From a bacterium (GTDB lineage: Bacteria > Patescibacteriota > Minisyncoccia > Phycocordibacterales > UBA2100): a stretch of 64,000 nt of DNA. The notes beneath the pieces were generated by a model. That model ran no database searches. It had not been told where the DNA came from and worked only from the letters and a program-made list of their open reading frames with translations. The position numbers were made by a program, and so were the translations under genes. Location: the NCBI GenBank assembly GCA_016789445.1, contig JAEUQT010000001.1, forward strand, positions 195,603 to 259,602, read 5' to 3'. Below are positions 1 to 64,000 of this stretch, piece after piece (within the stretch, counting starts at the first letter, position 1; each line of letters begins with the position of its first letter).

Positions 1-233
1 AGCTTTGCGAGCTCGTCTGCCTTCGCGCCATCGATAGCGACATGCGTCAGCCCTTCGGCCGCTTCGCCTTCCGCATTGACCATGATGGGGTCGCCAAGAC
101 CTTCTCTTTTGAGTCTCTGCGCAGCATCCATGACCCGCCGATCGCCCGATTCCGGGAACAGGACCCGTACCTGTCCCGAGAGATTGCGTACGCGCGCTTC
201 CAATTGTTCCAAGAATGTTGTCATATTTTCCAT
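1..233 (-). CDS. pta: phosphate acetyltransferase-like protein, N-terminal fragment (runs off window edge)
   Basis: Reverse translation from ATG at 231-233 gives MENMTTFLEQLEARVRNLSGQVRVLFPESGDRRVMDAAQRLKREGLGDPIMV, resembling the Pta N-terminus (vlfPEgeDeRvl.AA). The ORF is open to position 1. Confidence 0.5.
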   Translation of the reverse strand, partial: MENMTTFLEQLEARVRNLSGQVRVLFPESGDRRVMDAAQRLKREGLGDPIMVNAEGEAAEGLTHVAIDGAKADELAK

Positions 234-316
234 CCTACTATGAACTATTTCCTGGGGGATGGTATCACGACCCTCTTCTCTTCGCATTCAGACGAACATC
301 GGTATGATAGGTCCAT

Positions 317-898
317 ATGCCTGAACGCATTCCGCCGCCGATTTTCACCGCCATTACCGTCGGCGAGATGACCGGAAAGACCGGGGAGATCTTCGACGTT
401 GTCATCGGACTCGACGAAGAGCGCGTCTCCCAACTCAAGAAATATTCGCTCGATATGAGCGATACTGACCTTCAAGAAAACACCTCGGATTATGCGCGCT
501 TCGGCGAAGGTTCGTATGAAGAGTGGTATGCGAAAGGCCGCACTCCGTTTGCACTCATCCACAAAGCAACAGGCATTCTTGCGGCGCTCATCTGGCTCGG
601 ACCGGAACCACTCGGAACAAAATCAATAAAGTACGGTGACACTACAAAGAAGGATGCTCCTCTCGGCGATTGGCACACGATCGCGTTCCGTGCGTACAAC
701 CCCTATCGCGGCCAAGGACTCATGAAAAACTTCGCACTTCAGGCGATTGAGATCTATACGAAGTATTTCCCCTCAGCGCGCATCTGGGCAGGCATCAATG
801 CGAAGAACGCGGCGAGCATCGCGCTTTCTGAGAAAATCGGATTGCATACAGAAGAGTCCGTCTCGGATGGGAACTGGACAGCGATGGTTTCCAGCTAG
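317..898 (+). CDS. GNAT family N-acetyltransferase
   Basis: 193-aa ORF. Acetyl-CoA binding motif YRGQGLMKNFALQAIE and C-terminal GINAKNAASIALSEKIGL are typical of GNAT proteins. Confidence 0.55.
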   Translation: MPERIPPPIFTAITVGEMTGKTGEIFDVVIGLDEERVSQLKKYSLDMSDTDLQENTSDYARFGEGSYEEWYAKGRTPFALIHKATGILAALIWLGPEPLGTKSIKYGDTTKKDAPLGDWHTIAFRAYNPYRGQGLMKNFALQAIEIYTKYFPSARIWAGINAKNAASIALSEKIGLHTEESVSDGNWTAMVSS

Positions 899-960
899 TC
901 TCCCCAGTACGTCTTCATACTCCATAAGGTTCCGAAATGGGGTCATGTATACTTTTGGAC

Positions 961-2244
961 ATGCGGGTGCGCAGAAATAACGCTCTCTTTCTCATTTTCA
1001 TCGCGGTTTGTTCCGCAACACTTTCTGCACCTTTCGTCACTGAGGCTGCATGTGAACGACCGGGCTCCGTCGAGATAACCGATGCGACACGAGCAACCGC
1101 ACGCAGCGCCGGAATTCCGGACTTCTGTACGCACTGGATTCCCGGTCAGCCATACGTGGGCCAGGAGGTCGGCGAAGCGAAGACGTACCTTAAGAACGTC
1201 CTCTGTCGTCCCGATGGAGATAACTACGGCGGCTATGGACCGGATGGCACCGTCGACAACCTGAATCCTGATTTCGCAAAATGCGCCGCAAAATTCATCC
1301 GCGATTATAGCTCCCAATTACAGGGCGCAATGCCGCTGCGCTCAGGCGGCAGTAATCCAATCTGCTTGAAAGAAGGGGCGCGCACGGTCCAGAAACAGAA
1401 TGAGTATGCGAACCGCGGGGTCATCGCCTGCAAACAAGGGGCCCGGTGCGAGCACCCGAGCGGCATCGCGATCGATATCAACACTTCGTCACAGCAGAAT
1501 TACGCACGCCTGCATGCGGCGGCGTGCGCATACGGACTCGTCTTCTACATGGGAATGAACGATGAGTATCATTTCGTACCTGCATCTAACCGCGTCGGAA
1601 AGAGAGACCGCATCACCTGCCCGCCGGCTGCAGCGCAGGTGAATTGTGCGGATCCGAATTTCCGCCCCCAGACCGATCTGACGCCAGCGAGCTCTCCTAC
1701 GGCAACGTTCGCGCAGACAGTACGCAATTGGCTCTCGCCGCAACAGCAAGTGACAGCAGCCCCTTCGCAGCCAGCACTACCATCACAGCCAGTGTCGACT
1801 TCCCAGAATCCACTCGATTCATTCAACCCCATACCAAGCACGCCGGTCACCGTACCGACGACGACCGCGACCACCTCGAACGCGGCAGCTGATCGATTGG
1901 AGGAGCTTGCGTTCGGAGGGCAATCGACAACATCGACCGCCACCGCGACCTCGGTCCCGCTCGTCGTCTCCGGCTCGGATGCAGCGGTTCTTACCGGAAC
2001 CCAACAGGCCTCGACGACATCCGTCACCACACAAGGGATGATCTCCCCCTCTCAGACGACCTTCACCTCAGGCGATCTTGCCTGGCAAGATGAGACCGTA
2101 TCGAGCAATCCGGTCAGTGGAGTTCAAGCGATCATCATTACGATCCGCGCCGCACTCAACCGCATCGGGCAGTACCTCGTACCGTTCGGCACCCGGAACG
2201 CTACGTCTGCAGAGGGTCACGAGACCGTCCAGATAGTCGAATAA
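961..2244 (+). CDS. secreted peptidase M15 (VanY-like D-Ala-D-Ala carboxypeptidase) with long Thr/Ser/Pro-rich C-terminal tail
   Basis: Signal peptide MRVRRNNALFLIFIAVCSATLSA. Zn-peptidase motifs EHPSGIAIDIN and EYHF correspond to the HxxGxAxD ... E-W/Y-H pattern. Residues ~250-400 are low-complexity T/S/P/A-rich. Confidence 0.6.
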   Translation: MRVRRNNALFLIFIAVCSATLSAPFVTEAACERPGSVEITDATRATARSAGIPDFCTHWIPGQPYVGQEVGEAKTYLKNVLCRPDGDNYGGYGPDGTVDNLNPDFAKCAAKFIRDYSSQLQGAMPLRSGGSNPICLKEGARTVQKQNEYANRGVIACKQGARCEHPSGIAIDINTSSQQNYARLHAAACAYGLVFYMGMNDEYHFVPASNRVGKRDRITCPPAAAQVNCADPNFRPQTDLTPASSPTATFAQTVRNWLSPQQQVTAAPSQPALPSQPVSTSQNPLDSFNPIPSTPVTVPTTTATTSNAAADRLEELAFGGQSTTSTATATSVPLVVSGSDAAVLTGTQQASTTSVTTQGMISPSQTTFTSGDLAWQDETVSSNPVSGVQAIIITIRAALNRIGQYLVPFGTRNATSAEGHETVQIVE

Positions 2245-2255
2245 ATCGAGGTTTT

Positions 2256-2265
2256 GTGGTATGAT
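2256..2265 (+). promoter_or_regulatory. extended -10 promoter element (TGgTATGAT) upstream of infC
   Basis: TGnTATGAT lies ~35 nt upstream of the infC ATG. The downstream 5'UTR contains hairpin CCGCAC-CCGA-GUGCGG followed by CAUUUUCAAA and AUG. Confidence 0.4.
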
Positions 2266-2300
2266 GCGCTCTCTCCGCACCCGAGTGCGGCATTTTCAAA

Positions 2301-2912
2301 ATGGGATTCACCAAATACACGACGCAAGCAGAAAAGACCCGCATCCGGATGAACGAAGGCATCCGGGTCCCTGAGGTGCGCGTCATCGGTCCGAACGCCG
2401 AGAACTACGGCGTCCTCCCTATCGACGAAGCCCTCCAGAAGGCCCGCGAGGCAGGCCTCGACCTCATCGAGGTCTCTCCGAACGCCCAGCCGCCGGTCTG
2501 CAAGATCACCGACTACGGCAAGTTCACCTACGAGCAGAACAAAAAGGACAAGGAGATCAAGGCGAAGACCCCTCGTGCCTCCGAGACCAAGGAGGTCCAG
2601 GTCAAAATCGGCACCTCCGACCACGATATGGGCATCAAGGCCGCCAAGGCCGGAGCCTGGCTCAAGGAGGGTCATCGGGTCAAAGTCGACCTTTTCCTCT
2701 GGGGCCGCTACAAGTACATGGAGTTCAACTTCCTCAAGGAGCGTCTGGAGCGCTTCCTTGCTATTATCCCGGAATCGTTTAAGATTGCGGACGAGATCAA
2801 GAAGAGCCCCAAAGGCCTCTCGGTCACCCTCGAGAGGGATGCCTCGAAAAAGCCTGCTTCTAAGCCACAAATGGCTCCGAAGACGGTGGAGGCCCCTGCA
2901 GAGGAAGCATAA
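2301..2912 (+). CDS. infC: translation initiation factor IF-3
   Basis: 203 aa; RMNEGIRVPEVRVIGPNAENYGVLPIDEALQKAREAGLDLIEVSPNAQPPVCKITDYGKF matches the IF-3 N and C domains. Followed by rpmI and rplT as in the canonical operon. Confidence 0.9.
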   Translation: MGFTKYTTQAEKTRIRMNEGIRVPEVRVIGPNAENYGVLPIDEALQKAREAGLDLIEVSPNAQPPVCKITDYGKFTYEQNKKDKEIKAKTPRASETKEVQVKIGTSDHDMGIKAAKAGAWLKEGHRVKVDLFLWGRYKYMEFNFLKERLERFLAIIPESFKIADEIKKSPKGLSVTLERDASKKPASKPQMAPKTVEAPAEEA

Positions 2913-2917
2913 TTTCT

Positions 2918-3100
2918 ATGAAGTCCAACAAGTCATACAAGAAGCGTCTTCGTGTCACGAAGAAAGGCAAAATCGTCGCCCGCGTCCCGGGCCATAACCA
3001 TTTCAACGCAAAGGCGTCTGGTTCGAAGCGCCAGCAGAAGTCCCGCAAGGTCGGCTTCCACGCGACGATGACCGCAACTGATAAGAGCCGCTTCCTCTAA
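2918..3100 (+). CDS. rpmI: 50S ribosomal protein L35
   Basis: 60 aa, basic; MKSNKSYKKRLRVTKKGKIVARVPGHNHFNAK. Sits between infC and rplT. Confidence 0.9.
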   Translation: MKSNKSYKKRLRVTKKGKIVARVPGHNHFNAKASGSKRQQKSRKVGFHATMTATDKSRFL

Positions 3101-3106
3101 ACATAT

Positions 3107-3451
3107 ATGGCACGCGTCAAACGAGGTACGATGAAGAATAAGCGCCGCAAGAATATCTTGGCGCAGACGAAGGGCTACCGCTTCGACCGCAAGTCGAAGG
3201 AGCGCGTAGCAAAGGAGGCTATCAAGCACGCCGGCTCCTATGCCTTCAAGCACCGCCGCGCGAAGAAGCGCGACATGCGCAACCTCTTCTCGCTCCGCAT
3301 CAATGCAGCTGCTCGCCCGCTCGGCTTCTCCTACTCGAAGCTCATCGGCGCTCTCAAGAAGAAGAACGTCACCCTCGACCGCAAGTCCCTCTCGACGCTC
3401 GCGAAGGACCACCCAGAGGTCTTCGAGAAGCTCGTCAAAGAACTCGCGTAA
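3107..3451 (+). CDS. rplT: 50S ribosomal protein L20
   Basis: 114 aa; MARVKRGTMKNKRRKNILAQTKGYRFDRKSKERVAKEAIKHAGSYAFKHRRAKKRDMRNLF is canonical L20. Confidence 0.95.
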   Translation: MARVKRGTMKNKRRKNILAQTKGYRFDRKSKERVAKEAIKHAGSYAFKHRRAKKRDMRNLFSLRINAAARPLGFSYSKLIGALKKKNVTLDRKSLSTLAKDHPEVFEKLVKELA

Positions 3452-3530
3452 GCGCTGTACGCTTTTCACGCCATCGCTCGGCGGGAATGTAAGCAAGCTT
3501 TCATTCCGCCCCTCGCTCGACGTGATAAAG

Positions 3531-3560
3531 AAAAACCCGGCCTAGGCCGGGTTTTTCTTT
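3531..3560. terminator. bidirectional intrinsic terminator (after rplT, and after the convergent ATP-grasp gene)
   Basis: AAAAACCCGGCC-UAGG-CCGGGUUUUUCUUU; a GC stem flanked by an A-run and a T-run. A second hairpin GGCGGGAAUG...CAUUCCGCC lies just upstream at ~3480-3510. Confidence 0.7.
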
Positions 3561-4818
3561 ATCCCTTCTTTTGCCACAGATCCCAAATGGCACTCGCCAC
3601 GTTGGACGTCTTCCCGTAGAGCGGATTGTAGTGCAGGTCGATGAACGGGAGCGTATTGGCTTCCAGTATCCCCCACTTCTGGGTATCAGGGTCGGTTTCC
3701 GGATCAGGAATGATGAGGTCGAATCCTGCGACAGGAGCATCGAGAAGGCGCACGAGCCGCTCGATGATCTCCCGAAGCTTCGGATGGATATCTTCGGGCA
3801 TCTCCCACGTTGCACCCCCGACCATGCGTCCGGAATGACGTGAGATCTCCAATACTTTCCCATTCTCAAGCACCGAATCCCAGCCATAGCCCTGTCGACG
3901 GATATATTCTTCGTTCTCCGCATCCATACGTATATCAGATACGCGTTCAAGCTTTGCGGAATTTTTCGCTTCGACAAGTTTACGAACAGACTTAACCCCA
4001 TCACCGGTGACGCGCGGCTGCACCTTGCGCAAGAATCCCACAATGCGACCATCAACAACTGTGGCGCGGCATAAATCACCCTTCAGATGCGTTTCGAAAA
4101 GCACCTGACGGCAAAGCTGTTGAGCGGAACGAAACGCGCGCTCGAATTCTTCCGCGGTCTGTACGTACGTAGTAGTGTGCCGCGCGCGCGATCCGAGACG
4201 CGGCTTTACTACAACCGGTTTCTCAGCCCTTTCAAATGCAGCACGAGCTTTCGTGAGGCTGGATGATATGAACGCATCTGCACAGGGAATACTGTTCGCC
4301 TGCAGGAACAACTTAAAATGTTTCTTATCGTCTGCCCATGAGTACGGCGCGTGTCCCACGCGTGGAATGGGTAGTCCTTCAAAATACAACCATTCGTTAT
4401 TGATTCGCGCACGATAGTAGTCGCTCGGCGTGCCGAAAACCGCAATCTGTTCCATGGGAATACCCCGACGCTCCGCTTCTTGCCATAGAACCAAGGTGCG
4501 ATTAGTGCGCGCGCCTTTGGGATCGCTCAATGTACGCTTACCACATGCAACATATGCGAGCCTGAGGAGAATCGGCTCGAGCGAATCAGCAAAGCGATGC
4601 ACGCGATCCATCGCTCGCCTGAAGCGAGGCATTTGCGCCAATGCGTCGTTCATCCAGCCATCGAGCGTACTCGAAATGAAGGTGGGAACGTGCGCCGTCG
4701 GAAAATCACTGCACGCCGGACAGGTACTGACCCCTTCCCGCGGCATGATCTCCTCCATCTCCCTAGTATAAAAGAAATCCCCTCTTGCGAGGGGAATCTT
4801 CTTAGTGATGGCCGCCAA
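3559..4818 (-). CDS. ATP-grasp domain protein (cyanophycin-synthetase N-terminal-like / RimK-like ligase)
   Basis: 419 aa. VVVKPRLGSRARHTTTYVQTAEEFERAF ... GDLCRATVVDGRIVGFLRKVQPRVTGDGVKSVRKLVEAKN resembles the CphA/RimK ATP-grasp core. The start appears to be TTG; the exact start is uncertain. Confidence 0.6.
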   Translation of the reverse strand: MAAITKKIPLARGDFFYTREMEEIMPREGVSTCPACSDFPTAHVPTFISSTLDGWMNDALAQMPRFRRAMDRVHRFADSLEPILLRLAYVACGKRTLSDPKGARTNRTLVLWQEAERRGIPMEQIAVFGTPSDYYRARINNEWLYFEGLPIPRVGHAPYSWADDKKHFKLFLQANSIPCADAFISSSLTKARAAFERAEKPVVVKPRLGSRARHTTTYVQTAEEFERAFRSAQQLCRQVLFETHLKGDLCRATVVDGRIVGFLRKVQPRVTGDGVKSVRKLVEAKNSAKLERVSDIRMDAENEEYIRRQGYGWDSVLENGKVLEISRHSGRMVGGATWEMPEDIHPKLREIIERLVRLLDAPVAGFDLIIPDPETDPDTQKWGILEANTLPFIDLHYNPLYGKTSNVASAIWDLWQKKG

Positions 4819-4900
4819 ATTTCATATCAGGCAATGCTTATCGACTATACGGCAATGGTACCACGCTCGAAAACCGCCATTTGTACCCTGGGGACAGTCT

Positions 4901-5584
4901 TTAGAGGATCATCTCGGCACCTTTACCTGTAGCGCCCCATCCATCGTGGTTGTTGTGGACCATGTTCTTCTCCTTCACCTTCCCTACCATCTCGATAAGA
5001 CGCTCCACAAGCGCTTTCGGGTCGGAATCGAAGGCAATGAATTCATTCGGGCGATGCGCCGCCGTGATGACCTCACGGATGAAATCGTCGGTACGCCAAT
5101 CGCCTTCGAGGACGCCGATAGGACGGCGGTCTTCGAATGAGACCGAGAATTCGTTGAGCGTACCCACGCGGCCCGGGCCGATGATCATCGCGTCGGATGA
5201 GCGCACGAAGAGGAGGTCGCGTCCCGCATAGCCGAAGCCAGTGTAGATGACGACATCCATGAAGTCCGTCGGGAGCTGATAGACCTCGATGTGTTCCTTC
5301 TCGGTGGATGCAGGAGAAAGCCCGATGGAAAAACCGCATTCATCCTTTGCGCCCATTGCCGCATAGAGCGGGAATCCGGTCGTGGCCCCCGTCGTGATGA
5401 TGCCTCCCTGCTTTGCGATCTGCCTGCCGATCTCACGGGCTTTCTCAAGCGCCTGCAGACCGAACGGACCCGCATCAGCGGTACCGGAAACGCCGATTTT
5501 CACGACGCCGTATCCATTCGGAAGTCGGCAGAAGTTCTTCGGCGGCGTGACGTGATTCGGATGGATCACTTTAAGCCGTGCCAT
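4901..5584 (-). CDS. TIGR00725/LOG-like (SLOG) Rossmann-fold protein
   Basis: 227 aa; KIGVSGTADAG ... QGGIITTGATTGFPLYAAMGA ... VVIYTGFGYAGRDLLFVRSSDAMIIGPGRVGTLNE resembles the COG1611/TIGR00725 family. Confidence 0.5.
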   Translation of the reverse strand: MARLKVIHPNHVTPPKNFCRLPNGYGVVKIGVSGTADAGPFGLQALEKAREIGRQIAKQGGIITTGATTGFPLYAAMGAKDECGFSIGLSPASTEKEHIEVYQLPTDFMDVVIYTGFGYAGRDLLFVRSSDAMIIGPGRVGTLNEFSVSFEDRRPIGVLEGDWRTDDFIREVITAAHRPNEFIAFDSDPKALVERLIEMVGKVKEKNMVHNNHDGWGATGKGAEMIL

Positions 5585-5960
5585 GAGGAATTATTTTATC
5601 ACGCGACAGGAGATACTTACCCACAGCATAGCCGGTGATACCGCCAAGGACGTCCATGAGAAGGTCGAGCGAGGTATCGAACGCGAAATTCGCTTCACGC
5701 GGGATGCCGCCCCAAAGCTCGAAGAGTTCCCAGCCGACACTGACCGCGATGATGATAAGGAGGACCCGCATGAATGTGAGCTTCCGATGCACCGATGAGA
5801 ACAGCCACATCGCCGCGAGAGCGACCCACATCGCACCGCCGAAATGCATGAAGACATCCAGCCACGGGAAGAGCCAGTAGAGATAGAGCTTGAGCGCAAT
5901 GATGTGTATCGCACCGATGAGTGCGATCAGGAATGCTTGTATGAAAAAGATATGACGCAT
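5571..5960 (-). CDS. VanZ-like family membrane protein
   Basis: Taking the MRHIFF start at 5960 (the ORF-track TTG start is 5975). Has 3-4 TM segments. Motif WELFELWGGIPREANFAFDTSLDLLMDVLGGITG matches the VanZ E..Q/R/D/N..G..G signature. Confidence 0.45.
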   Translation of the reverse strand: MRHIFFIQAFLIALIGAIHIIALKLYLYWLFPWLDVFMHFGGAMWVALAAMWLFSSVHRKLTFMRVLLIIIAVSVGWELFELWGGIPREANFAFDTSLDLLMDVLGGITGYAVGKYLLSRDKIIPHGTA

Positions 5961-6276
5961 GAAAATCCGGTACAAAGAAACTCCGCGCTGCGGAGTGTCT
6001 TTGAGGCGGCAGGTACGGCAATCCTGGCTTTATAGTCCAGGTGGGAGCCCGCAGAACCACAACCACGGTCATGGACGATATGAGGCTTCCCTATTTTGTA
6101 CCAGCAGGTTTTAGTACCAGCCGCTGGAGTCAGTATATCACTTTCAGTTTTCTGAAGAAGCTCGGGGAAAATCCTTCCGATACTAGGCGCGGGATGTACG
6201 CATTTGGAGTCGTACTGTGATACGGCGACAAATGCGTACGGGACCCGCAACGACGTAGCGGAGGATTTTAGCGAGC

Positions 6277-6912
6277 TTATTCAAGAATGCCGTCAAGATT
6301 AACGTCGTAGAGGATCGCCTCGCTTACCAAGCGGTAGTTGAGCAATTCTCCCTCCGTAAACCAGATCGCGATCTCGCGGTTCGCGTCTTCGACGTTCTCG
6401 GAGCAATGGATGAGGTTGCGGACTGCACGATCATCGACTGCGGAGATGCCGTACGAATCGAGCGTAAGGTCGCCGCGGATGGTACCGACGTCAGAGGTAG
6501 CAGGCTCGGTATCGCCGGTCACCTTGCGTGCCACGACTGCTGCCTGATTTCCTTCCCAGACCATCATGACGACGGGACCCGACGTCATGAACTTTACGAG
6601 CTGGCGGATGATGTCTTTGCCGTACTCGATCGGCTCCTTGTTGACCGGAAGACCGGCCGCCTTCTTGTCTTCGGTGATCTTGGTCCCCTTCTTGAGGAAC
6701 CACGCATCGTCCTTGTTGTAGTGCTCCCAGAGCTTCTTCTCGTCGGCGATACCGAACTTGATGCCCACGAGCTTGAGGCCGGTGCGTTCGTAGCGCTTGG
6801 TGATCTCGCCGATGAGCGAACGCTGGACGCCGTCCGGCTTGATAATGACGAATGTGCGCTCCTTTTTCGGATGTGCAGGCATATGAGTGTGGTTATGGCA
6901 GGCGTCTACCAA
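6277..6912 (-). CDS. ndk: nucleoside diphosphate kinase (with ~30-aa internal insertion)
   Basis: ERTFVIIKPDGVQRSLIGEI ... SGPVVMMVWEGNQAAVVARKVTG ... IRGDLTLDSYG ... NLIHCSEN. The true start may be MPAHP at 6882. Confidence 0.85.
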   Translation of the reverse strand: MVDACHNHTHMPAHPKKERTFVIIKPDGVQRSLIGEITKRYERTGLKLVGIKFGIADEKKLWEHYNKDDAWFLKKGTKITEDKKAAGLPVNKEPIEYGKDIIRQLVKFMTSGPVVMMVWEGNQAAVVARKVTGDTEPATSDVGTIRGDLTLDSYGISAVDDRAVRNLIHCSENVEDANREIAIWFTEGELLNYRLVSEAILYDVNLDGILE

Positions 6913-6948
6913 GGAGGTATCCCGGGGATACGCCTGCCGAACGATTAT

Positions 6949-9723
6949 CTAATAGGTGGATGCGTCGGGAGACTGACCGAAGCGAGCACGTATCTCGGCT
7001 TCGATCCCCTCCCGGTCGCGACCGAACGTACGATACGAAAGTTCCTTGAGTGCGTCAACATGACCATGATTGAAGCGCGGAAGATCCGAGGTGCGGAGCG
7101 TAAACGGTCGCGCCGGCGTGCCGTTCACGAGAAGCGCCACCGATGCATGACGATTCTCCTGATTCTCAAGGTCATTGCGGGTGAAGACCGGATGGAACTG
7201 CTTCTCCAGGAATTCCGCGTCGGTGGTGCCGATGCGGAACGCGATCTTGGTCCCCACATTGCCGATGACCGCATCGCGGATCTCTTCAGGAAGCTGCGCG
7301 ATGAACTGGTGGGCGACGGTGAGCGAGAGCTTGTACTTACGCGCCTCGGAGAGGATGGTGGAAATGGATGGCGTCGCGAAGTTCTGGAATTCGTCGATAT
7401 AGAGATAGAAGGTCGGCAGCTCGCTACGGGTGTCTACGCGGGAGAATGCCGCCTGCAGGAACTTCGAGACCAGCACGAGTCCCAAGAGTGAGGCATTACG
7501 CTCCCCCAGACGGCCCTTTGATAAGTTCGCAAGGAAGATCTTCTTGTTGTCCATGATGTCGCGGAAATCGAATGCCGATTGCTGCTGCGCCACGATCGGG
7601 CGCATGATGTCGTTCGCGAGGAAGACATCGAATTTCGAGGTGATGTACGGCGCGATCTCCGGCAGCGCCGCATCACCCTGCGGACCTTCGGCGATCTTCT
7701 TCCAGAACTGGACGATAACCGGATTATTGCAGCGCGAAAGCTTGAGATCGCGGAATGACTTATCCGCGAACACACGCGGAATCTCCAGAAAGGTGGAACC
7801 GGTGTCCGGATCTTCGACGACGAGCTGCACTGCATTGCGGTAGTACTGCTCGAACATCGGACCGAACGCCTCAGGGACATCCGCATAGAGCTTGCGGAAG
7901 ATCTGGTACACCTCGTCGATGACGAACGTCTTCATCTCCGGTCGCGAGAGATCGTACTCGAGCATATTGAGTCCCATGGGGCGGTCGGAATGCGCCGGGT
8001 CGAAGTAGATCACATCCTCGATACGCTCGGGCGGGACCGCCGCAAGTACATCCTCGATGTCATTGCCATGCGGATCGATGAAGGCCACACCTTCCCCGTT
8101 GCGCATGTCCTGGATGATCATGTTCTTGATGAGACCGGTCTTACCGGTACCCGTCTGTCCGATGACGTAGCAGTGACGCAACCTATCCTGCGCACCGAAG
8201 CGGACTTCCCGCTCATCAGCACCGTAGCGGTTAAGACCAAGCTGGATACCATCCGCCGGCATCTCGACCGGTGCTGGCGCCTGTTTCGCGTGCGCTTTCT
8301 TCAATTCGCGCGACGTAGTGACACGCTCGGCAGTGAGATGGACCATCGTGGAAAGCTCCGCGAGATTGAGCGGAATGGCGGTCGAATGATCGAACGTGCG
8401 GTAGGTGAATTCGCGCAGGAAAGCTGTCATGCCCCAGCTACCGACATGCTTGAAGTGGATGCGGTTCCCCTTCGGATCATCGAACTGGTTGAACGGCGCA
8501 ATGAGGTTCTTCAAGAGCTGTTCCGCTCGCGCCTCATCCGGTGCTGAAGTGACGAGACGGATGACCGTCGGTACGATACGGCTCTTGATCTTGCGGCCGA
8601 TGGCCTCGGTCGCCACCTGATCCCCCTGACGACGCATCTGCTGCCCCTCCGCCTTCGCTTTCGCCTCCTTGGAGGAGAACAGTTCGTCGACGACGTCGTG
8701 CACGAAATCACCGAAGACGGTCTCAGCGGTCTTCAATGCTTTCTCCAGCGGCTTTCCGTGTTCGAGTGCGCGCAAGATCTTCTTGTAGTGGTTGTTGTAC
8801 CGCTCTCCTTCGTTCGAGACGACAATCTGGAGTCCCGCACCTTCTCCATGCTTGGCGAGCTTCGCGAACGCCGCGAGAAGCACATTCATCGGATCATGCT
8901 CGAAGGATTCGTAGGTCTTCAGGGGGTATGCCGGATGCTCATGGAGCGTCGCGTACGCTGCGGCATGGTGGCCGTCGTAATTGAAGAGGTTATAATCGCC
9001 ACGTAACTCGCTGATGCGGGCATTCGGGAAGACCGAGGAGATGAGGCGCTCCGCCAATGCCTGCTTCTCACGCGGTACGGCCACGAAAATCGATGCCTCC
9101 TCAGTACCCTCCGGGACTGCTATTTCAATAGAAAAACCCTCATCAGCGCCGATGAGCGAGAGAAATCCCGAGTAAAGTTGCTCAGATGACGCTAAGAACT
9201 GTTCAAGCTTGTGCTGGCTTTTATCTTCGCTTTCCCCGTGGGATTGCGGATGTATCTCGAAGAGGACGAGGTGGAGGGCGCGCGCGATCCTCTCCGGCGG
9301 CTTCATCCCTTTCTGCGGCAAGCCCTCGGCGATATAGCGCACCAACATACGATGGAGATCGTCTTCGATGTGGGGGTTCTTGAGACGGGCCGCGACAGAG
9401 AGCGCATTGCGGATACCGTGCTCGGCGACGACCTTGAGAAGCCCGTCCATCTGTGCATCATGTGCTTCCGGCTGGAGATCAAGCGCGATGCGGAGCGTCT
9501 CGTGTTCGGGAAGCACCGTCGCTTCGTGGAGGACCGCCTTCGCCGGAGCGACGCCGTATTCGGCCACTTCACGCTTCGCGATACGCTCTTTCTCGAACGC
9601 GTTTCCCTCTACTTCGAGCTCACGCTCTTTCTCGGCGACACGCTCGCGCAGGAATGCGAGCTCCTCTTCGGGAGATTTGAATGCCGTCGCAGGCCTGAAG
9701 CGCTCCCCTGTGCGCGGTTGCAT
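6949..9723 (-). CDS. large P-loop ATPase, VirD4/TraG/TraD (type IV coupling protein, DUF87-like) family
   Basis: 924 aa. Walker A GQTGTGKTGLIKNMI, Walker B FYLYIDEFQNF, and a downstream LSLTVAHQFIAQL motif typical of T4SS coupling-protein ATPases. The ~400-aa N-terminal region is unassigned. Confidence 0.55.
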   Translation of the reverse strand: MQPRTGERFRPATAFKSPEEELAFLRERVAEKERELEVEGNAFEKERIAKREVAEYGVAPAKAVLHEATVLPEHETLRIALDLQPEAHDAQMDGLLKVVAEHGIRNALSVAARLKNPHIEDDLHRMLVRYIAEGLPQKGMKPPERIARALHLVLFEIHPQSHGESEDKSQHKLEQFLASSEQLYSGFLSLIGADEGFSIEIAVPEGTEEASIFVAVPREKQALAERLISSVFPNARISELRGDYNLFNYDGHHAAAYATLHEHPAYPLKTYESFEHDPMNVLLAAFAKLAKHGEGAGLQIVVSNEGERYNNHYKKILRALEHGKPLEKALKTAETVFGDFVHDVVDELFSSKEAKAKAEGQQMRRQGDQVATEAIGRKIKSRIVPTVIRLVTSAPDEARAEQLLKNLIAPFNQFDDPKGNRIHFKHVGSWGMTAFLREFTYRTFDHSTAIPLNLAELSTMVHLTAERVTTSRELKKAHAKQAPAPVEMPADGIQLGLNRYGADEREVRFGAQDRLRHCYVIGQTGTGKTGLIKNMIIQDMRNGEGVAFIDPHGNDIEDVLAAVPPERIEDVIYFDPAHSDRPMGLNMLEYDLSRPEMKTFVIDEVYQIFRKLYADVPEAFGPMFEQYYRNAVQLVVEDPDTGSTFLEIPRVFADKSFRDLKLSRCNNPVIVQFWKKIAEGPQGDAALPEIAPYITSKFDVFLANDIMRPIVAQQQSAFDFRDIMDNKKIFLANLSKGRLGERNASLLGLVLVSKFLQAAFSRVDTRSELPTFYLYIDEFQNFATPSISTILSEARKYKLSLTVAHQFIAQLPEEIRDAVIGNVGTKIAFRIGTTDAEFLEKQFHPVFTRNDLENQENRHASVALLVNGTPARPFTLRTSDLPRFNHGHVDALKELSYRTFGRDREGIEAEIRARFGQSPDASTY

Positions 9724-9744
9724 GGGGAAAAGTATAGCATCGCG

Positions 9745-10512
9745 CTACACCGCAGTGATGATCTCCGGCCCTTTTTTCGTGACGATAATCGTGTGTTCGG
9801 TATGTGCGGAGCGAGAACCATCTTTCGTGCGGTATGAAAAACCGTCCTCGTCGACGAAAAGCGACCCGGAACCGCGCGTGAACATCGGTTCTATGGCGAT
9901 GACGAGTCCTTCTTCGAGCGGGACATCGAAACGCGGGTCGCGGTAGTTCGGGACGTGCGGCTCCTCGTGAACCTTCTTGCCGACGCCGTGTCCGGAGAGG
10001 TTTTTCGGGAAGCCTAATCCATATTTTTTCGCGACGGTTTCTACTGCTTCACCGATGTCGCCCGTCGTATTGCCCACGCGTGCCTGCGCTATGCCTGCCG
10101 CGAGCGCCTCATACGCGGCCTTCACCATCTCTTCGTCCTTCGGATCGCCCGTTCCGGCGATGAGCGTGACCGCATGGTCCGTGAAATAGCCTTTGTGCTT
10201 CACACCGAAATCGAGTGTGACCACATCACCTTCTCCAAACGGCTTCGTGATGATACTGCCCGGCGCGTGGACGATGACGTCGTTCACCGAAATGCAGATG
10301 ACTGACGGGAACTTCTCACCGTTGCGACCAGAGCCGTAGCCCAGGAATGCCGCGGTATCGCCATCAGCCTTCAAAAGCTCACGCGCCCTAAGATCGATCT
10401 CTTTCGGAGAAACCCCGGGCTTCACCATCTTCGAGAGCTCTTTCAAGTGGGAACCGAGGCGTCGGCCGCTCTCGCGCAGCAATTCGTAGTCTTGTTTCGT
10501 CTTCGCGATCAT
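9745..10512 (-). CDS. map: type I methionine aminopeptidase
   Basis: 255 aa; VICISVNDVIVHAPGS ... DHAVTLIAG ... GHGVGKKVHEEPHVPNY ... IEPMFTRG is the canonical MetAP fold. Confidence 0.9.
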   Translation of the reverse strand: MIAKTKQDYELLRESGRRLGSHLKELSKMVKPGVSPKEIDLRARELLKADGDTAAFLGYGSGRNGEKFPSVICISVNDVIVHAPGSIITKPFGEGDVVTLDFGVKHKGYFTDHAVTLIAGTGDPKDEEMVKAAYEALAAGIAQARVGNTTGDIGEAVETVAKKYGLGFPKNLSGHGVGKKVHEEPHVPNYRDPRFDVPLEEGLVIAIEPMFTRGSGSLFVDEDGFSYRTKDGSRSAHTEHTIIVTKKGPEIITAV

Positions 10513-11129
10513 GAAAGTCCTAACTCACGGAGGATGTTGGCATGGATGGTCTCGACGTCTGGCTCGCCGTCGACGGAGATGACCTTGCGGCCGCGGGATT
10601 TCAGGAGTTCGAGCTGCGGAATGACATCGGAATGGTACCAGGCAAGACGCTTCTTGATAGCCTCTTCGGTGTCGTCGTTGCGGCCGCGTGCAAGGAGTCG
10701 CTGCATCACGGATGCTTCGGTGAGCTCGATCGAGACGATGGTGAAATCATCGCGACCGAAGAACTTCATCGCGTCGTCGAATGCGGCCGTCTGTTCTGGT
10801 CCGCGCGCGAGGCCATCCGCGATGATGTGCTCGTCTCCGGCGATGAGATTCTCCGCGATCTTCTTGGTCTGGAGATAGATAGCCATGAAATCCGGCATGC
10901 GGTTCCCTTGGTCGATGACGCTGCCGGTCAGTTTCCCTGTGTAGGAACCGGTGTCACGTAGTGCGCGCAGTTCCGCACCCATATCGATGTGGATGATGCC
11001 GCGCTCCGGCTGGGTCTTTGTGAGGTGCTCCATGAGCATCTTTACCTGCGTCCCCTTACCGGCCCCCTGGGAACCGAAAAAAAGGACCGATAACGGCCGC
11101 GGATTGGCAGGGTTGGGCGTGTCTGTCAT
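10509..11129 (-). CDS. adk: adenylate kinase
   Basis: Start taken at internal MTDTP... Motifs LFFGSQGAGKGTQVKML (P-loop), LID and NMP regions. Overlaps the gmk stop by 4 nt. Confidence 0.85.
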   Translation of the reverse strand: MTDTPNPANPRPLSVLFFGSQGAGKGTQVKMLMEHLTKTQPERGIIHIDMGAELRALRDTGSYTGKLTGSVIDQGNRMPDFMAIYLQTKKIAENLIAGDEHIIADGLARGPEQTAAFDDAMKFFGRDDFTIVSIELTEASVMQRLLARGRNDDTEEAIKKRLAWYHSDVIPQLELLKSRGRKVISVDGEPDVETIHANILRELGLS

Positions 11130-11716
11130 GCACCGAGAGTATACCCTTCTTTGCGCAGGATTTCTATCACCTCGTCGATCGCCTGATCGAGCTTCCCGTC
11201 CTCGTTCGTAATGCGGTAATCGTAGAATGGAGCCTCTTCTTTGATCTCCCGTTCGGTGAACTTCCGGCGCTCCTCCCACTCCACATCGCTCATCGGCGCT
11301 CGGGCGCGGATGCGCTTCTCGAATGCATCGAGCGACGGCGGCATGATGAAAAATGTCGTCGCATCGTAGTTTTCTTTCAAGTATTTCGCGCCAACAATTT
11401 GTATCTGGAAAAGCGTTACCTTCCCTGCTGAAACATTCTTATCGAGGCCGGGCTTGTAGAGGCCGTAGTAAGTATCAGTATCCGGTCGGTGGTAATGCTC
11501 GGGGATACTCCCGTCAGCGAGTCCGGCGAGGAATTCGTCCTTGGAGAGGAAGTAGTAGTTCTTCTCATGCTTTTCCCCAGGGCGCGGCGCGCGCGTCGTC
11601 GCGTTCACGGCGAAGACAGTGTTCGGACAACGTGCCAAGACCCCTTTGATGATGGAGTCCTTGCCGCTACCTGCGGGCCCCGCTATCACGACGGCGTTAC
11701 GTAACATGAACGGCAT
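11126..11716 (-). CDS. gmk: guanylate kinase
   Basis: VIAGPAGSGKDSI P-loop, RAPRPGEKHEKNYYFLSKDEF, TTRAPR motif. Start taken at MPFML. Confidence 0.8.
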   Translation of the reverse strand: MPFMLRNAVVIAGPAGSGKDSIIKGVLARCPNTVFAVNATTRAPRPGEKHEKNYYFLSKDEFLAGLADGSIPEHYHRPDTDTYYGLYKPGLDKNVSAGKVTLFQIQIVGAKYLKENYDATTFFIMPPSLDAFEKRIRARAPMSDVEWEERRKFTEREIKEEAPFYDYRITNEDGKLDQAIDEVIEILRKEGYTLGA

Positions 11717-11768
11717 CCTAGCATAAAAAAGAAAATCAGGAGCTCGCGACATAAGCGAGCTCCCGAAA

Positions 11769-12167
11769 TCATTTCGACTCGACTTTCCACCACTCTTCAA
11801 GAAAGTCGACTGTTAGAACATCTGGAAAGAGCAATCTTGTACCAATTAAGACCGCAGGCTCTGTCGTAGCATGTGTTCGCTCTGAGTCATCTACGACATG
11901 TGCACTTATACGTATCCACTGTCCTTTCCAGAATACTTCGCCATGCGATAGTTCTATTTCTCCGTTCCCGCTTGCGTAGGAGACAGGACGAAAAATTGTG
12001 GTTGGTTCGAAATTCAGTTCCCCGGCAAGTGTATCGCCAAGAAATAGATACCCGTCGAAAGCCGTGTCGATAATCGCTAACGCACGAACACCATTTCGCC
12101 ACTCCAGCATTGCCAAAGGGCGCTTTTTCGTATCGATGCGGCCTCTGATAAAGGAAGGGGTGGTCAT
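11769..12167 (-). CDS. retropepsin-like (clan AA) aspartic protease, copy A (active-site DTA variant)
   Basis: 132 aa from MTTPSF. ALAIIDTAFDGYLFLGDTLAGEL and VLIGTRLLFPDVLTVDF echo the retropepsin DTG and IIGRNLL motifs. Paralogous to 17640..18011. The ATG overlaps the upstream gene's stop as ATGA. Confidence 0.6.
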   Translation of the reverse strand: MTTPSFIRGRIDTKKRPLAMLEWRNGVRALAIIDTAFDGYLFLGDTLAGELNFEPTTIFRPVSYASGNGEIELSHGEVFWKGQWIRISAHVVDDSERTHATTEPAVLIGTRLLFPDVLTVDFLEEWWKVESK

Positions 12168-12412
12168 TTGCCACCCCCAATCTCGCGCATCCAACCTATA
12201 TCGCTCTGTCCGAATCGTCTTTGAAATTCAATCATCAGATCCTTCTCATTCTCACCGACCAAGTATTCACCATTGGTCGTGTTAATGACAACAAGCATCT
12301 CAGGTTTTAAGCCTTTCAATTTTTCCTGAATCTTACCGAAGATCTCTTCACCTTTGATTCGAGCTTGCTTTCGGATTTCACCGCGATTTTTCCACTTCTC
12401 TGCAGTAGACAT
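12164..12412 (-). CDS. small partner protein of retropepsin module, copy A
   Basis: 82 aa; EIRKQARIKGEEIFGKIQEKLKG ... LVVINTTNGEYLVGENE ... FQRRFGQSDIGWMREIG aligns with the 17401..17643 product. AGGAGG lies 5 nt upstream of the ATG. Confidence 0.55.
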   Translation of the reverse strand: MSTAEKWKNRGEIRKQARIKGEEIFGKIQEKLKGLKPEMLVVINTTNGEYLVGENEKDLMIEFQRRFGQSDIGWMREIGGGK

Positions 12413-12450
12413 GGTGCCTCCTGAAGTACATTACCTGTTAGGATTATGCC

Positions 12451-12486
12451 GCAAAAAAGAAAGGACTGCCATTGTTGGCAGTCCTT
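12451..12486 (-). terminator. intrinsic terminator after small secreted-protein gene
   Basis: Minus strand reads AGGACUGCC-AACAA-UGGCAGUCCU followed by UUCUUUUUUG. Confidence 0.6.
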
Positions 12487-12494
12487 ATGATCGG

Positions 12495-12728
12495 CTAGGT
12501 GCGGAATTCGCCGCGACAGACGACGGTGTACCTGGTCGTCGGAGACATTTTCCGCCAGATAGCGGCGGTCTGGTGCGCTTCGGTATACGGCATCCAGCCG
12601 ACACCCCCTTGCTCACCCGTCACCGAATCCTTGTAGAGGATCTGGCACTCTTGCTCCTTTGTGCCGCTCGCCATCAGCATGGCCACAAGAAGAATCGCTT
12701 TCACTTCTCTCTCCTTCTTCCCTAACAA
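12495..12728 (-). CDS. small secreted protein (hypothetical)
   Basis: 77-aa ORF with hydrophobic N-terminus KAILLVAMLMASG and two Cys. It lies between secY and the retropepsin module. Weak call. Confidence 0.35.
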   Translation of the reverse strand: MLGKKEREVKAILLVAMLMASGTKEQECQILYKDSVTGEQGGVGWMPYTEAHQTAAIWRKMSPTTRYTVVCRGEFRT

Positions 12729-12782
12729 AAAACCACTGAGATATATTATATCATCTCAGTGGCCTTTGTCAAACTACCTCTT

Positions 12783-14057
12783 CTAGTACTCGCGGATGGA
12801 TGTCTGTGCGTCGACTTTCTTCACGACGTCGAGGACGACGGAAACGGCGATGAGAAGCGCCGTACCACCGATCGTGAGCGCCGTGATACCGGTCAGACCC
12901 TGGAGGATGATCGGCATGACCGCGATGAGACCGAGGAAGAGGGCTCCCACGAGCGTGATGCGCGTGATGATGTTGCCGAGGTACTCAGCGGTCGTATTCC
13001 CTGGGCGGACGCCCGGGATGAATGCGCCGTTCTTCTGGAGGTTCTTCGCGATCTGGTTCGGCTCGAATGTGATAGCGGTGTAGAAGTACGTGAATACGAA
13101 GACGAGGACGAAGTACATCGTGCCGTAGAGCGCCTGGTTGTTGAGGCCGGCGAGGACGCTGTTCGCACCCGACGAGAGCCACGGGATCGAGGAGTTAGCG
13201 AGGAAGGTCGCGATCATCTGCGGGAACAAGAGGAACGAAAGCGCGAAGATGATCGGCATGACACCTGCCTGATTCACGCGAAGCGGGAGGTAGGTGGAAA
13301 CACCGCCCATGACCTTCGAACCGCGGACGCGACGTGCGTAGGTAACCGGAATCGGACGCTCTGCCTCAGAGATGTAGACGACGCCTGCCGTGATCGCCAC
13401 ACCGACTGCTGCCATCGCGATGTAGGTCGGAAGCTGTGCGATGTCGAAGCTGAAGATGAGCTGTGCGAGCGTCGACGGGATGATCGCCACGATACCTGCG
13501 AAGATGATGAGCGAGACGCCATTGCCGATGCCGAACTCGGTGATGAGCTCTCCGATCCACATGAGAAGGATCGAACCGGCTGCCACGATGAGCGTGTTGG
13601 TGATCGCGCTCTCAAGCGTCATCGGTGCGATGATCCCCTGCTGCTGGAGGATGAGGAGGAACGCGAAACCCTGGATGAGCGCGAGCGGGACCGTGAGGAA
13701 GCGCGAGTACTGCATGAAGCGAGCGCGACCGGCATCACCTTCTTCCTGATACATCTCCTTCAGCTTCGGCACGAGGACCGTGAGGAGCTGCATGACGATG
13801 GATGCCGTGATGTACGGACCCACGCCGAGCATGACGATGGAAAGATTGGAAAAGCCGCCGCCGGAGAAGATGTTGAGGAGGCCTAGAAATTGGTTGTTCG
13901 AGAGGAACTGCTGGAGCGCGAACGAGTCCACCGACGGGATCGGGATCGCCGCAAGCAAGCGGAAGACCGCAAGCGCGCCGAGCGCGAAGAGGATTCGGTT
14001 GCGGAGCGTCGTATCTTCTACGACGATCCTGAGCTTTCGCATGAATGCGTCGAACAT
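12783..14057 (-). CDS. secY: preprotein translocase subunit SecY
   Basis: 424 aa, 10 TM segments; MFDAFMRKLRIVVEDTTLRNRILFALGALAVFRL... Follows rplO as in the spc operon. Confidence 0.95.
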   Translation of the reverse strand: MFDAFMRKLRIVVEDTTLRNRILFALGALAVFRLLAAIPIPSVDSFALQQFLSNNQFLGLLNIFSGGGFSNLSIVMLGVGPYITASIVMQLLTVLVPKLKEMYQEEGDAGRARFMQYSRFLTVPLALIQGFAFLLILQQQGIIAPMTLESAITNTLIVAAGSILLMWIGELITEFGIGNGVSLIIFAGIVAIIPSTLAQLIFSFDIAQLPTYIAMAAVGVAITAGVVYISEAERPIPVTYARRVRGSKVMGGVSTYLPLRVNQAGVMPIIFALSFLLFPQMIATFLANSSIPWLSSGANSVLAGLNNQALYGTMYFVLVFVFTYFYTAITFEPNQIAKNLQKNGAFIPGVRPGNTTAEYLGNIITRITLVGALFLGLIAVMPIILQGLTGITALTIGGTALLIAVSVVLDVVKKVDAQTSIREY

Positions 14058-14072
14058 AGGATTTTGTTTAGG

Positions 14073-14522
14073 TTAGGAAATGCTGCCCCCTGCCTTCTCG
14101 ATGGCCGCCTTCGCACCTGCGGAAACGATGACACCAGAGAACTTGAACTTCTTCTTCGATTCAGAGCCGACGATCTTCACCTTTGGTGCGCCGGTCTTCC
14201 CTGCGCGGACGATACCGCTCTCGACAAGCGCCTTCGGAGTGACCTCCGAACCGTCGAAGCGTGCTTCGAGCGTCGCGAGTGAGACGGTAACAGGACGAGG
14301 CTTTGCCTCCCAGACGGTGCGACCACGATTCTTGCCGTACCCACGGCGCTTCGGGATCTTCTTGATGATGTCGCGGAGAGCCGGGCGGATCTTCGCACCT
14401 GCGCGCGCAGTCTGGCCCTTGCCGCCCTTCCCGGAGGTCTTGCCGCGGGTAGAAGACTGGCCACGACCGACACGGCGGTACGGACGCTTCGTCATTCGCT
14501 TGAGTGTGTGAAGGCCGGTCAT
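14073..14522 (-). CDS. rplO: 50S ribosomal protein L15
   Basis: Start at internal MTGLHTLKRMTKRPYRRVGRGQSS ... GKGGKGQ. Directly abuts the rpsE stop (14524) with no L30 gene between. Confidence 0.9.
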   Translation of the reverse strand: MTGLHTLKRMTKRPYRRVGRGQSSTRGKTSGKGGKGQTARAGAKIRPALRDIIKKIPKRRGYGKNRGRTVWEAKPRPVTVSLATLEARFDGSEVTPKALVESGIVRAGKTGAPKVKIVGSESKKKFKFSGVIVSAGAKAAIEKAGGSIS

Positions 14523-14523
14523 A

Positions 14524-15120
14524 TTAGTGTTTCTTTTCGATAGTCTTGAGCGCTTCGATAGCAGCGCGTGCGTTGTTGATGGAATTGTGGCTGCGGGAGA
14601 GGATCTTTGCGGTAACGTCGGTGACCCCTGCGAGCTCGAGGACCGCACGGACAGCGGAACCGGCGACGAGACCACGACCCGGAGATGGGCGGATCTCGAC
14701 GACGCTGGCTGCGTACTTCGCCTCGATGTTGTGCTTGATGGAGTTCGTCTTGGTGAGGTCCAGCGTGATCATGTTCTTCTTCGCGTGGCGGGTCGCCTTT
14801 TCGATCGCGAGCTGGGTGTCCATTGCCTTGCCGAGACCGACACCGACACGACCCTTCTTGTCGCCGATGACCATACAGACGGAGAAATTGAAGCGGCGAC
14901 CACCTGCCATGACGCGGGCGACGCGGCGGATGCCGAGCATCTTCTGAGCGAACTCGGAGCGCGGAGCGTCCCCTCGATCACGGCGCGGACCACGAGGGCC
15001 ACGGCCGCCGGGGCCACCACGACGATCCCCACCTGGGCGCGGACCACGGCCGCGGAAATCCTGGCGCGGAGCGTCTGCCGGAGTCTGCGTATCTGCCACC
15101 TGTGTCGTTTCGTTAGTCAT
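14524..15120 (-). CDS. rpsE: 30S ribosomal protein S5 (Arg/Gly/Pro-rich N-terminal extension)
   Basis: KMLGIRRVARVMAGGRRFNFSVCMVIGDKKGRVGVGLGKA ... canonical S5 core. The N-terminal RGRGPRPGGDRRGGPGG region is low-complexity. Confidence 0.9.
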   Translation of the reverse strand: MTNETTQVADTQTPADAPRQDFRGRGPRPGGDRRGGPGGRGPRGPRRDRGDAPRSEFAQKMLGIRRVARVMAGGRRFNFSVCMVIGDKKGRVGVGLGKAMDTQLAIEKATRHAKKNMITLDLTKTNSIKHNIEAKYAASVVEIRPSPGRGLVAGSAVRAVLELAGVTDVTAKILSRSHNSINNARAAIEALKTIEKKH

Positions 15121-15124
15121 AACA

Positions 15125-15472
15125 TTAGAAGTCGAGTCCTGCCTTACGCGCTGCATCAGCAAACGCCTTGATAGTGCCCTGATACTGGAAGCCGCCGCGA
15201 TCGAAGACGACCTTCTTCACGCCTGCCTTCTGTGCTGCTGCCGCGAGGGTCTCTGCTGCTGCTTCTGCCTTCTCGCGCGGGGTCTTGCCCTTTGCTTCGG
15301 AAGAAGAAACCGCCGCAAGCGTCTTTCCTGCGTTGTCGTCGATGATCTGTGCGACGACGCGCGTGTTCGACTTGAAGATCGAAAGGCGTGGGCGCTCTGC
15401 GCTGCCCATCACCTTCGCACGGACGCGTCGGTGACGTCGTTCTCGCTGCTGTGTTTTAGAAAGAGTCTGCAT
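15125..15472 (-). CDS. rplR: 50S ribosomal protein L18
   Basis: 115 aa; RERRHRRVRAKVMGSAERPRLSIFKSNTRVVAQIIDD ... VVFDRGGFQYQG. Confidence 0.9.
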   Translation of the reverse strand: MQTLSKTQQRERRHRRVRAKVMGSAERPRLSIFKSNTRVVAQIIDDNAGKTLAAVSSSEAKGKTPREKAEAAAETLAAAAQKAGVKKVVFDRGGFQYQGTIKAFADAARKAGLDF

Positions 15473-15477
15473 ATGCG

Positions 15478-16020
15478 TTATGAGGATGCTGCGGCCTTCT
15501 TACCCTGCTTCTGGCGTACGACTTCGCCTTCGTAACGGATGCCCTTGCCCTTGTATGGCTCCGGCTTCTTGATCTCGCGGACCGATGCAGCGAACTGACC
15601 GACCGCATCCTTGTCTGCGCCCGAGATGGTGATGATGTTCTTCTCGACGACTGCCGTGAGACCTTCCGGAACCGCGACGATGACCGGATGCGAGAAACCG
15701 AGTGCCATCTTGAGGTTCTTGCCCTGAAGCTCAGCCTTGAAACCGATACCTTCGATCTGGAGCTTCTTCTGGAACGGCGTGTTGACGCCGGCGATCATGT
15801 TGCGGACGTGCGCAGCGTAGGTACCCCAGAGCGCCTTTGCGAGACGGGTGTTGTTTGCCGGTTCGACAGAAGCGTTGCCGTTTTCGACGGTAACCTTCAC
15901 TGCCGGGTGCATCGGACGCACGAGCGTGCCGCCCTTCCCCTTTACCGTGATGCTCTCAGAAGAGACCGACATGTCGGTACCTGCTGGGATTGCGATTGCG
16001 AGTTTTCCGATTCGTGACAT
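15478..16020 (-). CDS. rplF: 50S ribosomal protein L6
   Basis: 180 aa; MSRIGKLAIAIPAGTDMSVS ... GFKAELQGKNLKMALGFSHPV. Confidence 0.95.
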   Translation of the reverse strand: MSRIGKLAIAIPAGTDMSVSSESITVKGKGGTLVRPMHPAVKVTVENGNASVEPANNTRLAKALWGTYAAHVRNMIAGVNTPFQKKLQIEGIGFKAELQGKNLKMALGFSHPVIVAVPEGLTAVVEKNIITISGADKDAVGQFAASVREIKKPEPYKGKGIRYEGEVVRQKQGKKAAASS

Positions 16021-16026
16021 ATAGAT

Positions 16027-16422
16027 TTACCAGATTTCGAAGAGGGCTTCACCGCCGACCTTCTCCTTGCGTGCTTCAAGACCGGTCTTGATACCCTTCG
16101 GCGTCGAGAGGATGAGGTGACCGTGACCGTAGCGGACAGGGACGATTTCGCTCACCGAGCGGTAGAGGCGGCGGCCCGGCTTCGAGACGCGCTTCGCACC
16201 GTTGATGACCGGCTTGCCTGCTGCGTCGTACTTAAGCGTGATGTCGAGGGTCTTCTTGACCTTCTTACCTTTCTTCTCGATACCACCGACGAGGCCGATG
16301 GCCTTGAGCTTCTCGACGATCGCGAGCTTGTACATGGAAAACGGGACAGACACGGTGGTCTGCTTCACAGCGCCGGCATTCTGCAGGCGGTTGATGAGAT
16401 CTCCGACAGGGTCAGTAATCAT
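16027..16422 (-). CDS. rpsH: 30S ribosomal protein S8
   Basis: 131 aa; MITDPVGDLINRLQNA ... HGHLILSTPKGI. Confidence 0.95.
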   Translation of the reverse strand: MITDPVGDLINRLQNAGAVKQTTVSVPFSMYKLAIVEKLKAIGLVGGIEKKGKKVKKTLDITLKYDAAGKPVINGAKRVSKPGRRLYRSVSEIVPVRYGHGHLILSTPKGIKTGLEARKEKVGGEALFEIW

Positions 16423-16428
16423 ACGGAA

Positions 16429-16614
16429 TTACCAAGAGGACTTCTTAACGCCCGGGATGTTGCCCTCAAGCGCCTCCTCGCGGAAGCAGATGCGGCAGAG
16501 GTTGAAATCGCGCATGAAGCCACGCGGACGGCCGCACTTGAAGCAGCGGCGTACGGTACGCGAAGAGAACTTCGGCGTACGGTTAGCTTTCACGATCATC
16601 GATTTCTTGGCCAT
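16429..16614 (-). CDS. rpsZ: 30S ribosomal protein S14, type Z (Zn-ribbon)
   Basis: 61 aa; [46 protein letters not shown], with a C-x2-C ... C-x2-C pattern. Confidence 0.9.
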
Positions 16615-16800
16615 AGATAAAAGATTGGTTGTAAGCCTGAGGAGTGTTTCGAGGCCTGCACCCGGGCTTCCGCCGTGGGTTATGGACTCCCGATTCGTGG
16701 CCTAGATTCTGGCAGTTTCCTCAGGTTCCCCCTCGGACTTACTCAAACTCAGGCCCCCTACGAGGCCCGTGCATACTACCCCCTGAGGGGGCCTAAGTCA

Positions 16801-16834
16801 AATAAAAGAAAAAGCCGCGTTAAGGCACGCGGCG
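16801..16834 (-). terminator. intrinsic terminator after secreted-protein gene 16854..17246
   Basis: Minus strand reads GCCGCGU-GCCUUA-ACGCGGC followed by UUUUUCUUUUAUUUG. Confidence 0.55.
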
Positions 16835-16853
16835 AGCCAGTGTAGGGTGCGAA

Positions 16854-17246
16854 TTAGCACCAGTCGCGGTAGTGGGCCGAGATGAGGGTCCGTACGAGGG
16901 TCGGACTCTTGAACTCCCAGATCTGGACGACAAGAGCGTCGTTGTCCTGGTCGTGCTTCACCTCGGTGGAGATCTTCCGCGCGGTGCCGCCGGAAGCCAT
17001 GAAGCACGATTGGTCGTGCCGACGGCCATTGACGTAATTGACCGACTCGCGCGGACTGAAGCCCTCGGTCGCTTGATAGTACGCGACCGCGATCGCCGCT
17101 TCCATGCTGTTGCAGACAGGGCCGGAGATCGCGAACGAATCCGAACCATCGTTCGCCGCACGCATGGTGAAGCCGCAGACGCTCTGCGCGAACGCGCTCG
17201 TCGAAAGACACGCCGCGAGAGCCGCGCCCAACAGAAGACTTTTCAT
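16854..17246 (-). CDS. secreted Cys-containing hypothetical protein
   Basis: Signal peptide MKSLLLGAALAACLSTSAFAQ and six Cys. Co-inserted with retropepsin module B between rplE and rpsZ. Confidence 0.5.
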   Translation of the reverse strand: MKSLLLGAALAACLSTSAFAQSVCGFTMRAANDGSDSFAISGPVCNSMEAAIAVAYYQATEGFSPRESVNYVNGRRHDQSCFMASGGTARKISTEVKHDQDNDALVVQIWEFKSPTLVRTLISAHYRDWC

Positions 17247-17400
17247 CGAACATCCTCCAAAGAACAATCCCCTCGGGATCGAGAGGTGCGGTCAGTATAA
17301 GCGGGACTGAGCGACGCACTATTCCCTCGTGTGAATATGCATTGCCCAATCGATTGCGTGCGCGTATGGTGTATAGAGACTGGTCATTAAGGAGGTTCAC

Positions 17401-17643
17401 ATGAGCCAGAAAGGTGAAGAGATCCGGCAAAAGGGCGAGCGTATCTATCGACGCCTCAAGCCGAAGCTGGAACCGAAGCTCAACGGCAAGGTCATCATCA
17501 TCGACGTCACTACAGGCTTATACGTTCTGGGAGATGATATCTATGAGGCCGGCCCTGCGTTCAAGCACCTCTTCGGCAACAAGACTAAAGGATATGGGCG
17601 GAAAATCGGCCCCGATCCTTATACGCAACGGGTCGGCGCATGA
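17401..17643 (+). CDS. small partner protein of retropepsin module, copy B
   Basis: 80 aa; EIRQKGERIYRRLKPKLEPKLNGKVIIIDVTTGLYVLGDDIYE ... FGNKTKGYGRKIG. AAGGAGG lies 7 nt upstream of the ATG. Paralog of 12164..12412. Confidence 0.6.
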   Translation: MSQKGEEIRQKGERIYRRLKPKLEPKLNGKVIIIDVTTGLYVLGDDIYEAGPAFKHLFGNKTKGYGRKIGPDPYTQRVGA

Positions 17644-18011
17644 GACATGCATTCGATCCGATATTCTCGCGGCCGCTTATCATCATCGAATGCAATAAGC
17701 GGCCGCTTCGCTGCATCTTGGATACGGGCTACGCTGGCACTTTGTGGATGGGAAAGAGTATCGCCGACCGGTATGGGATTCTGACTGAAGAACCTGTTTA
17801 CTTCGCAAAAACCGCAAGCGGCGCCGACGCTGAATTCCAGCAAGGATATGCTCGCATCTTGATCGATCCCGTACTATTCGAAAACCTGCCGATCGATGTG
17901 TTTGAAGGCGCTCACGTAGAATACGCCCTGCTCGGCACGCGAGTATTACATAACTTCCGCGTAATCCTTGATTTCAAAGATGCCTTCACTGATCTGCAGT
18001 ATATCGATTAG
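17640..18011 (+). CDS. retropepsin-like (clan AA) aspartic protease, copy B (canonical DTG)
   Basis: 123 aa; LRCILDTGYAGTLWMG (D-T-G-A/Y) and ALLGTRVLHNFRVILDF (retropepsin IIGR-like). The ATG overlaps the upstream stop (ATGA). Confidence 0.65.
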   Translation: MRHAFDPIFSRPLIIIECNKRPLRCILDTGYAGTLWMGKSIADRYGILTEEPVYFAKTASGADAEFQQGYARILIDPVLFENLPIDVFEGAHVEYALLGTRVLHNFRVILDFKDAFTDLQYID

Positions 18012-18020
18012 AAAAATCAA

Positions 18021-18053
18021 AAGACCACTCTCGCGAGTGGTCTTTTCTTTCTT
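18021..18053. terminator. bidirectional terminator between retropepsin B and rplE
   Basis: AAGACCACUC-UCGC-GAGUGGUCUU flanked by an A-run upstream and UUUCUUUCUU downstream. The two genes are convergent. Confidence 0.7.
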
Positions 18054-18594
18054 ACGCTTTGAGCGGGAGGCCGATGTGTCGGAGGAAGGCTTCTGCTTCC
18101 TTCTTGGTCTTCGCGGTCGTCGTGATGGTGACTGCGAGGCCGAAGAGATCTTTCGCTTCTTCGTCTGCCGTTTCCGGGAAGACGGTGTGCTCCTTGAGGC
18201 CGATGGTGATGTTCCCCATCTCGTCGATAGCCTTCGCGTTGAGGCCGCGGAAGTCACGGACGCGCGGAAAGACGATGTTGTTGAGCTTATCGAGGAAGGA
18301 GTACATGCGAGCACCACGGAGCGTAACCATGTAGCCAGCGAGATCGCCGCGGCGGGTCTTGAAGGTCGCGATGGACTTGGTCGTCGAACGAGGAGCCGGC
18401 TGCTGACCGACGATCTTGGTGAGGCGATCGAGGATGAGCTCGCGCTTCTTCTTGTCGTGGACGGAGCCGACGCCGGTGGAGACGACGACCTTCTGGATGC
18501 GTGGAGCCTGCATCGCGCTGGTGTAGGAGAAATCTCCCTTCATCGCGGCGAATGCGCCCTGTGCCTTTTCCTTAACGGTGTGAGTTGTTGCCAT
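18052..18594 (-). CDS. rplE: 50S ribosomal protein L5
   Basis: 180 aa; QKVVVSTGVGSVHDKKKRELILDRL ... GYMVTLRGARMYSFLDKL ... GNITIGLKEH. Confidence 0.95.
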   Translation of the reverse strand: MATTHTVKEKAQGAFAAMKGDFSYTSAMQAPRIQKVVVSTGVGSVHDKKKRELILDRLTKIVGQQPAPRSTTKSIATFKTRRGDLAGYMVTLRGARMYSFLDKLNNIVFPRVRDFRGLNAKAIDEMGNITIGLKEHTVFPETADEEAKDLFGLAVTITTTAKTKKEAEAFLRHIGLPLKA

Positions 18595-18598
18595 AAAA

Positions 18599-18907
18599 TT
18601 AGAGGTTCGAACCGCTCTTTACTGCGACGCGCTGGCGCGAGCCATCCTTGCCGCGGGTGATCTTGATGCGGGACGGCTTGCCATCCTTCGGATCCATGAC
18701 AGCGACGTTGGAAATGTGGATCGGCATCACCTTGTCGATGATCTGACCCTTACCGCTCGTGCGAGTAGCCTTGCGGTGCTTCTTCACCATGTTGACGCCG
18801 TCGATGACGACCGCGTCGTGCTTAGGAAGGACGCGCACGACCGTGCCCGTGTTTCCCTTGTTCTTTCCGGCGATGACGATCACCTTGTCTCCTTTCTTGA
18901 TCTTCAT
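18599..18907 (-). CDS. rplX: 50S ribosomal protein L24
   Basis: Start at internal MKIKKGDKVIVIAGKNKGNTGTVVRVLPK (KOW motif). The upstream part of the ORF is a Ser/Arg-rich out-of-gene extension. Confidence 0.9.
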   Translation of the reverse strand: MKIKKGDKVIVIAGKNKGNTGTVVRVLPKHDAVVIDGVNMVKKHRKATRTSGKGQIIDKVMPIHISNVAVMDPKDGKPSRIKITRGKDGSRQRVAVKSGSNL

Positions 18908-18911
18908 ATAG

Positions 18912-19292
18912 TTAGACGATTTCCGGTGCCAAGGTACCGATGCGCTGATAGCCACGCTCGACGACTTCGCGCGGGATCGGACCGAACACACGGGATGCCT
19001 TCGGCTCCTTCGGGTCCTTACCGGAACCGGTGATGAGGACGACGGCGTTGTCATCGAAGCGGATGTAGCTGCCATCCTTGCGGCGCATAGCCTTGGTCTG
19101 GCGGACGACGACTGCCTTGTGCACTTCCTTCTTCTTCACGGCCTTGCGCGGCTGTGCGGTCTGGATGGAGATGACGACCTGGTCGCCGACCTGTGCGTAG
19201 CGCTTCTTGGAACCGCCGAGCACCTTGAAGATGCGTCCGATTTGTCCTCCGGAGTTGTCTGCGATCTTTACGAGTGTGCGGTCCTGAATCAT
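18912..19292 (-). CDS. rplN: 50S ribosomal protein L14
   Basis: MIQDRTLVKIADNSGGQIGRIFKVLGGSKKRYAQVGDQVV ... canonical L14. Confidence 0.95.
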   Translation of the reverse strand: MIQDRTLVKIADNSGGQIGRIFKVLGGSKKRYAQVGDQVVISIQTAQPRKAVKKKEVHKAVVVRQTKAMRRKDGSYIRFDDNAVVLITGSGKDPKEPKASRVFGPIPREVVERGYQRIGTLAPEIV

Positions 19293-19299
19293 ATAGGTA

Positions 19300-19542
19300 T
19301 TACTTCACGATCTCGAAGTGCTTGCGCTTGGACATCGGCTTGATCTCGCGGATAGCGACCTTGGTGCCGACCGCAACCTCATTGCCTGCGTCGTGGACGA
19401 GGAACTTCTTGGTCTTGAGCATGAACTTCTGGTACTTCGGATGCTTCTCGTAGCGGGAAACAGCCACCGTTGCGGTGTCCTTCATAGCCGACTTCACGAC
19501 GACGCCGTGGAGGATCTTTCCGTTGTTGGTTTTGGTTTCCAT
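19300..19542 (-). CDS. rpsQ: 30S ribosomal protein S17
   Basis: 80 aa; GKILHGVVVKSAMKDTATVAVSRYEKHPKYQKFMLKTKKFLVHD. Confidence 0.95.
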   Translation of the reverse strand: METKTNNGKILHGVVVKSAMKDTATVAVSRYEKHPKYQKFMLKTKKFLVHDAGNEVAVGTKVAIREIKPMSKRKHFEIVK

Positions 19543-19561
19543 ATCTTAAAGTCGGCGCATC

Positions 19562-19765
19562 TTAGCCGTTTTTCTTCGAATTAGCAATCGTGCGGGCTTT
19601 GAGTTCGGTGAGCATGCGGGCGATCTCGTGGCGGAGGTTGCGGCCCTCGCGGACATTGCGGGTGCGGGAACCTGCGCCGCCGAAGCGGAACACACGAAGC
19701 GCCTCGCGCTTCTCCGCGATCTCCTTCTGCAAATCTTCTGCTGATTTCTTAGTGATGTCTGCCAT
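19562..19765 (-). CDS. rpmC: 50S ribosomal protein L29
   Basis: 67 aa; DLQKEIAEKREALRVFRF. Sits between rplP and rpsQ. Confidence 0.9.
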   Translation of the reverse strand: MADITKKSAEDLQKEIAEKREALRVFRFGGAGSRTRNVREGRNLRHEIARMLTELKARTIANSKKNG

Positions 19766-19772
19766 ATGCGTA

Positions 19773-20195
19773 TTACTGACGTGCGATGACGCGGGTCTTC
19801 AACGGGAGCTTGGTGCCTGCCTTGCGGAGTGCTTCGCGAGCCATCGCCTCAGGTGCGCCGTCGACTTCGAAGATGACGCGGCCCGGACGGACGTCGAAGA
19901 CGTAGCCCTGCACATCACCCTTCCCCGAACCCATGCCGACTTCTGCAGCCTTCTGAGTAAAAGGACGGTCGGGGAAGACGCGGATCCAGATCTTCGCGGT
20001 CTTGCCTGCAGCGCGCGAGAGCGCGCGGCGAGCAGCTTCGATCTGGTTCGACGTGACGCGAGCCTGACTCGTCGCCTTGATGCCGAATGAACCGAATGCC
20101 ACGGTGATACCGCGGGTCTCAGGCTTTACGAGTCGCGCGTTGCGGCGGCGACCGGTCTGCCACTTACGATGCTTGGTTTTCTTAGGAGTCAACAT
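19773..20195 (-). CDS. rplP: 50S ribosomal protein L16
   Basis: MLTPKKTKHRKWQTGRRR ... RQAIEAARRALSRA-like core. Confidence 0.95.
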   Translation of the reverse strand: MLTPKKTKHRKWQTGRRRNARLVKPETRGITVAFGSFGIKATSQARVTSNQIEAARRALSRAAGKTAKIWIRVFPDRPFTQKAAEVGMGSGKGDVQGYVFDVRPGRVIFEVDGAPEAMAREALRKAGTKLPLKTRVIARQ

Positions 20196-20205
20196 ACGGT
20201 TTCAA

Positions 20206-20883
20206 TTATGCGCGTGCGCCTTTCTTGTCGTCGAAGATATCGCCGCGGTAGATCCAGACCTTGATACCGATGACACCATACGGGAGATATGCATTCTCAC
20301 GGCAGAAGTCGATGTCGGCGCGGATGGTCTGAAGCGGGACGCGGCCACGCTTGATCTCTTCCTGGCGGGACATCTCAGCGCCGCCGAGGCGGCCGGAGAG
20401 CGCGATGCGCACACCCTGGACGTCACGGTTTGCCATGACCTTCTCGACGGTCTGCTTGAGGACGCGACGGAACGTCTGGCGCTTTTCGAGGCCTTCCGCG
20501 ATCATGTACGCGACGACCGGAGCCTGCGATTCAGGAGAGCGGACTTCTTCGATGTCGAGTTTGACCGGAAGCTTCGGTGCACCCTTCACGGACTGTGCGA
20601 CCTTGGTGATCTCCTTAGTGAGCGTCTGGGAGCCTTCGCCGCCGCGACCGATGACCATACCCGGGCGGGAGGTCTTGATGAGGATGCGGATAGCCTGACG
20701 GGTGCGCTCGATCTCGACCGAAGTGACATACATGCCGCGGAGGCGCTTCTTGAGGAAGCTGCGGATGCGCGTGTCGATCATCACGTTCTGGCGGTACTGG
20801 AGCGGCGTTGCAGCGAACCAGCGCGACTTCCAGTCGCGGATGACGCCGAGGCGATGTGCGTATGGATGTACTGTGTGTGTCAT
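20206..20883 (-). CDS. rpsC: 30S ribosomal protein S3
   Basis: 225 aa; KH domain VTSVEIERTRQAIRILIKTSRPGMVIGRGG; C-terminal GVIGIKVWIYRG. Confidence 0.95.
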   Translation of the reverse strand: MTHTVHPYAHRLGVIRDWKSRWFAATPLQYRQNVMIDTRIRSFLKKRLRGMYVTSVEIERTRQAIRILIKTSRPGMVIGRGGEGSQTLTKEITKVAQSVKGAPKLPVKLDIEEVRSPESQAPVVAYMIAEGLEKRQTFRRVLKQTVEKVMANRDVQGVRIALSGRLGGAEMSRQEEIKRGRVPLQTIRADIDFCRENAYLPYGVIGIKVWIYRGDIFDDKKGARA

Positions 20884-20888
20884 ATAAA

Positions 20889-21329
20889 TTATTCGGCCTT
20901 GGCCTTCTTCTTAGCGGCTTTCTTAGCAGCCGGCTTCTTTTCAACAGCTTCGGCAACCGGAGCTTCAGCCTTTGTCTCCTTCTTTGCAGCCTTCTTCGAA
21001 ACTGCACCTGCAGCGCCGAGCTCGATCTTTACGATCGACATGACGCGGAGGATGCGGCCTGCGCGGCCACGAGCCTTCGGCATGAAGCGCTTGAGGACTG
21101 CTCCCTTGTCGACGGAGATCGACTTCACGACGAGGTCTTCCGGGTTCATCCCCTGCTGACGCGCATTCGCGATAGCAGACGCGAGAAGCTTCTCGAGTTC
21201 AGGAGCAGATTTCTTGGGCGTGAACGCGAGAAGATCGCGCGCGATGAGGACGCGCTTGCCACGGATCATGTCTGCGACGAGGCGGACCTTACGCGGAGAC
21301 TGCTTGAAGTTGGTAAGAAGTGCTTTCAT
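20889..21329 (-). CDS. rplV: 50S ribosomal protein L22 with Lys/Ala-rich C-terminal extension
   Basis: KQSPRKVRLVADMIRGKRVLIARDLLAFTPKKSAPELEKLLASAIANA ... plus a KKAAKKETKAEAP ... AKKKAKAE tail. Confidence 0.9.
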   Translation of the reverse strand: MKALLTNFKQSPRKVRLVADMIRGKRVLIARDLLAFTPKKSAPELEKLLASAIANARQQGMNPEDLVVKSISVDKGAVLKRFMPKARGRAGRILRVMSIVKIELGAAGAVSKKAAKKETKAEAPVAEAVEKKPAAKKAAKKKAKAE

Positions 21330-21331
21330 AG

Positions 21332-21673
21332 TTATTTCTTCTTGGCATCAGCGGCGCCCTTTGCAGCCTGTGCAGCAGCGATCTCGCTCTCCTTTGCCTT
21401 CTGTTCGATCTCCTTCTGCATCTTACCGCCGTGACGGCCGAACTTGGTCGTCGGTGCGAATTCGCCGAGGCGGTGACCCACCATGTCTTCGGTGACGAAG
21501 ACTTCGTCGAAGTTCTTGCCGGTGTGCACGAGGAAGGTGAAGCCCACGAATTCCGGAGCGATCTGAGATGAGCGCGCCCACGTCTTAATGCCGCCAGCGC
21601 CCGGCTTGCGTGCCGAGACCTTCTTCATCAACTTCTCGTCGATGTACGGACCTTTCTTAAGTGAGCGTGTCAT
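21332..21673 (-). CDS. rpsS: 30S ribosomal protein S19 with C-terminal extension
   Basis: [19 protein letters not shown] ... [14 protein letters not shown] ... [18 protein letters not shown], plus a [27 protein letters not shown] tail. Confidence 0.9.
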
Positions 21674-21728
21674 AGTTGTGCGGGGCTACTGTAGCTGGAA
21701 TTTGGCTATAAGTCAAAATATTTTCGCA

Positions 21729-22577
21729 TTATTTCCTCTTGCCGACGCGGCGGCGGCTGACGATGAAGACGTTCGAGTACTTCTTCGGGCGACGAGTCTT
21801 CTGACCCTTGCCAGACGGGCGACCCCAGAGGGTCTTTGCGCGGCGCAAACCGCGACCCTGCTTACCTTCACCTCCACCGTGTGGGTGATCAACCGGGTTC
21901 ATAGCCGTACCGCGGACCGTCGGGCGCTTGCCCATCCAGCGGCTACGTCCTGCCTTACCGATGTTCACGAGGTGATGCTCATCGTTCGAGGCTTCACCGA
22001 CGGTTGCCCATGCACCACCGATGATGCGGCGGACTTCCGTCGACGGCATCTTGAGGTGGGTGTAGCCACCATCCTGTGCGATGACTTCTGCGTAATTACC
22101 TGCAGAGCGGGCGATCTTGCCGCCGTTGCCCGGCTTCACTTCGATGTTGTAGACGAAGGTACCGACCGGCATGTTCTTGAGCGGGAGGCGGTTACCGCGG
22201 GTGACCGGCGCGGTCTCGGAAACGAGGAAGCTATCCCCTACCTGCGCGTTCTTCGGGACGATGATGTAGCGCTTCGCGCCATCTGCGTAGACTGCGAGAC
22301 CGATGAACGCAGAGCGGTTCGGATCGTACTCGATCGTAGTGATCTTCGCTGGGATGTTCTTCTTGTCGAAATTGAAATCGACATCGCGCCAGAGCTGCTT
22401 GTGACCGCCGCCGCGATGGCGCATGGTGATGCGGCCCTGGTTGTTGCGACCGAAGCCGCGCTTGCCGCCGCCCTTGAGTGCCTTGTGCGGCTTGTGGCCG
22501 GAGAGTGCCGCGCGGTAGTTGATGCGCGTCATTGCACGGGAGCTCTTGGTGATCGGACGATAGGTTTTGATAGACAT
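21729..22577 (-). CDS. rplB: 50S ribosomal protein L2
   Basis: 282 aa; GRNNQGRITMRHRGGGHK ... SNDEHHLVNIGKAGRSRWMGKRPTVRGTAMNPVDHPHGGGEGK. Confidence 0.95.
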   Translation of the reverse strand: MSIKTYRPITKSSRAMTRINYRAALSGHKPHKALKGGGKRGFGRNNQGRITMRHRGGGHKQLWRDVDFNFDKKNIPAKITTIEYDPNRSAFIGLAVYADGAKRYIIVPKNAQVGDSFLVSETAPVTRGNRLPLKNMPVGTFVYNIEVKPGNGGKIARSAGNYAEVIAQDGGYTHLKMPSTEVRRIIGGAWATVGEASNDEHHLVNIGKAGRSRWMGKRPTVRGTAMNPVDHPHGGGEGKQGRGLRRAKTLWGRPSGKGQKTRRPKKYSNVFIVSRRRVGKRK

Positions 22578-22582
22578 ACGCG

Positions 22583-22960
22583 TTACGAGATTGTGATAGT
22601 CGTGCCCTTCGCGAGGTAGACGTACGCCTTCTTGCCACCCTGCTTCGTGCCGTACTTACCGGTGCGCATATTGCGGACCGTCTTCGGGTGGATGGTGACG
22701 ATGCGGACCTGACGAGGCTTCACCTTGTAGGTAGCTTCGATCGCGGATGCGATCTGCTTCTTGTTCGCCGAGGTAGCGACGTCGAAGACGTAGACGCTGT
22801 TCGCGGATGCGAAGGTCGCCTTCTCGGTGATGCGCGGATTCATGAGCACGTGTGCGTACGTGTTCTTCATTGCCGGGACAGAAGCCGCTGCTACCGCCTT
22901 GGTTTCCTTCGGCGCAGCTGCCTTCTTGGTTGCTTTGGTGTTACGAGAAAAGAGTGCCAT
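22583..22960 (-). CDS. rplW: 50S ribosomal protein L23
   Basis: LMNPRITEKATFASANSVYVFDVATSANKKQIASAIEATYKVKPRQVRIV, with a basic N-terminal extension. Confidence 0.9.
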   Translation of the reverse strand: MALFSRNTKATKKAAAPKETKAVAAASVPAMKNTYAHVLMNPRITEKATFASANSVYVFDVATSANKKQIASAIEATYKVKPRQVRIVTIHPKTVRNMRTGKYGTKQGGKKAYVYLAKGTTITIS

Positions 22961-22965
22961 ATGCG

Positions 22966-23637
22966 TTAGTTAGATGCCTTCTTCGGAGCGCGGTGCGCGA
23001 GGATCGCGACAGCAGCATCCGGATTTTCGATGACGATGTAGGTGTGCTTGAGGACCGCGACCGGATTGAGATCCTTCACGGAGCTCGAAACGACGTTGCC
23101 GATGTTACGGAAGCTCTTCGAGGATGCCTCCTTCGCATCCGAGAATGCGACGAGAGCGGCGTTCTTCTTCTTTGCGGAGAGCTTGGTGAAATCCTTCGAG
23201 AGTGCGACGAGGGTCTTCTTTGCAGATGCAGTGGACGGCTTCTCGATTCCGAAGGAATCGACGAAGACGATCTCACCTGCGGCGAGCTTCTTGGAGAGCG
23301 CCATGAAGAGTGCCTTTGCGCGCATCTTCGCTGGGATGGTACGCGCAAAGATCTTCTCGTTGCGAGGACCGTGGGTCACACCGCCGCCCTTCCAGATCGG
23401 AGAACGGGACGAACCGTGACGAGCGCGGCCGGTACCCTTCTGCTTCCACGGCTTGCGACCGCCACCGCGGACGTCGCCGCGACCCTTCGTGTGCGCCACG
23501 TTGGTGCGTGCGTTGTCCTGCATCGAGGTGACGACCTGGTGCATGAGCGAGTCATTCCATTCGACACCGAAGATGTTCTCCGGAAGTTCGACGGAACCTG
23601 CCTTCTTACCCTGTGCGTTGTAGATGTCGGTTTTCAT
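22966..23637 (-). CDS. rplD: 50S ribosomal protein L4
   Basis: Start at internal MKTDIYNAQGKKAGSVELPENIFGVEWNDSLMHQVV ... GGGRKPWKQKGTGRARHGSSRSPIWKGGG. Confidence 0.9.
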   Translation of the reverse strand: MKTDIYNAQGKKAGSVELPENIFGVEWNDSLMHQVVTSMQDNARTNVAHTKGRGDVRGGGRKPWKQKGTGRARHGSSRSPIWKGGGVTHGPRNEKIFARTIPAKMRAKALFMALSKKLAAGEIVFVDSFGIEKPSTASAKKTLVALSKDFTKLSAKKKNAALVAFSDAKEASSKSFRNIGNVVSSSVKDLNPVAVLKHTYIVIENPDAAVAILAHRAPKKASN

Positions 23638-23644
23638 AAAATGT

Positions 23645-24253
23645 TTAGCCACGGATTTCGACAAGCGTACCCGGGCGACCTGGGATAGCACCGGAGATCA
23701 TAAGCGTATTGTTTGCGGCATCGATCTTGAGGACCTTGAGGTTCTTGACCGTGATGCGATCGCCGCCCATGCGTCCCGCCATGCGCATACCCTTCACGAC
23801 GCGACCACCTGCACGACCACCGCCACCGATGCTGCCCGGTGCGCGCTCCTTGTTCTTCTGACCGTGCGAGCGAGGACCTCCCTTGAAACCATGGCGCTTA
23901 ACGACGCCCTGGAAGCCCTTACCCTTCGAGATTGCAGAGACCGCAACGACATCACCTTCCGTGAAGTTCGAGACGTCGATGGTTGCACCGCGCTCCGAAG
24001 CTTCGGTCGTGCGGTATTCGCGGATGTGGCGGACAGCGCCCAAATCCTTGAGATGGCCCTTTACCGGTGCGGAGAGGTTCTTCTCCTTGCGCTCCCCTGC
24101 GCCTACCTGGATAGCCTGGTAGCCGTCCTTCTCGATGGTCTTCACCTGGGTCACCTTCATCGGGGTAGCAGTGATGATCGTCACCGCAGAAACGGTGCCT
24201 TTGTCATCGAATATCTGGGTCATACGACCCTTCACGCCGAGCATGAATTTCAT
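23645..24253 (-). CDS. rplC: 50S ribosomal protein L3
   Basis: MKFMLGVKGRMTQIFDDKGTVSAVTII ... KGKGFQGVVKRHGFKGGPRSHGQK. Confidence 0.95.
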   Translation of the reverse strand: MKFMLGVKGRMTQIFDDKGTVSAVTIITATPMKVTQVKTIEKDGYQAIQVGAGERKEKNLSAPVKGHLKDLGAVRHIREYRTTEASERGATIDVSNFTEGDVVAVSAISKGKGFQGVVKRHGFKGGPRSHGQKNKERAPGSIGGGGRAGGRVVKGMRMAGRMGGDRITVKNLKVLKIDAANNTLMISGAIPGRPGTLVEIRG

Positions 24254-24290
24254 AGTTTTTGAATGAAAAAACCGCGCACTAGCGCGGGAT
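24254..24290 (-). promoter_or_regulatory. terminator-like hairpin plus U6 tract ending 18 nt upstream of the rplC start codon (leader/attenuator-like)
   Basis: Minus strand reads CCGCGC-UAGU-GCGCGG UUUUUUCAUUCAAAAACU AUG. This leaves no room for a promoter between the hairpin and the ATG. Confidence 0.45.
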
Positions 24291-24389
24291 TCTGGGAATT
24301 CCGGGCCAGTGGTCCCTATGGGGACATGGGTGCCTCGTTTGAGGTCGCCGAAATATACACCACACTCTTAGGAAACGCAAATGTCCGGC

Positions 24390-24776
24390 CTATTCGGTCG
24401 GCTGCGCCTTCCGGCGGTTGCGTATGAGGAAGGTCGCTACCCCACCCAAGACGAGAAGCAGGGCCAAAGCTGCTATAGCGAGGGCGTTGCTGGTGGTAAG
24501 GAGGGGCGGGTCGTAGACTGGGATTTCAGGAGTATTGAAGGTCGAACTGCGGGCCTCGAGGTAGTCCGAAGCAGCTCCCTGCTCTTGCGCCTCGACCGCA
24601 AGGGCGTCTACCATCGCCTCCACCTCGGCCTCCGTCATGCTTGAAGAGCGTGGATCATTCATGATGTCCGCGCGGATAGCTTCGCGGAGCGCCGCGTCAT
24701 CCTGTTGCGCTCCGGCCCAGAACGGCATGAGGGCGATGATGACGAAGAAGAGCGCGAGGCGACGAGTGAGAGCCAT
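24390..24776 (-). CDS. small membrane-anchored hypothetical protein inserted between rpsJ and rplC
   Basis: 128 aa; N-terminal signal/TM LALFFVIIALMPFWAGA, acidic middle, C-terminal TM LAIAALALLLVLGGVATFLI then RNRRK. Confidence 0.45.
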   Translation of the reverse strand: MALTRRLALFFVIIALMPFWAGAQQDDAALREAIRADIMNDPRSSSMTEAEVEAMVDALAVEAQEQGAASDYLEARSSTFNTPEIPVYDPPLLTTSNALAIAALALLLVLGGVATFLIRNRRKAQPTE

Positions 24777-24810
24777 ATACGCAGCAGTATATCCCCTTGC
24801 AGGGGCCAGA

Positions 24811-24842
24811 AACGAAAAATCCCCGTATTCTGGGGATTTTTC
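24811..24842 (-). terminator. intrinsic terminator immediately after rpsJ
   Basis: AAAAAUCCCC-AGAAUAC-GGGGAUUUUUCGUUU on the minus strand. It is also flanked by T-runs on the plus strand. Confidence 0.6.
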
Positions 24843-24859
24843 AGGGGTCGTCCGATGGA

Positions 24860-25219
24860 CTACATCATCTTCACGTCGATGGAGACGCCGGATGGAAGGT
24901 CGATGTTGGTGAGCGCCTCGATGACCTTCGCCTCAGGGTTCACGATGTCGATCATGCGCTTGTGGACGCGCATCTCAAACTGTTCACGGGAATCCTTGTC
25001 GATGAACGCCGAGCGGTTCACGGTGTACTTCTTGATGTCGATCGGGAGCGGGACTGGGCCGATGACGGTTGCGTTGTAGCGGGAAGCAGTATCGATGATC
25101 TGCTTGACGGAACGATCCAAGACCGCGTGCTCATAGGCACGTACTTTGATGCGGAGGCGGCTTCCGCCGTCCCCCTTCTTCGCGCTCTTCGCGCGCTTAG
25201 CTGTCTTGGTCGCTGTCAT
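24860..25219 (-). CDS. rpsJ: 30S ribosomal protein S10 (short basic N-terminal extension)
   Basis: Start at internal MTATKTAKRAKSAKKGDGGSRLRIKVRAYEHAVLDRSVKQIIDTASRYNATVIGPVPLP ... EMRVHKRMIDIV. Confidence 0.9.
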   Translation of the reverse strand: MTATKTAKRAKSAKKGDGGSRLRIKVRAYEHAVLDRSVKQIIDTASRYNATVIGPVPLPIDIKKYTVNRSAFIDKDSREQFEMRVHKRMIDIVNPEAKVIEALTNIDLPSGVSIDVKMM

Positions 25220-25230
25220 AGAACTTCGCG

Positions 25231-25259
25231 AGTATGCCCTACCCGAGGGAAAAACGCAA
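25231..25259 (-). promoter_or_regulatory. sigma70-like promoter for rpsJ (TTGCGT-17-CATACT)
   Basis: Minus strand reads TTGCGT, then a 17-nt spacer, then CATACT, about 12 nt upstream of the rpsJ ATG. This is a short-leader or near-leaderless arrangement. Confidence 0.4.
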
Positions 25260-25350
25260 GTTCTAGGCCACATTGACAGGGGTGCCCCTTCCCCTATTTG
25301 CTGCTTGCCCGATCGATCCAGCGCATGGTAGGTTCTTCGCAGGAGGCAAC

Positions 25351-25701
25351 ATGAGGCAACCTGATATCGCGCTTGCGGCTTATCTGCTCGACTTCATGCG
25401 TGGCACTTGGCTGGACTATTCATGGTCTCGCGAAGCGCGGCGATTCCTTCCGAGCCTCTTGCTCGGCGTGTACGTCTGGCACCGGCGCGGCAAATACCCG
25501 ACGATGCGTGACGCTGCAGCATTCATGCATGCGGATCCGGCGAGCAGCGGACCGAAGTACATCCGTCAAGCAGCAGACGCCGGTCTCATACGGGTCGAGA
25601 ATCATCCGCGAGACAAACGGAAGTACATCCTCTTTCCGACAGAGAAGCTGATGCATCTCATGGATAAGGAGCTCACGAAGATCGGAACCGTCGCGCAGTA
25701 A
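25351..25701 (+). CDS. MarR-like winged-helix transcription regulator (hypothetical)
   Basis: PTMRDAAAFMHADPASSGPKYIRQAADAGLIRVENHPRDKRKYILFPTEKL matches the MarR wHTH recognition-helix/wing pattern. Start taken at MRQPDIA. Confidence 0.5.
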   Translation: MRQPDIALAAYLLDFMRGTWLDYSWSREARRFLPSLLLGVYVWHRRGKYPTMRDAAAFMHADPASSGPKYIRQAADAGLIRVENHPRDKRKYILFPTEKLMHLMDKELTKIGTVAQ

Positions 25702-25812
25702 TGCGCGGCGGTTTTCTATTTGAAAAGTGACTTATACCCACCCAAGAGTCCTGCCAGCCATTGGTCATGTAGCGACAGAAAAGATGCAGCGCGATGGCGC
25801 AACGGAAACACA

Positions 25813-26391
25813 CTACCGCACCGCGGATTCGATCGTGTCTTTCACCTTCTCGACGAGCGAGCCTTCTTCATGCATGTCGTTGGCTTCGTCGTTGATGCCG
25901 CTCTCTGCAAGCGTCGTCAGCTTGTCGTTGGCCGCGCTTTCCTCATCGAGCGTCTCTTGGAGGAGATCGACGACTTCCCTATGCCCCATCTCTTCCGCCC
26001 ACGCTTTCGCCGAGCCGTACCCGGCCATCTCGTAGTGTTCGATGTACTGCGCTGCGGCGATGAGCGAGGCATCACGCGCTTCGGCATCTTTGATGTTGGC
26101 GATGCACCATGCGGCGTCTTCGATGAGACCATCGATGGCGGCGGATTTCTCCATCATCTTGCCGGTTGCACCGAGCATCCCGAGCGCTTGTGCGAGGCGA
26201 TCCTTCTGTACGCGCGTCTCATCGAGATGCGTCGTGAACGCCTGCTTCAGCTGCGTATCCGATGCAGCCTTCGCCATCTTCGGCAGCGCTTTCATGAGTT
26301 CACTCTCGGTGTAGTGCAATGCTTTGAGCTTCAGGATGAGGAGATCGTGGAGGGTCGAATAGTTGGACTGCTTTTTCTTGGTGGTTGCCAT
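25813..26391 (-). CDS. ferritin-like YciE/YciF (DUF892) family protein
   Basis: 192 aa; LHDLLILKLKALHYTESELMKALPKMAKAASDTQLKQAFTTHLDETRVQKDRL ... IEHYEMAGYGSAKAWAEEMG is typical of the YciE-type ferritin-like fold. Confidence 0.65.
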   Translation of the reverse strand: MATTKKKQSNYSTLHDLLILKLKALHYTESELMKALPKMAKAASDTQLKQAFTTHLDETRVQKDRLAQALGMLGATGKMMEKSAAIDGLIEDAAWCIANIKDAEARDASLIAAAQYIEHYEMAGYGSAKAWAEEMGHREVVDLLQETLDEESAANDKLTTLAESGINDEANDMHEEGSLVEKVKDTIESAVR

Positions 26392-26487
26392 ATGCGTATT
26401 TCGAATATGAGTAATACGCCAGTTGTATAGGCCGGCTATGAACCCGAAGTGAAAGAGCCCGCGGCGCGTGAGCGCTGCGGGCGATGG

Positions 26488-26913
26488 TCAGTCACGAAAC
26501 GGCGAGCCGCCACGTGGTGGCTTCGGAGGAGGCGCTTTCGAGTACTCGTCGAAATACTGCCCCCACATCGATCTCGGGAGATTTATTCGCGCACTCCCGC
26601 CCGGAGCAGGAACGAACGCAGTTACGGTGCATCGCGCCTGCACATCGGAACGATTATTGATCTTCCGGTAGCTGGCTGTCGCAGCCTTCATGGCTTTTTC
26701 GAGCGAGGGCCGCGATCGTATCGTGACCTCCTTTTCGTCGGACCAACCGTCATGGAGATGTACCGAGAAACGTACTCGCTCGGTATTTCGACGCATCCGC
26801 AGATGACGTAACGACGACTTCGTCTCGCGCAGCTTCTGTGCGTAGAACTTCACATGCTTCGCGAGCTCACTCTCGAGGAACGTATACATGTCCATGCAGA
26901 CCTCCAATTTCAA
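26488..26913 (-). CDS. hypothetical basic protein
   Basis: 141-aa ORF, Arg/Lys-rich. No recognised motif. Followed by a weak hairpin at ~26400-26450. Confidence 0.3.
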   Translation of the reverse strand: MKLEVCMDMYTFLESELAKHVKFYAQKLRETKSSLRHLRMRRNTERVRFSVHLHDGWSDEKEVTIRSRPSLEKAMKAATASYRKINNRSDVQARCTVTAFVPAPGGSARINLPRSMWGQYFDEYSKAPPPKPPRGGSPFRD

Positions 26914-26986
26914 ACTGGCCAGACAATAGCAGAACCCCTCCCCCTATGCTAGGGTGCCCGCGGGAATGTTCAGAAAGGAGCAATTG

Positions 26987-27721
26987 ATGGAACGCATCAT
27001 TGATACCGAAGTCGAAAGGAACATGGAGTTCCTCAGGACGAACTCCTATCCCGGACGCGGATTCATCATGGGCCGATCGCCTGACGGTGACTCTATCGTC
27101 CAGGTGTACTGGCTGATGGGCCGCAGCGACAACAGTCGTAATCGGCAACTGGTGCAGGAAGATCATCTCGTGAAGACGGCGCCGATCGATCCTAAGAAAG
27201 TCAAAGACCCTTCGCTCATCATCTACAACGCGATGCGCGAGGAAGACGATCGATACGTCGTCTCGAACGGCAAGCAGACCGACACCATCTTCAACGCCGA
27301 GAAGCACCTCGGCAGCGGTTTCCGCGAAGCGATGTTCGAGTGGCAATACGAACCGGATGAACCGAATTACACTCCCCGCATCACGGCGATGTATGACCGG
27401 TTCGCCGGCGGCAGACGGCCCGCATTCCAGATCGCAATACTCTCGCGCTCGCTCTTGGGAGAGTGCGTCCGTACGTACTACGAGTACGAAGTCATGCGAC
27501 GCGGATACGGGTATTGCGTCCATACGTACGACGGAGACGGCGATCCGTTGCCGTCGTTCTCGCAGCATCCGTACCTGATGCGTATCAAGAGCCGCATGCC
27601 AGCACGGATCGCCCTGCAGATCTGGCAGGCGCTTGATCCCGACAATCGCATCGCGATTGCGGCGAAGGTAATCAATCAGGAAACAGGCAAATCCCTGACG
27701 CATATCATCAACCAGTACTGA
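26987..27721 (+). CDS. purO: IMP cyclohydrolase, archaeal PurO type
   Basis: GRGFIMGRSPDGDSIVQVYWLMGRS ... IIYNAMREEDDRYVVSNGKQTD ... YTPRITAMYD matches the PurO family. AAGGAG lies 8 nt upstream of the MERIID start. Confidence 0.6.
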   Translation: MERIIDTEVERNMEFLRTNSYPGRGFIMGRSPDGDSIVQVYWLMGRSDNSRNRQLVQEDHLVKTAPIDPKKVKDPSLIIYNAMREEDDRYVVSNGKQTDTIFNAEKHLGSGFREAMFEWQYEPDEPNYTPRITAMYDRFAGGRRPAFQIAILSRSLLGECVRTYYEYEVMRRGYGYCVHTYDGDGDPLPSFSQHPYLMRIKSRMPARIALQIWQALDPDNRIAIAAKVINQETGKSLTHIINQY

Positions 27722-27725
27722 CGAA

Positions 27726-27758
27726 GGCCCTGCCATTTTGGCAGGGCCTTTTACTTTT
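27726..27758 (+). terminator. intrinsic terminator after purO
   Basis: GGCCCUGCC-AUUUU-GGCAGGGCC followed by UUUUACUUUUCU. Confidence 0.6.
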
Positions 27759-27767
27759 CTTACTTCC

Positions 27768-28574
27768 CTATTTCAAGTACTTATCGAGGAACGCGACGGA
27801 TTTCTGCCATGCGTCAGCGGTTTCTTTCGGTGCATGATTCGGATTCGACGGATTCGCGAACGCGTGACCGACGCCCGGATACATATAGATCTCGTTCTCG
27901 ACGCCGAGAGTATTCAAAGAATCCTCGAACGCTTTCACGGTCGTCGTAGGAATCGCCTGGTCGGCATCACCGAAGACGCCCATGACCGGCCACTTGATGG
28001 GAGAGAGCTGTTCGGTGGTCGTCGGGATGCCGGAGCCGTAATACACAATCGTTGCATCAAGCTTTTCGCCTGAGATGGCGAGATTCACCGACTGCCTGCC
28101 ACCGAAGCACCAGCCCCACGAGGCGATCTTCGTAGCACCGTTATCGCGGAGGTATTTCACTGCGGCGCGGAGATTCGCGGTTCCCTCTTCCTGATTGAAC
28201 TGCGACGAATACGCACGCGCTTCCTCCTGTGTCTCGAGCACATTACCTTTGTAGAGATCCACAGCGAGCACCATGTATCCCTCCTTCGCGAGATCCTCTG
28301 CCGTCTTCTTTATCTCCGGTCTGAGTCCGCGGTTCTCGTGGATGAGGACGACTCCCGGATAGGTGCGATCGTCTGCAGGACGCGCGAAGTAGCCGGTCGC
28401 ATTCCCGAAGTATGCGACGTCTCCGGCCGTGATCTCTGTGCTGTCAGAATTATTGTTCATAGTTTGCGAGCCATTCGAGTAATACCAGTAACCTCCCCCG
28501 AGTGCAATGAGCGCCACGAGCGCAAAAAGGTACTTCAACATATGCCGTAACAATACATCATGAACCGCACGCAT
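27768..28574 (-). CDS. dienelactone hydrolase family protein with N-terminal membrane anchor
   Basis: YPGVVLIHENRGL ... GYMVLAVDLYKG ... KIASWGWCFGG ... GVGHAFANP follows the DLH catalytic-triad layout. The N-terminal LFALVALIALGGGYWYY is hydrophobic. Confidence 0.75.
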   Translation of the reverse strand: MRAVHDVLLRHMLKYLFALVALIALGGGYWYYSNGSQTMNNNSDSTEITAGDVAYFGNATGYFARPADDRTYPGVVLIHENRGLRPEIKKTAEDLAKEGYMVLAVDLYKGNVLETQEEARAYSSQFNQEEGTANLRAAVKYLRDNGATKIASWGWCFGGRQSVNLAISGEKLDATIVYYGSGIPTTTEQLSPIKWPVMGVFGDADQAIPTTTVKAFEDSLNTLGVENEIYMYPGVGHAFANPSNPNHAPKETADAWQKSVAFLDKYLK

Positions 28575-28595
28575 GAAGATTGGGAGAATGGCGCA

Positions 28596-28630
28596 CGAAA
28601 AAATCCGCCTCTCGGCGGATTTTTTCGTGC
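28596..28630. terminator. bidirectional intrinsic terminator after tuf
   Basis: AAAAAAUCCGCC-UCUC-GGCGGAUUUUUU, a palindromic A/T-flanked GC stem. Confidence 0.7.
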
Positions 28631-28645
28631 TGAATCCTAGAGGGA

Positions 28646-29845
<1,200 letters not shown>

Positions 29846-29961
29846 ATGGAATTGAATAATTACCTGCTAAATAATTTGCCAACGCGTTAGAGTGCTCCGG
29901 TATTTTCTTCGCTTTTCCCCTCCCTGCTTATATGCGGGTCGCTACGCCGCACAGAAAGAAT

Positions 29962-29992
29962 AGGCAAAGAAATACGCACAGAGCGTGCGTGC
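29962..29992 (-). terminator. weak terminator-like hairpin after Gly-rich protein operon (or 5'-proximal hairpin of tuf leader)
   Basis: Minus strand reads ACGCAC-GCUCU-GUGCGU AUUUCUUUGCC. It is preceded by TGgTAGTAT, an extended -10-like element, so the role is ambiguous. Confidence 0.4.
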
Positions 29993-30060
29993 CTGCATAC
30001 TACCAAAACTCCCATGGAGCGCAAGTGAATAACCGCCCATTTCAGCCTGTATTTGAGCCC

Positions 30061-31041
30061 TTAATTGCTGACAGAGCCCTTCACGCGCGAAGAGGTGTTC
30101 CCGCCGAGCCAGGTGAGGGCGCGATTATTCATGTCGATCGCCTTGCCAGCGGCCCCGCCGTTCGCTCCTGGATGGCTCCCTCCGCTACCGGTCCCACCTT
30201 TCGTGCCGGACGCACCGAAAGCCCCTCCGTCGCCACCCATACCATAGATACCCTTCTCACCTCCAGCGCCGCCGCCAGACGTCGTCCCCGAAGCCCCCTT
30301 CACACCAGCACTTGTGTTCTGCGAAGAACCGCCCGCGCCACCCGCCGAGCTTGATGGCCCGGATGCCCCGCCACCGCCACCATTACCTCCCGTTGAAGCG
30401 CCTTTTCCGTACGATGCCCCACCCCCACCGCCTCCACCCCCACCGCCGTAGATATATCCGCTCGAATTATTGATGCTGAGCGGATACGACATGGAAATCG
30501 CCGGACCTCCTGCCGCACCTGCCTGTGGGCTCGGCGGATTCGATGAATTAGCATCGCTACCATCGCCGCCCTTGCCGCCTTTGCCATAGATACGCCCTTT
30601 ATTTATGACCGTCAGTGTGGTGCCCGTCGGCCAGCAGCTACCCGTCACCAGTGCGGCATTCGACGTGTTCGTCGAATAAACATCGACCCCTGACTCGATG
30701 ACGAAGATGTAGTCCCCGGGAGCAGTCGGATTGCCGGCGAGCGTGCACAGATTCACATTCGACCTGTCTGCAGTGATCGTAACCGTCGTCGCACACGAAC
30801 CTGCCGTCACGCCCGCAGGAGGGTTTGTATAGAAAGACTCCCATTCAAGGGCGCTCTCGGTCGGCACATAGACACTCGCGCCCGTCGCACTGTTGTTCGT
30901 GACGTCGCGGCACACGGTATGCGCCGTGATATCCAAGCTCGCTGCATTGTTGACCGTGTAGTTATCCGACGCGTCGATGACGATCGCGAAGAGGGAGAGG
31001 ACGACGATTGAAGTGAGGGCTGCCGACAGCCTGTTGTGCAT
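30061..31041 (-). CDS. secreted glycine-rich protein, paralog 2
   Basis: Signal/anchor then conserved ~90-aa domain (DASDNYTVN ... ITAHTVCRDVTN.SATGASVYVPT ... EWESFYTNPPAGVTAGSC) shared with 31043..31888. Long poly-Gly/GS tracts (GGGGGGGGGG). Confidence 0.5.
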   Translation of the reverse strand: MHNRLSAALTSIVVLSLFAIVIDASDNYTVNNAASLDITAHTVCRDVTNNSATGASVYVPTESALEWESFYTNPPAGVTAGSCATTVTITADRSNVNLCTLAGNPTAPGDYIFVIESGVDVYSTNTSNAALVTGSCWPTGTTLTVINKGRIYGKGGKGGDGSDANSSNPPSPQAGAAGGPAISMSYPLSINNSSGYIYGGGGGGGGGGASYGKGASTGGNGGGGGASGPSSSAGGAGGSSQNTSAGVKGASGTTSGGGAGGEKGIYGMGGDGGAFGASGTKGGTGSGGSHPGANGGAAGKAIDMNNRALTWLGGNTSSRVKGSVSN

Positions 31042-31042
31042 A

Positions 31043-31888
31043 TTAGTTCCACGTCACGATGACGCGACCCGCGCCCCCGCGGCCGCCGTCCTGTGCAGTG
31101 CCATTTCCCCCTGCTCCTGCTGCCCCAACTACAATGGTGACCGAACTACCCGGCGTATAGGTGCCTGAGGTATAAGTACGTGTCGAATACGAACCGCCGC
31201 CGCCGCCTGAGGCAGGAATAAACACGCCAGTCTTCATCGTATAGAGCGCAGCTCCTCCCCCTCCACCACCTGGTGCACTTCCAGGATTACCCGGGCCTGG
31301 ATCCGAGCTCGGGAGTGCAGCCCCACCAGCACCGCCGTTGGCGCCATTACCCCCCTTTCCTGCGGTGGTGCCTGCTGCGCCAGAGGTATTCGTTGTTCCG
31401 CCAGAAGCAGTGCCGCCCGCACCTCCTGCTGATACAGTTGCGCGAGCACCGCCTCCCGCAATCACTGCTGAAGCCCAGCTCGATGTTCCGCCATTGCTTC
31501 CACCCGCGATATTCGCTGCTCCATCTTTGCCACCGCCGCCACCGCCGCCACCCCACACCTGCACCGTGATGGAATTATGCTCGGGAACCGTAAAGGAGTA
31601 TGTGCCCGCAGTGCTAAAGGTCTGGGATCCGGGTGTTACGCACCCGGATGCCGTTACGCCTGCGGGAGGATTGGTATAAAACGACTGCCACTCGGCGTCT
31701 GTCTGTGTCGGAACATACACACTCGCCCCCGTCGCGCTTGCATTTGTTACCTTCCGGCACTCGGTATGTGCAGTGATGCTCTGATTGGTACCGTAATTCA
31801 CGGTGTAGTTGTCGGAGGCGTCGATGGCGATTGCGAAGAGCGAGAGCATCGCCACGATCGTGAGGCCTGCTTGAAGGTGCCCACGCAT
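31043..31888 (-). CDS. secreted glycine-rich protein, paralog 1
   Basis: Same N-terminal conserved domain as 30061..31041. G/A/T/S-rich remainder ending GRVIVTWN. Confidence 0.5.
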   Translation of the reverse strand: MRGHLQAGLTIVAMLSLFAIAIDASDNYTVNYGTNQSITAHTECRKVTNASATGASVYVPTQTDAEWQSFYTNPPAGVTASGCVTPGSQTFSTAGTYSFTVPEHNSITVQVWGGGGGGGGKDGAANIAGGSNGGTSSWASAVIAGGGARATVSAGGAGGTASGGTTNTSGAAGTTAGKGGNGANGGAGGAALPSSDPGPGNPGSAPGGGGGGAALYTMKTGVFIPASGGGGGSYSTRTYTSGTYTPGSSVTIVVGAAGAGGNGTAQDGGRGGAGRVIVTWN

Positions 31889-31892
31889 ACGC

Positions 31893-32579
31893 CTATCGCG
31901 CCGCCTTCAACGCCTCGATTTCCGCCTTAAGACCGTCAATCTCAGACTGCTGCTCCTTCACCGCCTCGATGAGCGGCGCGATGAGCGCGTCGTAATCAAC
32001 CGACTTGATGCCATCGCCATCCGTGATGACCGCTTCGGGCAATACCTTCTCGACATCCTGCGCGATCACACCGGCGGACGCCTTGCCGCTTTCCTTCCAT
32101 GTGAAGAGGACGCCGCTCAGCTTCTTGACGATATCGAGTCCCTTGATCGGGCGGACATCCTTCTTGAGACTTGCATCCGAGGTGTGGAAGTATCCTGCAG
32201 CATAGACATTCCCGCCGAGATAGGTCCCACCTGCATACTCGCCGTTGTAGTTCAGATAGATGCGGTCGGTGGAGATGACGCCGAGCAACGCCAGGTTGCG
32301 CGCATCGCCGCTGGCAGTCGTGCTCCCTCCTTGCACCCACACATCGTACGATGCATTCATCTGTTGCATGATCGCACCATAGTTTGTGAGCGTGCTCACT
32401 GAGAGCGCACCGTTCTTCACCTGCGCCGTCGCACTCGTATTGATGGGGGCGGCAACGTTGCTGTTCGGCGCCGTACCGGTCGGTCCTGTCCACGCGTACG
32501 CAACAACAGTACCGAAAAGAACGAGCGCGACTGCCGAAGCAGTGAGGTGGCTGGCGGTGAGAGTTGCGATACGGGTCAT
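31893..32579 (-). CDS. membrane-anchored protein with C-terminal peptidase-S74 / intramolecular chaperone (tail-fibre-type) domain
   Basis: SDASLKKDVRPIKGLDIVKKLSGVLFTWKESGKASAGVIAQDVEKVLPEAVITDGDGIKSVDYDALIAPLIEAVKEQQSEIDGLKAEIEALK matches the endosialidase-chaperone domain (SDRRLK ... GV.Y.W ... GVIAQEV ... ). N-terminal TM. Confidence 0.65.
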   Translation of the reverse strand: MTRIATLTASHLTASAVALVLFGTVVAYAWTGPTGTAPNSNVAAPINTSATAQVKNGALSVSTLTNYGAIMQQMNASYDVWVQGGSTTASGDARNLALLGVISTDRIYLNYNGEYAGGTYLGGNVYAAGYFHTSDASLKKDVRPIKGLDIVKKLSGVLFTWKESGKASAGVIAQDVEKVLPEAVITDGDGIKSVDYDALIAPLIEAVKEQQSEIDGLKAEIEALKAAR

Positions 32580-32614
32580 ACGTGATGGTTATGTATAAAA
32601 ATAATAAATAACGA

Positions 32615-33586
32615 TTAGAGTTCCTTCCACGATGGATTCGAGAAGACGGTCGCTCTCTGGGTGAGCGTGCCTCCCGGTCCGGTGCACGAAAGCGTGTACG
32701 TGACGCTGCCGCGGATGGCACCGGTCACACAACCGTTTCCTGAGTGTGTGCACGAAACTGCTGCTGAAGAGGTGGCATTCCAGGTGTTATTGAAATCAGG
32801 ACTGTTCTCAGTAACTGAGCACGACGTGGCATCGCGGACACTCCAGAGGACAACAACGGTGCCTCCCGGACGCACGAGGCGTGGCTCGATGGAAAGCTCA
32901 TCTCCTGGCGCCGTACTTGGTGCCGGAGGGGTGACACATGCACCCGAGCTGCATATCAGTGATCCTCCACACGCAACCGGCACCGCGCCCTGGCATGCCG
33001 TCCGGCGCGTCGTTGAACTGACACAGCTGTACTGTGTCGAGCACTGTGGATTCCACGTCGTTTGTACCGGCGTCGTGCCGGCACCGAAACTGAGCCAGCC
33101 GATATTCATATCTCCCCAGGCATAGCCGGTAAACGTATCCCCCGCCTGATTCAGCGTCGGTCCATAGTTCGTACCACTCAAACTGATGAATCCGTCCCAT
33201 CCCCCGCTCTGGGAATCAGAATATGCGAGCGCGCGAAGCCATCCCTTGAGTGCGTACTCATCCATGCGCGCCGTACATGGCGCCGTCGGGCATCCGGTGA
33301 GATTCGCGCTCTGCGCGCTGATCCAGCCGATATTCTCACTCCAGGCATAACCGCTGATGGCACCGTCTGCCGCGATCGAAAGACCGTAGTTGCTCGTGCC
33401 GCAGGTACCGAGATTCGAACAGTTGAGACTGATCCAGCCGATCGTGTCGCTCCAGGCGTAGCCTGTGAGCGGCGATGCGGCTTGCGAGAGCGTCGGCTCA
33501 GGCGCGATGAAAAAAGAGACCGCAATCGTAGCTACGACTGCAATCGCTAGGATGTACTTCTCCCCTTGCGCGGCGAGATATCGCAT
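32615..33586 (-). CDS. secreted Cys-rich protein with GYAWS-x-N/T-IGWIS repeats
   Basis: N-terminal TM/signal. Three repeats (GYAWSDTIGWISLNCSN / GYAWSENIGWISAQSAN / GYAWGDMNIGWLSFG). C-terminal half has ~16 Cys. Confidence 0.5.
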   Translation of the reverse strand: MRYLAAQGEKYILAIAVVATIAVSFFIAPEPTLSQAASPLTGYAWSDTIGWISLNCSNLGTCGTSNYGLSIAADGAISGYAWSENIGWISAQSANLTGCPTAPCTARMDEYALKGWLRALAYSDSQSGGWDGFISLSGTNYGPTLNQAGDTFTGYAWGDMNIGWLSFGAGTTPVQTTWNPQCSTQYSCVSSTTRRTACQGAVPVACGGSLICSSGACVTPPAPSTAPGDELSIEPRLVRPGGTVVVLWSVRDATSCSVTENSPDFNNTWNATSSAAVSCTHSGNGCVTGAIRGSVTYTLSCTGPGGTLTQRATVFSNPSWKEL

Positions 33587-33589
33587 ATA

Positions 33590-33853
33590 TTACTGCTGGC
33601 TCAGAGCCTCGAGGACGCGGAGCTTCTCTTCTTCGGATATTTCATCCGGCTCGTCCGATGCACTGAGCTCATTGAGAATGCGCGCCTTTTCTTCCACGGG
33701 CACATCGGAAAAGACTTGATTGGCGAGACGCTCACGCTCATCCTGCACCGTAGGCTGCATGAGCGTTATGACCAACGCCAAGACACCGACCGTTGCAAAG
33801 AGAACGCCGATAGCAAGAATGCGTCGTGCATTCTTATCAGAGCCGATTTCCAT
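33590..33853 (-). CDS. small membrane protein (hypothetical), first gene of surface-protein operon
   Basis: Start at MEIGSDKNARRILAIGVLFATVGVLALVITL (one TM), acidic C-terminus. Stop is 3 nt from the next gene. TATTAT lies ~7 nt upstream of the ATG, suggesting a leaderless transcript. Confidence 0.4.
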   Translation of the reverse strand: MEIGSDKNARRILAIGVLFATVGVLALVITLMQPTVQDERERLANQVFSDVPVEEKARILNELSASDEPDEISEEEKLRVLEALSQQ

Positions 33854-33954
33854 CTGGCAATAATACCGCGCTTCTGCGCACACCTTATGAAGACTGGGGA
33901 TTACTAATCTCTTTCATGAACTGACGTCGCGCGACTTCGTATATAATCCGAGCG

Positions 33955-35403
33955 ATGAAGCGCGGACACTCCTTCGACATGCAGGGCCTTAAGTTCGCGG
34001 GCAAGTTCCTCATCACGCTCGCGTTTGTATTCACGGCGGTACACTATGGGACCGCCATCGCTTCGGATCGTCTCGTTGCCGTTGATGAAAGCGGAACGAC
34101 AGCAGCGGAAGCAGAGCTTAAATATCTCCAAGAGCGCCGTCAGAACCAGCCACAAGACGAGAAAGAGATGCTTGAGAAGCTTCAGAAGTATGAAGACACC
34201 CTCTCAACACGCACCATCGGCACAGCCTCAATCGACACCATCGCCCAAGCGCACGAACGCATGATCGCCGCGGATCTCACGAACATGAAGCTCTACCTCT
34301 TCGAGAACGGTCATGCGACCGCAACACTAGATATCCTTTCTAAAGGAAAGCGCGGCTCCCGCTGGGAGACGCCGACCGGCCTCTACAAGATAGAGAGCAA
34401 GGAAAAAGACCACTTCTCGTCGATCGGCGAGGTGCACATGCCCTACTCGATGCAGTTCTTCGGCAATTTCTTCGTCCACGGCTGGCCGTACTACCCGGGT
34501 GGCGAGCCGGTACCCGAAGGCTACTCCGGTGGCTGCATCCGTCTCTCGACGGAGGATGCGGAAAAGGTCTTCGAATTCGTGAAGCGCGGGACTCCGATTT
34601 TCGTATGGGAAGACGGAGCGGCCTCAACCACAGAAATGACACTCTCGAAGGCGCCGGTCCCTCGCGTAAACGCGAAAGCATTCATCGTGGCGGATCTTCA
34701 TACGGGAGATGTATATGCGGAAAAGAATGCCGAGATAGCCTACCCTATCGCATCGGTGTCGAAGCTTCTTACGGCGCTCGTCGCCAACGAGACCATCCAC
34801 TTCGATCGCACGCTTACCGTCAACGGTGACGACCGCGCGCAAACTGATGGCACACCAGGCTCTATCGTGAAGGGAGATACTTTTACCGTGGGCGAGCTGC
34901 TCTATCCCCTTCTCATGGAATCGAACAACTCCGCCGCCTACACGCTCGCGCGCTACAACGGTCAGGAGAATTTCGTCGGCTGGATGAATGACAAAGCGAA
35001 AGCGATCGGCATGGACAAGACGCACATGAAAGACCCGTCGGGCATCTCTCCCGAGAACGTCTCCACCGCAAGCGATCTTTTTAAACTGATGCGCTATATC
35101 GAGGACAGCCAATCCTTCATCCTCAATCTCTCGCGCGAACCGGAGAAGAAACTCAAGGCGGAGAACGGTCGCACGTATACCTTCGCCAACTTCAATCACT
35201 TCGCCGGCAATAAGGACTTCTTGGGCGGTAAAGTCGGCTATACCAACGAAGCCCGCCAGACGATGACCGCCGTCTTCGAAGTACCGGTGCGCGGTGCGAC
35301 CAGCACCATCGCGATCGTCATCCTCGGCTCCGAAGAGCGTAAGAACGACGTCGAGAAGCTGCTCAGCTGGTTCAAACGCAACGCCACACCGCTTACCATC
35401 TAA
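33955..35403 (+). CDS. fused L,D-transpeptidase (YkuD) + serine D,D-carboxypeptidase (peptidase S11/PBP5-like)
   Basis: LDT motif HGWPYYPGG ... GYSGGCIRLSTEDAEKVFEFV. S11 motifs ASVSKLLTA (SxxK), MESNNSAAYTLA (SxN), GGKVGYTNEA (KTG-like). N-terminal TM. TATATAAT lies 7 nt upstream of the ATG. Confidence 0.75.
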   Translation: MKRGHSFDMQGLKFAGKFLITLAFVFTAVHYGTAIASDRLVAVDESGTTAAEAELKYLQERRQNQPQDEKEMLEKLQKYEDTLSTRTIGTASIDTIAQAHERMIAADLTNMKLYLFENGHATATLDILSKGKRGSRWETPTGLYKIESKEKDHFSSIGEVHMPYSMQFFGNFFVHGWPYYPGGEPVPEGYSGGCIRLSTEDAEKVFEFVKRGTPIFVWEDGAASTTEMTLSKAPVPRVNAKAFIVADLHTGDVYAEKNAEIAYPIASVSKLLTALVANETIHFDRTLTVNGDDRAQTDGTPGSIVKGDTFTVGELLYPLLMESNNSAAYTLARYNGQENFVGWMNDKAKAIGMDKTHMKDPSGISPENVSTASDLFKLMRYIEDSQSFILNLSREPEKKLKAENGRTYTFANFNHFAGNKDFLGGKVGYTNEARQTMTAVFEVPVRGATSTIAIVILGSEERKNDVEKLLSWFKRNATPLTI

Positions 35404-35404
35404 T

Positions 35405-35436
35405 GAAAAACCCCGCTTGAAAGCGGGGTTTTTCAT
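35405..35436. terminator. bidirectional intrinsic terminator between LDT/S11 gene and fusA
   Basis: AAAAACCCCGCUU-GAA-AGCGGGGUUUUUC. Confidence 0.75.
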
Positions 35437-35450
35437 TCTGCATCCAGAGA

Positions 35451-37592
35451 TTACTGACGGGATGCGATGACTTCGTCAGCAACGTTGCGCGGGACGACGG
35501 CGTAGTGCGAGAACTCAAGGTTCGGGACCGCACGACCTTCCGTAAGAGAGCGGAGCTGCGTGGTATAGCCGAAGAGTTCCGAAAGCGGGACCTTTGCGAC
35601 GACAACGCGTGCCTGACCGCGCTCACCCATCGATTCGATGAGACCGCGCTTCGCGTTGATGGAGCCGGTGACGTCACCGAGGAATTTCTCCGGAGTAACG
35701 ACTTCGAGCTTCATGACCGGCTCGAGGAGGACCGGCTTCGCCTGCTTCATAGCGTCCTGGAACGCATTGAGCGCTGCGAGCTTGAAGGCGATTTCCGAGG
35801 AGTCGACATCGTGCGCGGAACCGTCGTACAGGTCGACCGAGATATCGACGACCGGGAATCCGGCGAGAACGCCGCGATCCATGGCTTCCTTGAGGCCCTT
35901 CCTGATCGGCGAGATGAATTCCGCCGGGATGACGCCTCCCTTGATATTGTTGATGAATTCGAAGTGGTCTTCGCGATCGACGTTGTTCTTGAGCTTCTCG
36001 CCTTCGACGAGCGGCTCGAGCGGCTTGATCTTGATCTTCACGTGACCGTACTGACCACGACCACCCGTCTGCTTGATGTGCTTGTATTCGACATCGGCGG
36101 TGCCTTGGATGGTCTCGCGGAATGCGACCTGCGGCTTGCCGGTCGTCGCTTCGACGCCGAACTCGCGCTTCATACGGTCGACGAGAATCTCGAGGTGAAG
36201 TTCACCCATGCCGGAGATGATGGTCTCCCCTGTTTCCTCGTCAGACTTAACGCGGAACGTCGGGTCTTCGTCAGAAAGACGGGAGAGCGCGATACCAAGC
36301 TTCTCCTGGTCGGCCTTCGTCTTCGGTTCGACGCGCATGGAGATGACCGGCGTCGGGAAGACGATGCTTTCAAGTGCGATCGGATGTGCCTGATCACAGA
36401 CCGTGTTACCGATCTTCACTTCCTTCATGCCGACGAACGCGGCGATCTCACCTGCGTACACGACTTCGACTTCCTCGCGCTTATCTGCCTGGAGGCGGAC
36501 GATACGTCCGACGCGCTCCTTCTTGTTGTTCGCCGAGTTATAGACAGTGTCTCCTGCCTTCACCGAGCCTGAGTAGACGCGGAAGAAGGTAAGCGCACCG
36601 ACGAATGGGTCGACCTGGAGCTTGAAGACGAGCGCCGCGAACGGACCTTCGTCGCTCGCAGGACGTGTCTCTTCTGCGCCGGTGTCGGTGTTGATACCGG
36701 TTGCTGCCGGAAGATCGAGCGGTGATGGGAGGTAGTCGACGACCGCATCAAGGACGAGCTGCACGCCCTTGTTCTTGAGAGAAGAGCCGGTGAGGACCGG
36801 GAAGATCTCGTTGGCGATGACGCCCTTGCGGAGGTTCGCCTTCAAGACATCAAGCGGAATCTCCTTCCCTTCGAGGTAGTCGTTCATGAGCTTTTCGTCG
36901 TTCTCGACGATGCGCTCGACGAGCTCGCCATGGAACTTCTTCGCATCATCCATGAGCTCAGCCGGGATGTCGTAGGCGATGACTTCCTTACCCATCTCGC
37001 CTTCGAACTTATATGCCTTCATCGAAAGAAGATCGACGACGCCGTTGAAATCGCCCTCTGCGCCGATCGGGATCTGGAGGCGGACCGCCTTCTTGGAGAG
37101 ACGGTCAAGGATGGATGCGTACGACTTCTCGAACGAAGCACCCGTACGATCGAGCTTGTTGATGTAGCAGACACGCGGCACTTCCGCTTCTTCAGCGTAG
37201 CGCCAGTTGGTCTCGGACTGCGGCTCGACGCCGGCGACGCCGTCGAAGACGACGACTGCGCCGTCAAGGACGCGCATGGAGCGCTTCACCTCTGAGGTGA
37301 AGTCGATGTGGCCCGGGGTATCGATGACGTTGAAGCGGACCTTCGCGGAGGTGTCGGTTCCCATGTAGGTCGGGTTCCAGAAGCAGGTGATCGCCGCCGC
37401 GGTGATGGTGATGCCGCGCTCGCGCTCCTGTTCCATCCAGTCGGTCACCGTCGCGCCGTCGTGCACTTCACCGATCTTGTGGCTCATGCCGGTGTAGAAC
37501 AGGATGCGCTCCGACGTGGTCGTTTTTCCGGCGTCGACGTGCGCCACGATCCCGAAATTTCGTACTTTCTCCAACGGATAGTCTCGACTCAT
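35451..37592 (-). CDS. fusA: elongation factor G
   Basis: 713 aa; [24 protein letters not shown] ... [12 protein letters not shown]; canonical EF-G. Confidence 0.98.
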
Positions 37593-37859
37593 ATGATTTT
37601 AATAACGTGTAATTAACTACGTGTGGCGCACGGCGGTGGAAAGGGGTCGGGAAAACTCTAGTTTTCCCGTGTCGGAGAGCAGGGCGGCGAGCGAAGCGTT
37701 GCCGTCCGTTGAGAACCGAGGGTTCTCAAGGAGCGGCTCTGCCGCGACGACGTGTGCGACGATTCCGACCCGTCCTTTCCAGCAGTCTTCATTAAAAAGA
37801 AAACCGCCAAAGGCGTCCCCACAATGTACGGGAAATCGAGGGAAATGCAAGAAATTCCT

Positions 37860-38528
37860 TCACCATTCGATCTCTGTATCCCCCCTCTTTTTCAGGTATT
37901 CATTCGTCTTTGAGAACGGCTTCGAGCCGAAAAAACCATTGTGTGCCGAGAACGGCGACGGGTGCGCACTCTCGATGACGAAATGCTTCGAGCGGTCAAT
38001 GAAACTCCCCTTCTGCCGCGCGTAATTCCCCCACAATATGAAGACAATCCCCTCTCGCTCATCGTTCAGTTTCCGTATCGCCGCGTCGGTAAATTGCTCC
38101 CACCCCTTACCTTGGTGCGAACCCGCACTCGCGGCGCGCACCGTGAGTGTTGCATTGAGGAGGAGCACTCCCTGCTTCGCCCAGCGCGAAAGATCGGTGT
38201 CATGCGAGACCTCGTGCCCGAGATCACTCTCGATCTCTTTGAAAATGTTCTGCAGCGAAGGCGGCGGACGCACGCCGGGATTCACGGCGAAGCAGAGCCC
38301 GTTCGCCTGCCCTGCTCCGTGATACGGGTCTTGTCCGAGGATGACGACCTTCACCTCACTAAAAGGCGTCAGATCGAACGCGCGGAAGATATCCTTGGGT
38401 GCCGGATACACCGTGCTTTTCGCATATTCTGCATGCACAAAATCGGTGAGCCCCCCGAAGTAGGGCTCACCGAATTCGCTCTCCAATTTTTCTTTCCATC
38501 CGCCACCGATCTTCACCTCTCGTGTCAT
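37860..38528 (-). CDS. ung: uracil-DNA glycosylase (family 1)
   Basis: Start at internal MTREVKIGGGWKEKL. Motifs GQDPYHGAGQANGLCFAV, LLLNATLTVRAASAGSH, HPSPFSAHNGFFGSKPFSKTN. Confidence 0.85.
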   Translation of the reverse strand: MTREVKIGGGWKEKLESEFGEPYFGGLTDFVHAEYAKSTVYPAPKDIFRAFDLTPFSEVKVVILGQDPYHGAGQANGLCFAVNPGVRPPPSLQNIFKEIESDLGHEVSHDTDLSRWAKQGVLLLNATLTVRAASAGSHQGKGWEQFTDAAIRKLNDEREGIVFILWGNYARQKGSFIDRSKHFVIESAHPSPFSAHNGFFGSKPFSKTNEYLKKRGDTEIEW

Positions 38529-38677
38529 TCTTGTATGGTACGGCGAAGGCGGGCGAATGACTATCCTCCGATGACACCGAGAAGCCAGAGCACGATGATA
38601 AGACTGACCGGGACTCCGAGGAGCCATAAAATGATAGGCATGTACGCATCGTATCGACCCTGCATGAAGCGCACGTG

Positions 38678-38710
38678 ATAAAGAAAAATCCCGTCTTTCG
38701 GCGGGATTTC
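38678..38710 (-). terminator. intrinsic terminator directly after rpsG
   Basis: Minus strand reads AAAUCCCGCC-GAAA-GACGGGAUUU followed by UUCUUUAUC. It separates rpsL-rpsG from ung-fusA. Confidence 0.6.
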
Positions 38711-38728
38711 TCGTTTGGTTTCTTGGAA

Positions 38729-39190
38729 CTACCACGCGAAGTGCGCGAATGCCTTGTTGGCTTCTGCCATGCGGTGCGTCGTCTCCTTCTTGGTGACGGC
38801 TGCACCTTCACCCTTCGCAGCTGCCTTGATCTCATTGAGGAGGGACTCTGCCATCGGCTTACCCTTGGTGCTTTCAGCTGCATCCACCATCCAGCGGAGG
38901 CCGAGGGCGAGGCGGCGCTCAGGACGAACCTCACGCGGAACCTGGTAGTTTGCACCACCGACGCGGCGGGAGCGGACTTCCACCGACGGAGCTGCATTCT
39001 CGAGCGCCTGCTCGAAGATCGCAACCGGATCGCCGTCCTTCTTCAACTCCTCGAAGACGGTGTAGACGATCTTGCGCGCGGTGTCCTTCTTGCCGCGCTC
39101 CATGACGTAGTTGATGAGCTTGTGCACCTTGACCGATCCGTAGATCTCGTCCGGAGCTGGCATGTTTCGATTCTTAACAGGGCGTCGCAT
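38729..39190 (-). CDS. rpsG: 30S ribosomal protein S7
   Basis: 153 aa; LINYVMERGKKDTARKIVYTVFEELKKDG ... VEVRSRRVGGANYQVP. Confidence 0.95.
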   Translation of the reverse strand: MRRPVKNRNMPAPDEIYGSVKVHKLINYVMERGKKDTARKIVYTVFEELKKDGDPVAIFEQALENAAPSVEVRSRRVGGANYQVPREVRPERRLALGLRWMVDAAESTKGKPMAESLLNEIKAAAKGEGAAVTKKETTHRMAEANKAFAHFAW

Positions 39191-39198
39191 ATGAGTGA

Positions 39199-39615
39199 TT
39201 ACTTAGCTGCCTTAGGCTTCTTAGCACCGTAGAGGGAGCGGCCGCGGCGGCGCTTCTCGATACCTGCGGTGTCGAGCTTGCCGCGCACGATCGTGTAGCG
39301 AAGACCGATGTCCTTCACGCGACCACCACGGACGAGGACGACCGAGTGCTCCTGGAGGTTATGGCCTTCACCCGGGATGTACGCGGTGATCTCCATGCCG
39401 TTCGAGAGGCGGACACGGGCGATCTTACGGATAGCCGAGTTCGGCTTACGAGGGGTCTTGGTGGTTACCTTGGTGCAGACACCACGCTTGAATGGCGAGT
39501 TGAAATAGGTTGGGCGATTTTCGAGTGTATTGAAACCACGACCAAGTGCGCCGGTCTTGGACTTGTAGACGCGCTTGCCGCGTCCCTTACGTACGAGCTG
39601 ATTGATGGTAGACAT
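39199..39615 (-). CDS. rpsL: 30S ribosomal protein S12
   Basis: 138 aa; [12 protein letters not shown] ... [58 protein letters not shown]. Confidence 0.95.
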
Positions 39616-39706
39616 GTTTTCTACAAAAAACGCGCTTTTCAGCGCTCGGTGAGTGTACTATATCGCTCTATACAAAGCAAATCGCGGAGCCTAGGGCTCC
39701 GCGACA
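39616..39706 (-). promoter_or_regulatory. rpsL leader: terminator hairpin, TATAGT -10, then 5' hairpin plus U6 immediately before AUG
   Basis: Minus strand reads GCGGAGCC-CUAG-GGCUCCGC GAUUUGCUUUGUAUAGAGCGAUAUAGUACACUCACCGAGCGC-UGAAAA-GCGCG UUUUUUGUAGAAAAC AUG. Confidence 0.4.
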
Positions 39707-39968
39707 CCTTACGTCCGAGGTAAGGGGATGCAGTGGACACGAGTAGCCCCGTGGTAGATCGGCCCACTAAACTCCTGGCCTATCTTGTCCGTCTTCCCGT
39801 CAAGCGCGGCCTTAGCGGCTTCACATTCCACTTTCGGTATTCGCGTCGGCGGCGGGACGGCTAAGTTGCCACTTCCCCCATATGCCAACAAGACCATTAG
39901 GACGTATTCAGTACCGCCCATCTTCTCCTCCATTGAGTAGCACAACCGTCGCCACCCTAGCACCAGCA

Positions 39969-40640
39969 TCAGACCCCGGCAAGATAACGGCTCACGCTAT
40001 AGACGAACGAGCTGAATGCGCTCCCTGCTATCAATATAAAGAGGATGACCAGCCCGAATCCTAGGAAGGGGTTGTATTCCAAGCGAGCACGCCATTCGTC
40101 ATAGCCCCTGCGTGCGCCATGCGGGAGGAGTGCCGAGAGGATCTTTGAGCCGTCCAGGGGCGGGATCGGGATGAGGTTGAAGATGCCGAGCATGACGTTC
40201 ACGAGGACGACGAGGAAAACCACCGCGGCCACCTCCTCTGGCAGGACACCCAAACGTATGGTAATCGCTGCCACAATGGCGATGAGGAAGTTCGACAAGG
40301 GTCCTGCAAAGGCGACGATCGCCTCCCCCCAGCGTGGGCTGGCCTTCAGATTGTAGGGGTTATACGGTACCGGCTTCGCCCACCCGAAGAAGATCGGCGA
40401 CCCGGAGAGCGCGAGGATGAGCGGCAAGAGGAGCGAACCGAACGGGTCGAGGTGCGGAATCGGGTTCAGAGTCAGTCTCCCCGCATAGCGAGCGGTCGGG
40501 TCCCCGAGCTTATCGGCCGCCACCCCGTGCGCCACCTCGTGGATGATCGCGCTGAACATGATGATGGCAATGAGGAAGAGTGCGTCGATGAAAGCCATTG
40601 GGAGGAGTGTACCACGCCCTATGAAGGACGGATTTTGCAT
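39969..40640 (-). CDS. site-2 protease family (peptidase M50) membrane metalloprotease
   Basis: HEVAHGVAA (HExxH) in a TM segment; NLIPIPPLDGSKIL (LDG motif); multiple TMs. Confidence 0.75.
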   Translation of the reverse strand: MQNPSFIGRGTLLPMAFIDALFLIAIIMFSAIIHEVAHGVAADKLGDPTARYAGRLTLNPIPHLDPFGSLLLPLILALSGSPIFFGWAKPVPYNPYNLKASPRWGEAIVAFAGPLSNFLIAIVAAITIRLGVLPEEVAAVVFLVVLVNVMLGIFNLIPIPPLDGSKILSALLPHGARRGYDEWRARLEYNPFLGFGLVILFILIAGSAFSSFVYSVSRYLAGV

Positions 40641-40674
40641 TTTTTGGCCCTATATCGTATAGTTCCCCCCACAT

Positions 40675-40920
40675 ATGGCACGGGAATGCGTCATCACAGG
40701 TAAGAAGAGCCGCGTCGGCGGTGGCTATTCGAATCGCACTCGTGCGACCAAATTCAACCCTACCGGTGCGAAGCGCCGCATGGTGAACATCCAGAAGAAG
40801 ACCGTCTTCATCCCGGAGCTCAACCGCAAGGTCATCGTCAACGTCTCGGCGAAGGGCCTGAAGACCATGAAGAAGCGCGGCGTCTACAAGACCCTCCGCG
40901 CCGCCGGCCTGGTCAAGTAA
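40675..40920 (+). CDS. rpmB: 50S ribosomal protein L28
   Basis: 81 aa; MARECVITGKKSRVGGGYSNRTRATKFNPTGAKRRMVNIQKKTVFIPELNRKV. Confidence 0.9.
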   Translation: MARECVITGKKSRVGGGYSNRTRATKFNPTGAKRRMVNIQKKTVFIPELNRKVIVNVSAKGLKTMKKRGVYKTLRAAGLVK

Positions 40921-40939
40921 CCCCTCCTCTCAAAACCAA

Positions 40940-40975
40940 AGACCGCTCGAGAAATCGGGCGGTCTTTTCGTTTTC
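40940..40975 (+). terminator. intrinsic terminator after rpmB
   Basis: AGACCGCUCGA-GAAA-UCGGGCGGUCU followed by UUUCGUUUUC. Confidence 0.6.
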
Positions 40976-41081
40976 AAGCTTTGATGTAGCCGAACATGAT
41001 GCCCAGTATGAAAAGTACACACAGGGCGACGCCGATCAGGCTCGTGAGCCGCGGATACCGGCTCAACAGCACGTCGAACAT
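40974..41081 (-). CDS. possible 35-aa single-TM small protein
   Basis: MFDVLLSRYPRLTSLIGVALCVLFILGIMFGYIKA. GGAGGA lies 5 nt upstream of the ATG. Very short and unverified. Confidence 0.3.
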   Translation of the reverse strand: MFDVLLSRYPRLTSLIGVALCVLFILGIMFGYIKA

Positions 41082-41155
41082 GGTTTCCTCCATTCTTGTA
41101 TCCGGATTCTTGGTGATCCACGGATAATCCTACGCCTCCCACGGCGGAAGTCTAC

Positions 41156-42013
41156 TCACTTCCGCACTACTGTTTTCCCGTCAGAAACGAATGTAATGCT
41201 CCCGTCTTCACAGGTATCCAATGTCGGCACGCCATGTTTCGCGAACATCTCTTTCACCTCGTCGTGCGGATGACCATACGAGTTATCGCACCCGCGGCTA
41301 TAGACCGCATATTCCGGCGAAACAAATCCGACGAATGCGAAAGATGAGGAGGTGCGCGACCCATGATGCCCCGCTTTCAGCACGCTCGATTCAAGAATCT
41401 TTCCATCGAGGCGCACGAGATAATCCTCGATTTCTTTCGGCGAATCCCCTGTCAGCATGAAAGCCGTCTCGCCGTACACAAGCCGTGCGACGATGGAGCC
41501 GGTATTCGTTTCGATTCCCGGCACGCTTCTATCGGGAAACAAGATCTCGAGTCGAGCCCCCTCTCCTACATCAATGACCTGTCCGCGCTCAGCAACCAAC
41601 CGCTCTGCACCTTCTGCGGCAGCCGCCTTCTCGAACGCCTGAGCATCCGCCCCTTCTTCGTCGCGCACGCTCGATTCGATGACAAGACCCACGCGATATC
41701 GCTTGAAGACATCCGGTAAACCACCGATATGGTCCGCATCCGGATGCGTCGCCAGAACCACGTCGATCGTGCGGTCGTACCACGGCATCACCGTGGCGAG
41801 CTGTCGGATGACTGACCGGTTCTTCCCGCCATCGATCAGCATCTGTCGCCCACCTGGAGCTTCGATGAAAATCGCATCCCCCTGCCCTACATCGAGGAAC
41901 GAAACCCGCAGCTCTGGCGTCCGCATACCCCTCACGAGCGAATGTCCGACGATGAACGCCACCACCAGAAGGACCGAAATCGTGATGAAGAGGATGGCAG
42001 AACTGCGCTGCAT
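41156..42013 (-). CDS. ComEC/Rec2 C-terminal metallo-beta-lactamase-fold domain protein (separate gene)
   Basis: TM anchor then VSFLDVGQGDAIFIE ... IDGG ... VVLATHPDADHIGGL ... KAGHHGSRTSSS, typical of the ComEC MBL domain. Start taken at internal MQRSS. Confidence 0.7.
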   Translation of the reverse strand: MQRSSAILFITISVLLVVAFIVGHSLVRGMRTPELRVSFLDVGQGDAIFIEAPGGRQMLIDGGKNRSVIRQLATVMPWYDRTIDVVLATHPDADHIGGLPDVFKRYRVGLVIESSVRDEEGADAQAFEKAAAAEGAERLVAERGQVIDVGEGARLEILFPDRSVPGIETNTGSIVARLVYGETAFMLTGDSPKEIEDYLVRLDGKILESSVLKAGHHGSRTSSSFAFVGFVSPEYAVYSRGCDNSYGHPHDEVKEMFAKHGVPTLDTCEDGSITFVSDGKTVVRK

Positions 42014-42042
42014 CAGCCAAGTATAGAGCCATTTTCGAGACC

Positions 42043-42070
42043 TTGACTCTGGGAATGGACATGCTATACT
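42043..42070 (+). promoter_or_regulatory. near-consensus sigma70 promoter TTGACT-16-TATACT with no downstream ORF
   Basis: TTGACT at 42043-48, 16-nt spacer, TATACT at 42065-70. It points away from the ComEC-MBL gene. Confidence 0.5.
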
Positions 42071-42076
42071 TACAGC

Positions 42077-42197
42077 AGTTGTATAAGCCTGGTTATCCCA
42101 TCGAGGCGCGGAAACGCGACTCTGGCATAACTGTTTGCTTGTACCTTTCGTTCTTACCAAAACACCCCGCTTGAGCATTGCTCGCGGGGTGTTTTTT
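42077..42197 (+). ncRNA. candidate ~120-nt small RNA (promoter to intrinsic terminator, no credible ORF)
   Basis: Transcript runs from the predicted TSS to terminator CACCCCGC-(13-nt loop)-GCGGGGUG UUUUUU at 42164-42197. Contains a GCGCG-GAAA-CGCGA tetraloop hairpin. Only a 33-codon TTG frame is present. Confidence 0.3.
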
Positions 42198-42201
42198 CAT
42201 G

Positions 42202-42230
42202 TTGCCAATCGTAAGAAGCGAGAGTATGCT
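42202..42230 (+). promoter_or_regulatory. sigma70-like promoter TTGCCA-17-TATGCT for small membrane-protein gene
   Basis: TTGCCA at 42202-07 and TATGCT at 42225-30, with a 17-nt spacer. Confidence 0.45.
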
Positions 42231-42281
42231 ACCTCCTTCGGGTAACCGACACGTTCATTCAACTTTGCAGGGAGAAAAATC

Positions 42282-42398
42282 ATGCTTATCGCAATGACAG
42301 GCCTCGTCGGCGTAGCGCTGACCGGCACTTTCACAGGAGGCCTCTACGGCTTCGCCCATCAAGGCAAGAAATACTACGAGGAATCGAAGCGGGCCTGA
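42282..42398 (+). CDS. 38-aa single-TM small protein (hypothetical)
   Basis: MLIAMTGLVGVALTGTFTGGLYGFAHQGKKYYEESKRA. AGGGAG lies ~9 nt upstream. The gene has its own promoter and a strong terminator at 42421-42462. Confidence 0.4.
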   Translation: MLIAMTGLVGVALTGTFTGGLYGFAHQGKKYYEESKRA

Positions 42399-42420
42399 GG
42401 GCGATCGCTTCGAAAATGTC

Positions 42421-42462
42421 CGCGCGCCGCGTTCCATCTGGGAACGCGGCGCTCTGTTTTGC
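42421..42462 (+). terminator. intrinsic terminator
   Basis: GCGCGCCGCGUUCC-AUCUG-GGAACGCGGCGC UCUGUUUUGC. Confidence 0.65.
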
Positions 42463-42510
42463 TATACTTCACCTCGTTACCAGACTCCCTTAGTACCCTT
42501 CCGTACGTAT

Positions 42511-43101
42511 ATGAACCCCTACGAAGCAAGGACCTTTACCCTCCCTACCCTCGATGGCATCTCGCAGAAGTCTGTCGATGAGCACCTCGGTCTTTACCAG
42601 GGCTACGTAAAGAATTTCAACACCATCTCTACGAAGCTCGTCGAGTACGCGGCCGATAGCGAGAAGAACCAGCACGCACTCTCCGAACTCATCCGCCGCA
42701 AGTCATTCGAGTTCGACGGTATGCGCCTGCACGAACTCTACTTCGAGCAGTTTGAAGGCGGTGCACAGGCACTCGGCGCCTCTCCCCTTGCCGACGCCCT
42801 CAAAGCCGAATACCACGAATACTTCCAGCAGTACTTCACCGCTATCGGGAATATGCGCGGTCCGGGCTGGGCGATCCTCTATTACGATCCCATCGGCAAA
42901 CGATTCCAGACCGGATTCGCCGGAGAACAGCACCAAGGTCACTTTGCGACACTTCCCATCATCCTTGCACTCGATGTATGGGAACACGCCTTCCTTTTGG
43001 ACTACGGCGCCCTCGGAAAAGCGAAGTATATCGAGGCATTCTTCAAGAATCTGAACTGGAATGTCATCGAAACACGCTATACACAGGCATCGAAATCTTG
43101 A
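42511..43101 (+). CDS. sodA: Fe/Mn superoxide dismutase
   Basis: 196 aa; HHSKHHQTYV-like N-domain; C-terminal DVWEHAFLLDYGALGKAKYIEAFFKNLNW (DVWEHAYY motif). Confidence 0.85.
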   Translation: MNPYEARTFTLPTLDGISQKSVDEHLGLYQGYVKNFNTISTKLVEYAADSEKNQHALSELIRRKSFEFDGMRLHELYFEQFEGGAQALGASPLADALKAEYHEYFQQYFTAIGNMRGPGWAILYYDPIGKRFQTGFAGEQHQGHFATLPIILALDVWEHAFLLDYGALGKAKYIEAFFKNLNWNVIETRYTQASKS

Positions 43102-43178
43102 GCACTCCCGCTTGATGTGGTACTATATTCGAACCTTCGTTTGAAGGTCAGTATCAACTACAGAAGGACGAACCAGTA

Positions 43179-43529
43179 ATGGTGACCCGGACTGTCGCTG
43201 CAAGCCACTGCTTGAAGCAAATGAAAGAGAAAGTCGGTGCAGCGCTCTATACGAACGAGCGCCCCTCTGAAGCGTTCATGACGCTCGTGGGCGAAATGCG
43301 TGCGCAGGAAGTCATCGGAACGGAAAGCGAACTGCGTGAACTCCGTCGCGAGATCGTGCGGGACGCAATCGGACTCCGATTGAATACGCATGCCGAAGTT
43401 CGTGCCTTGGTCCGACAGCTGGCTCAGAAGCATCAGTGCATAGAGCCGCGCGCAGCAGGAGTCGGCGGTTCCGCGATCGGACACCCCTTCGGCTACGGCC
43501 TCGGCCAATCGGCCCTCGCCTACCAGTAG
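43179..43529 (+). CDS. hypothetical protein
   Basis: 116 aa. Preceded by TGTGGTACTATAT, an extended -10-like element. Followed by a strong + strand terminator. The antisense ORF 43158..43784 is rejected. Confidence 0.4.
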   Translation: MVTRTVAASHCLKQMKEKVGAALYTNERPSEAFMTLVGEMRAQEVIGTESELRELRREIVRDAIGLRLNTHAEVRALVRQLAQKHQCIEPRAAGVGGSAIGHPFGYGLGQSALAYQ

Positions 43530-43539
43530 AAGATACTCA

Positions 43540-43573
43540 CGGCGGGATCTCAGGATCCCGCCGTTTTCTTTTT
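43540..43573 (+). terminator. intrinsic terminator
   Basis: CGGCGGGAUC-UCAG-GAUCCCGCCG UUUUCUUUUU; overlaps the last codons of the convergent comEC gene. Confidence 0.7.
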
Positions 43574-45013
43574 GTATACCACCCCGAGCGTAGCGTAGAT
43601 AAGGCAAAGCAGCCACGCTCCGAACGCTGGCAACTGCACGCTCGATAGCGGCAGCGTCGCGAATGCTTCCGCGACATAGATCACATAGGAGAGGAGGACA
43701 TATGCCGGAAATCCGAAGAACGGGGCGACGATACCGGTGAAAAGCCCGAAGAGAGCGGCGATGGCACTGAGAAGCATCGCCCACGGGATTACGATGAGCG
43801 CCAGAAGGTTTGCCGGCAAAGAATAGAGGCTGAGCATTCCATTCTGATAGAGGAGGAGCGGTACGACGGCGAGCTGCGTACCGATCGAGGCAGCAGCGAT
43901 TTCGCGCAGCCCGAATCTCTCCGTGATTGGGACGAGATACGGTTCGATAACCGGCGTCAGGAATATGAGACCGGCCGTCGCGATGATTGAAAGCTGGAAT
44001 CCCGGATCAAATACGAGCACATACGGATTCCAGATGATCATTGCCGTCGCCACCAGCGCGAGCGCACGCGACGCGAGATACGTCCTTCCTGTCGCTTTCC
44101 CTGTTATCGCGATCACCGCCATTGCTGCGGCACGCGTCGATGCCGAGGCGAATCCGGTGATGGCTGCAAAGAAGAACGCGACGAATCCCGCAAACCCGAG
44201 TCGCAACGCTTGCGGAGTACGCACCATCCAGCGCAACAACGCATCGACGACCACCATGATGTTGTATCCGCTGAGGACCACGATGTGCGTGAGGCCCACG
44301 ATGCGGAATGTGTCAGATAATTCTTCACCAAGCCCGCGTTTATCCCCCACCGTGATGCCGCCGGCCAGTCCCGCCTGTGGTTCGTTGAGCGCATTCGCCA
44401 ATCCATCGAGATACTTCTCTTTGGCACGGATCGCCCACGATTTGAGGAAGAATCCCTCGTTCTCACCAAGGAGCGTCACTTTCGCGAATGACATTTGGTA
44501 CAGAATCCGGTCTTTTGCGAGAAAGCCCGGATACTCGAACACCCTACCCTCACCGGTCTCGAATGCTTCCGGCAATTCGAGCTTCGCTTCCGCACGCACG
44601 ACATCGCCGTACGCAACTTCGGTATGGAGCGGTGCGACAACCAAAACCGCGACGCTATCGACCGTACTACTTGCCACCATCCGCACGCGCACCGGAATGC
44701 GTACATTGTTCTCGCGCGCATCAGGCTCGTCCTGCACTATCCCTTCGATCACCACCTTCTCCCCCACCACCGCATCGAGCTGCGGCTCACGTTCAACGAT
44801 ACCCGTGTGCATACGCGCTGCGCCGAAAGCAAAAGCTGAAAGCGCCACGCAGGTGAAAAGAAATGGAGCAGTATGCTCACGCCAATACGCAACCGCCGCG
44901 ACAAGCGCGGCAAAGAGGAGGAAAAGAATCGTAAACCATCCGAACATCACAAACGTCCGCACGAAGACACCGAGTACGAAAAAGACGAGTACGAGCCAGA
45001 AGCGGATCGCCAT
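43550..45013 (-). CDS. comEC: ComEC/Rec2 DNA-uptake channel, membrane (competence) domain
   Basis: ~487 aa polytopic. N-terminal DUF4131-like region and a competence domain (LGEELSDTFRIVGLTHIVVLSGYNIMVV ... ASTRAAAMAVIAI ... ). Start taken at internal MAIRFWL. Confidence 0.75.
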   Translation of the reverse strand: MAIRFWLVLVFFVLGVFVRTFVMFGWFTILFLLFAALVAAVAYWREHTAPFLFTCVALSAFAFGAARMHTGIVEREPQLDAVVGEKVVIEGIVQDEPDARENNVRIPVRVRMVASSTVDSVAVLVVAPLHTEVAYGDVVRAEAKLELPEAFETGEGRVFEYPGFLAKDRILYQMSFAKVTLLGENEGFFLKSWAIRAKEKYLDGLANALNEPQAGLAGGITVGDKRGLGEELSDTFRIVGLTHIVVLSGYNIMVVVDALLRWMVRTPQALRLGFAGFVAFFFAAITGFASASTRAAAMAVIAITGKATGRTYLASRALALVATAMIIWNPYVLVFDPGFQLSIIATAGLIFLTPVIEPYLVPITERFGLREIAAASIGTQLAVVPLLLYQNGMLSLYSLPANLLALIVIPWAMLLSAIAALFGLFTGIVAPFFGFPAYVLLSYVIYVAEAFATLPLSSVQLPAFGAWLLCLIYATLGVVYKKKTAGS

Positions 45014-45305
45014 CCACTGTAGCGTAGCAAAAGGGTGGCGGCCTCGATGAGAGGCCGCCGGTAGTATGTGGTTATCCGAGCGAGACGCGCGGAACAGGAT
45101 GCGAAGCGCTTTCAGGTCGCTGCGATCCGGCGCGGCCCGTAGGAGCCGGAGCCGAATGCCTTCCTGATTGCACGCCACCTTCGAGCGCTTGCAACTTATC
45201 TTGCATAGTTGCCATGGAACTTCTCCTTGCATGCATCATCCCGCATCAGAGACCCATCGGCGGGATGACAAGAAGATATATGACAGGCCTGCTTGTACTT
45301 TAAAC

Positions 45306-45335
45306 AGATGCACCGCGTCGTCAAGATGACGGCGC
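45306..45335 (-). terminator. hairpin after E1-like gene
   Basis: CACCGCGCCGUCA-UCU-UGACGACGCGGUG on the minus strand (12-bp stem, 1 mismatch). The downstream U-richness is only moderate. Confidence 0.4.
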
Positions 45336-45347
45336 GGTGCGAGGTGA

Positions 45348-46046
45348 TCACCAGCGATCGGATTGCATGCGATCCTCGGCAAGACTGATGTCTCGCCGCT
45401 GTGCGGGAGGCAGACCCCCGTTCAGTGAGGCGTTCCAGCGCACGAATTCATGCGCCATCATGCCCGCAACGATCGCCGCAGTGTATACCACGGAGATCTT
45501 CCCGCCGCAGCCATCGCCGTCGTTCTGAGCATCCGCATCAGGGAACCAGTAATGTTCCCAAAGCGCGATGTGGGCAGGATTATTCGGATCGATCGAGTAG
45601 ACGACGCCATGTGACGCATCCATACGACCATCGAACACATAGCGCACATCAGCATTTCCTTTCAGGCACGTGTCCATGATGAGCTTACGATCACGCATGG
45701 TATCCACGCACATGAAGACGACGGGCGCGAGCATACGAGCTTCCCGGATGAATTCCGGCACGATCGAGACATCGACATCCAGCGATCGCCGCAACGCGTA
45801 CGCGAGCGCCTCCACCTTAAGCTTCCCCACATCGCTCGACGCATATGCCTGATTCGCGAGATTATGCGATTCAAGCACATCGCCATCGACGAGCACGATT
45901 TCTCGCACACCGAGGCGGGCGATACTCCATGCGAGATGGCTGCCCAGGCCGCCGCAACCGATGATTACGATTGGATCATCCCACATCGCAGGATCAAAGA
46001 GCGGCCTATGCCGCGTCACATCAATCATTCCCCTTCTCCTTTCCAT
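45348..46046 (-). CDS. E1-like ThiF/MoeB-family ubiquitin-activating-type enzyme
   Basis: IVIIGCGGLGSHLAWSIARLGVREIVLVDGDVLESHNLANQ (GxGxxG ... DxDxVExSNLNRQ) and FMCVDTMRDR (catalytic Cys position). No paired CxxC Zn motifs of the MoeB/ThiF biosynthetic type. Confidence 0.75.
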   Translation of the reverse strand: MERRRGMIDVTRHRPLFDPAMWDDPIVIIGCGGLGSHLAWSIARLGVREIVLVDGDVLESHNLANQAYASSDVGKLKVEALAYALRRSLDVDVSIVPEFIREARMLAPVVFMCVDTMRDRKLIMDTCLKGNADVRYVFDGRMDASHGVVYSIDPNNPAHIALWEHYWFPDADAQNDGDGCGGKISVVYTAAIVAGMMAHEFVRWNASLNGGLPPAQRRDISLAEDRMQSDRW

Positions 46047-46551
46047 CCGGCTCGACCGGCCATTTCTCAAGACCGCCGGCCGGATACTGACTCGATGTGT
46101 CGACGATCCAGAGGGCGGATTCTACACCCCACATGGCGCGTGCAAGCCATCCCTCTTTGATCATCTGCATGATTTCCTCCCGACCATCGCGCATACACAC
46201 GTTTCCTGCCGCGTTGATATGCGGATGATGATACTCAGATACGGTCTTCGTGAGGTTGTGGGCAGAAAAATAATGCTCTCCGATCTCCACGAGATACTCG
46301 CCGAGGCGGTACACTTTATCTTTCGTAGGAATCCACACAAACCTCGTCCGCGCCAGCACGAGACCTTCTCGGATCGCCACTTGAGGGAATACCTGCGATT
46401 TAACGAGCCGATCGAACTCGTCAGCGGCGGCGAGCGCGATCTGATCCTTCTTGTTAGGAGGCGCGAAATCTGCACACAGATTCCGGAACGCGTCTCGCTG
46501 GGCGAGATACGTCGTATCGTAGTCGCTCTTCATTACATGCTCCTTTCGCAT
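46021..46551 (-). CDS. E2-like (UBC-fold) protein
   Basis: 176 aa; YHHPHINAAGNVCMRDG matches the E2 HPN-x3-G-x-[IV]-C-[LM] catalytic signature. Its 3' end overlaps the E1-like gene start. Confidence 0.55.
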   Translation of the reverse strand: MRKEHVMKSDYDTTYLAQRDAFRNLCADFAPPNKKDQIALAAADEFDRLVKSQVFPQVAIREGLVLARTRFVWIPTKDKVYRLGEYLVEIGEHYFSAHNLTKTVSEYHHPHINAAGNVCMRDGREEIMQMIKEGWLARAMWGVESALWIVDTSSQYPAGGLEKWPVEPDGKEKGND

Positions 46552-46601
46552 TCAAAGAGCCTCTCAAAGAGGTATATACCCGGCATACGCGAGTGTCAAA
46601 A

Positions 46602-46889
46602 CTACTCCTTCTTCTTATCGAGCTTCTCGAGGCCCAACAGCTTGAATACGAAATAGATGATGAATGCGAGGATGAAGAAGTCGATGAGAACCGCGATGAA
46701 ATCGCCGATGAGGAAATTCCCGACCGCAAACGTCTTGATGCCGTCCGCACGCCCCAGAAGGAGGCCGACGAACGGATTCACGATGTCGGTCACGAATGCC
46801 GTGACTACTTTCTGCACCGCAGAACCGAGTACAAAGCCGATGGCGAGGCCCACCACGCCGCGCTCGCGCACGAATTCCACGAACCCCAT
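46602..46889 (-). CDS. mscL: large-conductance mechanosensitive channel
   Basis: FVEFVRERGVVGLAIGFVLGSAVQKVVTAFVTDIVNPFVGLLLG ... FIIYFVFKLLGLEKLDKKKE aligns with the MscL TM1/TM2 and KKEE tail. The start may be 46952. Confidence 0.8.
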   Translation of the reverse strand: MGFVEFVRERGVVGLAIGFVLGSAVQKVVTAFVTDIVNPFVGLLLGRADGIKTFAVGNFLIGDFIAVLIDFFILAFIIYFVFKLLGLEKLDKKKE

Positions 46890-46970
46890 GAAGGGACCGG
46901 TCTTCCGCGGCTCCTTCTCCCCTTCCGGCACTACCGTGAGTTCTTCTGCCATAGCGTCAGTATAGCAACA

Positions 46971-47372
46971 TTAGGCTTCGTCGATAGCTTCGTTCACCAA
47001 GCGATCTGCTTCCTTGTTTTCTGCCCGCGGAACATAGCCGAAGCGCACATTCCCGAAATCCTTAAGTAATTCGCGGACTTTCGCTACCTGCGGCTTCAAG
47101 GTCGGCTCTTTGATCTTCCAGTTCCCCATCAATTGCTCGACGACGAGCTTCGAATCCAAGCGGAATTCGATATCCCCCGTGAGACCGATTTCTTTCGCCT
47201 TCGTAAGCGCGAGGACCACAGCCTCGTATTCTGCCCAGTTATTCGTCTGGACCGGACCGAGGTATTTCTTCACCTCAGCGACCACGGTCTCATCCTTAAG
47301 GATGACCGCGCCCGCGCCTGCAGGGCCCGGATTTCCCCGTGCTCCGCCGTCGGTGTAGATAACGACCGACAT
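46971..47372 (-). CDS. rnhA: ribonuclease HI
   Basis: VIYTDGGARGNPGPAGAGAV ... TNNWAEYEAVVLAL ... DSKLVVEQLMGNWKIK ... EADRLVNEA (DEDD catalytic residues). Confidence 0.85.
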   Translation of the reverse strand: MSVVIYTDGGARGNPGPAGAGAVILKDETVVAEVKKYLGPVQTNNWAEYEAVVLALTKAKEIGLTGDIEFRLDSKLVVEQLMGNWKIKEPTLKPQVAKVRELLKDFGNVRFGYVPRAENKEADRLVNEAIDEA

Positions 47373-47373
47373 T

Positions 47374-47982
47374 TTACGCAGCAGCCGAGAGCTTGCGGTA
47401 TGCGTGCGCAACCGCCAAGAGCGAGACCGGAATCGTTACCAGAAGTCCTACCATGAGCGCAAGGGCGCCGAGTATGTTGATACCGATGAGAGAAAGCGCG
47501 AGGAGGAAGAGCTGCCAGCGATGACCTTTCGTCATGCGTACACTTTCCTTCATCGCCTCGATAGGGCCGAGATTCTTATCGATGACAAGGTACGTCGCAA
47601 AGATGAGAGAGAGGGCCGCGATGATGCCCGGGACGATGAGGAGGACGAGACCGATCACCACAATGATGCCGGTAAGAATCTTTACTACAGCGTATTGCCA
47701 GAGATGCTGCGGATGCCAGAGATCCCTCAATTCAACCTTCTCCACATCAGCGTGTGCCTTGAGCGCAAAGGCTACAAGTCCCATCTCGAGCAAGATACCT
47801 ACCACAAGCGCAATCGCCGCAAGGACAAAATCAGAGAAGGTCTGTACCGGGTCCGGAGTAAACCCTTCCATGATCCCGGAAATGACGACAATAAGAAGCA
47901 CAATCCCGATGAAGAACCAAGGACGCTTCTTGAACGATTCCCATCCGAAACGGAGTAATTCGCCAACCGCTAGTGTTTTCAT
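47374..47982 (-). CDS. polytopic membrane protein (DUF975-like, hypothetical)
   Basis: ~200 aa from MKTLAVGELLRFGWESFKKRPWFFIGIVLLIVV. Has 5-6 TM segments. Stop is adjacent to the rnhA start. Confidence 0.45.
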   Translation of the reverse strand: MKTLAVGELLRFGWESFKKRPWFFIGIVLLIVVISGIMEGFTPDPVQTFSDFVLAAIALVVGILLEMGLVAFALKAHADVEKVELRDLWHPQHLWQYAVVKILTGIIVVIGLVLLIVPGIIAALSLIFATYLVIDKNLGPIEAMKESVRMTKGHRWQLFLLALSLIGINILGALALMVGLLVTIPVSLLAVAHAYRKLSAAA

Positions 47983-48001
47983 GGCGCCACTATAGCACGG
48001 G

Positions 48002-49687
48002 TCAGGCGCGTGGAAGGAGGATATCCGCAATCCTGAGAGCAAGCGCATGCTCCCCTCGAAATGCGTCTTTTTCGAGGGTTGCGAGAAGATCGGCCTGCAG
48101 GTCCGCTTCCGGCATAAGCGTGAAATCCTTCGGGGATCGGAAGAACTGGAACGCCCTCTGGCGCGCACCGGTCTCGCTGCATACCAGCATCACCTCGGTA
48201 TGGTTCATCTCCTTTCCGAACTTTCGGGCGCTCGTAATGACCGTACGCACGACCCGGAAGAGCGGCTTCGGGTTCCCCATACCGAATGGAGCAAGTCGAG
48301 AAAAATCACGCAGCAGCGTCGTCGAGACCTGGGAGAGGAGGATCTCCGCATCCGCCGCTTTCTCTTCTTTCACTTTTCCCGCAGGCGCGAGAGAAACAAG
48401 TGCGGCAGCCAATCGCTCCTGTAGGGTGTGTACCGCCTCGTGCGAGACCGAGAAGCCCCCCGAGGCGTGATGCCCACCGAATTCTTCGAGTGCGTCTCCG
48501 GCAGCAGCGAAGAGCTCAACCACCGAGATCGTACCGTCTGAACGCGCCGAACCCTTCAGCTTTCCATTCGCATCCCTTCCCCACATGATGACGACGCCGC
48601 CACGACCTTCCATAAGCGAGTTCGCGGCAAGCCCCATGAGGGCTGGCTTCCATTCGGTGTCTCCGAGGACGATGACGCGATCTGATTCCGTGTAGCGGGC
48701 CGCCGCACGCGCCTTCGCTTCGCGCACGATCGCTGCGACGACACCGCGCCGCTTCCGGTTGAGCGATTCGAGCTGCGCCGCTATCGTGCTCGCCTCATCG
48801 GCATCCTGCGTCGTGAGGAGACGAAGCGCGAGTTCGGGCTCGTCCATACGCGATGCCGCATTGATGCGCGGCGCGAACGAGAAACCGATATCATCTTCGG
48901 TTACCGTTGCGAGACGCGCCCGAGTCTGTGTCGCGAGCGCACGGATGCCCGGTCGGATGGATTTGCGCAGCACCGTAAGGCCGAAATGCGCAAGCGCGCG
49001 GTTCTCGCCCACGAGCGGCACGAGATCGGCGACCGTTGAGATCGCCACTAAATCAAGGAGCCATTTCTCCCAACCATCGGGAATGGCCGCGAAATTCTCG
49101 AGTTTCTGTCGCTTCCCCTCCGTGAGAAGGGCGCACGCGAGCTTCCATGCCGTCGCTGCGCCACAGAGATCCTTGAAGGGATAGGGTTCACGCTTCGGAT
49201 TGATCACGATGCACTCCGGCAATGCGCCTTGGATCTCGTGATGATCGGTGACGATTACATCAACCCCCTTCGACTTCGCATGGTCAACCCCCTCGAATGC
49301 GACCGTTCCCACATCCACCGTGATGATGAGGCGAACGCGTCGCTCAGCGAGCGCATCGATAGCCGCAGTATGGAATCCATACCCCTCGCGATCACGATGC
49401 GGGATGTACACTTCGACATTCTCGTATCCGATCTTGCGGAACGTATCAAAAAGGAGGGCCGAGCCCGGAATACCATCGCAGTCGAAATCGCCGTATACGG
49501 CAATCCGCTCTCCTTGTCGCATCGCCGCCAGAATTCGCGCGACGGCGCGGTCCATATCGGCCAGAAGAAAAGGATCGTGTGTATCACGAGCAAAGTCAGG
49601 GCTGAGGAACCGCTCTGCTTCTTCCCCTGCCAATCCGCGTTTCGCGAGGAGATTCGCTACCAGTTCCGAGATTCCTTCACGATTCAT
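48002..49687 (-). CDS. recJ: single-stranded-DNA-specific exonuclease RecJ
   Basis: DHH motifs (GDFDCDGIPGSALL, ITVDVG, VIVTDHH) and DHHA1 (GGHHASGGFS). Confidence 0.9.
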   Translation of the reverse strand: MNREGISELVANLLAKRGLAGEEAERFLSPDFARDTHDPFLLADMDRAVARILAAMRQGERIAVYGDFDCDGIPGSALLFDTFRKIGYENVEVYIPHRDREGYGFHTAAIDALAERRVRLIITVDVGTVAFEGVDHAKSKGVDVIVTDHHEIQGALPECIVINPKREPYPFKDLCGAATAWKLACALLTEGKRQKLENFAAIPDGWEKWLLDLVAISTVADLVPLVGENRALAHFGLTVLRKSIRPGIRALATQTRARLATVTEDDIGFSFAPRINAASRMDEPELALRLLTTQDADEASTIAAQLESLNRKRRGVVAAIVREAKARAAARYTESDRVIVLGDTEWKPALMGLAANSLMEGRGGVVIMWGRDANGKLKGSARSDGTISVVELFAAAGDALEEFGGHHASGGFSVSHEAVHTLQERLAAALVSLAPAGKVKEEKAADAEILLSQVSTTLLRDFSRLAPFGMGNPKPLFRVVRTVITSARKFGKEMNHTEVMLVCSETGARQRAFQFFRSPKDFTLMPEADLQADLLATLEKDAFRGEHALALRIADILLPRA

Positions 49688-49711
49688 AAAGGCGATTGTA
49701 CTATAGGGCGT

Positions 49712-50128
49712 ATGAAGACCGACCCGAACTGCATTTTCTGCAAGATCGTCGCAGGGGAACTCCCGAAATTCAAAGTATACGAGGATGAAAATACGCTTTC
49801 ATTCCTCACGATCGAGCCGATGAGCAAGGGTCACACGCTCGTCATCCCGAAAGAGCATGTACCGAACGTCTTCGAAACATCTCCCGACACATGGTCCTTG
49901 GCGCAGGAAACCGTACGCAAGGTCGCTCACGCGGTAGAAAAAGCCATGCAGGCCGATGGCGTAAACATCAACATGAACAATCGCGAGCACGCTGGTCAGG
50001 TCGTCGACCACTTCCACATCCACATAATCCCCCGTTACAAGGGCGACGACCTCCAACACTGGCCCACACGAAAAATCGCCGCCGGTGAAGGCGACGAGAT
50101 TTCCACGAAGATTTCTTCTACTCTCTAG
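49712..50128 (+). CDS. HIT family (histidine triad) hydrolase
   Basis: CIFCKIVAGELP ... DHFHIHIIPR (HxHxHxx). TTGTACTATAG, a -10-like element, ends 7 nt upstream of the ATG (likely leaderless). Divergent from recJ. Confidence 0.8.
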   Translation: MKTDPNCIFCKIVAGELPKFKVYEDENTLSFLTIEPMSKGHTLVIPKEHVPNVFETSPDTWSLAQETVRKVAHAVEKAMQADGVNINMNNREHAGQVVDHFHIHIIPRYKGDDLQHWPTRKIAAGEGDEISTKISSTL

Positions 50129-52053
50129 AACCAGGAACCCAGTTTCGCGAGCGCGTCCTTGAGGAGCTCTTCCATCGCCGCAAGAGCTGCGGCGACCTGA
50201 CTGGTTCCCTCTATCGATGCGGTAGTACAGCTGCTCCTGCTGAAATCAGCGCTGCCGGAGAGCGTACCGTCGATGCAGGTGCGTTCCTGGCCGTACTGGG
50301 CGCAATTACTGGAGGTACTGCGTGAATAGAACGTATGCTTCTGGTTGTGGCTCACGGTCTTGCCGTCGAGGGTGCAGGATCGTCCGGTCGGTTCGGTGCA
50401 TGAGGCATGCGAGTAGGATGCTGACCCATCGAGCGTACCATCGGTACACTTCCGCATCTGATCGAATTGGGAGCACGAGCTGCCGAAGGCGGGATTCTCA
50501 GTGGTGTAGAACGCCTTGCTCTCGCCGTGCTTCACGTACGCACCATCGAGTACGCAGTATCGCTGGCCGGATGGCGCGCAGTACGCATACTGGTACGACG
50601 CAGTACCGCTGAGGACGCCGTTGGTGCATTTGCGCTGCTGATCGATGTTCGCACAATTCGCATTGACGCGCGCGGTATAGAACGTGCGCGTCGCTCCTCC
50701 TGCGACCGTTATGCCGTCGATATCACATCCCTTCTCCGCCACGACCGTACACTTCGGATACTTATAGCTTGCAGAGCCCGAGAGAACGCCGTCATTGCAG
50801 GTGCGGGCAAGCTGATGCGCTTCGCAGCTTGTCGTGTACGGCACCGAATCATCCGACCAGAAGTTACGGCTGGTGCCGTGTGCGACCGTTGTCGTCGATG
50901 TCGTCGTGCCGACCGTAGTGACGACGGTGCAGGACTTTGCTCCTGCAGCCGAACAGTTCGCATAACGGTAATCGCTATCGCCACTGAGTGTGCCGTTATC
51001 GCACGAGCGGGTGCCGGCGAATGCCGAACAGCTCTGCCCGAAGAGGACATCCTCGCGCTTATAGAACGTGCGCGACTGGCCGTGGGCAACCGTTACGCCG
51101 TTGAGCGTACACGATGCGGGCGATGTCGCGACCGTACATGATGGATACGCGTAGTCCGTCGAACCGGTGACGATGCCGTTCGAGCAGGTACGCACCGTAC
51201 TCTGGCATTGTTCACCGAAGACCGGGCTCTCTTTGCGGTAGAACGTACGGGATTCCCCATTCATCATGACAGTACCGTTGTAGGTGCATGATCCGGGGAC
51301 ACTCGAAGCACCGACGCCGCAGGATGCGTACTGATAGCTCGGACTACCCGAGAGCGTGCCGTTGATACACTGCCTCGTCTGACGGTATGAATCGCAACTC
51401 GAGCCTGCAGGGACATACTGCACCGAATAGAAATTCGCGGTTGCGCCGCTCGCGACGAGCACCCCGCCAGCGACACATCCGCCACCGGTCGTCGGATTCT
51501 GCGGAGTCGGTGTTCCTCCGGAACGACAGACGCTCGTAATGAGATTGCGCGTACCAGGTCCCACAAGGCCGTATCCGGTCGAATCAGGCGTTCCCGACGT
51601 GACGAGCCCGTGACGTGACTGGAATCGCTGCACCGCGTACTGCGTCAGGAGGCCGAAGTACCCGCTGATGGTCCCCTCAGGATAGATGCGGGAATCCGCC
51701 GCGAGGAATGCCTGAAGCGCTGTCACATCGGAACCCGACATGCCCTGCTTCAAGGTACGGACGATATTCGGACATGAGCCATATGCACTGCCACCGCCGG
51801 CAGTCGGGATACCGCTCGACGAACCGGTCGTCGTCTGGAGCTGGGATTGAAGCGCCGCAAGCTGGGCGAGAAGCGCGTTGAGCTCAGCCTGCAGTGAAGA
51901 AGAGGTCTGGGCGTTCGTTACCGAGAATAATGCAAGGAGGAATAACGGGGTAAGCGTGACCGAGACGGCGAGTTTTCTCATGGGAAAAGTATACCAAGAG
52001 CGCCGGCTTCCGCCGGCGCTCGTGTGCATATTCCCGTTTCTTACTGCTGACAC
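50125..52053 (-). CDS. secreted protein: coiled coil + PG-binding-1 domain + 7 Cys-rich ~50-aa repeats
   Basis: Signal peptide. QAELNALLAQLAALQSQLQ. PGBD RTLKQGMSGSDVTALQAFLAAD ... GYFGLLTQYAVQRFQ. Seven repeats C-x-[LY]-[ND]-G ... G-[EQ]-S-[RK]-[TA]-F-Y ... C ... R-x-C-x-[DN]-G-x-[LV]-[ST]-G ... Y-x-[YH] ... C. Confidence 0.6.
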   Translation of the reverse strand: MSAVRNGNMHTSAGGSRRSWYTFPMRKLAVSVTLTPLFLLALFSVTNAQTSSSLQAELNALLAQLAALQSQLQTTTGSSSGIPTAGGGSAYGSCPNIVRTLKQGMSGSDVTALQAFLAADSRIYPEGTISGYFGLLTQYAVQRFQSRHGLVTSGTPDSTGYGLVGPGTRNLITSVCRSGGTPTPQNPTTGGGCVAGGVLVASGATANFYSVQYVPAGSSCDSYRQTRQCINGTLSGSPSYQYASCGVGASSVPGSCTYNGTVMMNGESRTFYRKESPVFGEQCQSTVRTCSNGIVTGSTDYAYPSCTVATSPASCTLNGVTVAHGQSRTFYKREDVLFGQSCSAFAGTRSCDNGTLSGDSDYRYANCSAAGAKSCTVVTTVGTTTSTTTVAHGTSRNFWSDDSVPYTTSCEAHQLARTCNDGVLSGSASYKYPKCTVVAEKGCDIDGITVAGGATRTFYTARVNANCANIDQQRKCTNGVLSGTASYQYAYCAPSGQRYCVLDGAYVKHGESKAFYTTENPAFGSSCSQFDQMRKCTDGTLDGSASYSHASCTEPTGRSCTLDGKTVSHNQKHTFYSRSTSSNCAQYGQERTCIDGTLSGSADFSRSSCTTASIEGTSQVAAALAAMEELLKDALAKLGSWF

Positions 52054-53660
52054 TCGCCGTCGTGGAGGTACTCAGCACCTGCAGCGTTGAGCGAGCAGCG
52101 GTTACCGTAGGTCTTCGCATCATGAAGCTGACAGATCGCCGGACAGATCATTCCGGGAGCGCAGGTATTCGCACAGCCGGCAGGACGACCACACACCGGA
52201 GCATACTCCATGGTGCAGGCAACCGAACCTGATTCGCTACTCACGCGTACCGTAATTGATGCTTTTGCTTCCTTCCCTTCTGCATCACGAGCTATCACCT
52301 GTACCGTATAGGTACCCGCTACGGCATAGCTATGCGTAAAGGTAGCTGTTTGCGTGAATACCGGCAGGCTCGTCTGGAGACCAGATGCGTAATTATTCTC
52401 ATCGCCCCACGTGATGTAGTAACTGAGCTGCTGTCCTTCGGGATCAGATGCTTTTACCGTCCAGGTTCCTGACTGGTTCGTCGTCAGTGACGTCGGACCT
52501 GAGAATCCCGAGATGCTTGGCGCCTTACCGCTTCCTGAACCGCCGAAGTAAGCGGTGCAGTACGCATTCTTAGCGATCGTCGCTGCAGGACACGCCTTCA
52601 GTGTGCAGAACGCAGGACCTCCCGGCTCCGAGCGACCGCAACTATTGCAGCCGTCATACCAGCTCTTGCACTGGGCGTCCGCTGACGGATCAGTCGATCC
52701 GGTTCGGCACTGTCCTTCGTATGCGAAGGATGCCCCATCAGCCTCCATCATGCACGTATTGCTGTACGTGGTCGGCACGGGATTGCAGGGCGCCGTGATG
52801 CAGACAACCTGCTTCATGCCGCAGACCGGACGATATTCCTTGGTGCACGCGATTGAACCGACCGTGATCTGCACCTTCGCGATGACGGTCACCGGACAAC
52901 CCGGTGGAGCACAGAAACCGCCTACTTTCTTGAGAGTCGCGGTATAGGTGCCGTCTTTGGAGTAGGTGTGCTGGAGCGAGACCGGATTCGCACAACGCTG
53001 CTGCATGGCATTATCCGTTTCTCCGCAGGAGATCCACTGTGCTTCGCTGCCATCGCCGAAATCAAGGACCGTGTCCTGTCCGTCATAGGCACTCGGACGC
53101 GTCGTGCCATCGCCGATCTTCGAGGTGAACGTCACCGTAAGCGGTGCACCTCCCTTCTGTGGAGTGGCGGTCAGGTCTGTGCCGGAAGTTCCGTTACCGC
53201 CGCACCAGACACGCAGGCGATCTTTCGTCTTAGGACCGAAAAGTCCTGCACCGGCGATACGGGCATCAGCGGTCGCGATAACTCCCTGCGATGCCTGCCA
53301 GCGCACGAGCGCTTCCTTCGTGAGATTACCGAAGAATCCTGATGCCTCAGCGTTGAGATACCCTTCTTGCTTAAGGAATTCCTGCACGCTCTTCACATCA
53401 TCGTTCGTCTGGCCTTGAGTGATCGAGCGATCAAGCACCGTACAAACGCGATGCTTCAACCCCCACGCATTCGGTGTCGTGCCCGATGGCGTGGTGACCA
53501 CCGCCTGGCCTTGGAGGGACCTGATCTGCAGATTAAGCTCGGCGATCTTCGCGAGGAGCTCATTGATGCGGGACTGCACGTCGCTCCCGGTAAGCGCCGA
53601 GGTCGCGAACGGTGCGGCACAGAGCACGATGACGAGCGCGGTGAGGAATTGTTTTTTCAT
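52041..53660 (-). CDS. secreted protein: coiled coil + PG-binding-1 + two PKD-like domains + Cys-rich regions
   Basis: PGBD DDVKSVQEFLKQEGYL ... GFFGNLTKEALVRWQ. PKD-like FGDGS ... HTYSKDGTYTATL and ITWGDEN ... HSYAVAGTYTVQVIARD. Confidence 0.6.
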   Translation of the reverse strand: MKKQFLTALVIVLCAAPFATSALTGSDVQSRINELLAKIAELNLQIRSLQGQAVVTTPSGTTPNAWGLKHRVCTVLDRSITQGQTNDDVKSVQEFLKQEGYLNAEASGFFGNLTKEALVRWQASQGVIATADARIAGAGLFGPKTKDRLRVWCGGNGTSGTDLTATPQKGGAPLTVTFTSKIGDGTTRPSAYDGQDTVLDFGDGSEAQWISCGETDNAMQQRCANPVSLQHTYSKDGTYTATLKKVGGFCAPPGCPVTVIAKVQITVGSIACTKEYRPVCGMKQVVCITAPCNPVPTTYSNTCMMEADGASFAYEGQCRTGSTDPSADAQCKSWYDGCNSCGRSEPGGPAFCTLKACPAATIAKNAYCTAYFGGSGSGKAPSISGFSGPTSLTTNQSGTWTVKASDPEGQQLSYYITWGDENNYASGLQTSLPVFTQTATFTHSYAVAGTYTVQVIARDAEGKEAKASITVRVSSESGSVACTMEYAPVCGRPAGCANTCAPGMICPAICQLHDAKTYGNRCSLNAAGAEYLHDGECQQ

Positions 53661-53683
53661 AAAAATTTCGCTACGTGTAATGA

Positions 53684-55042
53684 TTAATATCCTGCGTAAT
53701 CAGTCCAACCCGAGTGCGTGCACTTGAGCGTGATGGTTTCGACGACCGTCGTAGTCCTGCAGGTGAGCCACTGGCAGAGCTGCGTTCCCGGGGGAACCTG
53801 GGCTTTCTTAGTGGAACCTTCAGGACTGCACTTGCCGCCGATCTGTGTCGCATAGCTCGGCAGCGCAGCCGTCTCTGGAGTAGACGTCGGATGCGTATAG
53901 TTCTGACAATTCGTACCCGTCGGACTGCACTTCTGCCATCCCCCGTTATCGCATTTCATGATCGGTGATGTGGTTGAAAGATAGACTCCCTCGGTGAAAA
54001 AGGGCTGCCAGACGGCGGTCGCACCTGATGCGACGACCTGATTCCCCCATGGCGTAATGCACGCAGCAGCGCTCGTCGTGCTCGCGAGCGAGGCAGTCGG
54101 ATTCAGCGGATTCGAGGAGGTGTTCGCACTTACGCTGCCGGAAGTTACTTTCACACTGAGCGCTCCTACGGCTGTGGCGCCGGAGACATCTTTCACCGTA
54201 ACTTGTACGGCATAGGTACCCGCCTTCGCATAGGAGTGCGAGCCGGTAGAAACCGAAGTAAAGGTGCCGCTGATCCCCGCGATGGTCTTCAGGATGTCCT
54301 CGAATCCCTCATCGCCCCAGGTGATGTTGTACGTGAGTGCGCCACCCTCCGGATCAGTTGCCTGCACCTGCCAGCTACGAAACTCTCCGACACCGATCTC
54401 GGTCGGCCCGGTGATGCCGGTGATGACCGGCGCTTTATTGCCGCTTCCCTGCGCAACGACACAGCGCCACCCGATATGACAGGTATTGTTCATCATTCGC
54501 TCCCAGGTACCGCCGCACGAGATGTTCGGCGCAGTCGCGGTAGTGACCTGCGCGCATTGCTGCTGCGGATTCGCGGTAACGGGAGTCGTGGTGACCGGCG
54601 TCGAGACTACACCCGAACAGAGGGTGAGAATAACCGATCGCGTCTTAGGCCCTACGGCTCCATAACCGGTCGTGGCCGCGCTACCGCTCGAGACGACACC
54701 ATTAGCTGCCTGGAGCTTCTTGATCGCCGCTTCGGTAATTGCGCCGAAATATCCCGTTGAAGCATCGCTCATATAGCCCTTGGCACGCAGGAAGTCCTGG
54801 AGCGCGGTCACGTCGCTCCCCCGAGCACCGACACTGAGAGTGCGGGCAATGGCGGGACACCCTACGGCACCTACCGGAGTTGCGCTAGCCGGCGCGGCGG
54901 GTGCTCCTGATATCTTGTCTTGGAGCGCCTTGATCTGCGAGAGAAGCGCGTTGATTTTCGTTTGGAGCTCTTCCGCAGTCTGAGCGGAAGATGCCGCAGG
55001 AATAAGGATGAGTGCGATAAGAAAAACAGCAGCGGTACGCAT
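53684..55042 (-). CDS. secreted protein: coiled coil + PG-binding-1 + PKD-like domain, paralog
   Basis: PGBD RTLSVGARGSDVTALQDFLRAKGYM ... GYFGAITEAAIKKLQ. PKD-like ITWGDEG ... HSYAKAGTYAVQVTVKD. Confidence 0.6.
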   Translation of the reverse strand: MRTAAVFLIALILIPAASSAQTAEELQTKINALLSQIKALQDKISGAPAAPASATPVGAVGCPAIARTLSVGARGSDVTALQDFLRAKGYMSDASTGYFGAITEAAIKKLQAANGVVSSGSAATTGYGAVGPKTRSVILTLCSGVVSTPVTTTPVTANPQQQCAQVTTATAPNISCGGTWERMMNNTCHIGWRCVVAQGSGNKAPVITGITGPTEIGVGEFRSWQVQATDPEGGALTYNITWGDEGFEDILKTIAGISGTFTSVSTGSHSYAKAGTYAVQVTVKDVSGATAVGALSVKVTSGSVSANTSSNPLNPTASLASTTSAAACITPWGNQVVASGATAVWQPFFTEGVYLSTTSPIMKCDNGGWQKCSPTGTNCQNYTHPTSTPETAALPSYATQIGGKCSPEGSTKKAQVPPGTQLCQWLTCRTTTVVETITLKCTHSGWTDYAGY

Positions 55043-55072
55043 TCCTATAGTATGTATGCTCTGAATCGCGGC

Positions 55073-55765
55073 TCAGGCGACTGGTGTGGATAGAAGCTTC
55101 GTTGCGCTCGCGATGTCATCGGGGTTCGTGATCTGGATCCACCTCGTCGCCTCGACGACGTTGAGCGGGATACCGCTCGCTTTCGATGCGGCGACCACGG
55201 TCTGTGGCAGACCTAATTCGTCCGACCCCGCCTTCTTGGGAATGGCCGGAAAATCAAAGATGCGCGGATCGAGGGCGAACATATTGGTCGACACCGCACC
55301 CTCCCCTTCGCCGTTCTCGATGATATCGCTTACATGATGCTCGATATCGATAACGACACGGCCACCGACTTTCGTGTCCGGCACGCGCTGCACGAGTAAC
55401 GCCCAATCATGCGCGAGTACCGCCCGGATATCTTCTTTCGCATAGATGTCATCCCCCATCATGACGAGGAATTTCTCAGTGAGATATTGTTTTGCCTGGA
55501 GAAGCGCATCCATCGTACCGCCCACGATGTTCGCCTGCTCGATGTAGATTATTCTTTTCCCCTTATAGGAATCGCCGAATTTGGCGGTGATAGTCTCCTT
55601 CAGGTACCCGACGATGAGGATGATCTCGTGCACATCATCCGGCAGCGCATCGAATTTATGCTCGAGAAGCGTCTTGCCGGCGACTTCAAGCATCGGCTTA
55701 GGAAGCTGCTCCGTAAGAGCGCCCATTCGTGTGCCACGTCCGGCGGCGAGTATGACTGCTTGCAT
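55073..55765 (-). CDS. sugar-phosphate nucleotidyltransferase (NTP_transferase family)
   Basis: [26 protein letters not shown] ... VMMGDDIY is the G-x-G-T-R-M signature of nucleotidyl-sugar pyrophosphorylases. Confidence 0.75.
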
Positions 55766-55813
55766 AGCGGTACTGTATAGCCTGCGGGAGAGCCTGGGAA
55801 GGCCCGATGAAGG

Positions 55814-56320
55814 CTAGAAAGTTATGCCGCTCGGGAGTGCGAACTTGCTCTCGTCGGTCGGCCATGCGACGCAGTGGTAATCGTAGTCCTGATTGAGCTG
55901 TGCCGAAACCTCAGCACTCACTTCCGGCTCACCCTCGTTGCGGGAGATCGGGAACTTGAACCCCTTGCTCATCATACTGGTCCAGGTGTAGGCGGTTTTA
56001 TCGCGCATCAGCATGTGCGATTCCATCTTCCCCACCTGCGGGATCTCAGAGACGAAATCTGCGCGCACCATATCCTGCGCAACATAGGTAGTGCCCGTTG
56101 AGGTAATGCCTTCTGTGGTTACCGATACGTCGCATTTCCAGGAACCGCCACGCCCCATGAGTTCCTGCATGGAACCCTTGAAATCCTGCGTCTCGGAAGA
56201 AACCATCTCGCTTGAACCTGATGCATTCGAGGCGGTATCCGATGCAGACTGCTGATTCATGACGAACCACGCCCCTGCCCCAACCACCACCAAACCGATA
56301 AGCGCGTATAAGATTTTCAT
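55814..56320 (-). CDS. membrane-anchored/secreted hypothetical protein
   Basis: N-terminal TM ILYALIGLVVVGAGAWFV. 168 aa; no recognised motif. Confidence 0.4.
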   Translation of the reverse strand: MKILYALIGLVVVGAGAWFVMNQQSASDTASNASGSSEMVSSETQDFKGSMQELMGRGGSWKCDVSVTTEGITSTGTTYVAQDMVRADFVSEIPQVGKMESHMLMRDKTAYTWTSMMSKGFKFPISRNEGEPEVSAEVSAQLNQDYDYHCVAWPTDESKFALPSGITF

Positions 56321-56374
56321 ATCAAATAAAGTTACATATAGATGCGGTGATTCTATACCTAATTCACCTTCCCA

Positions 56375-56488
56375 AGAAACTCACATGCAGAGCTTACGAG
56401 GGTCTTCGCAGGCCCGACGGGGCCGAGACTGAGCGCTGGCGCAGCAGCGTCAGATAGCGACCCGAGAAAGCACTGCATGTGAGTTTCT
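56375..56488. repeat. 16-bp perfect inverted repeat (AGAAACTCACATGCAG / CTGCATGTGAGTTTCT) enclosing an ~82-nt GC-rich loop, directly downstream of pgk
   Basis: Arms at 56375-56390 and 56473-56488. No U-tract follows. Antisense ORF 56359..56637 is judged spurious. Confidence 0.5.
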
Positions 56489-56500
56489 ACACTCTTCCCC

Positions 56501-57640
56501 TTACTCGAGCGCCTGAATACCCGGAAGCGTTCCATCGAGGAGATACTCGAGCATGGCGCCGCCGCCGGTCGAGAGGAATCCGAGCTTATCTTCCCCGATA
56601 CCGCTATCCATAATGGCAGCGATAGTATCCCCGCCACCGATGACTGCGCGGGCTCCCGCGGCTACACGGCGACTGACCATCTCGGCAATCGCATGCGTAA
56701 ACGAGGTAAAACCCTCCTCATAGAGACCCGTCGGACCGTTCCAGAGTATGAAATTCGCTTTTTCGAGGTGCGGTGCGATTGCGGCGACTGAATCCGGTCC
56801 GATATCGACGATCTTATCGTCAGCCTCAACGGATTCCGGCTTCACTACCCTCGCATGACCATCACTGCGCTGAGCCGTTACATCACGCGGTGCGATAAAG
56901 TGCGGGTGATTCAATATATAAGGAGTCGGCTGCTCCTTGGAGATCAGCGACCTTCCCACCGGATGACCCTGCGCCGTATAGACATCGTTCGCCAAGGCTC
57001 CGGTTACGAAAAGATGATCATATGAGCCAAGAAGTGTCTTGATGAGCGGTGCCTTGGTCTCGAATTTCGCCCCGCCGAGGATGGCGAATGACGGATGATC
57101 GGGTACGCGTGCATCCTTGAGGGCTTTTACCTCATCGCGAAGGAGCAGCCCTGCGTAATGCGGCAGGTACTTCGGAATCCCTACAATAGATGTATGGGCG
57201 CGATGAGCAGCTGAGAACGCATCCCCCACGTACACTTCGCCGAGGCTCGCGAGCTGCTTCGCGAATTCATCATCATTGGCGACCTCGCGTGGATCCTGTC
57301 GAAGGTTTTCCAAAAGGATGACGTCACCGTCCTCCATCACCTGGATGGCATTGCGCGCCGCATGCCCGTCGATTTCCGGCAGATACGTATGCTTCACGTG
57401 ATGCATGAGCGCGCGCGAGACCGGCGCATTCGTCTCCTTAGGGTCGCGACCGATATGGGAGAGCACGATGACGCGCGCGCCGAGCTGCGAGAGGAACTTC
57501 AGCGTCTCGGCCGAACGCTTCACACGGAAGAGATCTGCAACCTCCCCCTTCTCGTCGAGAGGAACGTCGAATCCGGCACGGACGATGACACGCTTGCCGC
57601 GCAGCTCCTCTGCTGGGATCTCATCGATGCAGGTGAACAT
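56501..57640 (-). CDS. pgk: phosphoglycerate kinase
   Basis: 379 aa; RAGFDVPLDEKGEV ... VILLENLRQDPRE ... GGGDT; canonical PGK. Confidence 0.95.
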   Translation of the reverse strand: MFTCIDEIPAEELRGKRVIVRAGFDVPLDEKGEVADLFRVKRSAETLKFLSQLGARVIVLSHIGRDPKETNAPVSRALMHHVKHTYLPEIDGHAARNAIQVMEDGDVILLENLRQDPREVANDDEFAKQLASLGEVYVGDAFSAAHRAHTSIVGIPKYLPHYAGLLLRDEVKALKDARVPDHPSFAILGGAKFETKAPLIKTLLGSYDHLFVTGALANDVYTAQGHPVGRSLISKEQPTPYILNHPHFIAPRDVTAQRSDGHARVVKPESVEADDKIVDIGPDSVAAIAPHLEKANFILWNGPTGLYEEGFTSFTHAIAEMVSRRVAAGARAVIGGGDTIAAIMDSGIGEDKLGFLSTGGGAMLEYLLDGTLPGIQALE

Positions 57641-57641
57641 A

Positions 57642-58394
57642 CTACTTTTTAGAGGCCGCGATCAGGAGTTCGGTGAAGGTTTTCGCATCTACGCTGGCCC
57701 GCCCGACGAGAAGCCCCTTCACATCGCCGTCGCGCAGCATGAGCGGCGCACTTGCCGCATCCACCGATCCGCCATAGAGCACCGTGATGTTCATGCCGAG
57801 ATCCCCATACTTCTCGACGATCGCCTTGCGGATGAAGATGCTCATCTCGTGCATATCGCGCGGCGACATCGGTTGCGCTGCACCGATCGCCCAGACCGGC
57901 TCATACGCGATGATGACCTTTCCGATCTTCGCAGGAGAGACATGCTGCAAGCCGGCGCGGAGTTGCTCTTTCACGAACACGAAGTGCTCGCCCGCAGGCG
58001 TACGGGTCTTCTCACCGATACAGAAGATAGGAGTAAGTTTCGCCTCAAGCACCGCGGCGACCTTCTTCCCCACTTCTTCGTTGGTCTCCCCGAGTGCGCG
58101 GCGTTCCGCATGCCCCACGATCACATAGGCAGCCTTCGCATCGGCGACCTGCGGGATGGAAATGTCTCCCGTATAGGAACCCGCGTTCTCGAAATGTACG
58201 TTTTGTGCGGCGAGCGGCACTTTTGCACCCCTGGTCGCCGCCGCGAGGTCGCGCAGGAAGATCGCCGGCGGAGCGACGACGACGGAGACATTCTTAGCGG
58301 CAAGCGAGGCTTTCTTCGTCTCTTCGTAGAGCTTTATTGCCTCTTTCAGAGTCGCCGGATTCATCTTCCAGTTGGCGACAATGAGGGATTTCAT
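57642..58394 (-). CDS. tpiA: triosephosphate isomerase
   Basis: 250 aa; IVANWKMN ... VIVGHAERR ... AYEPVWAIG ... YGGSV. Confidence 0.95.
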   Translation of the reverse strand: MKSLIVANWKMNPATLKEAIKLYEETKKASLAAKNVSVVVAPPAIFLRDLAAATRGAKVPLAAQNVHFENAGSYTGDISIPQVADAKAAYVIVGHAERRALGETNEEVGKKVAAVLEAKLTPIFCIGEKTRTPAGEHFVFVKEQLRAGLQHVSPAKIGKVIIAYEPVWAIGAAQPMSPRDMHEMSIFIRKAIVEKYGDLGMNITVLYGGSVDAASAPLMLRDGDVKGLLVGRASVDAKTFTELLIAASKK

Positions 58395-58420
58395 GCGGCG
58401 ATTGTAGCATGCGGGTCATT

Positions 58421-58461
58421 TTGAAACGAAAAGGCATCCATCCTGACGGATGAATGCCTTT
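58421..58461 (-). terminator. intrinsic terminator after small membrane-protein gene
   Basis: 14-bp stem AAAGGCAUUCAUCC-GUCA-GGAUGGAUGCCUUU followed by UCGUUUCAAAAUG. Confidence 0.55.
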
Positions 58462-58469
58462 GATTGTTC

Positions 58470-58781
58470 TCAACTGTTTCGCACAACCTGCCGAATCCCG
58501 AAAGTGATCCCGCTGGCGACTGCGACCAGCAGTAGATGGCCAACGAGTATCAATTCCATGGCAAAAAATGCCATGAACATCCACGTTTGCCACTCTCCTT
58601 GGATGAGACCGCTCGCCGCGAATAGATAGGTCCAGACAACTGCCGCAATCGCGACGATCGAGAGCCGGCCCAGCACTCGAATCACCGGGAGAGCGCAATG
58701 AACGCCGATAATCACTCCGACGAGCGCGCTCACCATGTACGCCGGGATGCTTGCAATTGAAGCCCACGGTTCCACAAGCAT
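58470..58781 (-). CDS. small polytopic membrane protein (hypothetical)
   Basis: 103 aa, 3 TM segments. Textbook promoter TTGACT-16-TTATAAT at 58820-58847 and AAGGAG 7 nt upstream of the ATG. Confidence 0.5.
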   Translation of the reverse strand: MLVEPWASIASIPAYMVSALVGVIIGVHCALPVIRVLGRLSIVAIAAVVWTYLFAASGLIQGEWQTWMFMAFFAMELILVGHLLLVAVASGITFGIRQVVRNS

Positions 58782-58851
58782 TGCTTTCTCCTTGTTCTGA
58801 GGAAATTGGACTGATTGTTATTATAATGCATTTTCAGAAAAAGTCAATATC

Positions 58852-60315
58852 TTACTGCTCCCTCCAGAGAACCAATTTGTAATCAGGAGACGCCGACGGC
58901 GTAAAGGGCGGCGGATCGAACGCGAGGAGTCGGTCATAGGTATCGGTTCGTGTCTGATAGCCCGAGACCATTGTTCCCCCGCTCGACCACTGCGTACCGA
59001 CGCGATTATTGGAAATGACGCTGCCGATCGTGGTAAGGGATGCCTGGATCACATAGGAGTCGTACTGCGATGGCACATCGTTCTCCCCGGTCGTCGTGTA
59101 GTAGTTGCGACCGACATAGCCGTTCTGCGCGACAAAGACGCCACGCACCGTCATCGCATCAGGCGAATTCAGCGGAATAAGGATCGATCGTTCGGCGATC
59201 GCCGTGAGGCCGGATGATCCGCTGCCGGATGCGTACACGATGTCTCGGGAGAGGACGATGTCCGGCTGGAACGTTCCGGTATCCGCCGCGATCACCGTGA
59301 TCTTCGTACCGACGGTCCCTTCAAGCCAGACTTTCGATTGCGCGAAGATGACGCGGCAATCCGAGGGAATCGTATATCGGCCGACGTACGTCTCGCTGGA
59401 GATGATGTGGTAATCGGTCGTCCACGTGCCGATGTTATCGATACGTTGCGCATCGACCCCGATGGTGCCGGTAACACGGTACACATCCACGGTGTCGTCC
59501 GCGCGCAGCACGAGATGGAATCCACGCTGATCGCTCGCACCGACCGACGTGAAGGTGCCGCCCTGCTGCACGCCGTTCACACGTACGTTCGTCGGATTGA
59601 GCATGATGCCGTCGTTCGTCGCATAGGTCTGCAGTGTCGGGAAATCAGTCGAGATACCCGCGAAACTGAATGACGCTGCCGGATATTTCCAGAGCGCGGA
59701 ACCGCCGCCGGATCCGAACACGCCCGGCTGCGTCTGCGTCGGCGAACAACCGAACGACGAGGTGCAGGACCATGTCGTAAGCGCGCTCGAGACGATCGAG
59801 TTACTATCCCCATCCATGCGCACGCCGCCGTTGGAATGGTACGCACCCGTGATCACGCGGTCATCGCCCGCCCACACGTTCGCGTTGATGATGTTCGAAT
59901 ATTCCGCAACCGACGGACGCATGTAACGAGCATTCAAGGTGCGTTTATAGAGCGGATTGATGTTCGCCGTTCCCTGCGAGACGAGATCCGCCGACTGCAC
60001 GCGGCCGCACGAGGTGTTGAGTGTCGCCGTCACCGATGCGCTTCCCATCGTGCTTCCTTCAGGATCGCTTACGGTGTAACTTGCCGGCGAGACAAGCCCG
60101 GCGCCTGTCGTCATGATGTTCGGATTGCGCGCGAGGAACCATCGATAGTATTCGAGCCCTGCCTCCGCAACGTTCACGGCTTGTTCGCGTGCGTAGAGCG
60201 CGCGACCATACTTCCCTTGCGTGAGCACGTAACTCAGAATCGTCCCGAGCAGAAAGAGGAAGATCCCCATGAACGCGAGGACGAGCATCACCGTGACACC
60301 GCGTTCGTTTCGCAT
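58852..60315 (-). CDS. PilX-N-like type IV pilus minor pilin/assembly protein
   Basis: N-terminal NERGVTVMLVLAFMGIFLFLLGTIL matches the PilX_N pattern (QRGxxLxxxLxxxxxxxLxxLG). 487 aa, Ser/Thr/Gly-rich. Confidence 0.5.
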   Translation of the reverse strand: MRNERGVTVMLVLAFMGIFLFLLGTILSYVLTQGKYGRALYAREQAVNVAEAGLEYYRWFLARNPNIMTTGAGLVSPASYTVSDPEGSTMGSASVTATLNTSCGRVQSADLVSQGTANINPLYKRTLNARYMRPSVAEYSNIINANVWAGDDRVITGAYHSNGGVRMDGDSNSIVSSALTTWSCTSSFGCSPTQTQPGVFGSGGGSALWKYPAASFSFAGISTDFPTLQTYATNDGIMLNPTNVRVNGVQQGGTFTSVGASDQRGFHLVLRADDTVDVYRVTGTIGVDAQRIDNIGTWTTDYHIISSETYVGRYTIPSDCRVIFAQSKVWLEGTVGTKITVIAADTGTFQPDIVLSRDIVYASGSGSSGLTAIAERSILIPLNSPDAMTVRGVFVAQNGYVGRNYYTTTGENDVPSQYDSYVIQASLTTIGSVISNNRVGTQWSSGGTMVSGYQTRTDTYDRLLAFDPPPFTPSASPDYKLVLWREQ

Positions 60316-60316
60316 A

Positions 60317-60895
60317 TCAACGGAGATTACGGAGCGCAGCGGTGCTACGCAACGTGAATTGGTTCGGCATGCGGAACGGATTGATATTGACGACGACCGT
60401 CGACTCGATGAAGCGCAGTGCTGCTATGTCGTTCAGGTTCGTCATGAGATTCCCGTTCACATCATAGTACCTGAACGTCGCGATGCCCTGATCGATATTG
60501 CGCACCGAATCCGAAACGGTCGATACGACTTCCGGACTTGAGTAGACCGGAGGGTCCCCCACCGGATCGATGATGCCGCGTTTCAGAGAATTACCATCAA
60601 CGAAGAATCTGAGTTTCTCGATAAAGGGGTCACTGTCGACATCCGCGTAGAACGCGACGGAACTCGTCGAGATCGAGATGATGGGGTACGCGCCATCCGA
60701 TGCGTATGCCGCTTCGCGCATCGTCTTCACCATGCTTTCGATGCCGCGCTGCGCTGATGAAACAGCGGCGGATTGTTCGACGGTGTAGTTATTCGTGCGA
60801 TAGAAGTACTGCACTGAATTCACGATCGCGAGCATCGCAGCGAGCGTCACCGACACCCACACCACCGTCTCTACTAATGTCATACCGCGTTCCAT
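60317..60895 (-). CDS. type IV pilin-like protein (prepilin-type N-terminal cleavage/methylation motif)
   Basis: Start at internal MERG|MTLVETVVWVSVTLAAMLAIV, a G/MTLVE class-III signal with Glu at +5. The ORF-track N-terminus is a spurious Arg-rich extension. Confidence 0.6.
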   Translation of the reverse strand: MERGMTLVETVVWVSVTLAAMLAIVNSVQYFYRTNNYTVEQSAAVSSAQRGIESMVKTMREAAYASDGAYPIISISTSSVAFYADVDSDPFIEKLRFFVDGNSLKRGIIDPVGDPPVYSSPEVVSTVSDSVRNIDQGIATFRYYDVNGNLMTNLNDIAALRFIESTVVVNINPFRMPNQFTLRSTAALRNLR

Positions 60896-60896
60896 A

Positions 60897-62660
60897 TCAA
60901 TTATTGAGGATGACCGACGTGCGTGAGGTGCCTGAAACATTGATGGTACTCGTCGCATTGAAGATCTGGTATCCGCTCGCGGAAACCTGTAACGAATACC
61001 GGCTTGTGCCGGTTCCGGCGGCGATGCCGCTGAAGTACGAGTTGCCACAACCGTCGCTCGCGATCGTCGTGTTGTACGCCGGCGTCGTGCGGTACAACCG
61101 CACGTTCGCGTTCTTGATGGGTGTGCCCGATGCATTCTTCACATCCACAAGCAGCGAGTTCGTGGTGAACGGCGCGACGAAGACACGCGTCGTCTGCGAC
61201 GAGTTCGGTGAAAGGGTTTCCGGCTGCGGATTACATACCGACTGGATCGCATACGTCGTCGATGCCGCGAGGCCTATCGTGTAACTATCCCATTCGATCC
61301 CGCTGAGCGTGACACTGCCGCTCGATCCGCTATTGATCGATGAGTTCTGATATTTGTACACCTGCGCCCCGCCGACCGTCGTGCCGATCGTCTTTGCGCC
61401 CGTCATCGTGAGTCCGATGTTCGGAAGCGAACGCGGTCCGGTATCTGCCGAGATGGAATACGCATCAACCGAAGGAGTGTTCGATGCGTTCGAAGTAGAA
61501 AGCGTCGCGCCGATGACCAGTGATGGATACGTCGATGTTGAAACATTCGCGAGACTGACCGGAGAAACCGTAAGACCCGCACTGTTCCCCGGAATCTGCG
61601 AATCAGGAATCAGATTCGTGCCGGATGAGTCATACACACGAAACGCGATGCTCGTACCTGATGGCGTGCTCGTCGCCCACGTGAGACGTTTCCATGCGAC
61701 AAGGGACGATGTTGAGAAACTCGTCGTAAGGAAACTTCCCGGAGATGTAAAACCATTTTCACCAACAGTCAGTCGCACCGCTCCGCCGGACACCGTGACA
61801 CCCGACGAAGATCCGATACCGCTCGCATCATTGAAGCTCTCCGTCGTTGTACCCGTCGAAACCGGCGAATAGGTCTCGATGGTTTTGTCGGAGAGGACAT
61901 CGATCGCGAAGGTTGCGGCGGTCGTCTGGTTGAGTGCGACACCGAGATGTGCGGGAATCGGATTCGTGTTTGTTGCCGATGAACCGTAGGTCTGTGCCGT
62001 TGAGTATCCGCTCTTCGTTGTCGTGACACGATACCCCGATCCTGATGGCACACCGAGAATGACGGCGGTTCCCGCTGCATCGGTGTACGTCGTGAGATCG
62101 ACCGACGGAGAAACACCGGCATTCACCACGCGTATCTGTGCGTTCGAAACCGGAACGAGTCGCGAGTCGACGACGTTGAACGAGAGCGTGCCGCCCGGCA
62201 CTGATGTTTCGACACCCGGCGGGGAGATGCGTGAGATGAGCGTGATCGTGTGTGTGCCGTCGCGCACCACCCACGAAACCGTGACCTTCGCGGCCTTGTA
62301 ATCGGTGCGCACGCCGTTCGTGTCCGCCGCCCCGCTACCATCTGCCGGATCATCTTCCCAAGAGATAAAGGTGCGACGTGTGTACGAGACATCATTCAGA
62401 TTCACCGTCTCGCTCTGTGCGATGTTTCCCGAAGGAATACCGCCCGTTGTTCCGACCGACGCGTACGGAAGACTACGAATGAATTCCAACCGCTCGTTCG
62501 CGAGTGCGATCGCACCTGCACGGGCCTTGTTGTTCGAGACCGCCATCACCGTCAGTCGAAACGCGCCGACGATACCGACGAACACGACGAGCATGAGTGC
62601 GGTCCCGACGACCGCATCAAGCAAAGTAGAACCTCGTTCCCCTCGAGGGCACTGCATCAA
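60897..62660 (-). CDS. large pilin-like protein with prepilin-type N-terminus (minor pilin/tip-like)
   Basis: ERG|STLLDAVVGTALMLVVFVGIVGAF N-terminus. 587 aa with Thr/Ser/Gly-rich beta-like repeats. Confidence 0.5.
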   Translation of the reverse strand: MMQCPRGERGSTLLDAVVGTALMLVVFVGIVGAFRLTVMAVSNNKARAGAIALANERLEFIRSLPYASVGTTGGIPSGNIAQSETVNLNDVSYTRRTFISWEDDPADGSGAADTNGVRTDYKAAKVTVSWVVRDGTHTITLISRISPPGVETSVPGGTLSFNVVDSRLVPVSNAQIRVVNAGVSPSVDLTTYTDAAGTAVILGVPSGSGYRVTTTKSGYSTAQTYGSSATNTNPIPAHLGVALNQTTAATFAIDVLSDKTIETYSPVSTGTTTESFNDASGIGSSSGVTVSGGAVRLTVGENGFTSPGSFLTTSFSTSSLVAWKRLTWATSTPSGTSIAFRVYDSSGTNLIPDSQIPGNSAGLTVSPVSLANVSTSTYPSLVIGATLSTSNASNTPSVDAYSISADTGPRSLPNIGLTMTGAKTIGTTVGGAQVYKYQNSSINSGSSGSVTLSGIEWDSYTIGLAASTTYAIQSVCNPQPETLSPNSSQTTRVFVAPFTTNSLLVDVKNASGTPIKNANVRLYRTTPAYNTTIASDGCGNSYFSGIAAGTGTSRYSLQVSASGYQIFNATSTINVSGTSRTSVILNN

Positions 62661-62708
62661 ACTATTGTAACGCGATGTCGTGTAACTTCGCCCGAGTATT
62701 CAACAAAC

Positions 62709-63926
62709 CTAGATGTTCTCCGAAAGCTGGTAGATCGGTGAGATCATTGCCACCGCAAAGAAACCGACGGCACCGCCGATCGCGACCATGAGGAACGGTT
62801 CGATGATGGTCGACATGTCTTTCGTCTTTCGATCGACTTCGTCTTCGTAAAAAATCGCGAGCTTCTTCATCATTTCGGTCAATGCGCCGGTCTCTTCACC
62901 GACTGACATCATCTCGCCGACGAATGCTGGATACAGATGCTCCGCACGCACGAACGCAGCGGAGAGCGGTTCACCCTTTCCCACATTCTCCTTCGCCTGC
63001 ACGATCACCTGCTTGAAGTACGAGTTCTGCACGACGTCCGCGACGATATCAAGCGCGGTTATCACATCAACACCCGCCGAAAGAAGCGATGCGAGCGTGC
63101 GCGACGTGCGTGCCGCATTCACTTCTTTGACGATAGGACCGATGAGCGGGATGTGGAGGAAGACGAAATCCTTGATACGCGAACCGAGCTCGGTGCGCAG
63201 GAATCCATAGAGGCCACCGAAGAGGATGACGACGAGCGAGCCCGCAACGATGGTGTACTTCACCAAGAAGTTCGAGACCGCGATGATCGCCTGCGTTGAT
63301 GCGGGCAATTCTGCATCCATTTCTTCGAACGTCTGCGCCAGTGTCGGCACGACGTTGATCATCATGAATACGCCGATGCCGATGATCGCAATAACGATGA
63401 TGGCCGGATACAAAAGTGCGCCGCGGATCTTCTTCTTCAAAACGTACATGCGCTCCATCTGATCCGAGACGACGCCGAGAGCGGACGAAAGCTGACCACC
63501 CTCTTCGCCCGCACGCGTCATCGCGACGAAAAGCTTGGGGAAGACGTGCGGGAATTTCGCGAGCGCACTGTGGAGCGTCTCACCGCGGCGCACCGCGCTC
63601 GAAAGCTCGGATACTACGCTCACCAATCGAGCGTTCTTGGTCTGGCGTTCGATGACCGCAAGTGCACGTGCCAGAGAAAGCCCTGCACCGAGCATCGCTC
63701 CCAAGTTGCGCGCGAAGAGGATCTTCTCGTATTCAGGAACCGTGGAGATCTTCGAGTTCCAGTACTGCAGACTGAAGTAGCTTTGGCTGTTATCCTCGGC
63801 GACGGAGATGATGCGTCCGCCTTCGCGACGGACTATCTCATACAACTCGAAACGGTCGCGCGCACTTGCGACACCTTTGTACACTTCCCCGCCCGCCTTC
63901 TCGGCGGTGTACGAAAAACGAGCCAT
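62709..63926 (-). CDS. pilC: type IV pilus assembly platform protein PilC (GspF family)
   Basis: 405 aa; two T2SSF repeats (ALLYPAIIVIAIIGIGVFMMINVVP ... ; TIIEPFLMVAIGGAVGFFAVAMISPIYQL) with 3 TM segments. Confidence 0.9.
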   Translation of the reverse strand: MARFSYTAEKAGGEVYKGVASARDRFELYEIVRREGGRIISVAEDNSQSYFSLQYWNSKISTVPEYEKILFARNLGAMLGAGLSLARALAVIERQTKNARLVSVVSELSSAVRRGETLHSALAKFPHVFPKLFVAMTRAGEEGGQLSSALGVVSDQMERMYVLKKKIRGALLYPAIIVIAIIGIGVFMMINVVPTLAQTFEEMDAELPASTQAIIAVSNFLVKYTIVAGSLVVILFGGLYGFLRTELGSRIKDFVFLHIPLIGPIVKEVNAARTSRTLASLLSAGVDVITALDIVADVVQNSYFKQVIVQAKENVGKGEPLSAAFVRAEHLYPAFVGEMMSVGEETGALTEMMKKLAIFYEDEVDRKTKDMSTIIEPFLMVAIGGAVGFFAVAMISPIYQLSENI

Positions 63927-64000
63927 TCATACAATTATATAGTGTCGGAACACGCAGCTTGCGAATATGCTGGGAACAGCTAGGATACGGCCAGTTTCAA

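Follow-up and report, generated by a model that had tools for sequence, protein, structure and literature searches.

Does the pair of E2-like and E1-like genes in this bacterial contig act on its own, or does it have a modifier partner at the same locus? The locus lies in the window, by which we mean the whole analysed stretch of DNA of 64 kb, and it was originally predicted to hold nothing more than an E2/E1 dyad of ubiquitin-like type. Our best reading is a three-gene cassette rather than a dyad: the E2-like gene is joined by the gene of a minimal E1-like adenylyltransferase and by a gene, transcribed on its own, for a 47-aa peptide. We estimate the probability that the two enzymes form a cascade which activates and transfers the peptide as a mini-modifier at about 0.5.

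Organization of the locus

The features of the locus, in window coordinates, were as follows.
46021..46533 (-): E2-like (UBC-like) gene, 170 aa, without a Pfam family
46192..46230 (-): putative active-site motif HHPHINAAGNVCM, residues 102–114 of the E2-like protein
46021..46028 (-): overlap of the E2-like stop and the E1 ATG, ATGATTGA, 8 nt
45348..46028 (-): gene of a single-domain ThiF/E1-like adenylyltransferase, 226 aa
45310..45340 (-): GC-rich hairpin directly 3' of the E1 stop, -23.4 kcal/mol, z -4.4
45297..45324 (-): sigma-70-like promoter TTGACG-16-TAAAGT of the peptide gene
45223..45228 (-): Shine-Dalgarno sequence AAGGAG of the peptide gene, 7 nt upstream of the ATG
45072..45215 (-): small gene of the 47-aa peptide MATMQDKLQALEGGVQSGRHSAPAPTGRAGSQRPESASHPVPRVSLG (followed by the stop), candidate E1 substrate or modifier
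45028..45059 (-): terminator-like hairpin GGCGGCCUC-loop-GAGGCCGCC and then ACCCUUUUG, between the peptide stop and comEC

Both enzyme genes were confirmed as real ORFs on the minus strand of the window. The E2-like ORF exists at 46021..46551 (-) as predicted and contains YHHPHINAAGNVCM at 46192..46233. Its product had been given as 176 aa; the likeliest start is M7 of this ORF (46533), giving a protein of 170 aa, since AAGGAG is located upstream and the homologs and independent gene calls are all 166–170 aa long. The 8-nt overlap of the E2-like and E1 genes suggests translational coupling. The hairpin at 45310..45340, in which the arm sequences vary among lineages and the pairing is kept, probably terminates the E2-E1 transcript and overlaps the promoter of the peptide gene. 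Position 45306, taken earlier as the left limit of the locus, is not a gene edge and falls inside this hairpin/promoter element.

The peptide gene is located 133 nt downstream of the E1 gene and is equipped with a separate promoter-like site, a Shine-Dalgarno sequence, and a terminator. TTGACG-16-TAAAGT was the sole sigma-70-like site within 44900..46750, and CTTGAC with a TA...T hexamer was found upstream of the peptide gene in 10/10 loci. The comEC ATG, at 45013, lies beyond the terminator-like hairpin 45028..45059. No Rfam family was matched in 44900..46700. GC content was uniform, without a compositional break around the cassette, and the flanking genes comEC, mscL, and rnhA were confirmed.

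The E1-like protein

Residues 34–212 of the 226-aa protein matched PF00899 with an E value of 4.5e-24 and 85.3 bits (cut-off 28.1), and, judged from sequence, its membership in the E1/ThiF superfamily is solid. The gene was recovered just as predicted, overlapping the E2-like gene and carrying GCGGLG, DGDVLESHNLANQ, and FMCVDT. Cys residues are present at positions 25, 107, 121, and 174; no CxxC Zn site is formed. The characteristic residues comprise GxGxxG, D48/D50, N56-x-x-N59-Q60, K71, D109, R135, and Cys174. GCGGLG, D48/D50, and D109 were conserved in the E1 alignments, and Cys174 was invariant in the 14 E1s adjoining E2-like genes and nearly invariant in another E1 alignment.

The canonical N-L-x-R-Q motif is absent, and the whole E1 clade has N-x-x-N-Q (HNLANQ); in the alignment with MccB, NLTRQ stands opposite NlaNQ of the E1. 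The Arg of the NLxRQ motif of E1 enzymes is near-universal and contacts the ATP phosphates. With Asn in place of this Arg, the adenylation chemistry of the clade could differ.

The top NCBIfam matches were ThiF models, and all ThiF/MoeB equivalog cut-offs were missed (77 vs. 159 bits for PRK08644, 67 vs. 275 for TIGR02356, and 31–42 vs. 376–449 for the MoeB models). The PRTRC_ThiF model TIGR03736 gave 38.5 bits at a cut-off of 144.75. In a profile search of the PDB the E1 was approximately equidistant from MccB, Uba1, ThiF, UBA5, and TcdA, with MccB as the best sequence match (E 1.3e-15), marginally ahead of Uba1 and ThiF. A ubiquitin-conjugation type of E1, without the identity of a thiamin/molybdopterin sulfur-carrier activator, is supported. 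The predicted ubiquitin-like conjugation cassette thus stands for its E1-like component and probably for its E2-like component, and no cut-off of thiamin or molybdopterin activators was reached.

The E2-like protein

The six-frame translation of the window contained the pattern HP[NH][IV]x3-4Gx[IVLF]C a single time, and none of 300 Markov simulations contained it. Its literal form is H-P-H, without the Asn of the H-P-N signature that had been claimed; the spacing of Gly and Cys is exactly UBC-like, and that of H-P-H-I-x3-G-x-x-C equals UbcH5 HPNINSNGSIC. Alignment of the E2-like family with four UBCs by hhalign gave a probability of 60% (E 8.5e-5) over the helix, the beta-meander, and the active site, with H103-P104-H105 in register with HPN and C113 with C85. 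Six positions (G78, N93, P104, C113, W158, and P159) were invariant in 37 family members, and H105 was almost invariant. Cys113, the putative thioester Cys, was invariant in these 37 short members as well as in 16 long ones.

The match to UQ_con (PF00179) remained under the cut-off (E 0.045; 13.8 bits vs. 27), and even weak UQ_con matches were found in just 4/37 family members. UBE2L3 matched weakly (E 0.06), and the Prok-E2 families of Pfam did not match. No family model for the protein was found in Pfam, NCBIfam, PADLOC, or PHROGs. PADLOC, which had been suggested as a check, gave no match for the E2-like protein, its E1-E2 models included, and for the E1 only partial matches within the Rossmann segment (~65–100 residues, E values down to 2e-17).

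The AF2 model of the E2-like protein was confident (pLDDT 90.9) and showed a helix, a beta-meander, a loop bearing HPH and Cys, and then helices. This topology is UBC-like, but Foldseek against the PDB gave no significant match, UBC included. The top matches, themselves non-significant, were RWD (UBC-like) domains of Knl1. Against BFVD, Foldseek matched just three phage proteins, all of them uncharacterised, with a best E of 1.8e-3. A word-index homolog search gave 2 proteins; the exhaustive HMM search used instead yielded a family of 92 cluster representatives (clustered at 50% identity). Gene 46021..46533 probably encodes an E2-like protein, with a putative UBC fold and putative E2 activity.

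The 47-aa peptide

The claim that only the dyad is visible did not hold, since 45072..45215 (-) holds a conserved ORF for a product of 47 aa with Gly at its end, and such an ORF was located directly 3' of E1 in 10/10 loci examined (7 lineages). In the source MAG it is annotated as hypothetical protein JNK62_01525 (MBL8158198.1). The C-terminus is ...PRVSLG, with Gly as the exact last residue. The C-terminus [RKH]-x-x-L-G was found in nine of the ten loci; the peptide of locus L094 ends in Asn. The Leu-Gly end and the basic residue at -4 were kept across lineages with an E1 identity of 25–37%. Three more database variants (P0144, P0156, and P0159) end in ..SLG, and the remaining database matches were repeats of peptides from loci already counted. 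Each of the four Gly codons is used for the terminal residue, and the stop keeps a fixed position although its codon varies. The small ORF is under selection: pN/pS was 0.47 in frame and 1.12 and 1.86 off frame.

The peptide consists of an N-terminal helix, a Gly/Ser/Pro-rich middle, and the [RKH]-x-x-L-G tail; the middle part aligned weakly because the peptide is short and of low complexity. AF2 predicted only a helix at residues 4–13, without strands (pTM 0.21), and Pfam gave no match. With 47 aa the peptide is shorter than beta-grasp modifiers, which have at least ~65 residues and end in Gly or Gly-Gly; it has nothing but the C-terminal Gly in common with them. A role as leader of comEC was rejected, since the ORF accompanies E1 where comEC is absent. 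We infer that the peptide is a candidate substrate or modifier of the E1, co-occurrence by itself being no proof of a substrate role.

Gene neighbourhood and relatives in Patescibacteria

The gene order recJ-DUF975-rnhA-mscL-(E2-E1-peptide)-comEC/sod was fixed over E1 identities from 100% to about 32%, and this neighbourhood extended to Ca. Kaiserbacteria. The E2-like and E1 genes were adjacent in every related locus, either overlapping or abutting. Downstream of the peptide gene, the window group and L094 have comEC; in L093 and L095 the next gene is on the opposite strand, sod in the former and the gene of a PG_binding_1 protein in the latter.

No defence genes or regulators (CapW, CapH/CapP) were found near the cassette. 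Exporter, immunity, and tailoring genes were absent from the conserved neighbourhoods, and rhodanese, cysteine desulfurase, and thiazole/Moco genes from all neighbourhoods. An 82-aa ORF ending in GGGK (12164..12412) was considered as a Ubl and rejected: it is 33 kb away, has no Pfam match, and is also unlike the phage Ubls described below.

Neither the E2-like protein nor the E1 had a relative among GTDB representative genomes; the lineage is therefore not among the species representatives. A first scan of JGI metagenomes gave no loci and a second just 4. The cassette appears to serve a cellular function that has been passed on vertically within a lineage of the Parcubacteria/Kaiserbacteria type.

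Related cassettes in phages

The Patescibacteria cassette is related to cassettes of uncultivated jumbo phages and phage-like loci (L100–L105 and L006), which combine a long E2-like protein, a JAMM peptidase, an E1, and a ThiS-like Ubl. The phage E1s belong to the clade of the window E1 (hmmsearch E 1e-45 to 1e-52). The phage E2-like domain forms the C-terminus of 400–800-aa proteins and shares the HPH...C...WP motif (hmmsearch E 1e-10 to 1e-24). The JAMM peptidase has the motif E...HSHx7Sx2D. The phage modifier is a 68-aa beta-grasp protein ending in GG or GGA, or a tandem di-Ubl, and its gene directly follows E1, in the slot occupied by the peptide gene in Patescibacteria. Unlike these cassettes, that of the window lacks JAMM, its E2-like protein is only 170 aa long, and its 47-aa peptide has no beta-grasp; JAMM is absent from the Patescibacteria loci, in which the peptide would need no processing.

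IMG/VR phages of ~100 kb with a related ThiF carry JAMM and E1 without the E2-like domain, and these inform the E1 clade only. A scan of viral sequences with the short E2 alignment gave no match, and no GenBank/INPHARED phage matched the short or long E2-like proteins. Our literature search turned up no account of these phage cassettes.

Proposed pathway and alternative explanations

For the cascade in which the peptide is activated and transferred, we infer the chemistry, the substrate, and the role of the E2-like protein as follows. The E1, presumably a homodimer of the ThiF/MoeB type, would bind the basic-x-x-Leu-Gly tail of the peptide and adenylate its Gly47 with ATP. The acyl group would then pass to E1 Cys174 and/or directly to Cys113 of the E2-like protein (HPH-x7-C) as a thioester, and the E2-like protein would transfer the peptide to a target amine, most simply a protein lysine. 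The pathway would contain no E3 and no deubiquitinase; a deubiquitinase for maturation would not be needed because the peptide gene ends at Gly. The promoter of the peptide gene would provide the stoichiometric substrate in excess over the two coupled enzymes.

More tentatively, the disordered peptide of ~50 residues may be a genuine ubiquitin-like modifier that has replaced the Ubl and JAMM of the phage-borne cassette and serves in housekeeping tagging. It would have no beta-grasp, only a helix for docking and a tail of the form basic-x-x-Leu-Gly; the minimal E1 would activate it, and the divergent UBC-like E2 would conjugate it to cellular proteins.

A RiPP-like pathway seems unlikely. In such a pathway the E1 would activate the C-terminus of a precursor, the E2-like protein would be a carrier or scaffold, and the product would be a modified peptide or a small-molecule conjugate. 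MccB, which heads the PDB matches to the E1 profile, adenylates a ribosomal peptide at its C-terminus (PMC4010828); its lead over Uba1 or ThiF was, however, marginal, and a 226-aa E1 is too small to include an N-terminal peptide-clamp domain. The candidate substrate is short and unstructured with a conserved "leader-like" N-terminal helix, and the L094 peptide ends in Asn, the residue required by MccB-type chemistry, but in the other nine of the ten loci the last residue is Gly, from which the microcin-C succinimide cannot form. The exporter, immunity, and tailoring genes missing from the conserved neighbourhoods also argue against this explanation. Moreover, an invariant-Cys UBC-like partner is not known for RiPPs (a search of a 2025 review of ThiF-RiPPs for E2-like proteins gave no match), and the phage relatives use genuine Ubls.

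We consider it quite unlikely that the two genes are a dyad after all, served by a conventional beta-grasp Ubl (and perhaps by a JAB as well) from another part of the genome, with the small ORF as an unrelated small protein or regulatory leader. Six-frame scans of the window, 64 kb in length, revealed no Ubl-like or JAMM-like ORF; the contig as a whole measures at least 328 kb. Canonical E1-E2 systems and the phage relatives do use beta-grasp modifiers; in this cassette, however, the small ORF holds the slot of the Ubl. It stays with E1 while the downstream gene changes (comEC, sod, PG_binding_1), so it is no comEC leader, and its Leu-Gly end and basic -4 residue are conserved at E1 identities of 25–37%.

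A sulfur carrier is very unlikely. The peptide Gly would be adenylated and converted to a thiocarboxylate, as in ThiS/MoaD/TtuB, with the Cys of the E2-like protein in a persulfide or acyl relay. The E1 has the minimal size of ThiF/MoeB and ThiF models as its top NCBIfam matches, and its conserved Cys sits at the position of the ThiF/MoeB crossover-loop Cys. Against this, the ThiF/MoeB/TtuC-type equivalog cut-offs were missed widely (e.g., 77 vs. 159 bits), the neighbourhoods are free of the sulfur-transfer, thiazole, and Moco genes listed above, and both the UBC-like partner and the JAMM-containing phage relatives favor conjugation.

The originally proposed anti-phage defence role of the Bil/Bub kind, whichever the modifier, is equally improbable: the bacterial E1/E2 operons that have been characterised act in immunity (PMC11601596, PMC10557695) and phages carry relatives of both enzymes, but the cassette keeps a fixed chromosomal place among housekeeping genes over deep divergence, has uniform GC content and no defence neighbours or CapW or CapH/CapP regulators, gave only the partial PADLOC matches to the E1, and lacks defining features of Bil, Bub, and CBASS.

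Significance

To our knowledge, the characterised E1-E2 pathways (eukaryotic Ub/Ubl, archaeal, Bil, and Bub) all use a beta-grasp modifier, and the exception we know of is CBASS, which uses the tail of an enzyme. If the proposed reading is true, the ubiquitin fold would be dispensable for E1-E2 tagging, a docking helix and a C-terminal tail being enough, and the locus would represent an E1-E2 pathway with a dedicated modifier of non-ubiquitin fold. It would also be a housekeeping, non-immune tagging system in ultra-small bacteria and would provide a protein-tagging pathway for Patescibacteria/CPR, the cell biology of which is almost unknown. With three small genes of ~1.5 kb in total, the pathway could be reconstituted. 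The uncharacterised E2-like family (92 clusters) links Patescibacteria chromosomes with uncultivated jumbo phages, and it bears on the movement of ubiquitin-type systems between phages and hosts and on their later simplification.

Comparison with known systems

The cassette does not fit any of Bil, Bub, CBASS, ThiF/MoeB, or MccB. It resembles Bil and Bub in combining an E1, an E2, and a modifier with C-terminal Gly, without an E3. Bil has a multidomain E1 (IAD-AAD-CYS), an E2 of CEHH type, a JAB, and an ISG15-like Ubl (PMC10557695, PMC11601596); here the E1 is one adenylation domain of 226 aa, and neither JAMM nor Ubl is present in the window. In Bub (6E/DUF6527), an E1 and an E2 without a catalytic Cys (oxyester chemistry) are accompanied by a DUF6527 serine protease, the modifiers are beta-grasp Ubls, and Ubl-E2 or E2-E1 fusions occur (PMC11601596). 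In our cassette Cys113 and Cys174 are conserved, the genes are separate, and no DUF6527 was found among the neighbourhood annotations. PRTRC/operon type 6d comprises a Ubl, a JAB, an E1, an E2, and an alpha-helical protein, the E2 having no His before the Cys (PMC1779556); the E2-like protein described here has His-Pro-His before the Cys, and the score of the E1 was below the TIGR03736 cut-off. The E1 differs from ThiF/MoeB in scoring below the equivalog cut-offs, in lacking the CxxC...CxxC Zn site, and in having no ThiS/MoaD partner in the 64-kb window.

In microcin C, the precursor MccA has Asn as its last residue and gives rise to a peptidyl-nucleotide antibiotic, which is accompanied by genes for export and immunity. 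MccB and PaaA are similar to the E1 in being ThiF-fold enzymes that act on a short gene-encoded peptide, with the C-terminus as the site in the case of MccB (PMC4010828). MccB has 348–358 aa with an N-terminal peptide-clamp domain vs. 226 aa of the E1, and it has no E2-like partner. The cassette further departs from microcin C in the Gly end of 9/10 peptides, the absence of adjacent transporter genes, and a match to MccB over the Rossmann region only.

In pupylation (Pup/PafA/Dop), Pup is ligated via the side chain of its C-terminal Glu by a glutamine-synthetase-like ligase, without E1 or E2. Free Pup is disordered (PMC5286830), and the likeness to the peptide would be that of a small disordered protein-attached modifier with a defined C-terminal motif. 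Pup ends in GGQ or GGE vs. SLG of the peptide, and by eye there is no similarity between the two.

The precedent for an E1/E2 pair acting on a C-terminus without a beta-grasp is Cap2 of type II CBASS, which conjugates the cGAS-like enzyme via its C-terminus (PMC10557695). Type II CBASS has an E1-E2 fusion together with a CD-NTase, an effector, and the JAB Cap3 in a defence operon, whereas the cassette described here, without CD-NTase, effector, or JAB, has two separate enzymes and a stand-alone candidate peptide.

Gene organization of the locus

The locus comprises three minus-strand genes totalling about 1.5 kb. By exact sequence match, the window belongs to a 328,623-bp contig of an NCBI MAG (locus tags JNK62_01525-01535), whose S12 protein groups with Parcubacteria/Minisyncoccia sequences. 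The original prediction of an E2-like and E1-like pair described a real but incomplete set, the third gene having been overlooked. The features are as follows.

46021..46551, minus strand: E2-like ORF at full length, 176 aa
46533, minus strand: ATG at codon 7 of that ORF, likely start of the E2-like gene
45348..46028, minus strand: E1 gene, 226 aa, its ATG overlapping the E2-like stop by 8 nt
45310..45340, minus strand: GC-rich hairpin directly after the E1 stop (-23.4 kcal/mol, z -4.4)
45324..45297, minus strand: sigma-70-like promoter TTGACG-16-TAAAGT, the only such site of the region
45072..45215, minus strand: peptide gene, 47 aa, MATMQDKLQALEGGVQSGRHSAPAPTGRAGSQRPESASHPVPRVSLG and a stop codon
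45028..45059, minus strand: second hairpin with a U-run, after the peptide stop

All residues quoted in the prediction were found in the two enzyme ORFs; its left limit, 45306, coincides with no gene boundary. The start at 46533 is the most likely because AAGGAG precedes that ATG, and all homologs and independent gene calls give a protein of 166–170 aa. The 8-nt overlap (ATGATTGA) suggests that the two enzymes may be translationally coupled. The pattern HP[NH][IV]x3-4Gx[IVLF]C had a single occurrence when the window was translated in six frames; none of 300 Markov simulations produced it. GC content at the locus was 0.54–0.59, no different from the flanks. At the 57% GC of the window, many long spurious ORFs lie antisense to real genes (14000..24000, for example at the ribosomal-protein cluster, and elsewhere), so lists of the longest ORFs are misleading.

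The E1 and E2-like proteins

The E1 is a member of PF00899 in Pfam (85.3 bits vs. a cut-off of 28.1) and is a bona fide ThiF-family protein. The absence of Zn CxxC pairs was correctly predicted: no CxxC occurs, and Cys residues are at positions 25, 107, 121, and 174, the last within an (A/G)CGG motif. The protein falls outside the ThiF/MoeB equivalogs, its scores being short of all NCBIfam cut-offs by a factor of at least two. The profile of its 14-member clade matched MccB (1e-15), Uba1 (5e-15), and ThiF (3e-14) in the PDB, with similar scores for UBA5, TcdA, PaaA, BubCD, MoeB, and Cap2. Since all these match about equally, the protein is best placed in a separate clade of minimal E1s. GxGxxG, D48, D50, K71, D109, and R135 are conserved in the clade, and N-x-x-N-Q replaces the N-L-x-R-Q of other E1s. 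All members carry HNLANQ (window 45852..45866, E1 residues 55–59) vs. NLxRQ in E1, ThiF, MoeB, and MccB, the ATP-contacting Arg being Asn throughout and R135 invariant. Neither enzyme had a relative among GTDB species-representative genomes.

A word-index search with the E2-like protein returned only two homologs. An exhaustive HMM search of 1.84 billion cluster representatives gave 92 matches with E ≤ 1e-3, of which 12 had E ≤ 1e-10. Candidatus Kaiserbacteria has a homolog with 27% identity. No model in Pfam, NCBIfam, PADLOC, or PHROG covers the family. The motif N-x-T ... H-H-P-H-[IV]-N-x2-G-x2-C-M ... W-P is common to 37 members, in which G78, N93, P104, C113, W158, and P159 are invariant. 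UQ_con matched the protein with an E value of 0.045, and the family profile matched UBE2L3 chains with 0.06. Alignment by hhalign with four human E2s gave 60% probability (E 8.5e-5) and placed HPH on HPN and Cys113 on Cys85. The confident AF2 model (pLDDT 90.9) consisted of helices, a beta-meander, a loop with HPH and Cys, and two helices. Foldseek found no significant match in the PDB; the UBC-like RWD domains of Knl1 were among the best non-significant ones. These lines of support for a UBC-like fold are consistent, each being weak on its own, and the E2-like identity is probable. The prediction was right about both enzyme types, for the E2-like protein probably so.

The peptide gene

Gene calls leave 334 nt without a gene between E1 and comEC. 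The same gap is present in four diverged relatives, and its alignment revealed a small conserved ORF that has AAGGAG as its Shine-Dalgarno sequence and whose C-terminus is conserved as well (PGAP label: hypothetical protein JNK62_01525). An ORF of 47–60 aa lies directly 3' of E1 in 10/10 readable loci of seven lineages (the window; L090, L091, L005, L092; L093/L098 of Kaiserbacteria; L094; L095/L097; L009), across which E1 identity falls to 25–37%. The claim that only the two enzymes are visible, their partner missing, is therefore wrong. Three more database variants (P0144, P0156, P0159) likewise end in ...SLG, the remaining matches being repeats of peptides from loci already counted; one homolog comes from a "Patescibacteria group bacterium".

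The peptides share the N-terminus M-[STA]-x-[ML]-[QK]-x-x-[LM]-x-A, a middle rich in Gly/Ser/Pro/Ala, and the C-terminus [R/K/H]-x-x-L-G, with L094 (RPQLN) as the sole exception. Among five close orthologs, pN/pS was 0.47 in frame vs. 1.12 and 1.86 out of frame; all four Gly codons (GGA, GGG, GGC, GGT) serve for the last residue, and the stop codon varies (TAA, TGA, or TAG) without changing position. Pfam gave no match. AF2 of 11 sequences predicted one helix (residues 4–13), no strands, and a pTM of 0.21; the peptide is not a beta-grasp protein. The L094 peptide (7263-7427) ends in ...TRPQLN; Asn is the residue of MccB-type chemistry, and this branch might act differently.

Upstream of its likely start at 45013, the comEC ORF continues for another 73 codons and spans the whole peptide gene. 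A 116-aa ORF without a Pfam family (43179..43529, plus strand) is convergent with comEC and occupies the same position in the related loci L001, L090, and L091; in L092, which lacks comEC there, its counterpart directly follows the peptide gene.

The promoter-like site spans the loop, 3' arm, and tail of the GC-rich hairpin, whose arms vary among lineages with pairing kept. CTTGAC followed at 15–18 nt by a TA...T hexamer was found in 10/10 loci. The element (45297..45340, minus strand) recurs in L005, L090–L095, L097, and L009, with CTTGAC invariant in the loop and 3' arm. No Rfam family matched the region. The hairpin may be the terminator of the enzyme transcript, overlapping a dedicated peptide promoter, an arrangement that would suit a substrate that has to outnumber its enzymes.

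Phage relatives and interpretation

Phage-side relatives were examined on seven IMG/VR contigs (mostly ~190 kb) and one 85-kb Logan contig; GenBank phage genomes gave no match. The E2-like domain forms the C-terminus of 400–800-aa proteins, often two paralogs, adjoining an E1 of the same clade. The two are separated by the gene of a protein bearing the JAMM signature E...HSHx7Sx2D (Prok-JAB matches weak, E about 0.01). Directly 3' of E1 is a modifier gene, encoding a 68-aa ThiS-like protein ending in GG (L102) or GGA (L101), or in L006 a tandem di-beta-grasp protein (SLBB 4.8e-9, ThiS 2.9e-4). From these cassettes it follows that both the E1 clade and the E2-like family are parts of Ubl-conjugation systems and that the slot after E1 is that of the modifier.

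The L006 protein (8766-9224, 152 aa) ends each repeat in KQTKGN; this 85-kb phage-like contig also encodes an SMC-like ATPase and, 7 kb downstream (16174-16726), carries another ThiF gene. Two paralogous long proteins, each with a C-terminal E2-like domain, occur in the jumbo-phage loci L101 (5998-7317, 10711-11916), L103 (5998-7314, 9387-10580), and L100 (region 5995-8853). Their N-terminal ~300-aa domain, with conserved NPH and LFDLPH and no Pfam match, might recognize targets in the manner of an integral E3-like module. At least 263 other viral contigs of ~100 kb carry JAMM and E1 without the E2-like domain. On such IMG/VR contigs of uncultivated phages (L010–L089, around locus positions 7000-10300), the JAMM-motif gene (HSHx7Sx2D) is immediately upstream of a same-clade small ThiF. 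Next after the pair there is in most cases a reverse-transcriptase-like polymerase (phrog_2825), and neither E2-like domain nor obvious Ubl lies beside it.

The best-supported model is a three-component conjugation system of E1, E2, and mini-modifier, to which we assign a probability of about 0.5, its chemistry being wholly inferred. The Patescibacteria loci contain no JAMM or beta-grasp gene, which is consistent with a modifier encoded with Gly as its last residue. RiPP-like activation of the peptide, favoured by the MccB match and disfavoured by the genuine Ubls of the phage relatives, is the foremost alternative, though improbable. Somewhat less likely still is a conventional Ubl encoded elsewhere. 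In its favour, the phage cassettes do carry such modifiers; against it, HMMs run over all six frames of the window matched E2-like, E1, and peptide once each and nothing more. An 82-aa ORF ending in ...EIGGGK (12164..12412, minus strand) was dropped as a Ubl candidate, having no Pfam match and being unlike the phage Ubls. A sulfur-carrier system, compatible with the ThiF match and less so with the missed equivalog cut-offs, is unlikely.

Genomic neighbourhood

The order recJ - DUF975 - rnhA - (mscL) - E2-like - E1 - peptide - comEC or sod is shared by the close relatives of the window, Kaiserbacteria, and L094, with rpmB, rpsL, and rpsG nearby; in L095/L097 the neighbours differ and the three genes are still together. 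Neither defence genes nor regulators were found near the triad. Its setting is a vertically inherited core region rather than a defence island. An anti-phage role, which concerns function rather than mechanism and had been proposed from E1/E2 operons, is probably wrong, given the same core neighbourhood across lineages.

A run of three genes (50125..55042, minus strand) encodes large secreted proteins of 642, 539, and 452 aa with PG_binding_1 and PKD-type domains and is also present in relatives; in the 642-aa protein, a Cys-containing module (C..NG.LSG...Y.Y..C) is repeated many times.

Comparison with known systems

The comparison covered operon types 6a–6e (Iyer et al. 2006, PMC1779556), Bil, Bub, and CBASS Cap2. 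Bil has a multidomain E1, a CEHH-type E2, JAB, and Ubl (PMC10557695, PMC11601596); Bub has no catalytic Cys, oxyester chemistry, and a DUF6527 protease (PMC11601596); Cap2 is an E1-E2 fusion (PMC10557695). All were rejected as the identity of the locus, each differing in at least one defining feature tested. The full-text literature that was searched described neither an E1/E2 system in Patescibacteria nor an E1-E2-dependent peptide modifier. By analogy, the nearest functional counterparts would be Cap2, an E1-E2 acting on a non-Ubl C-terminus; Pup, a disordered modifier (PMC5286830) with other enzymology; and MccB/MccA, in which an E1-like enzyme acts on a ribosomal peptide (PMC4010828).
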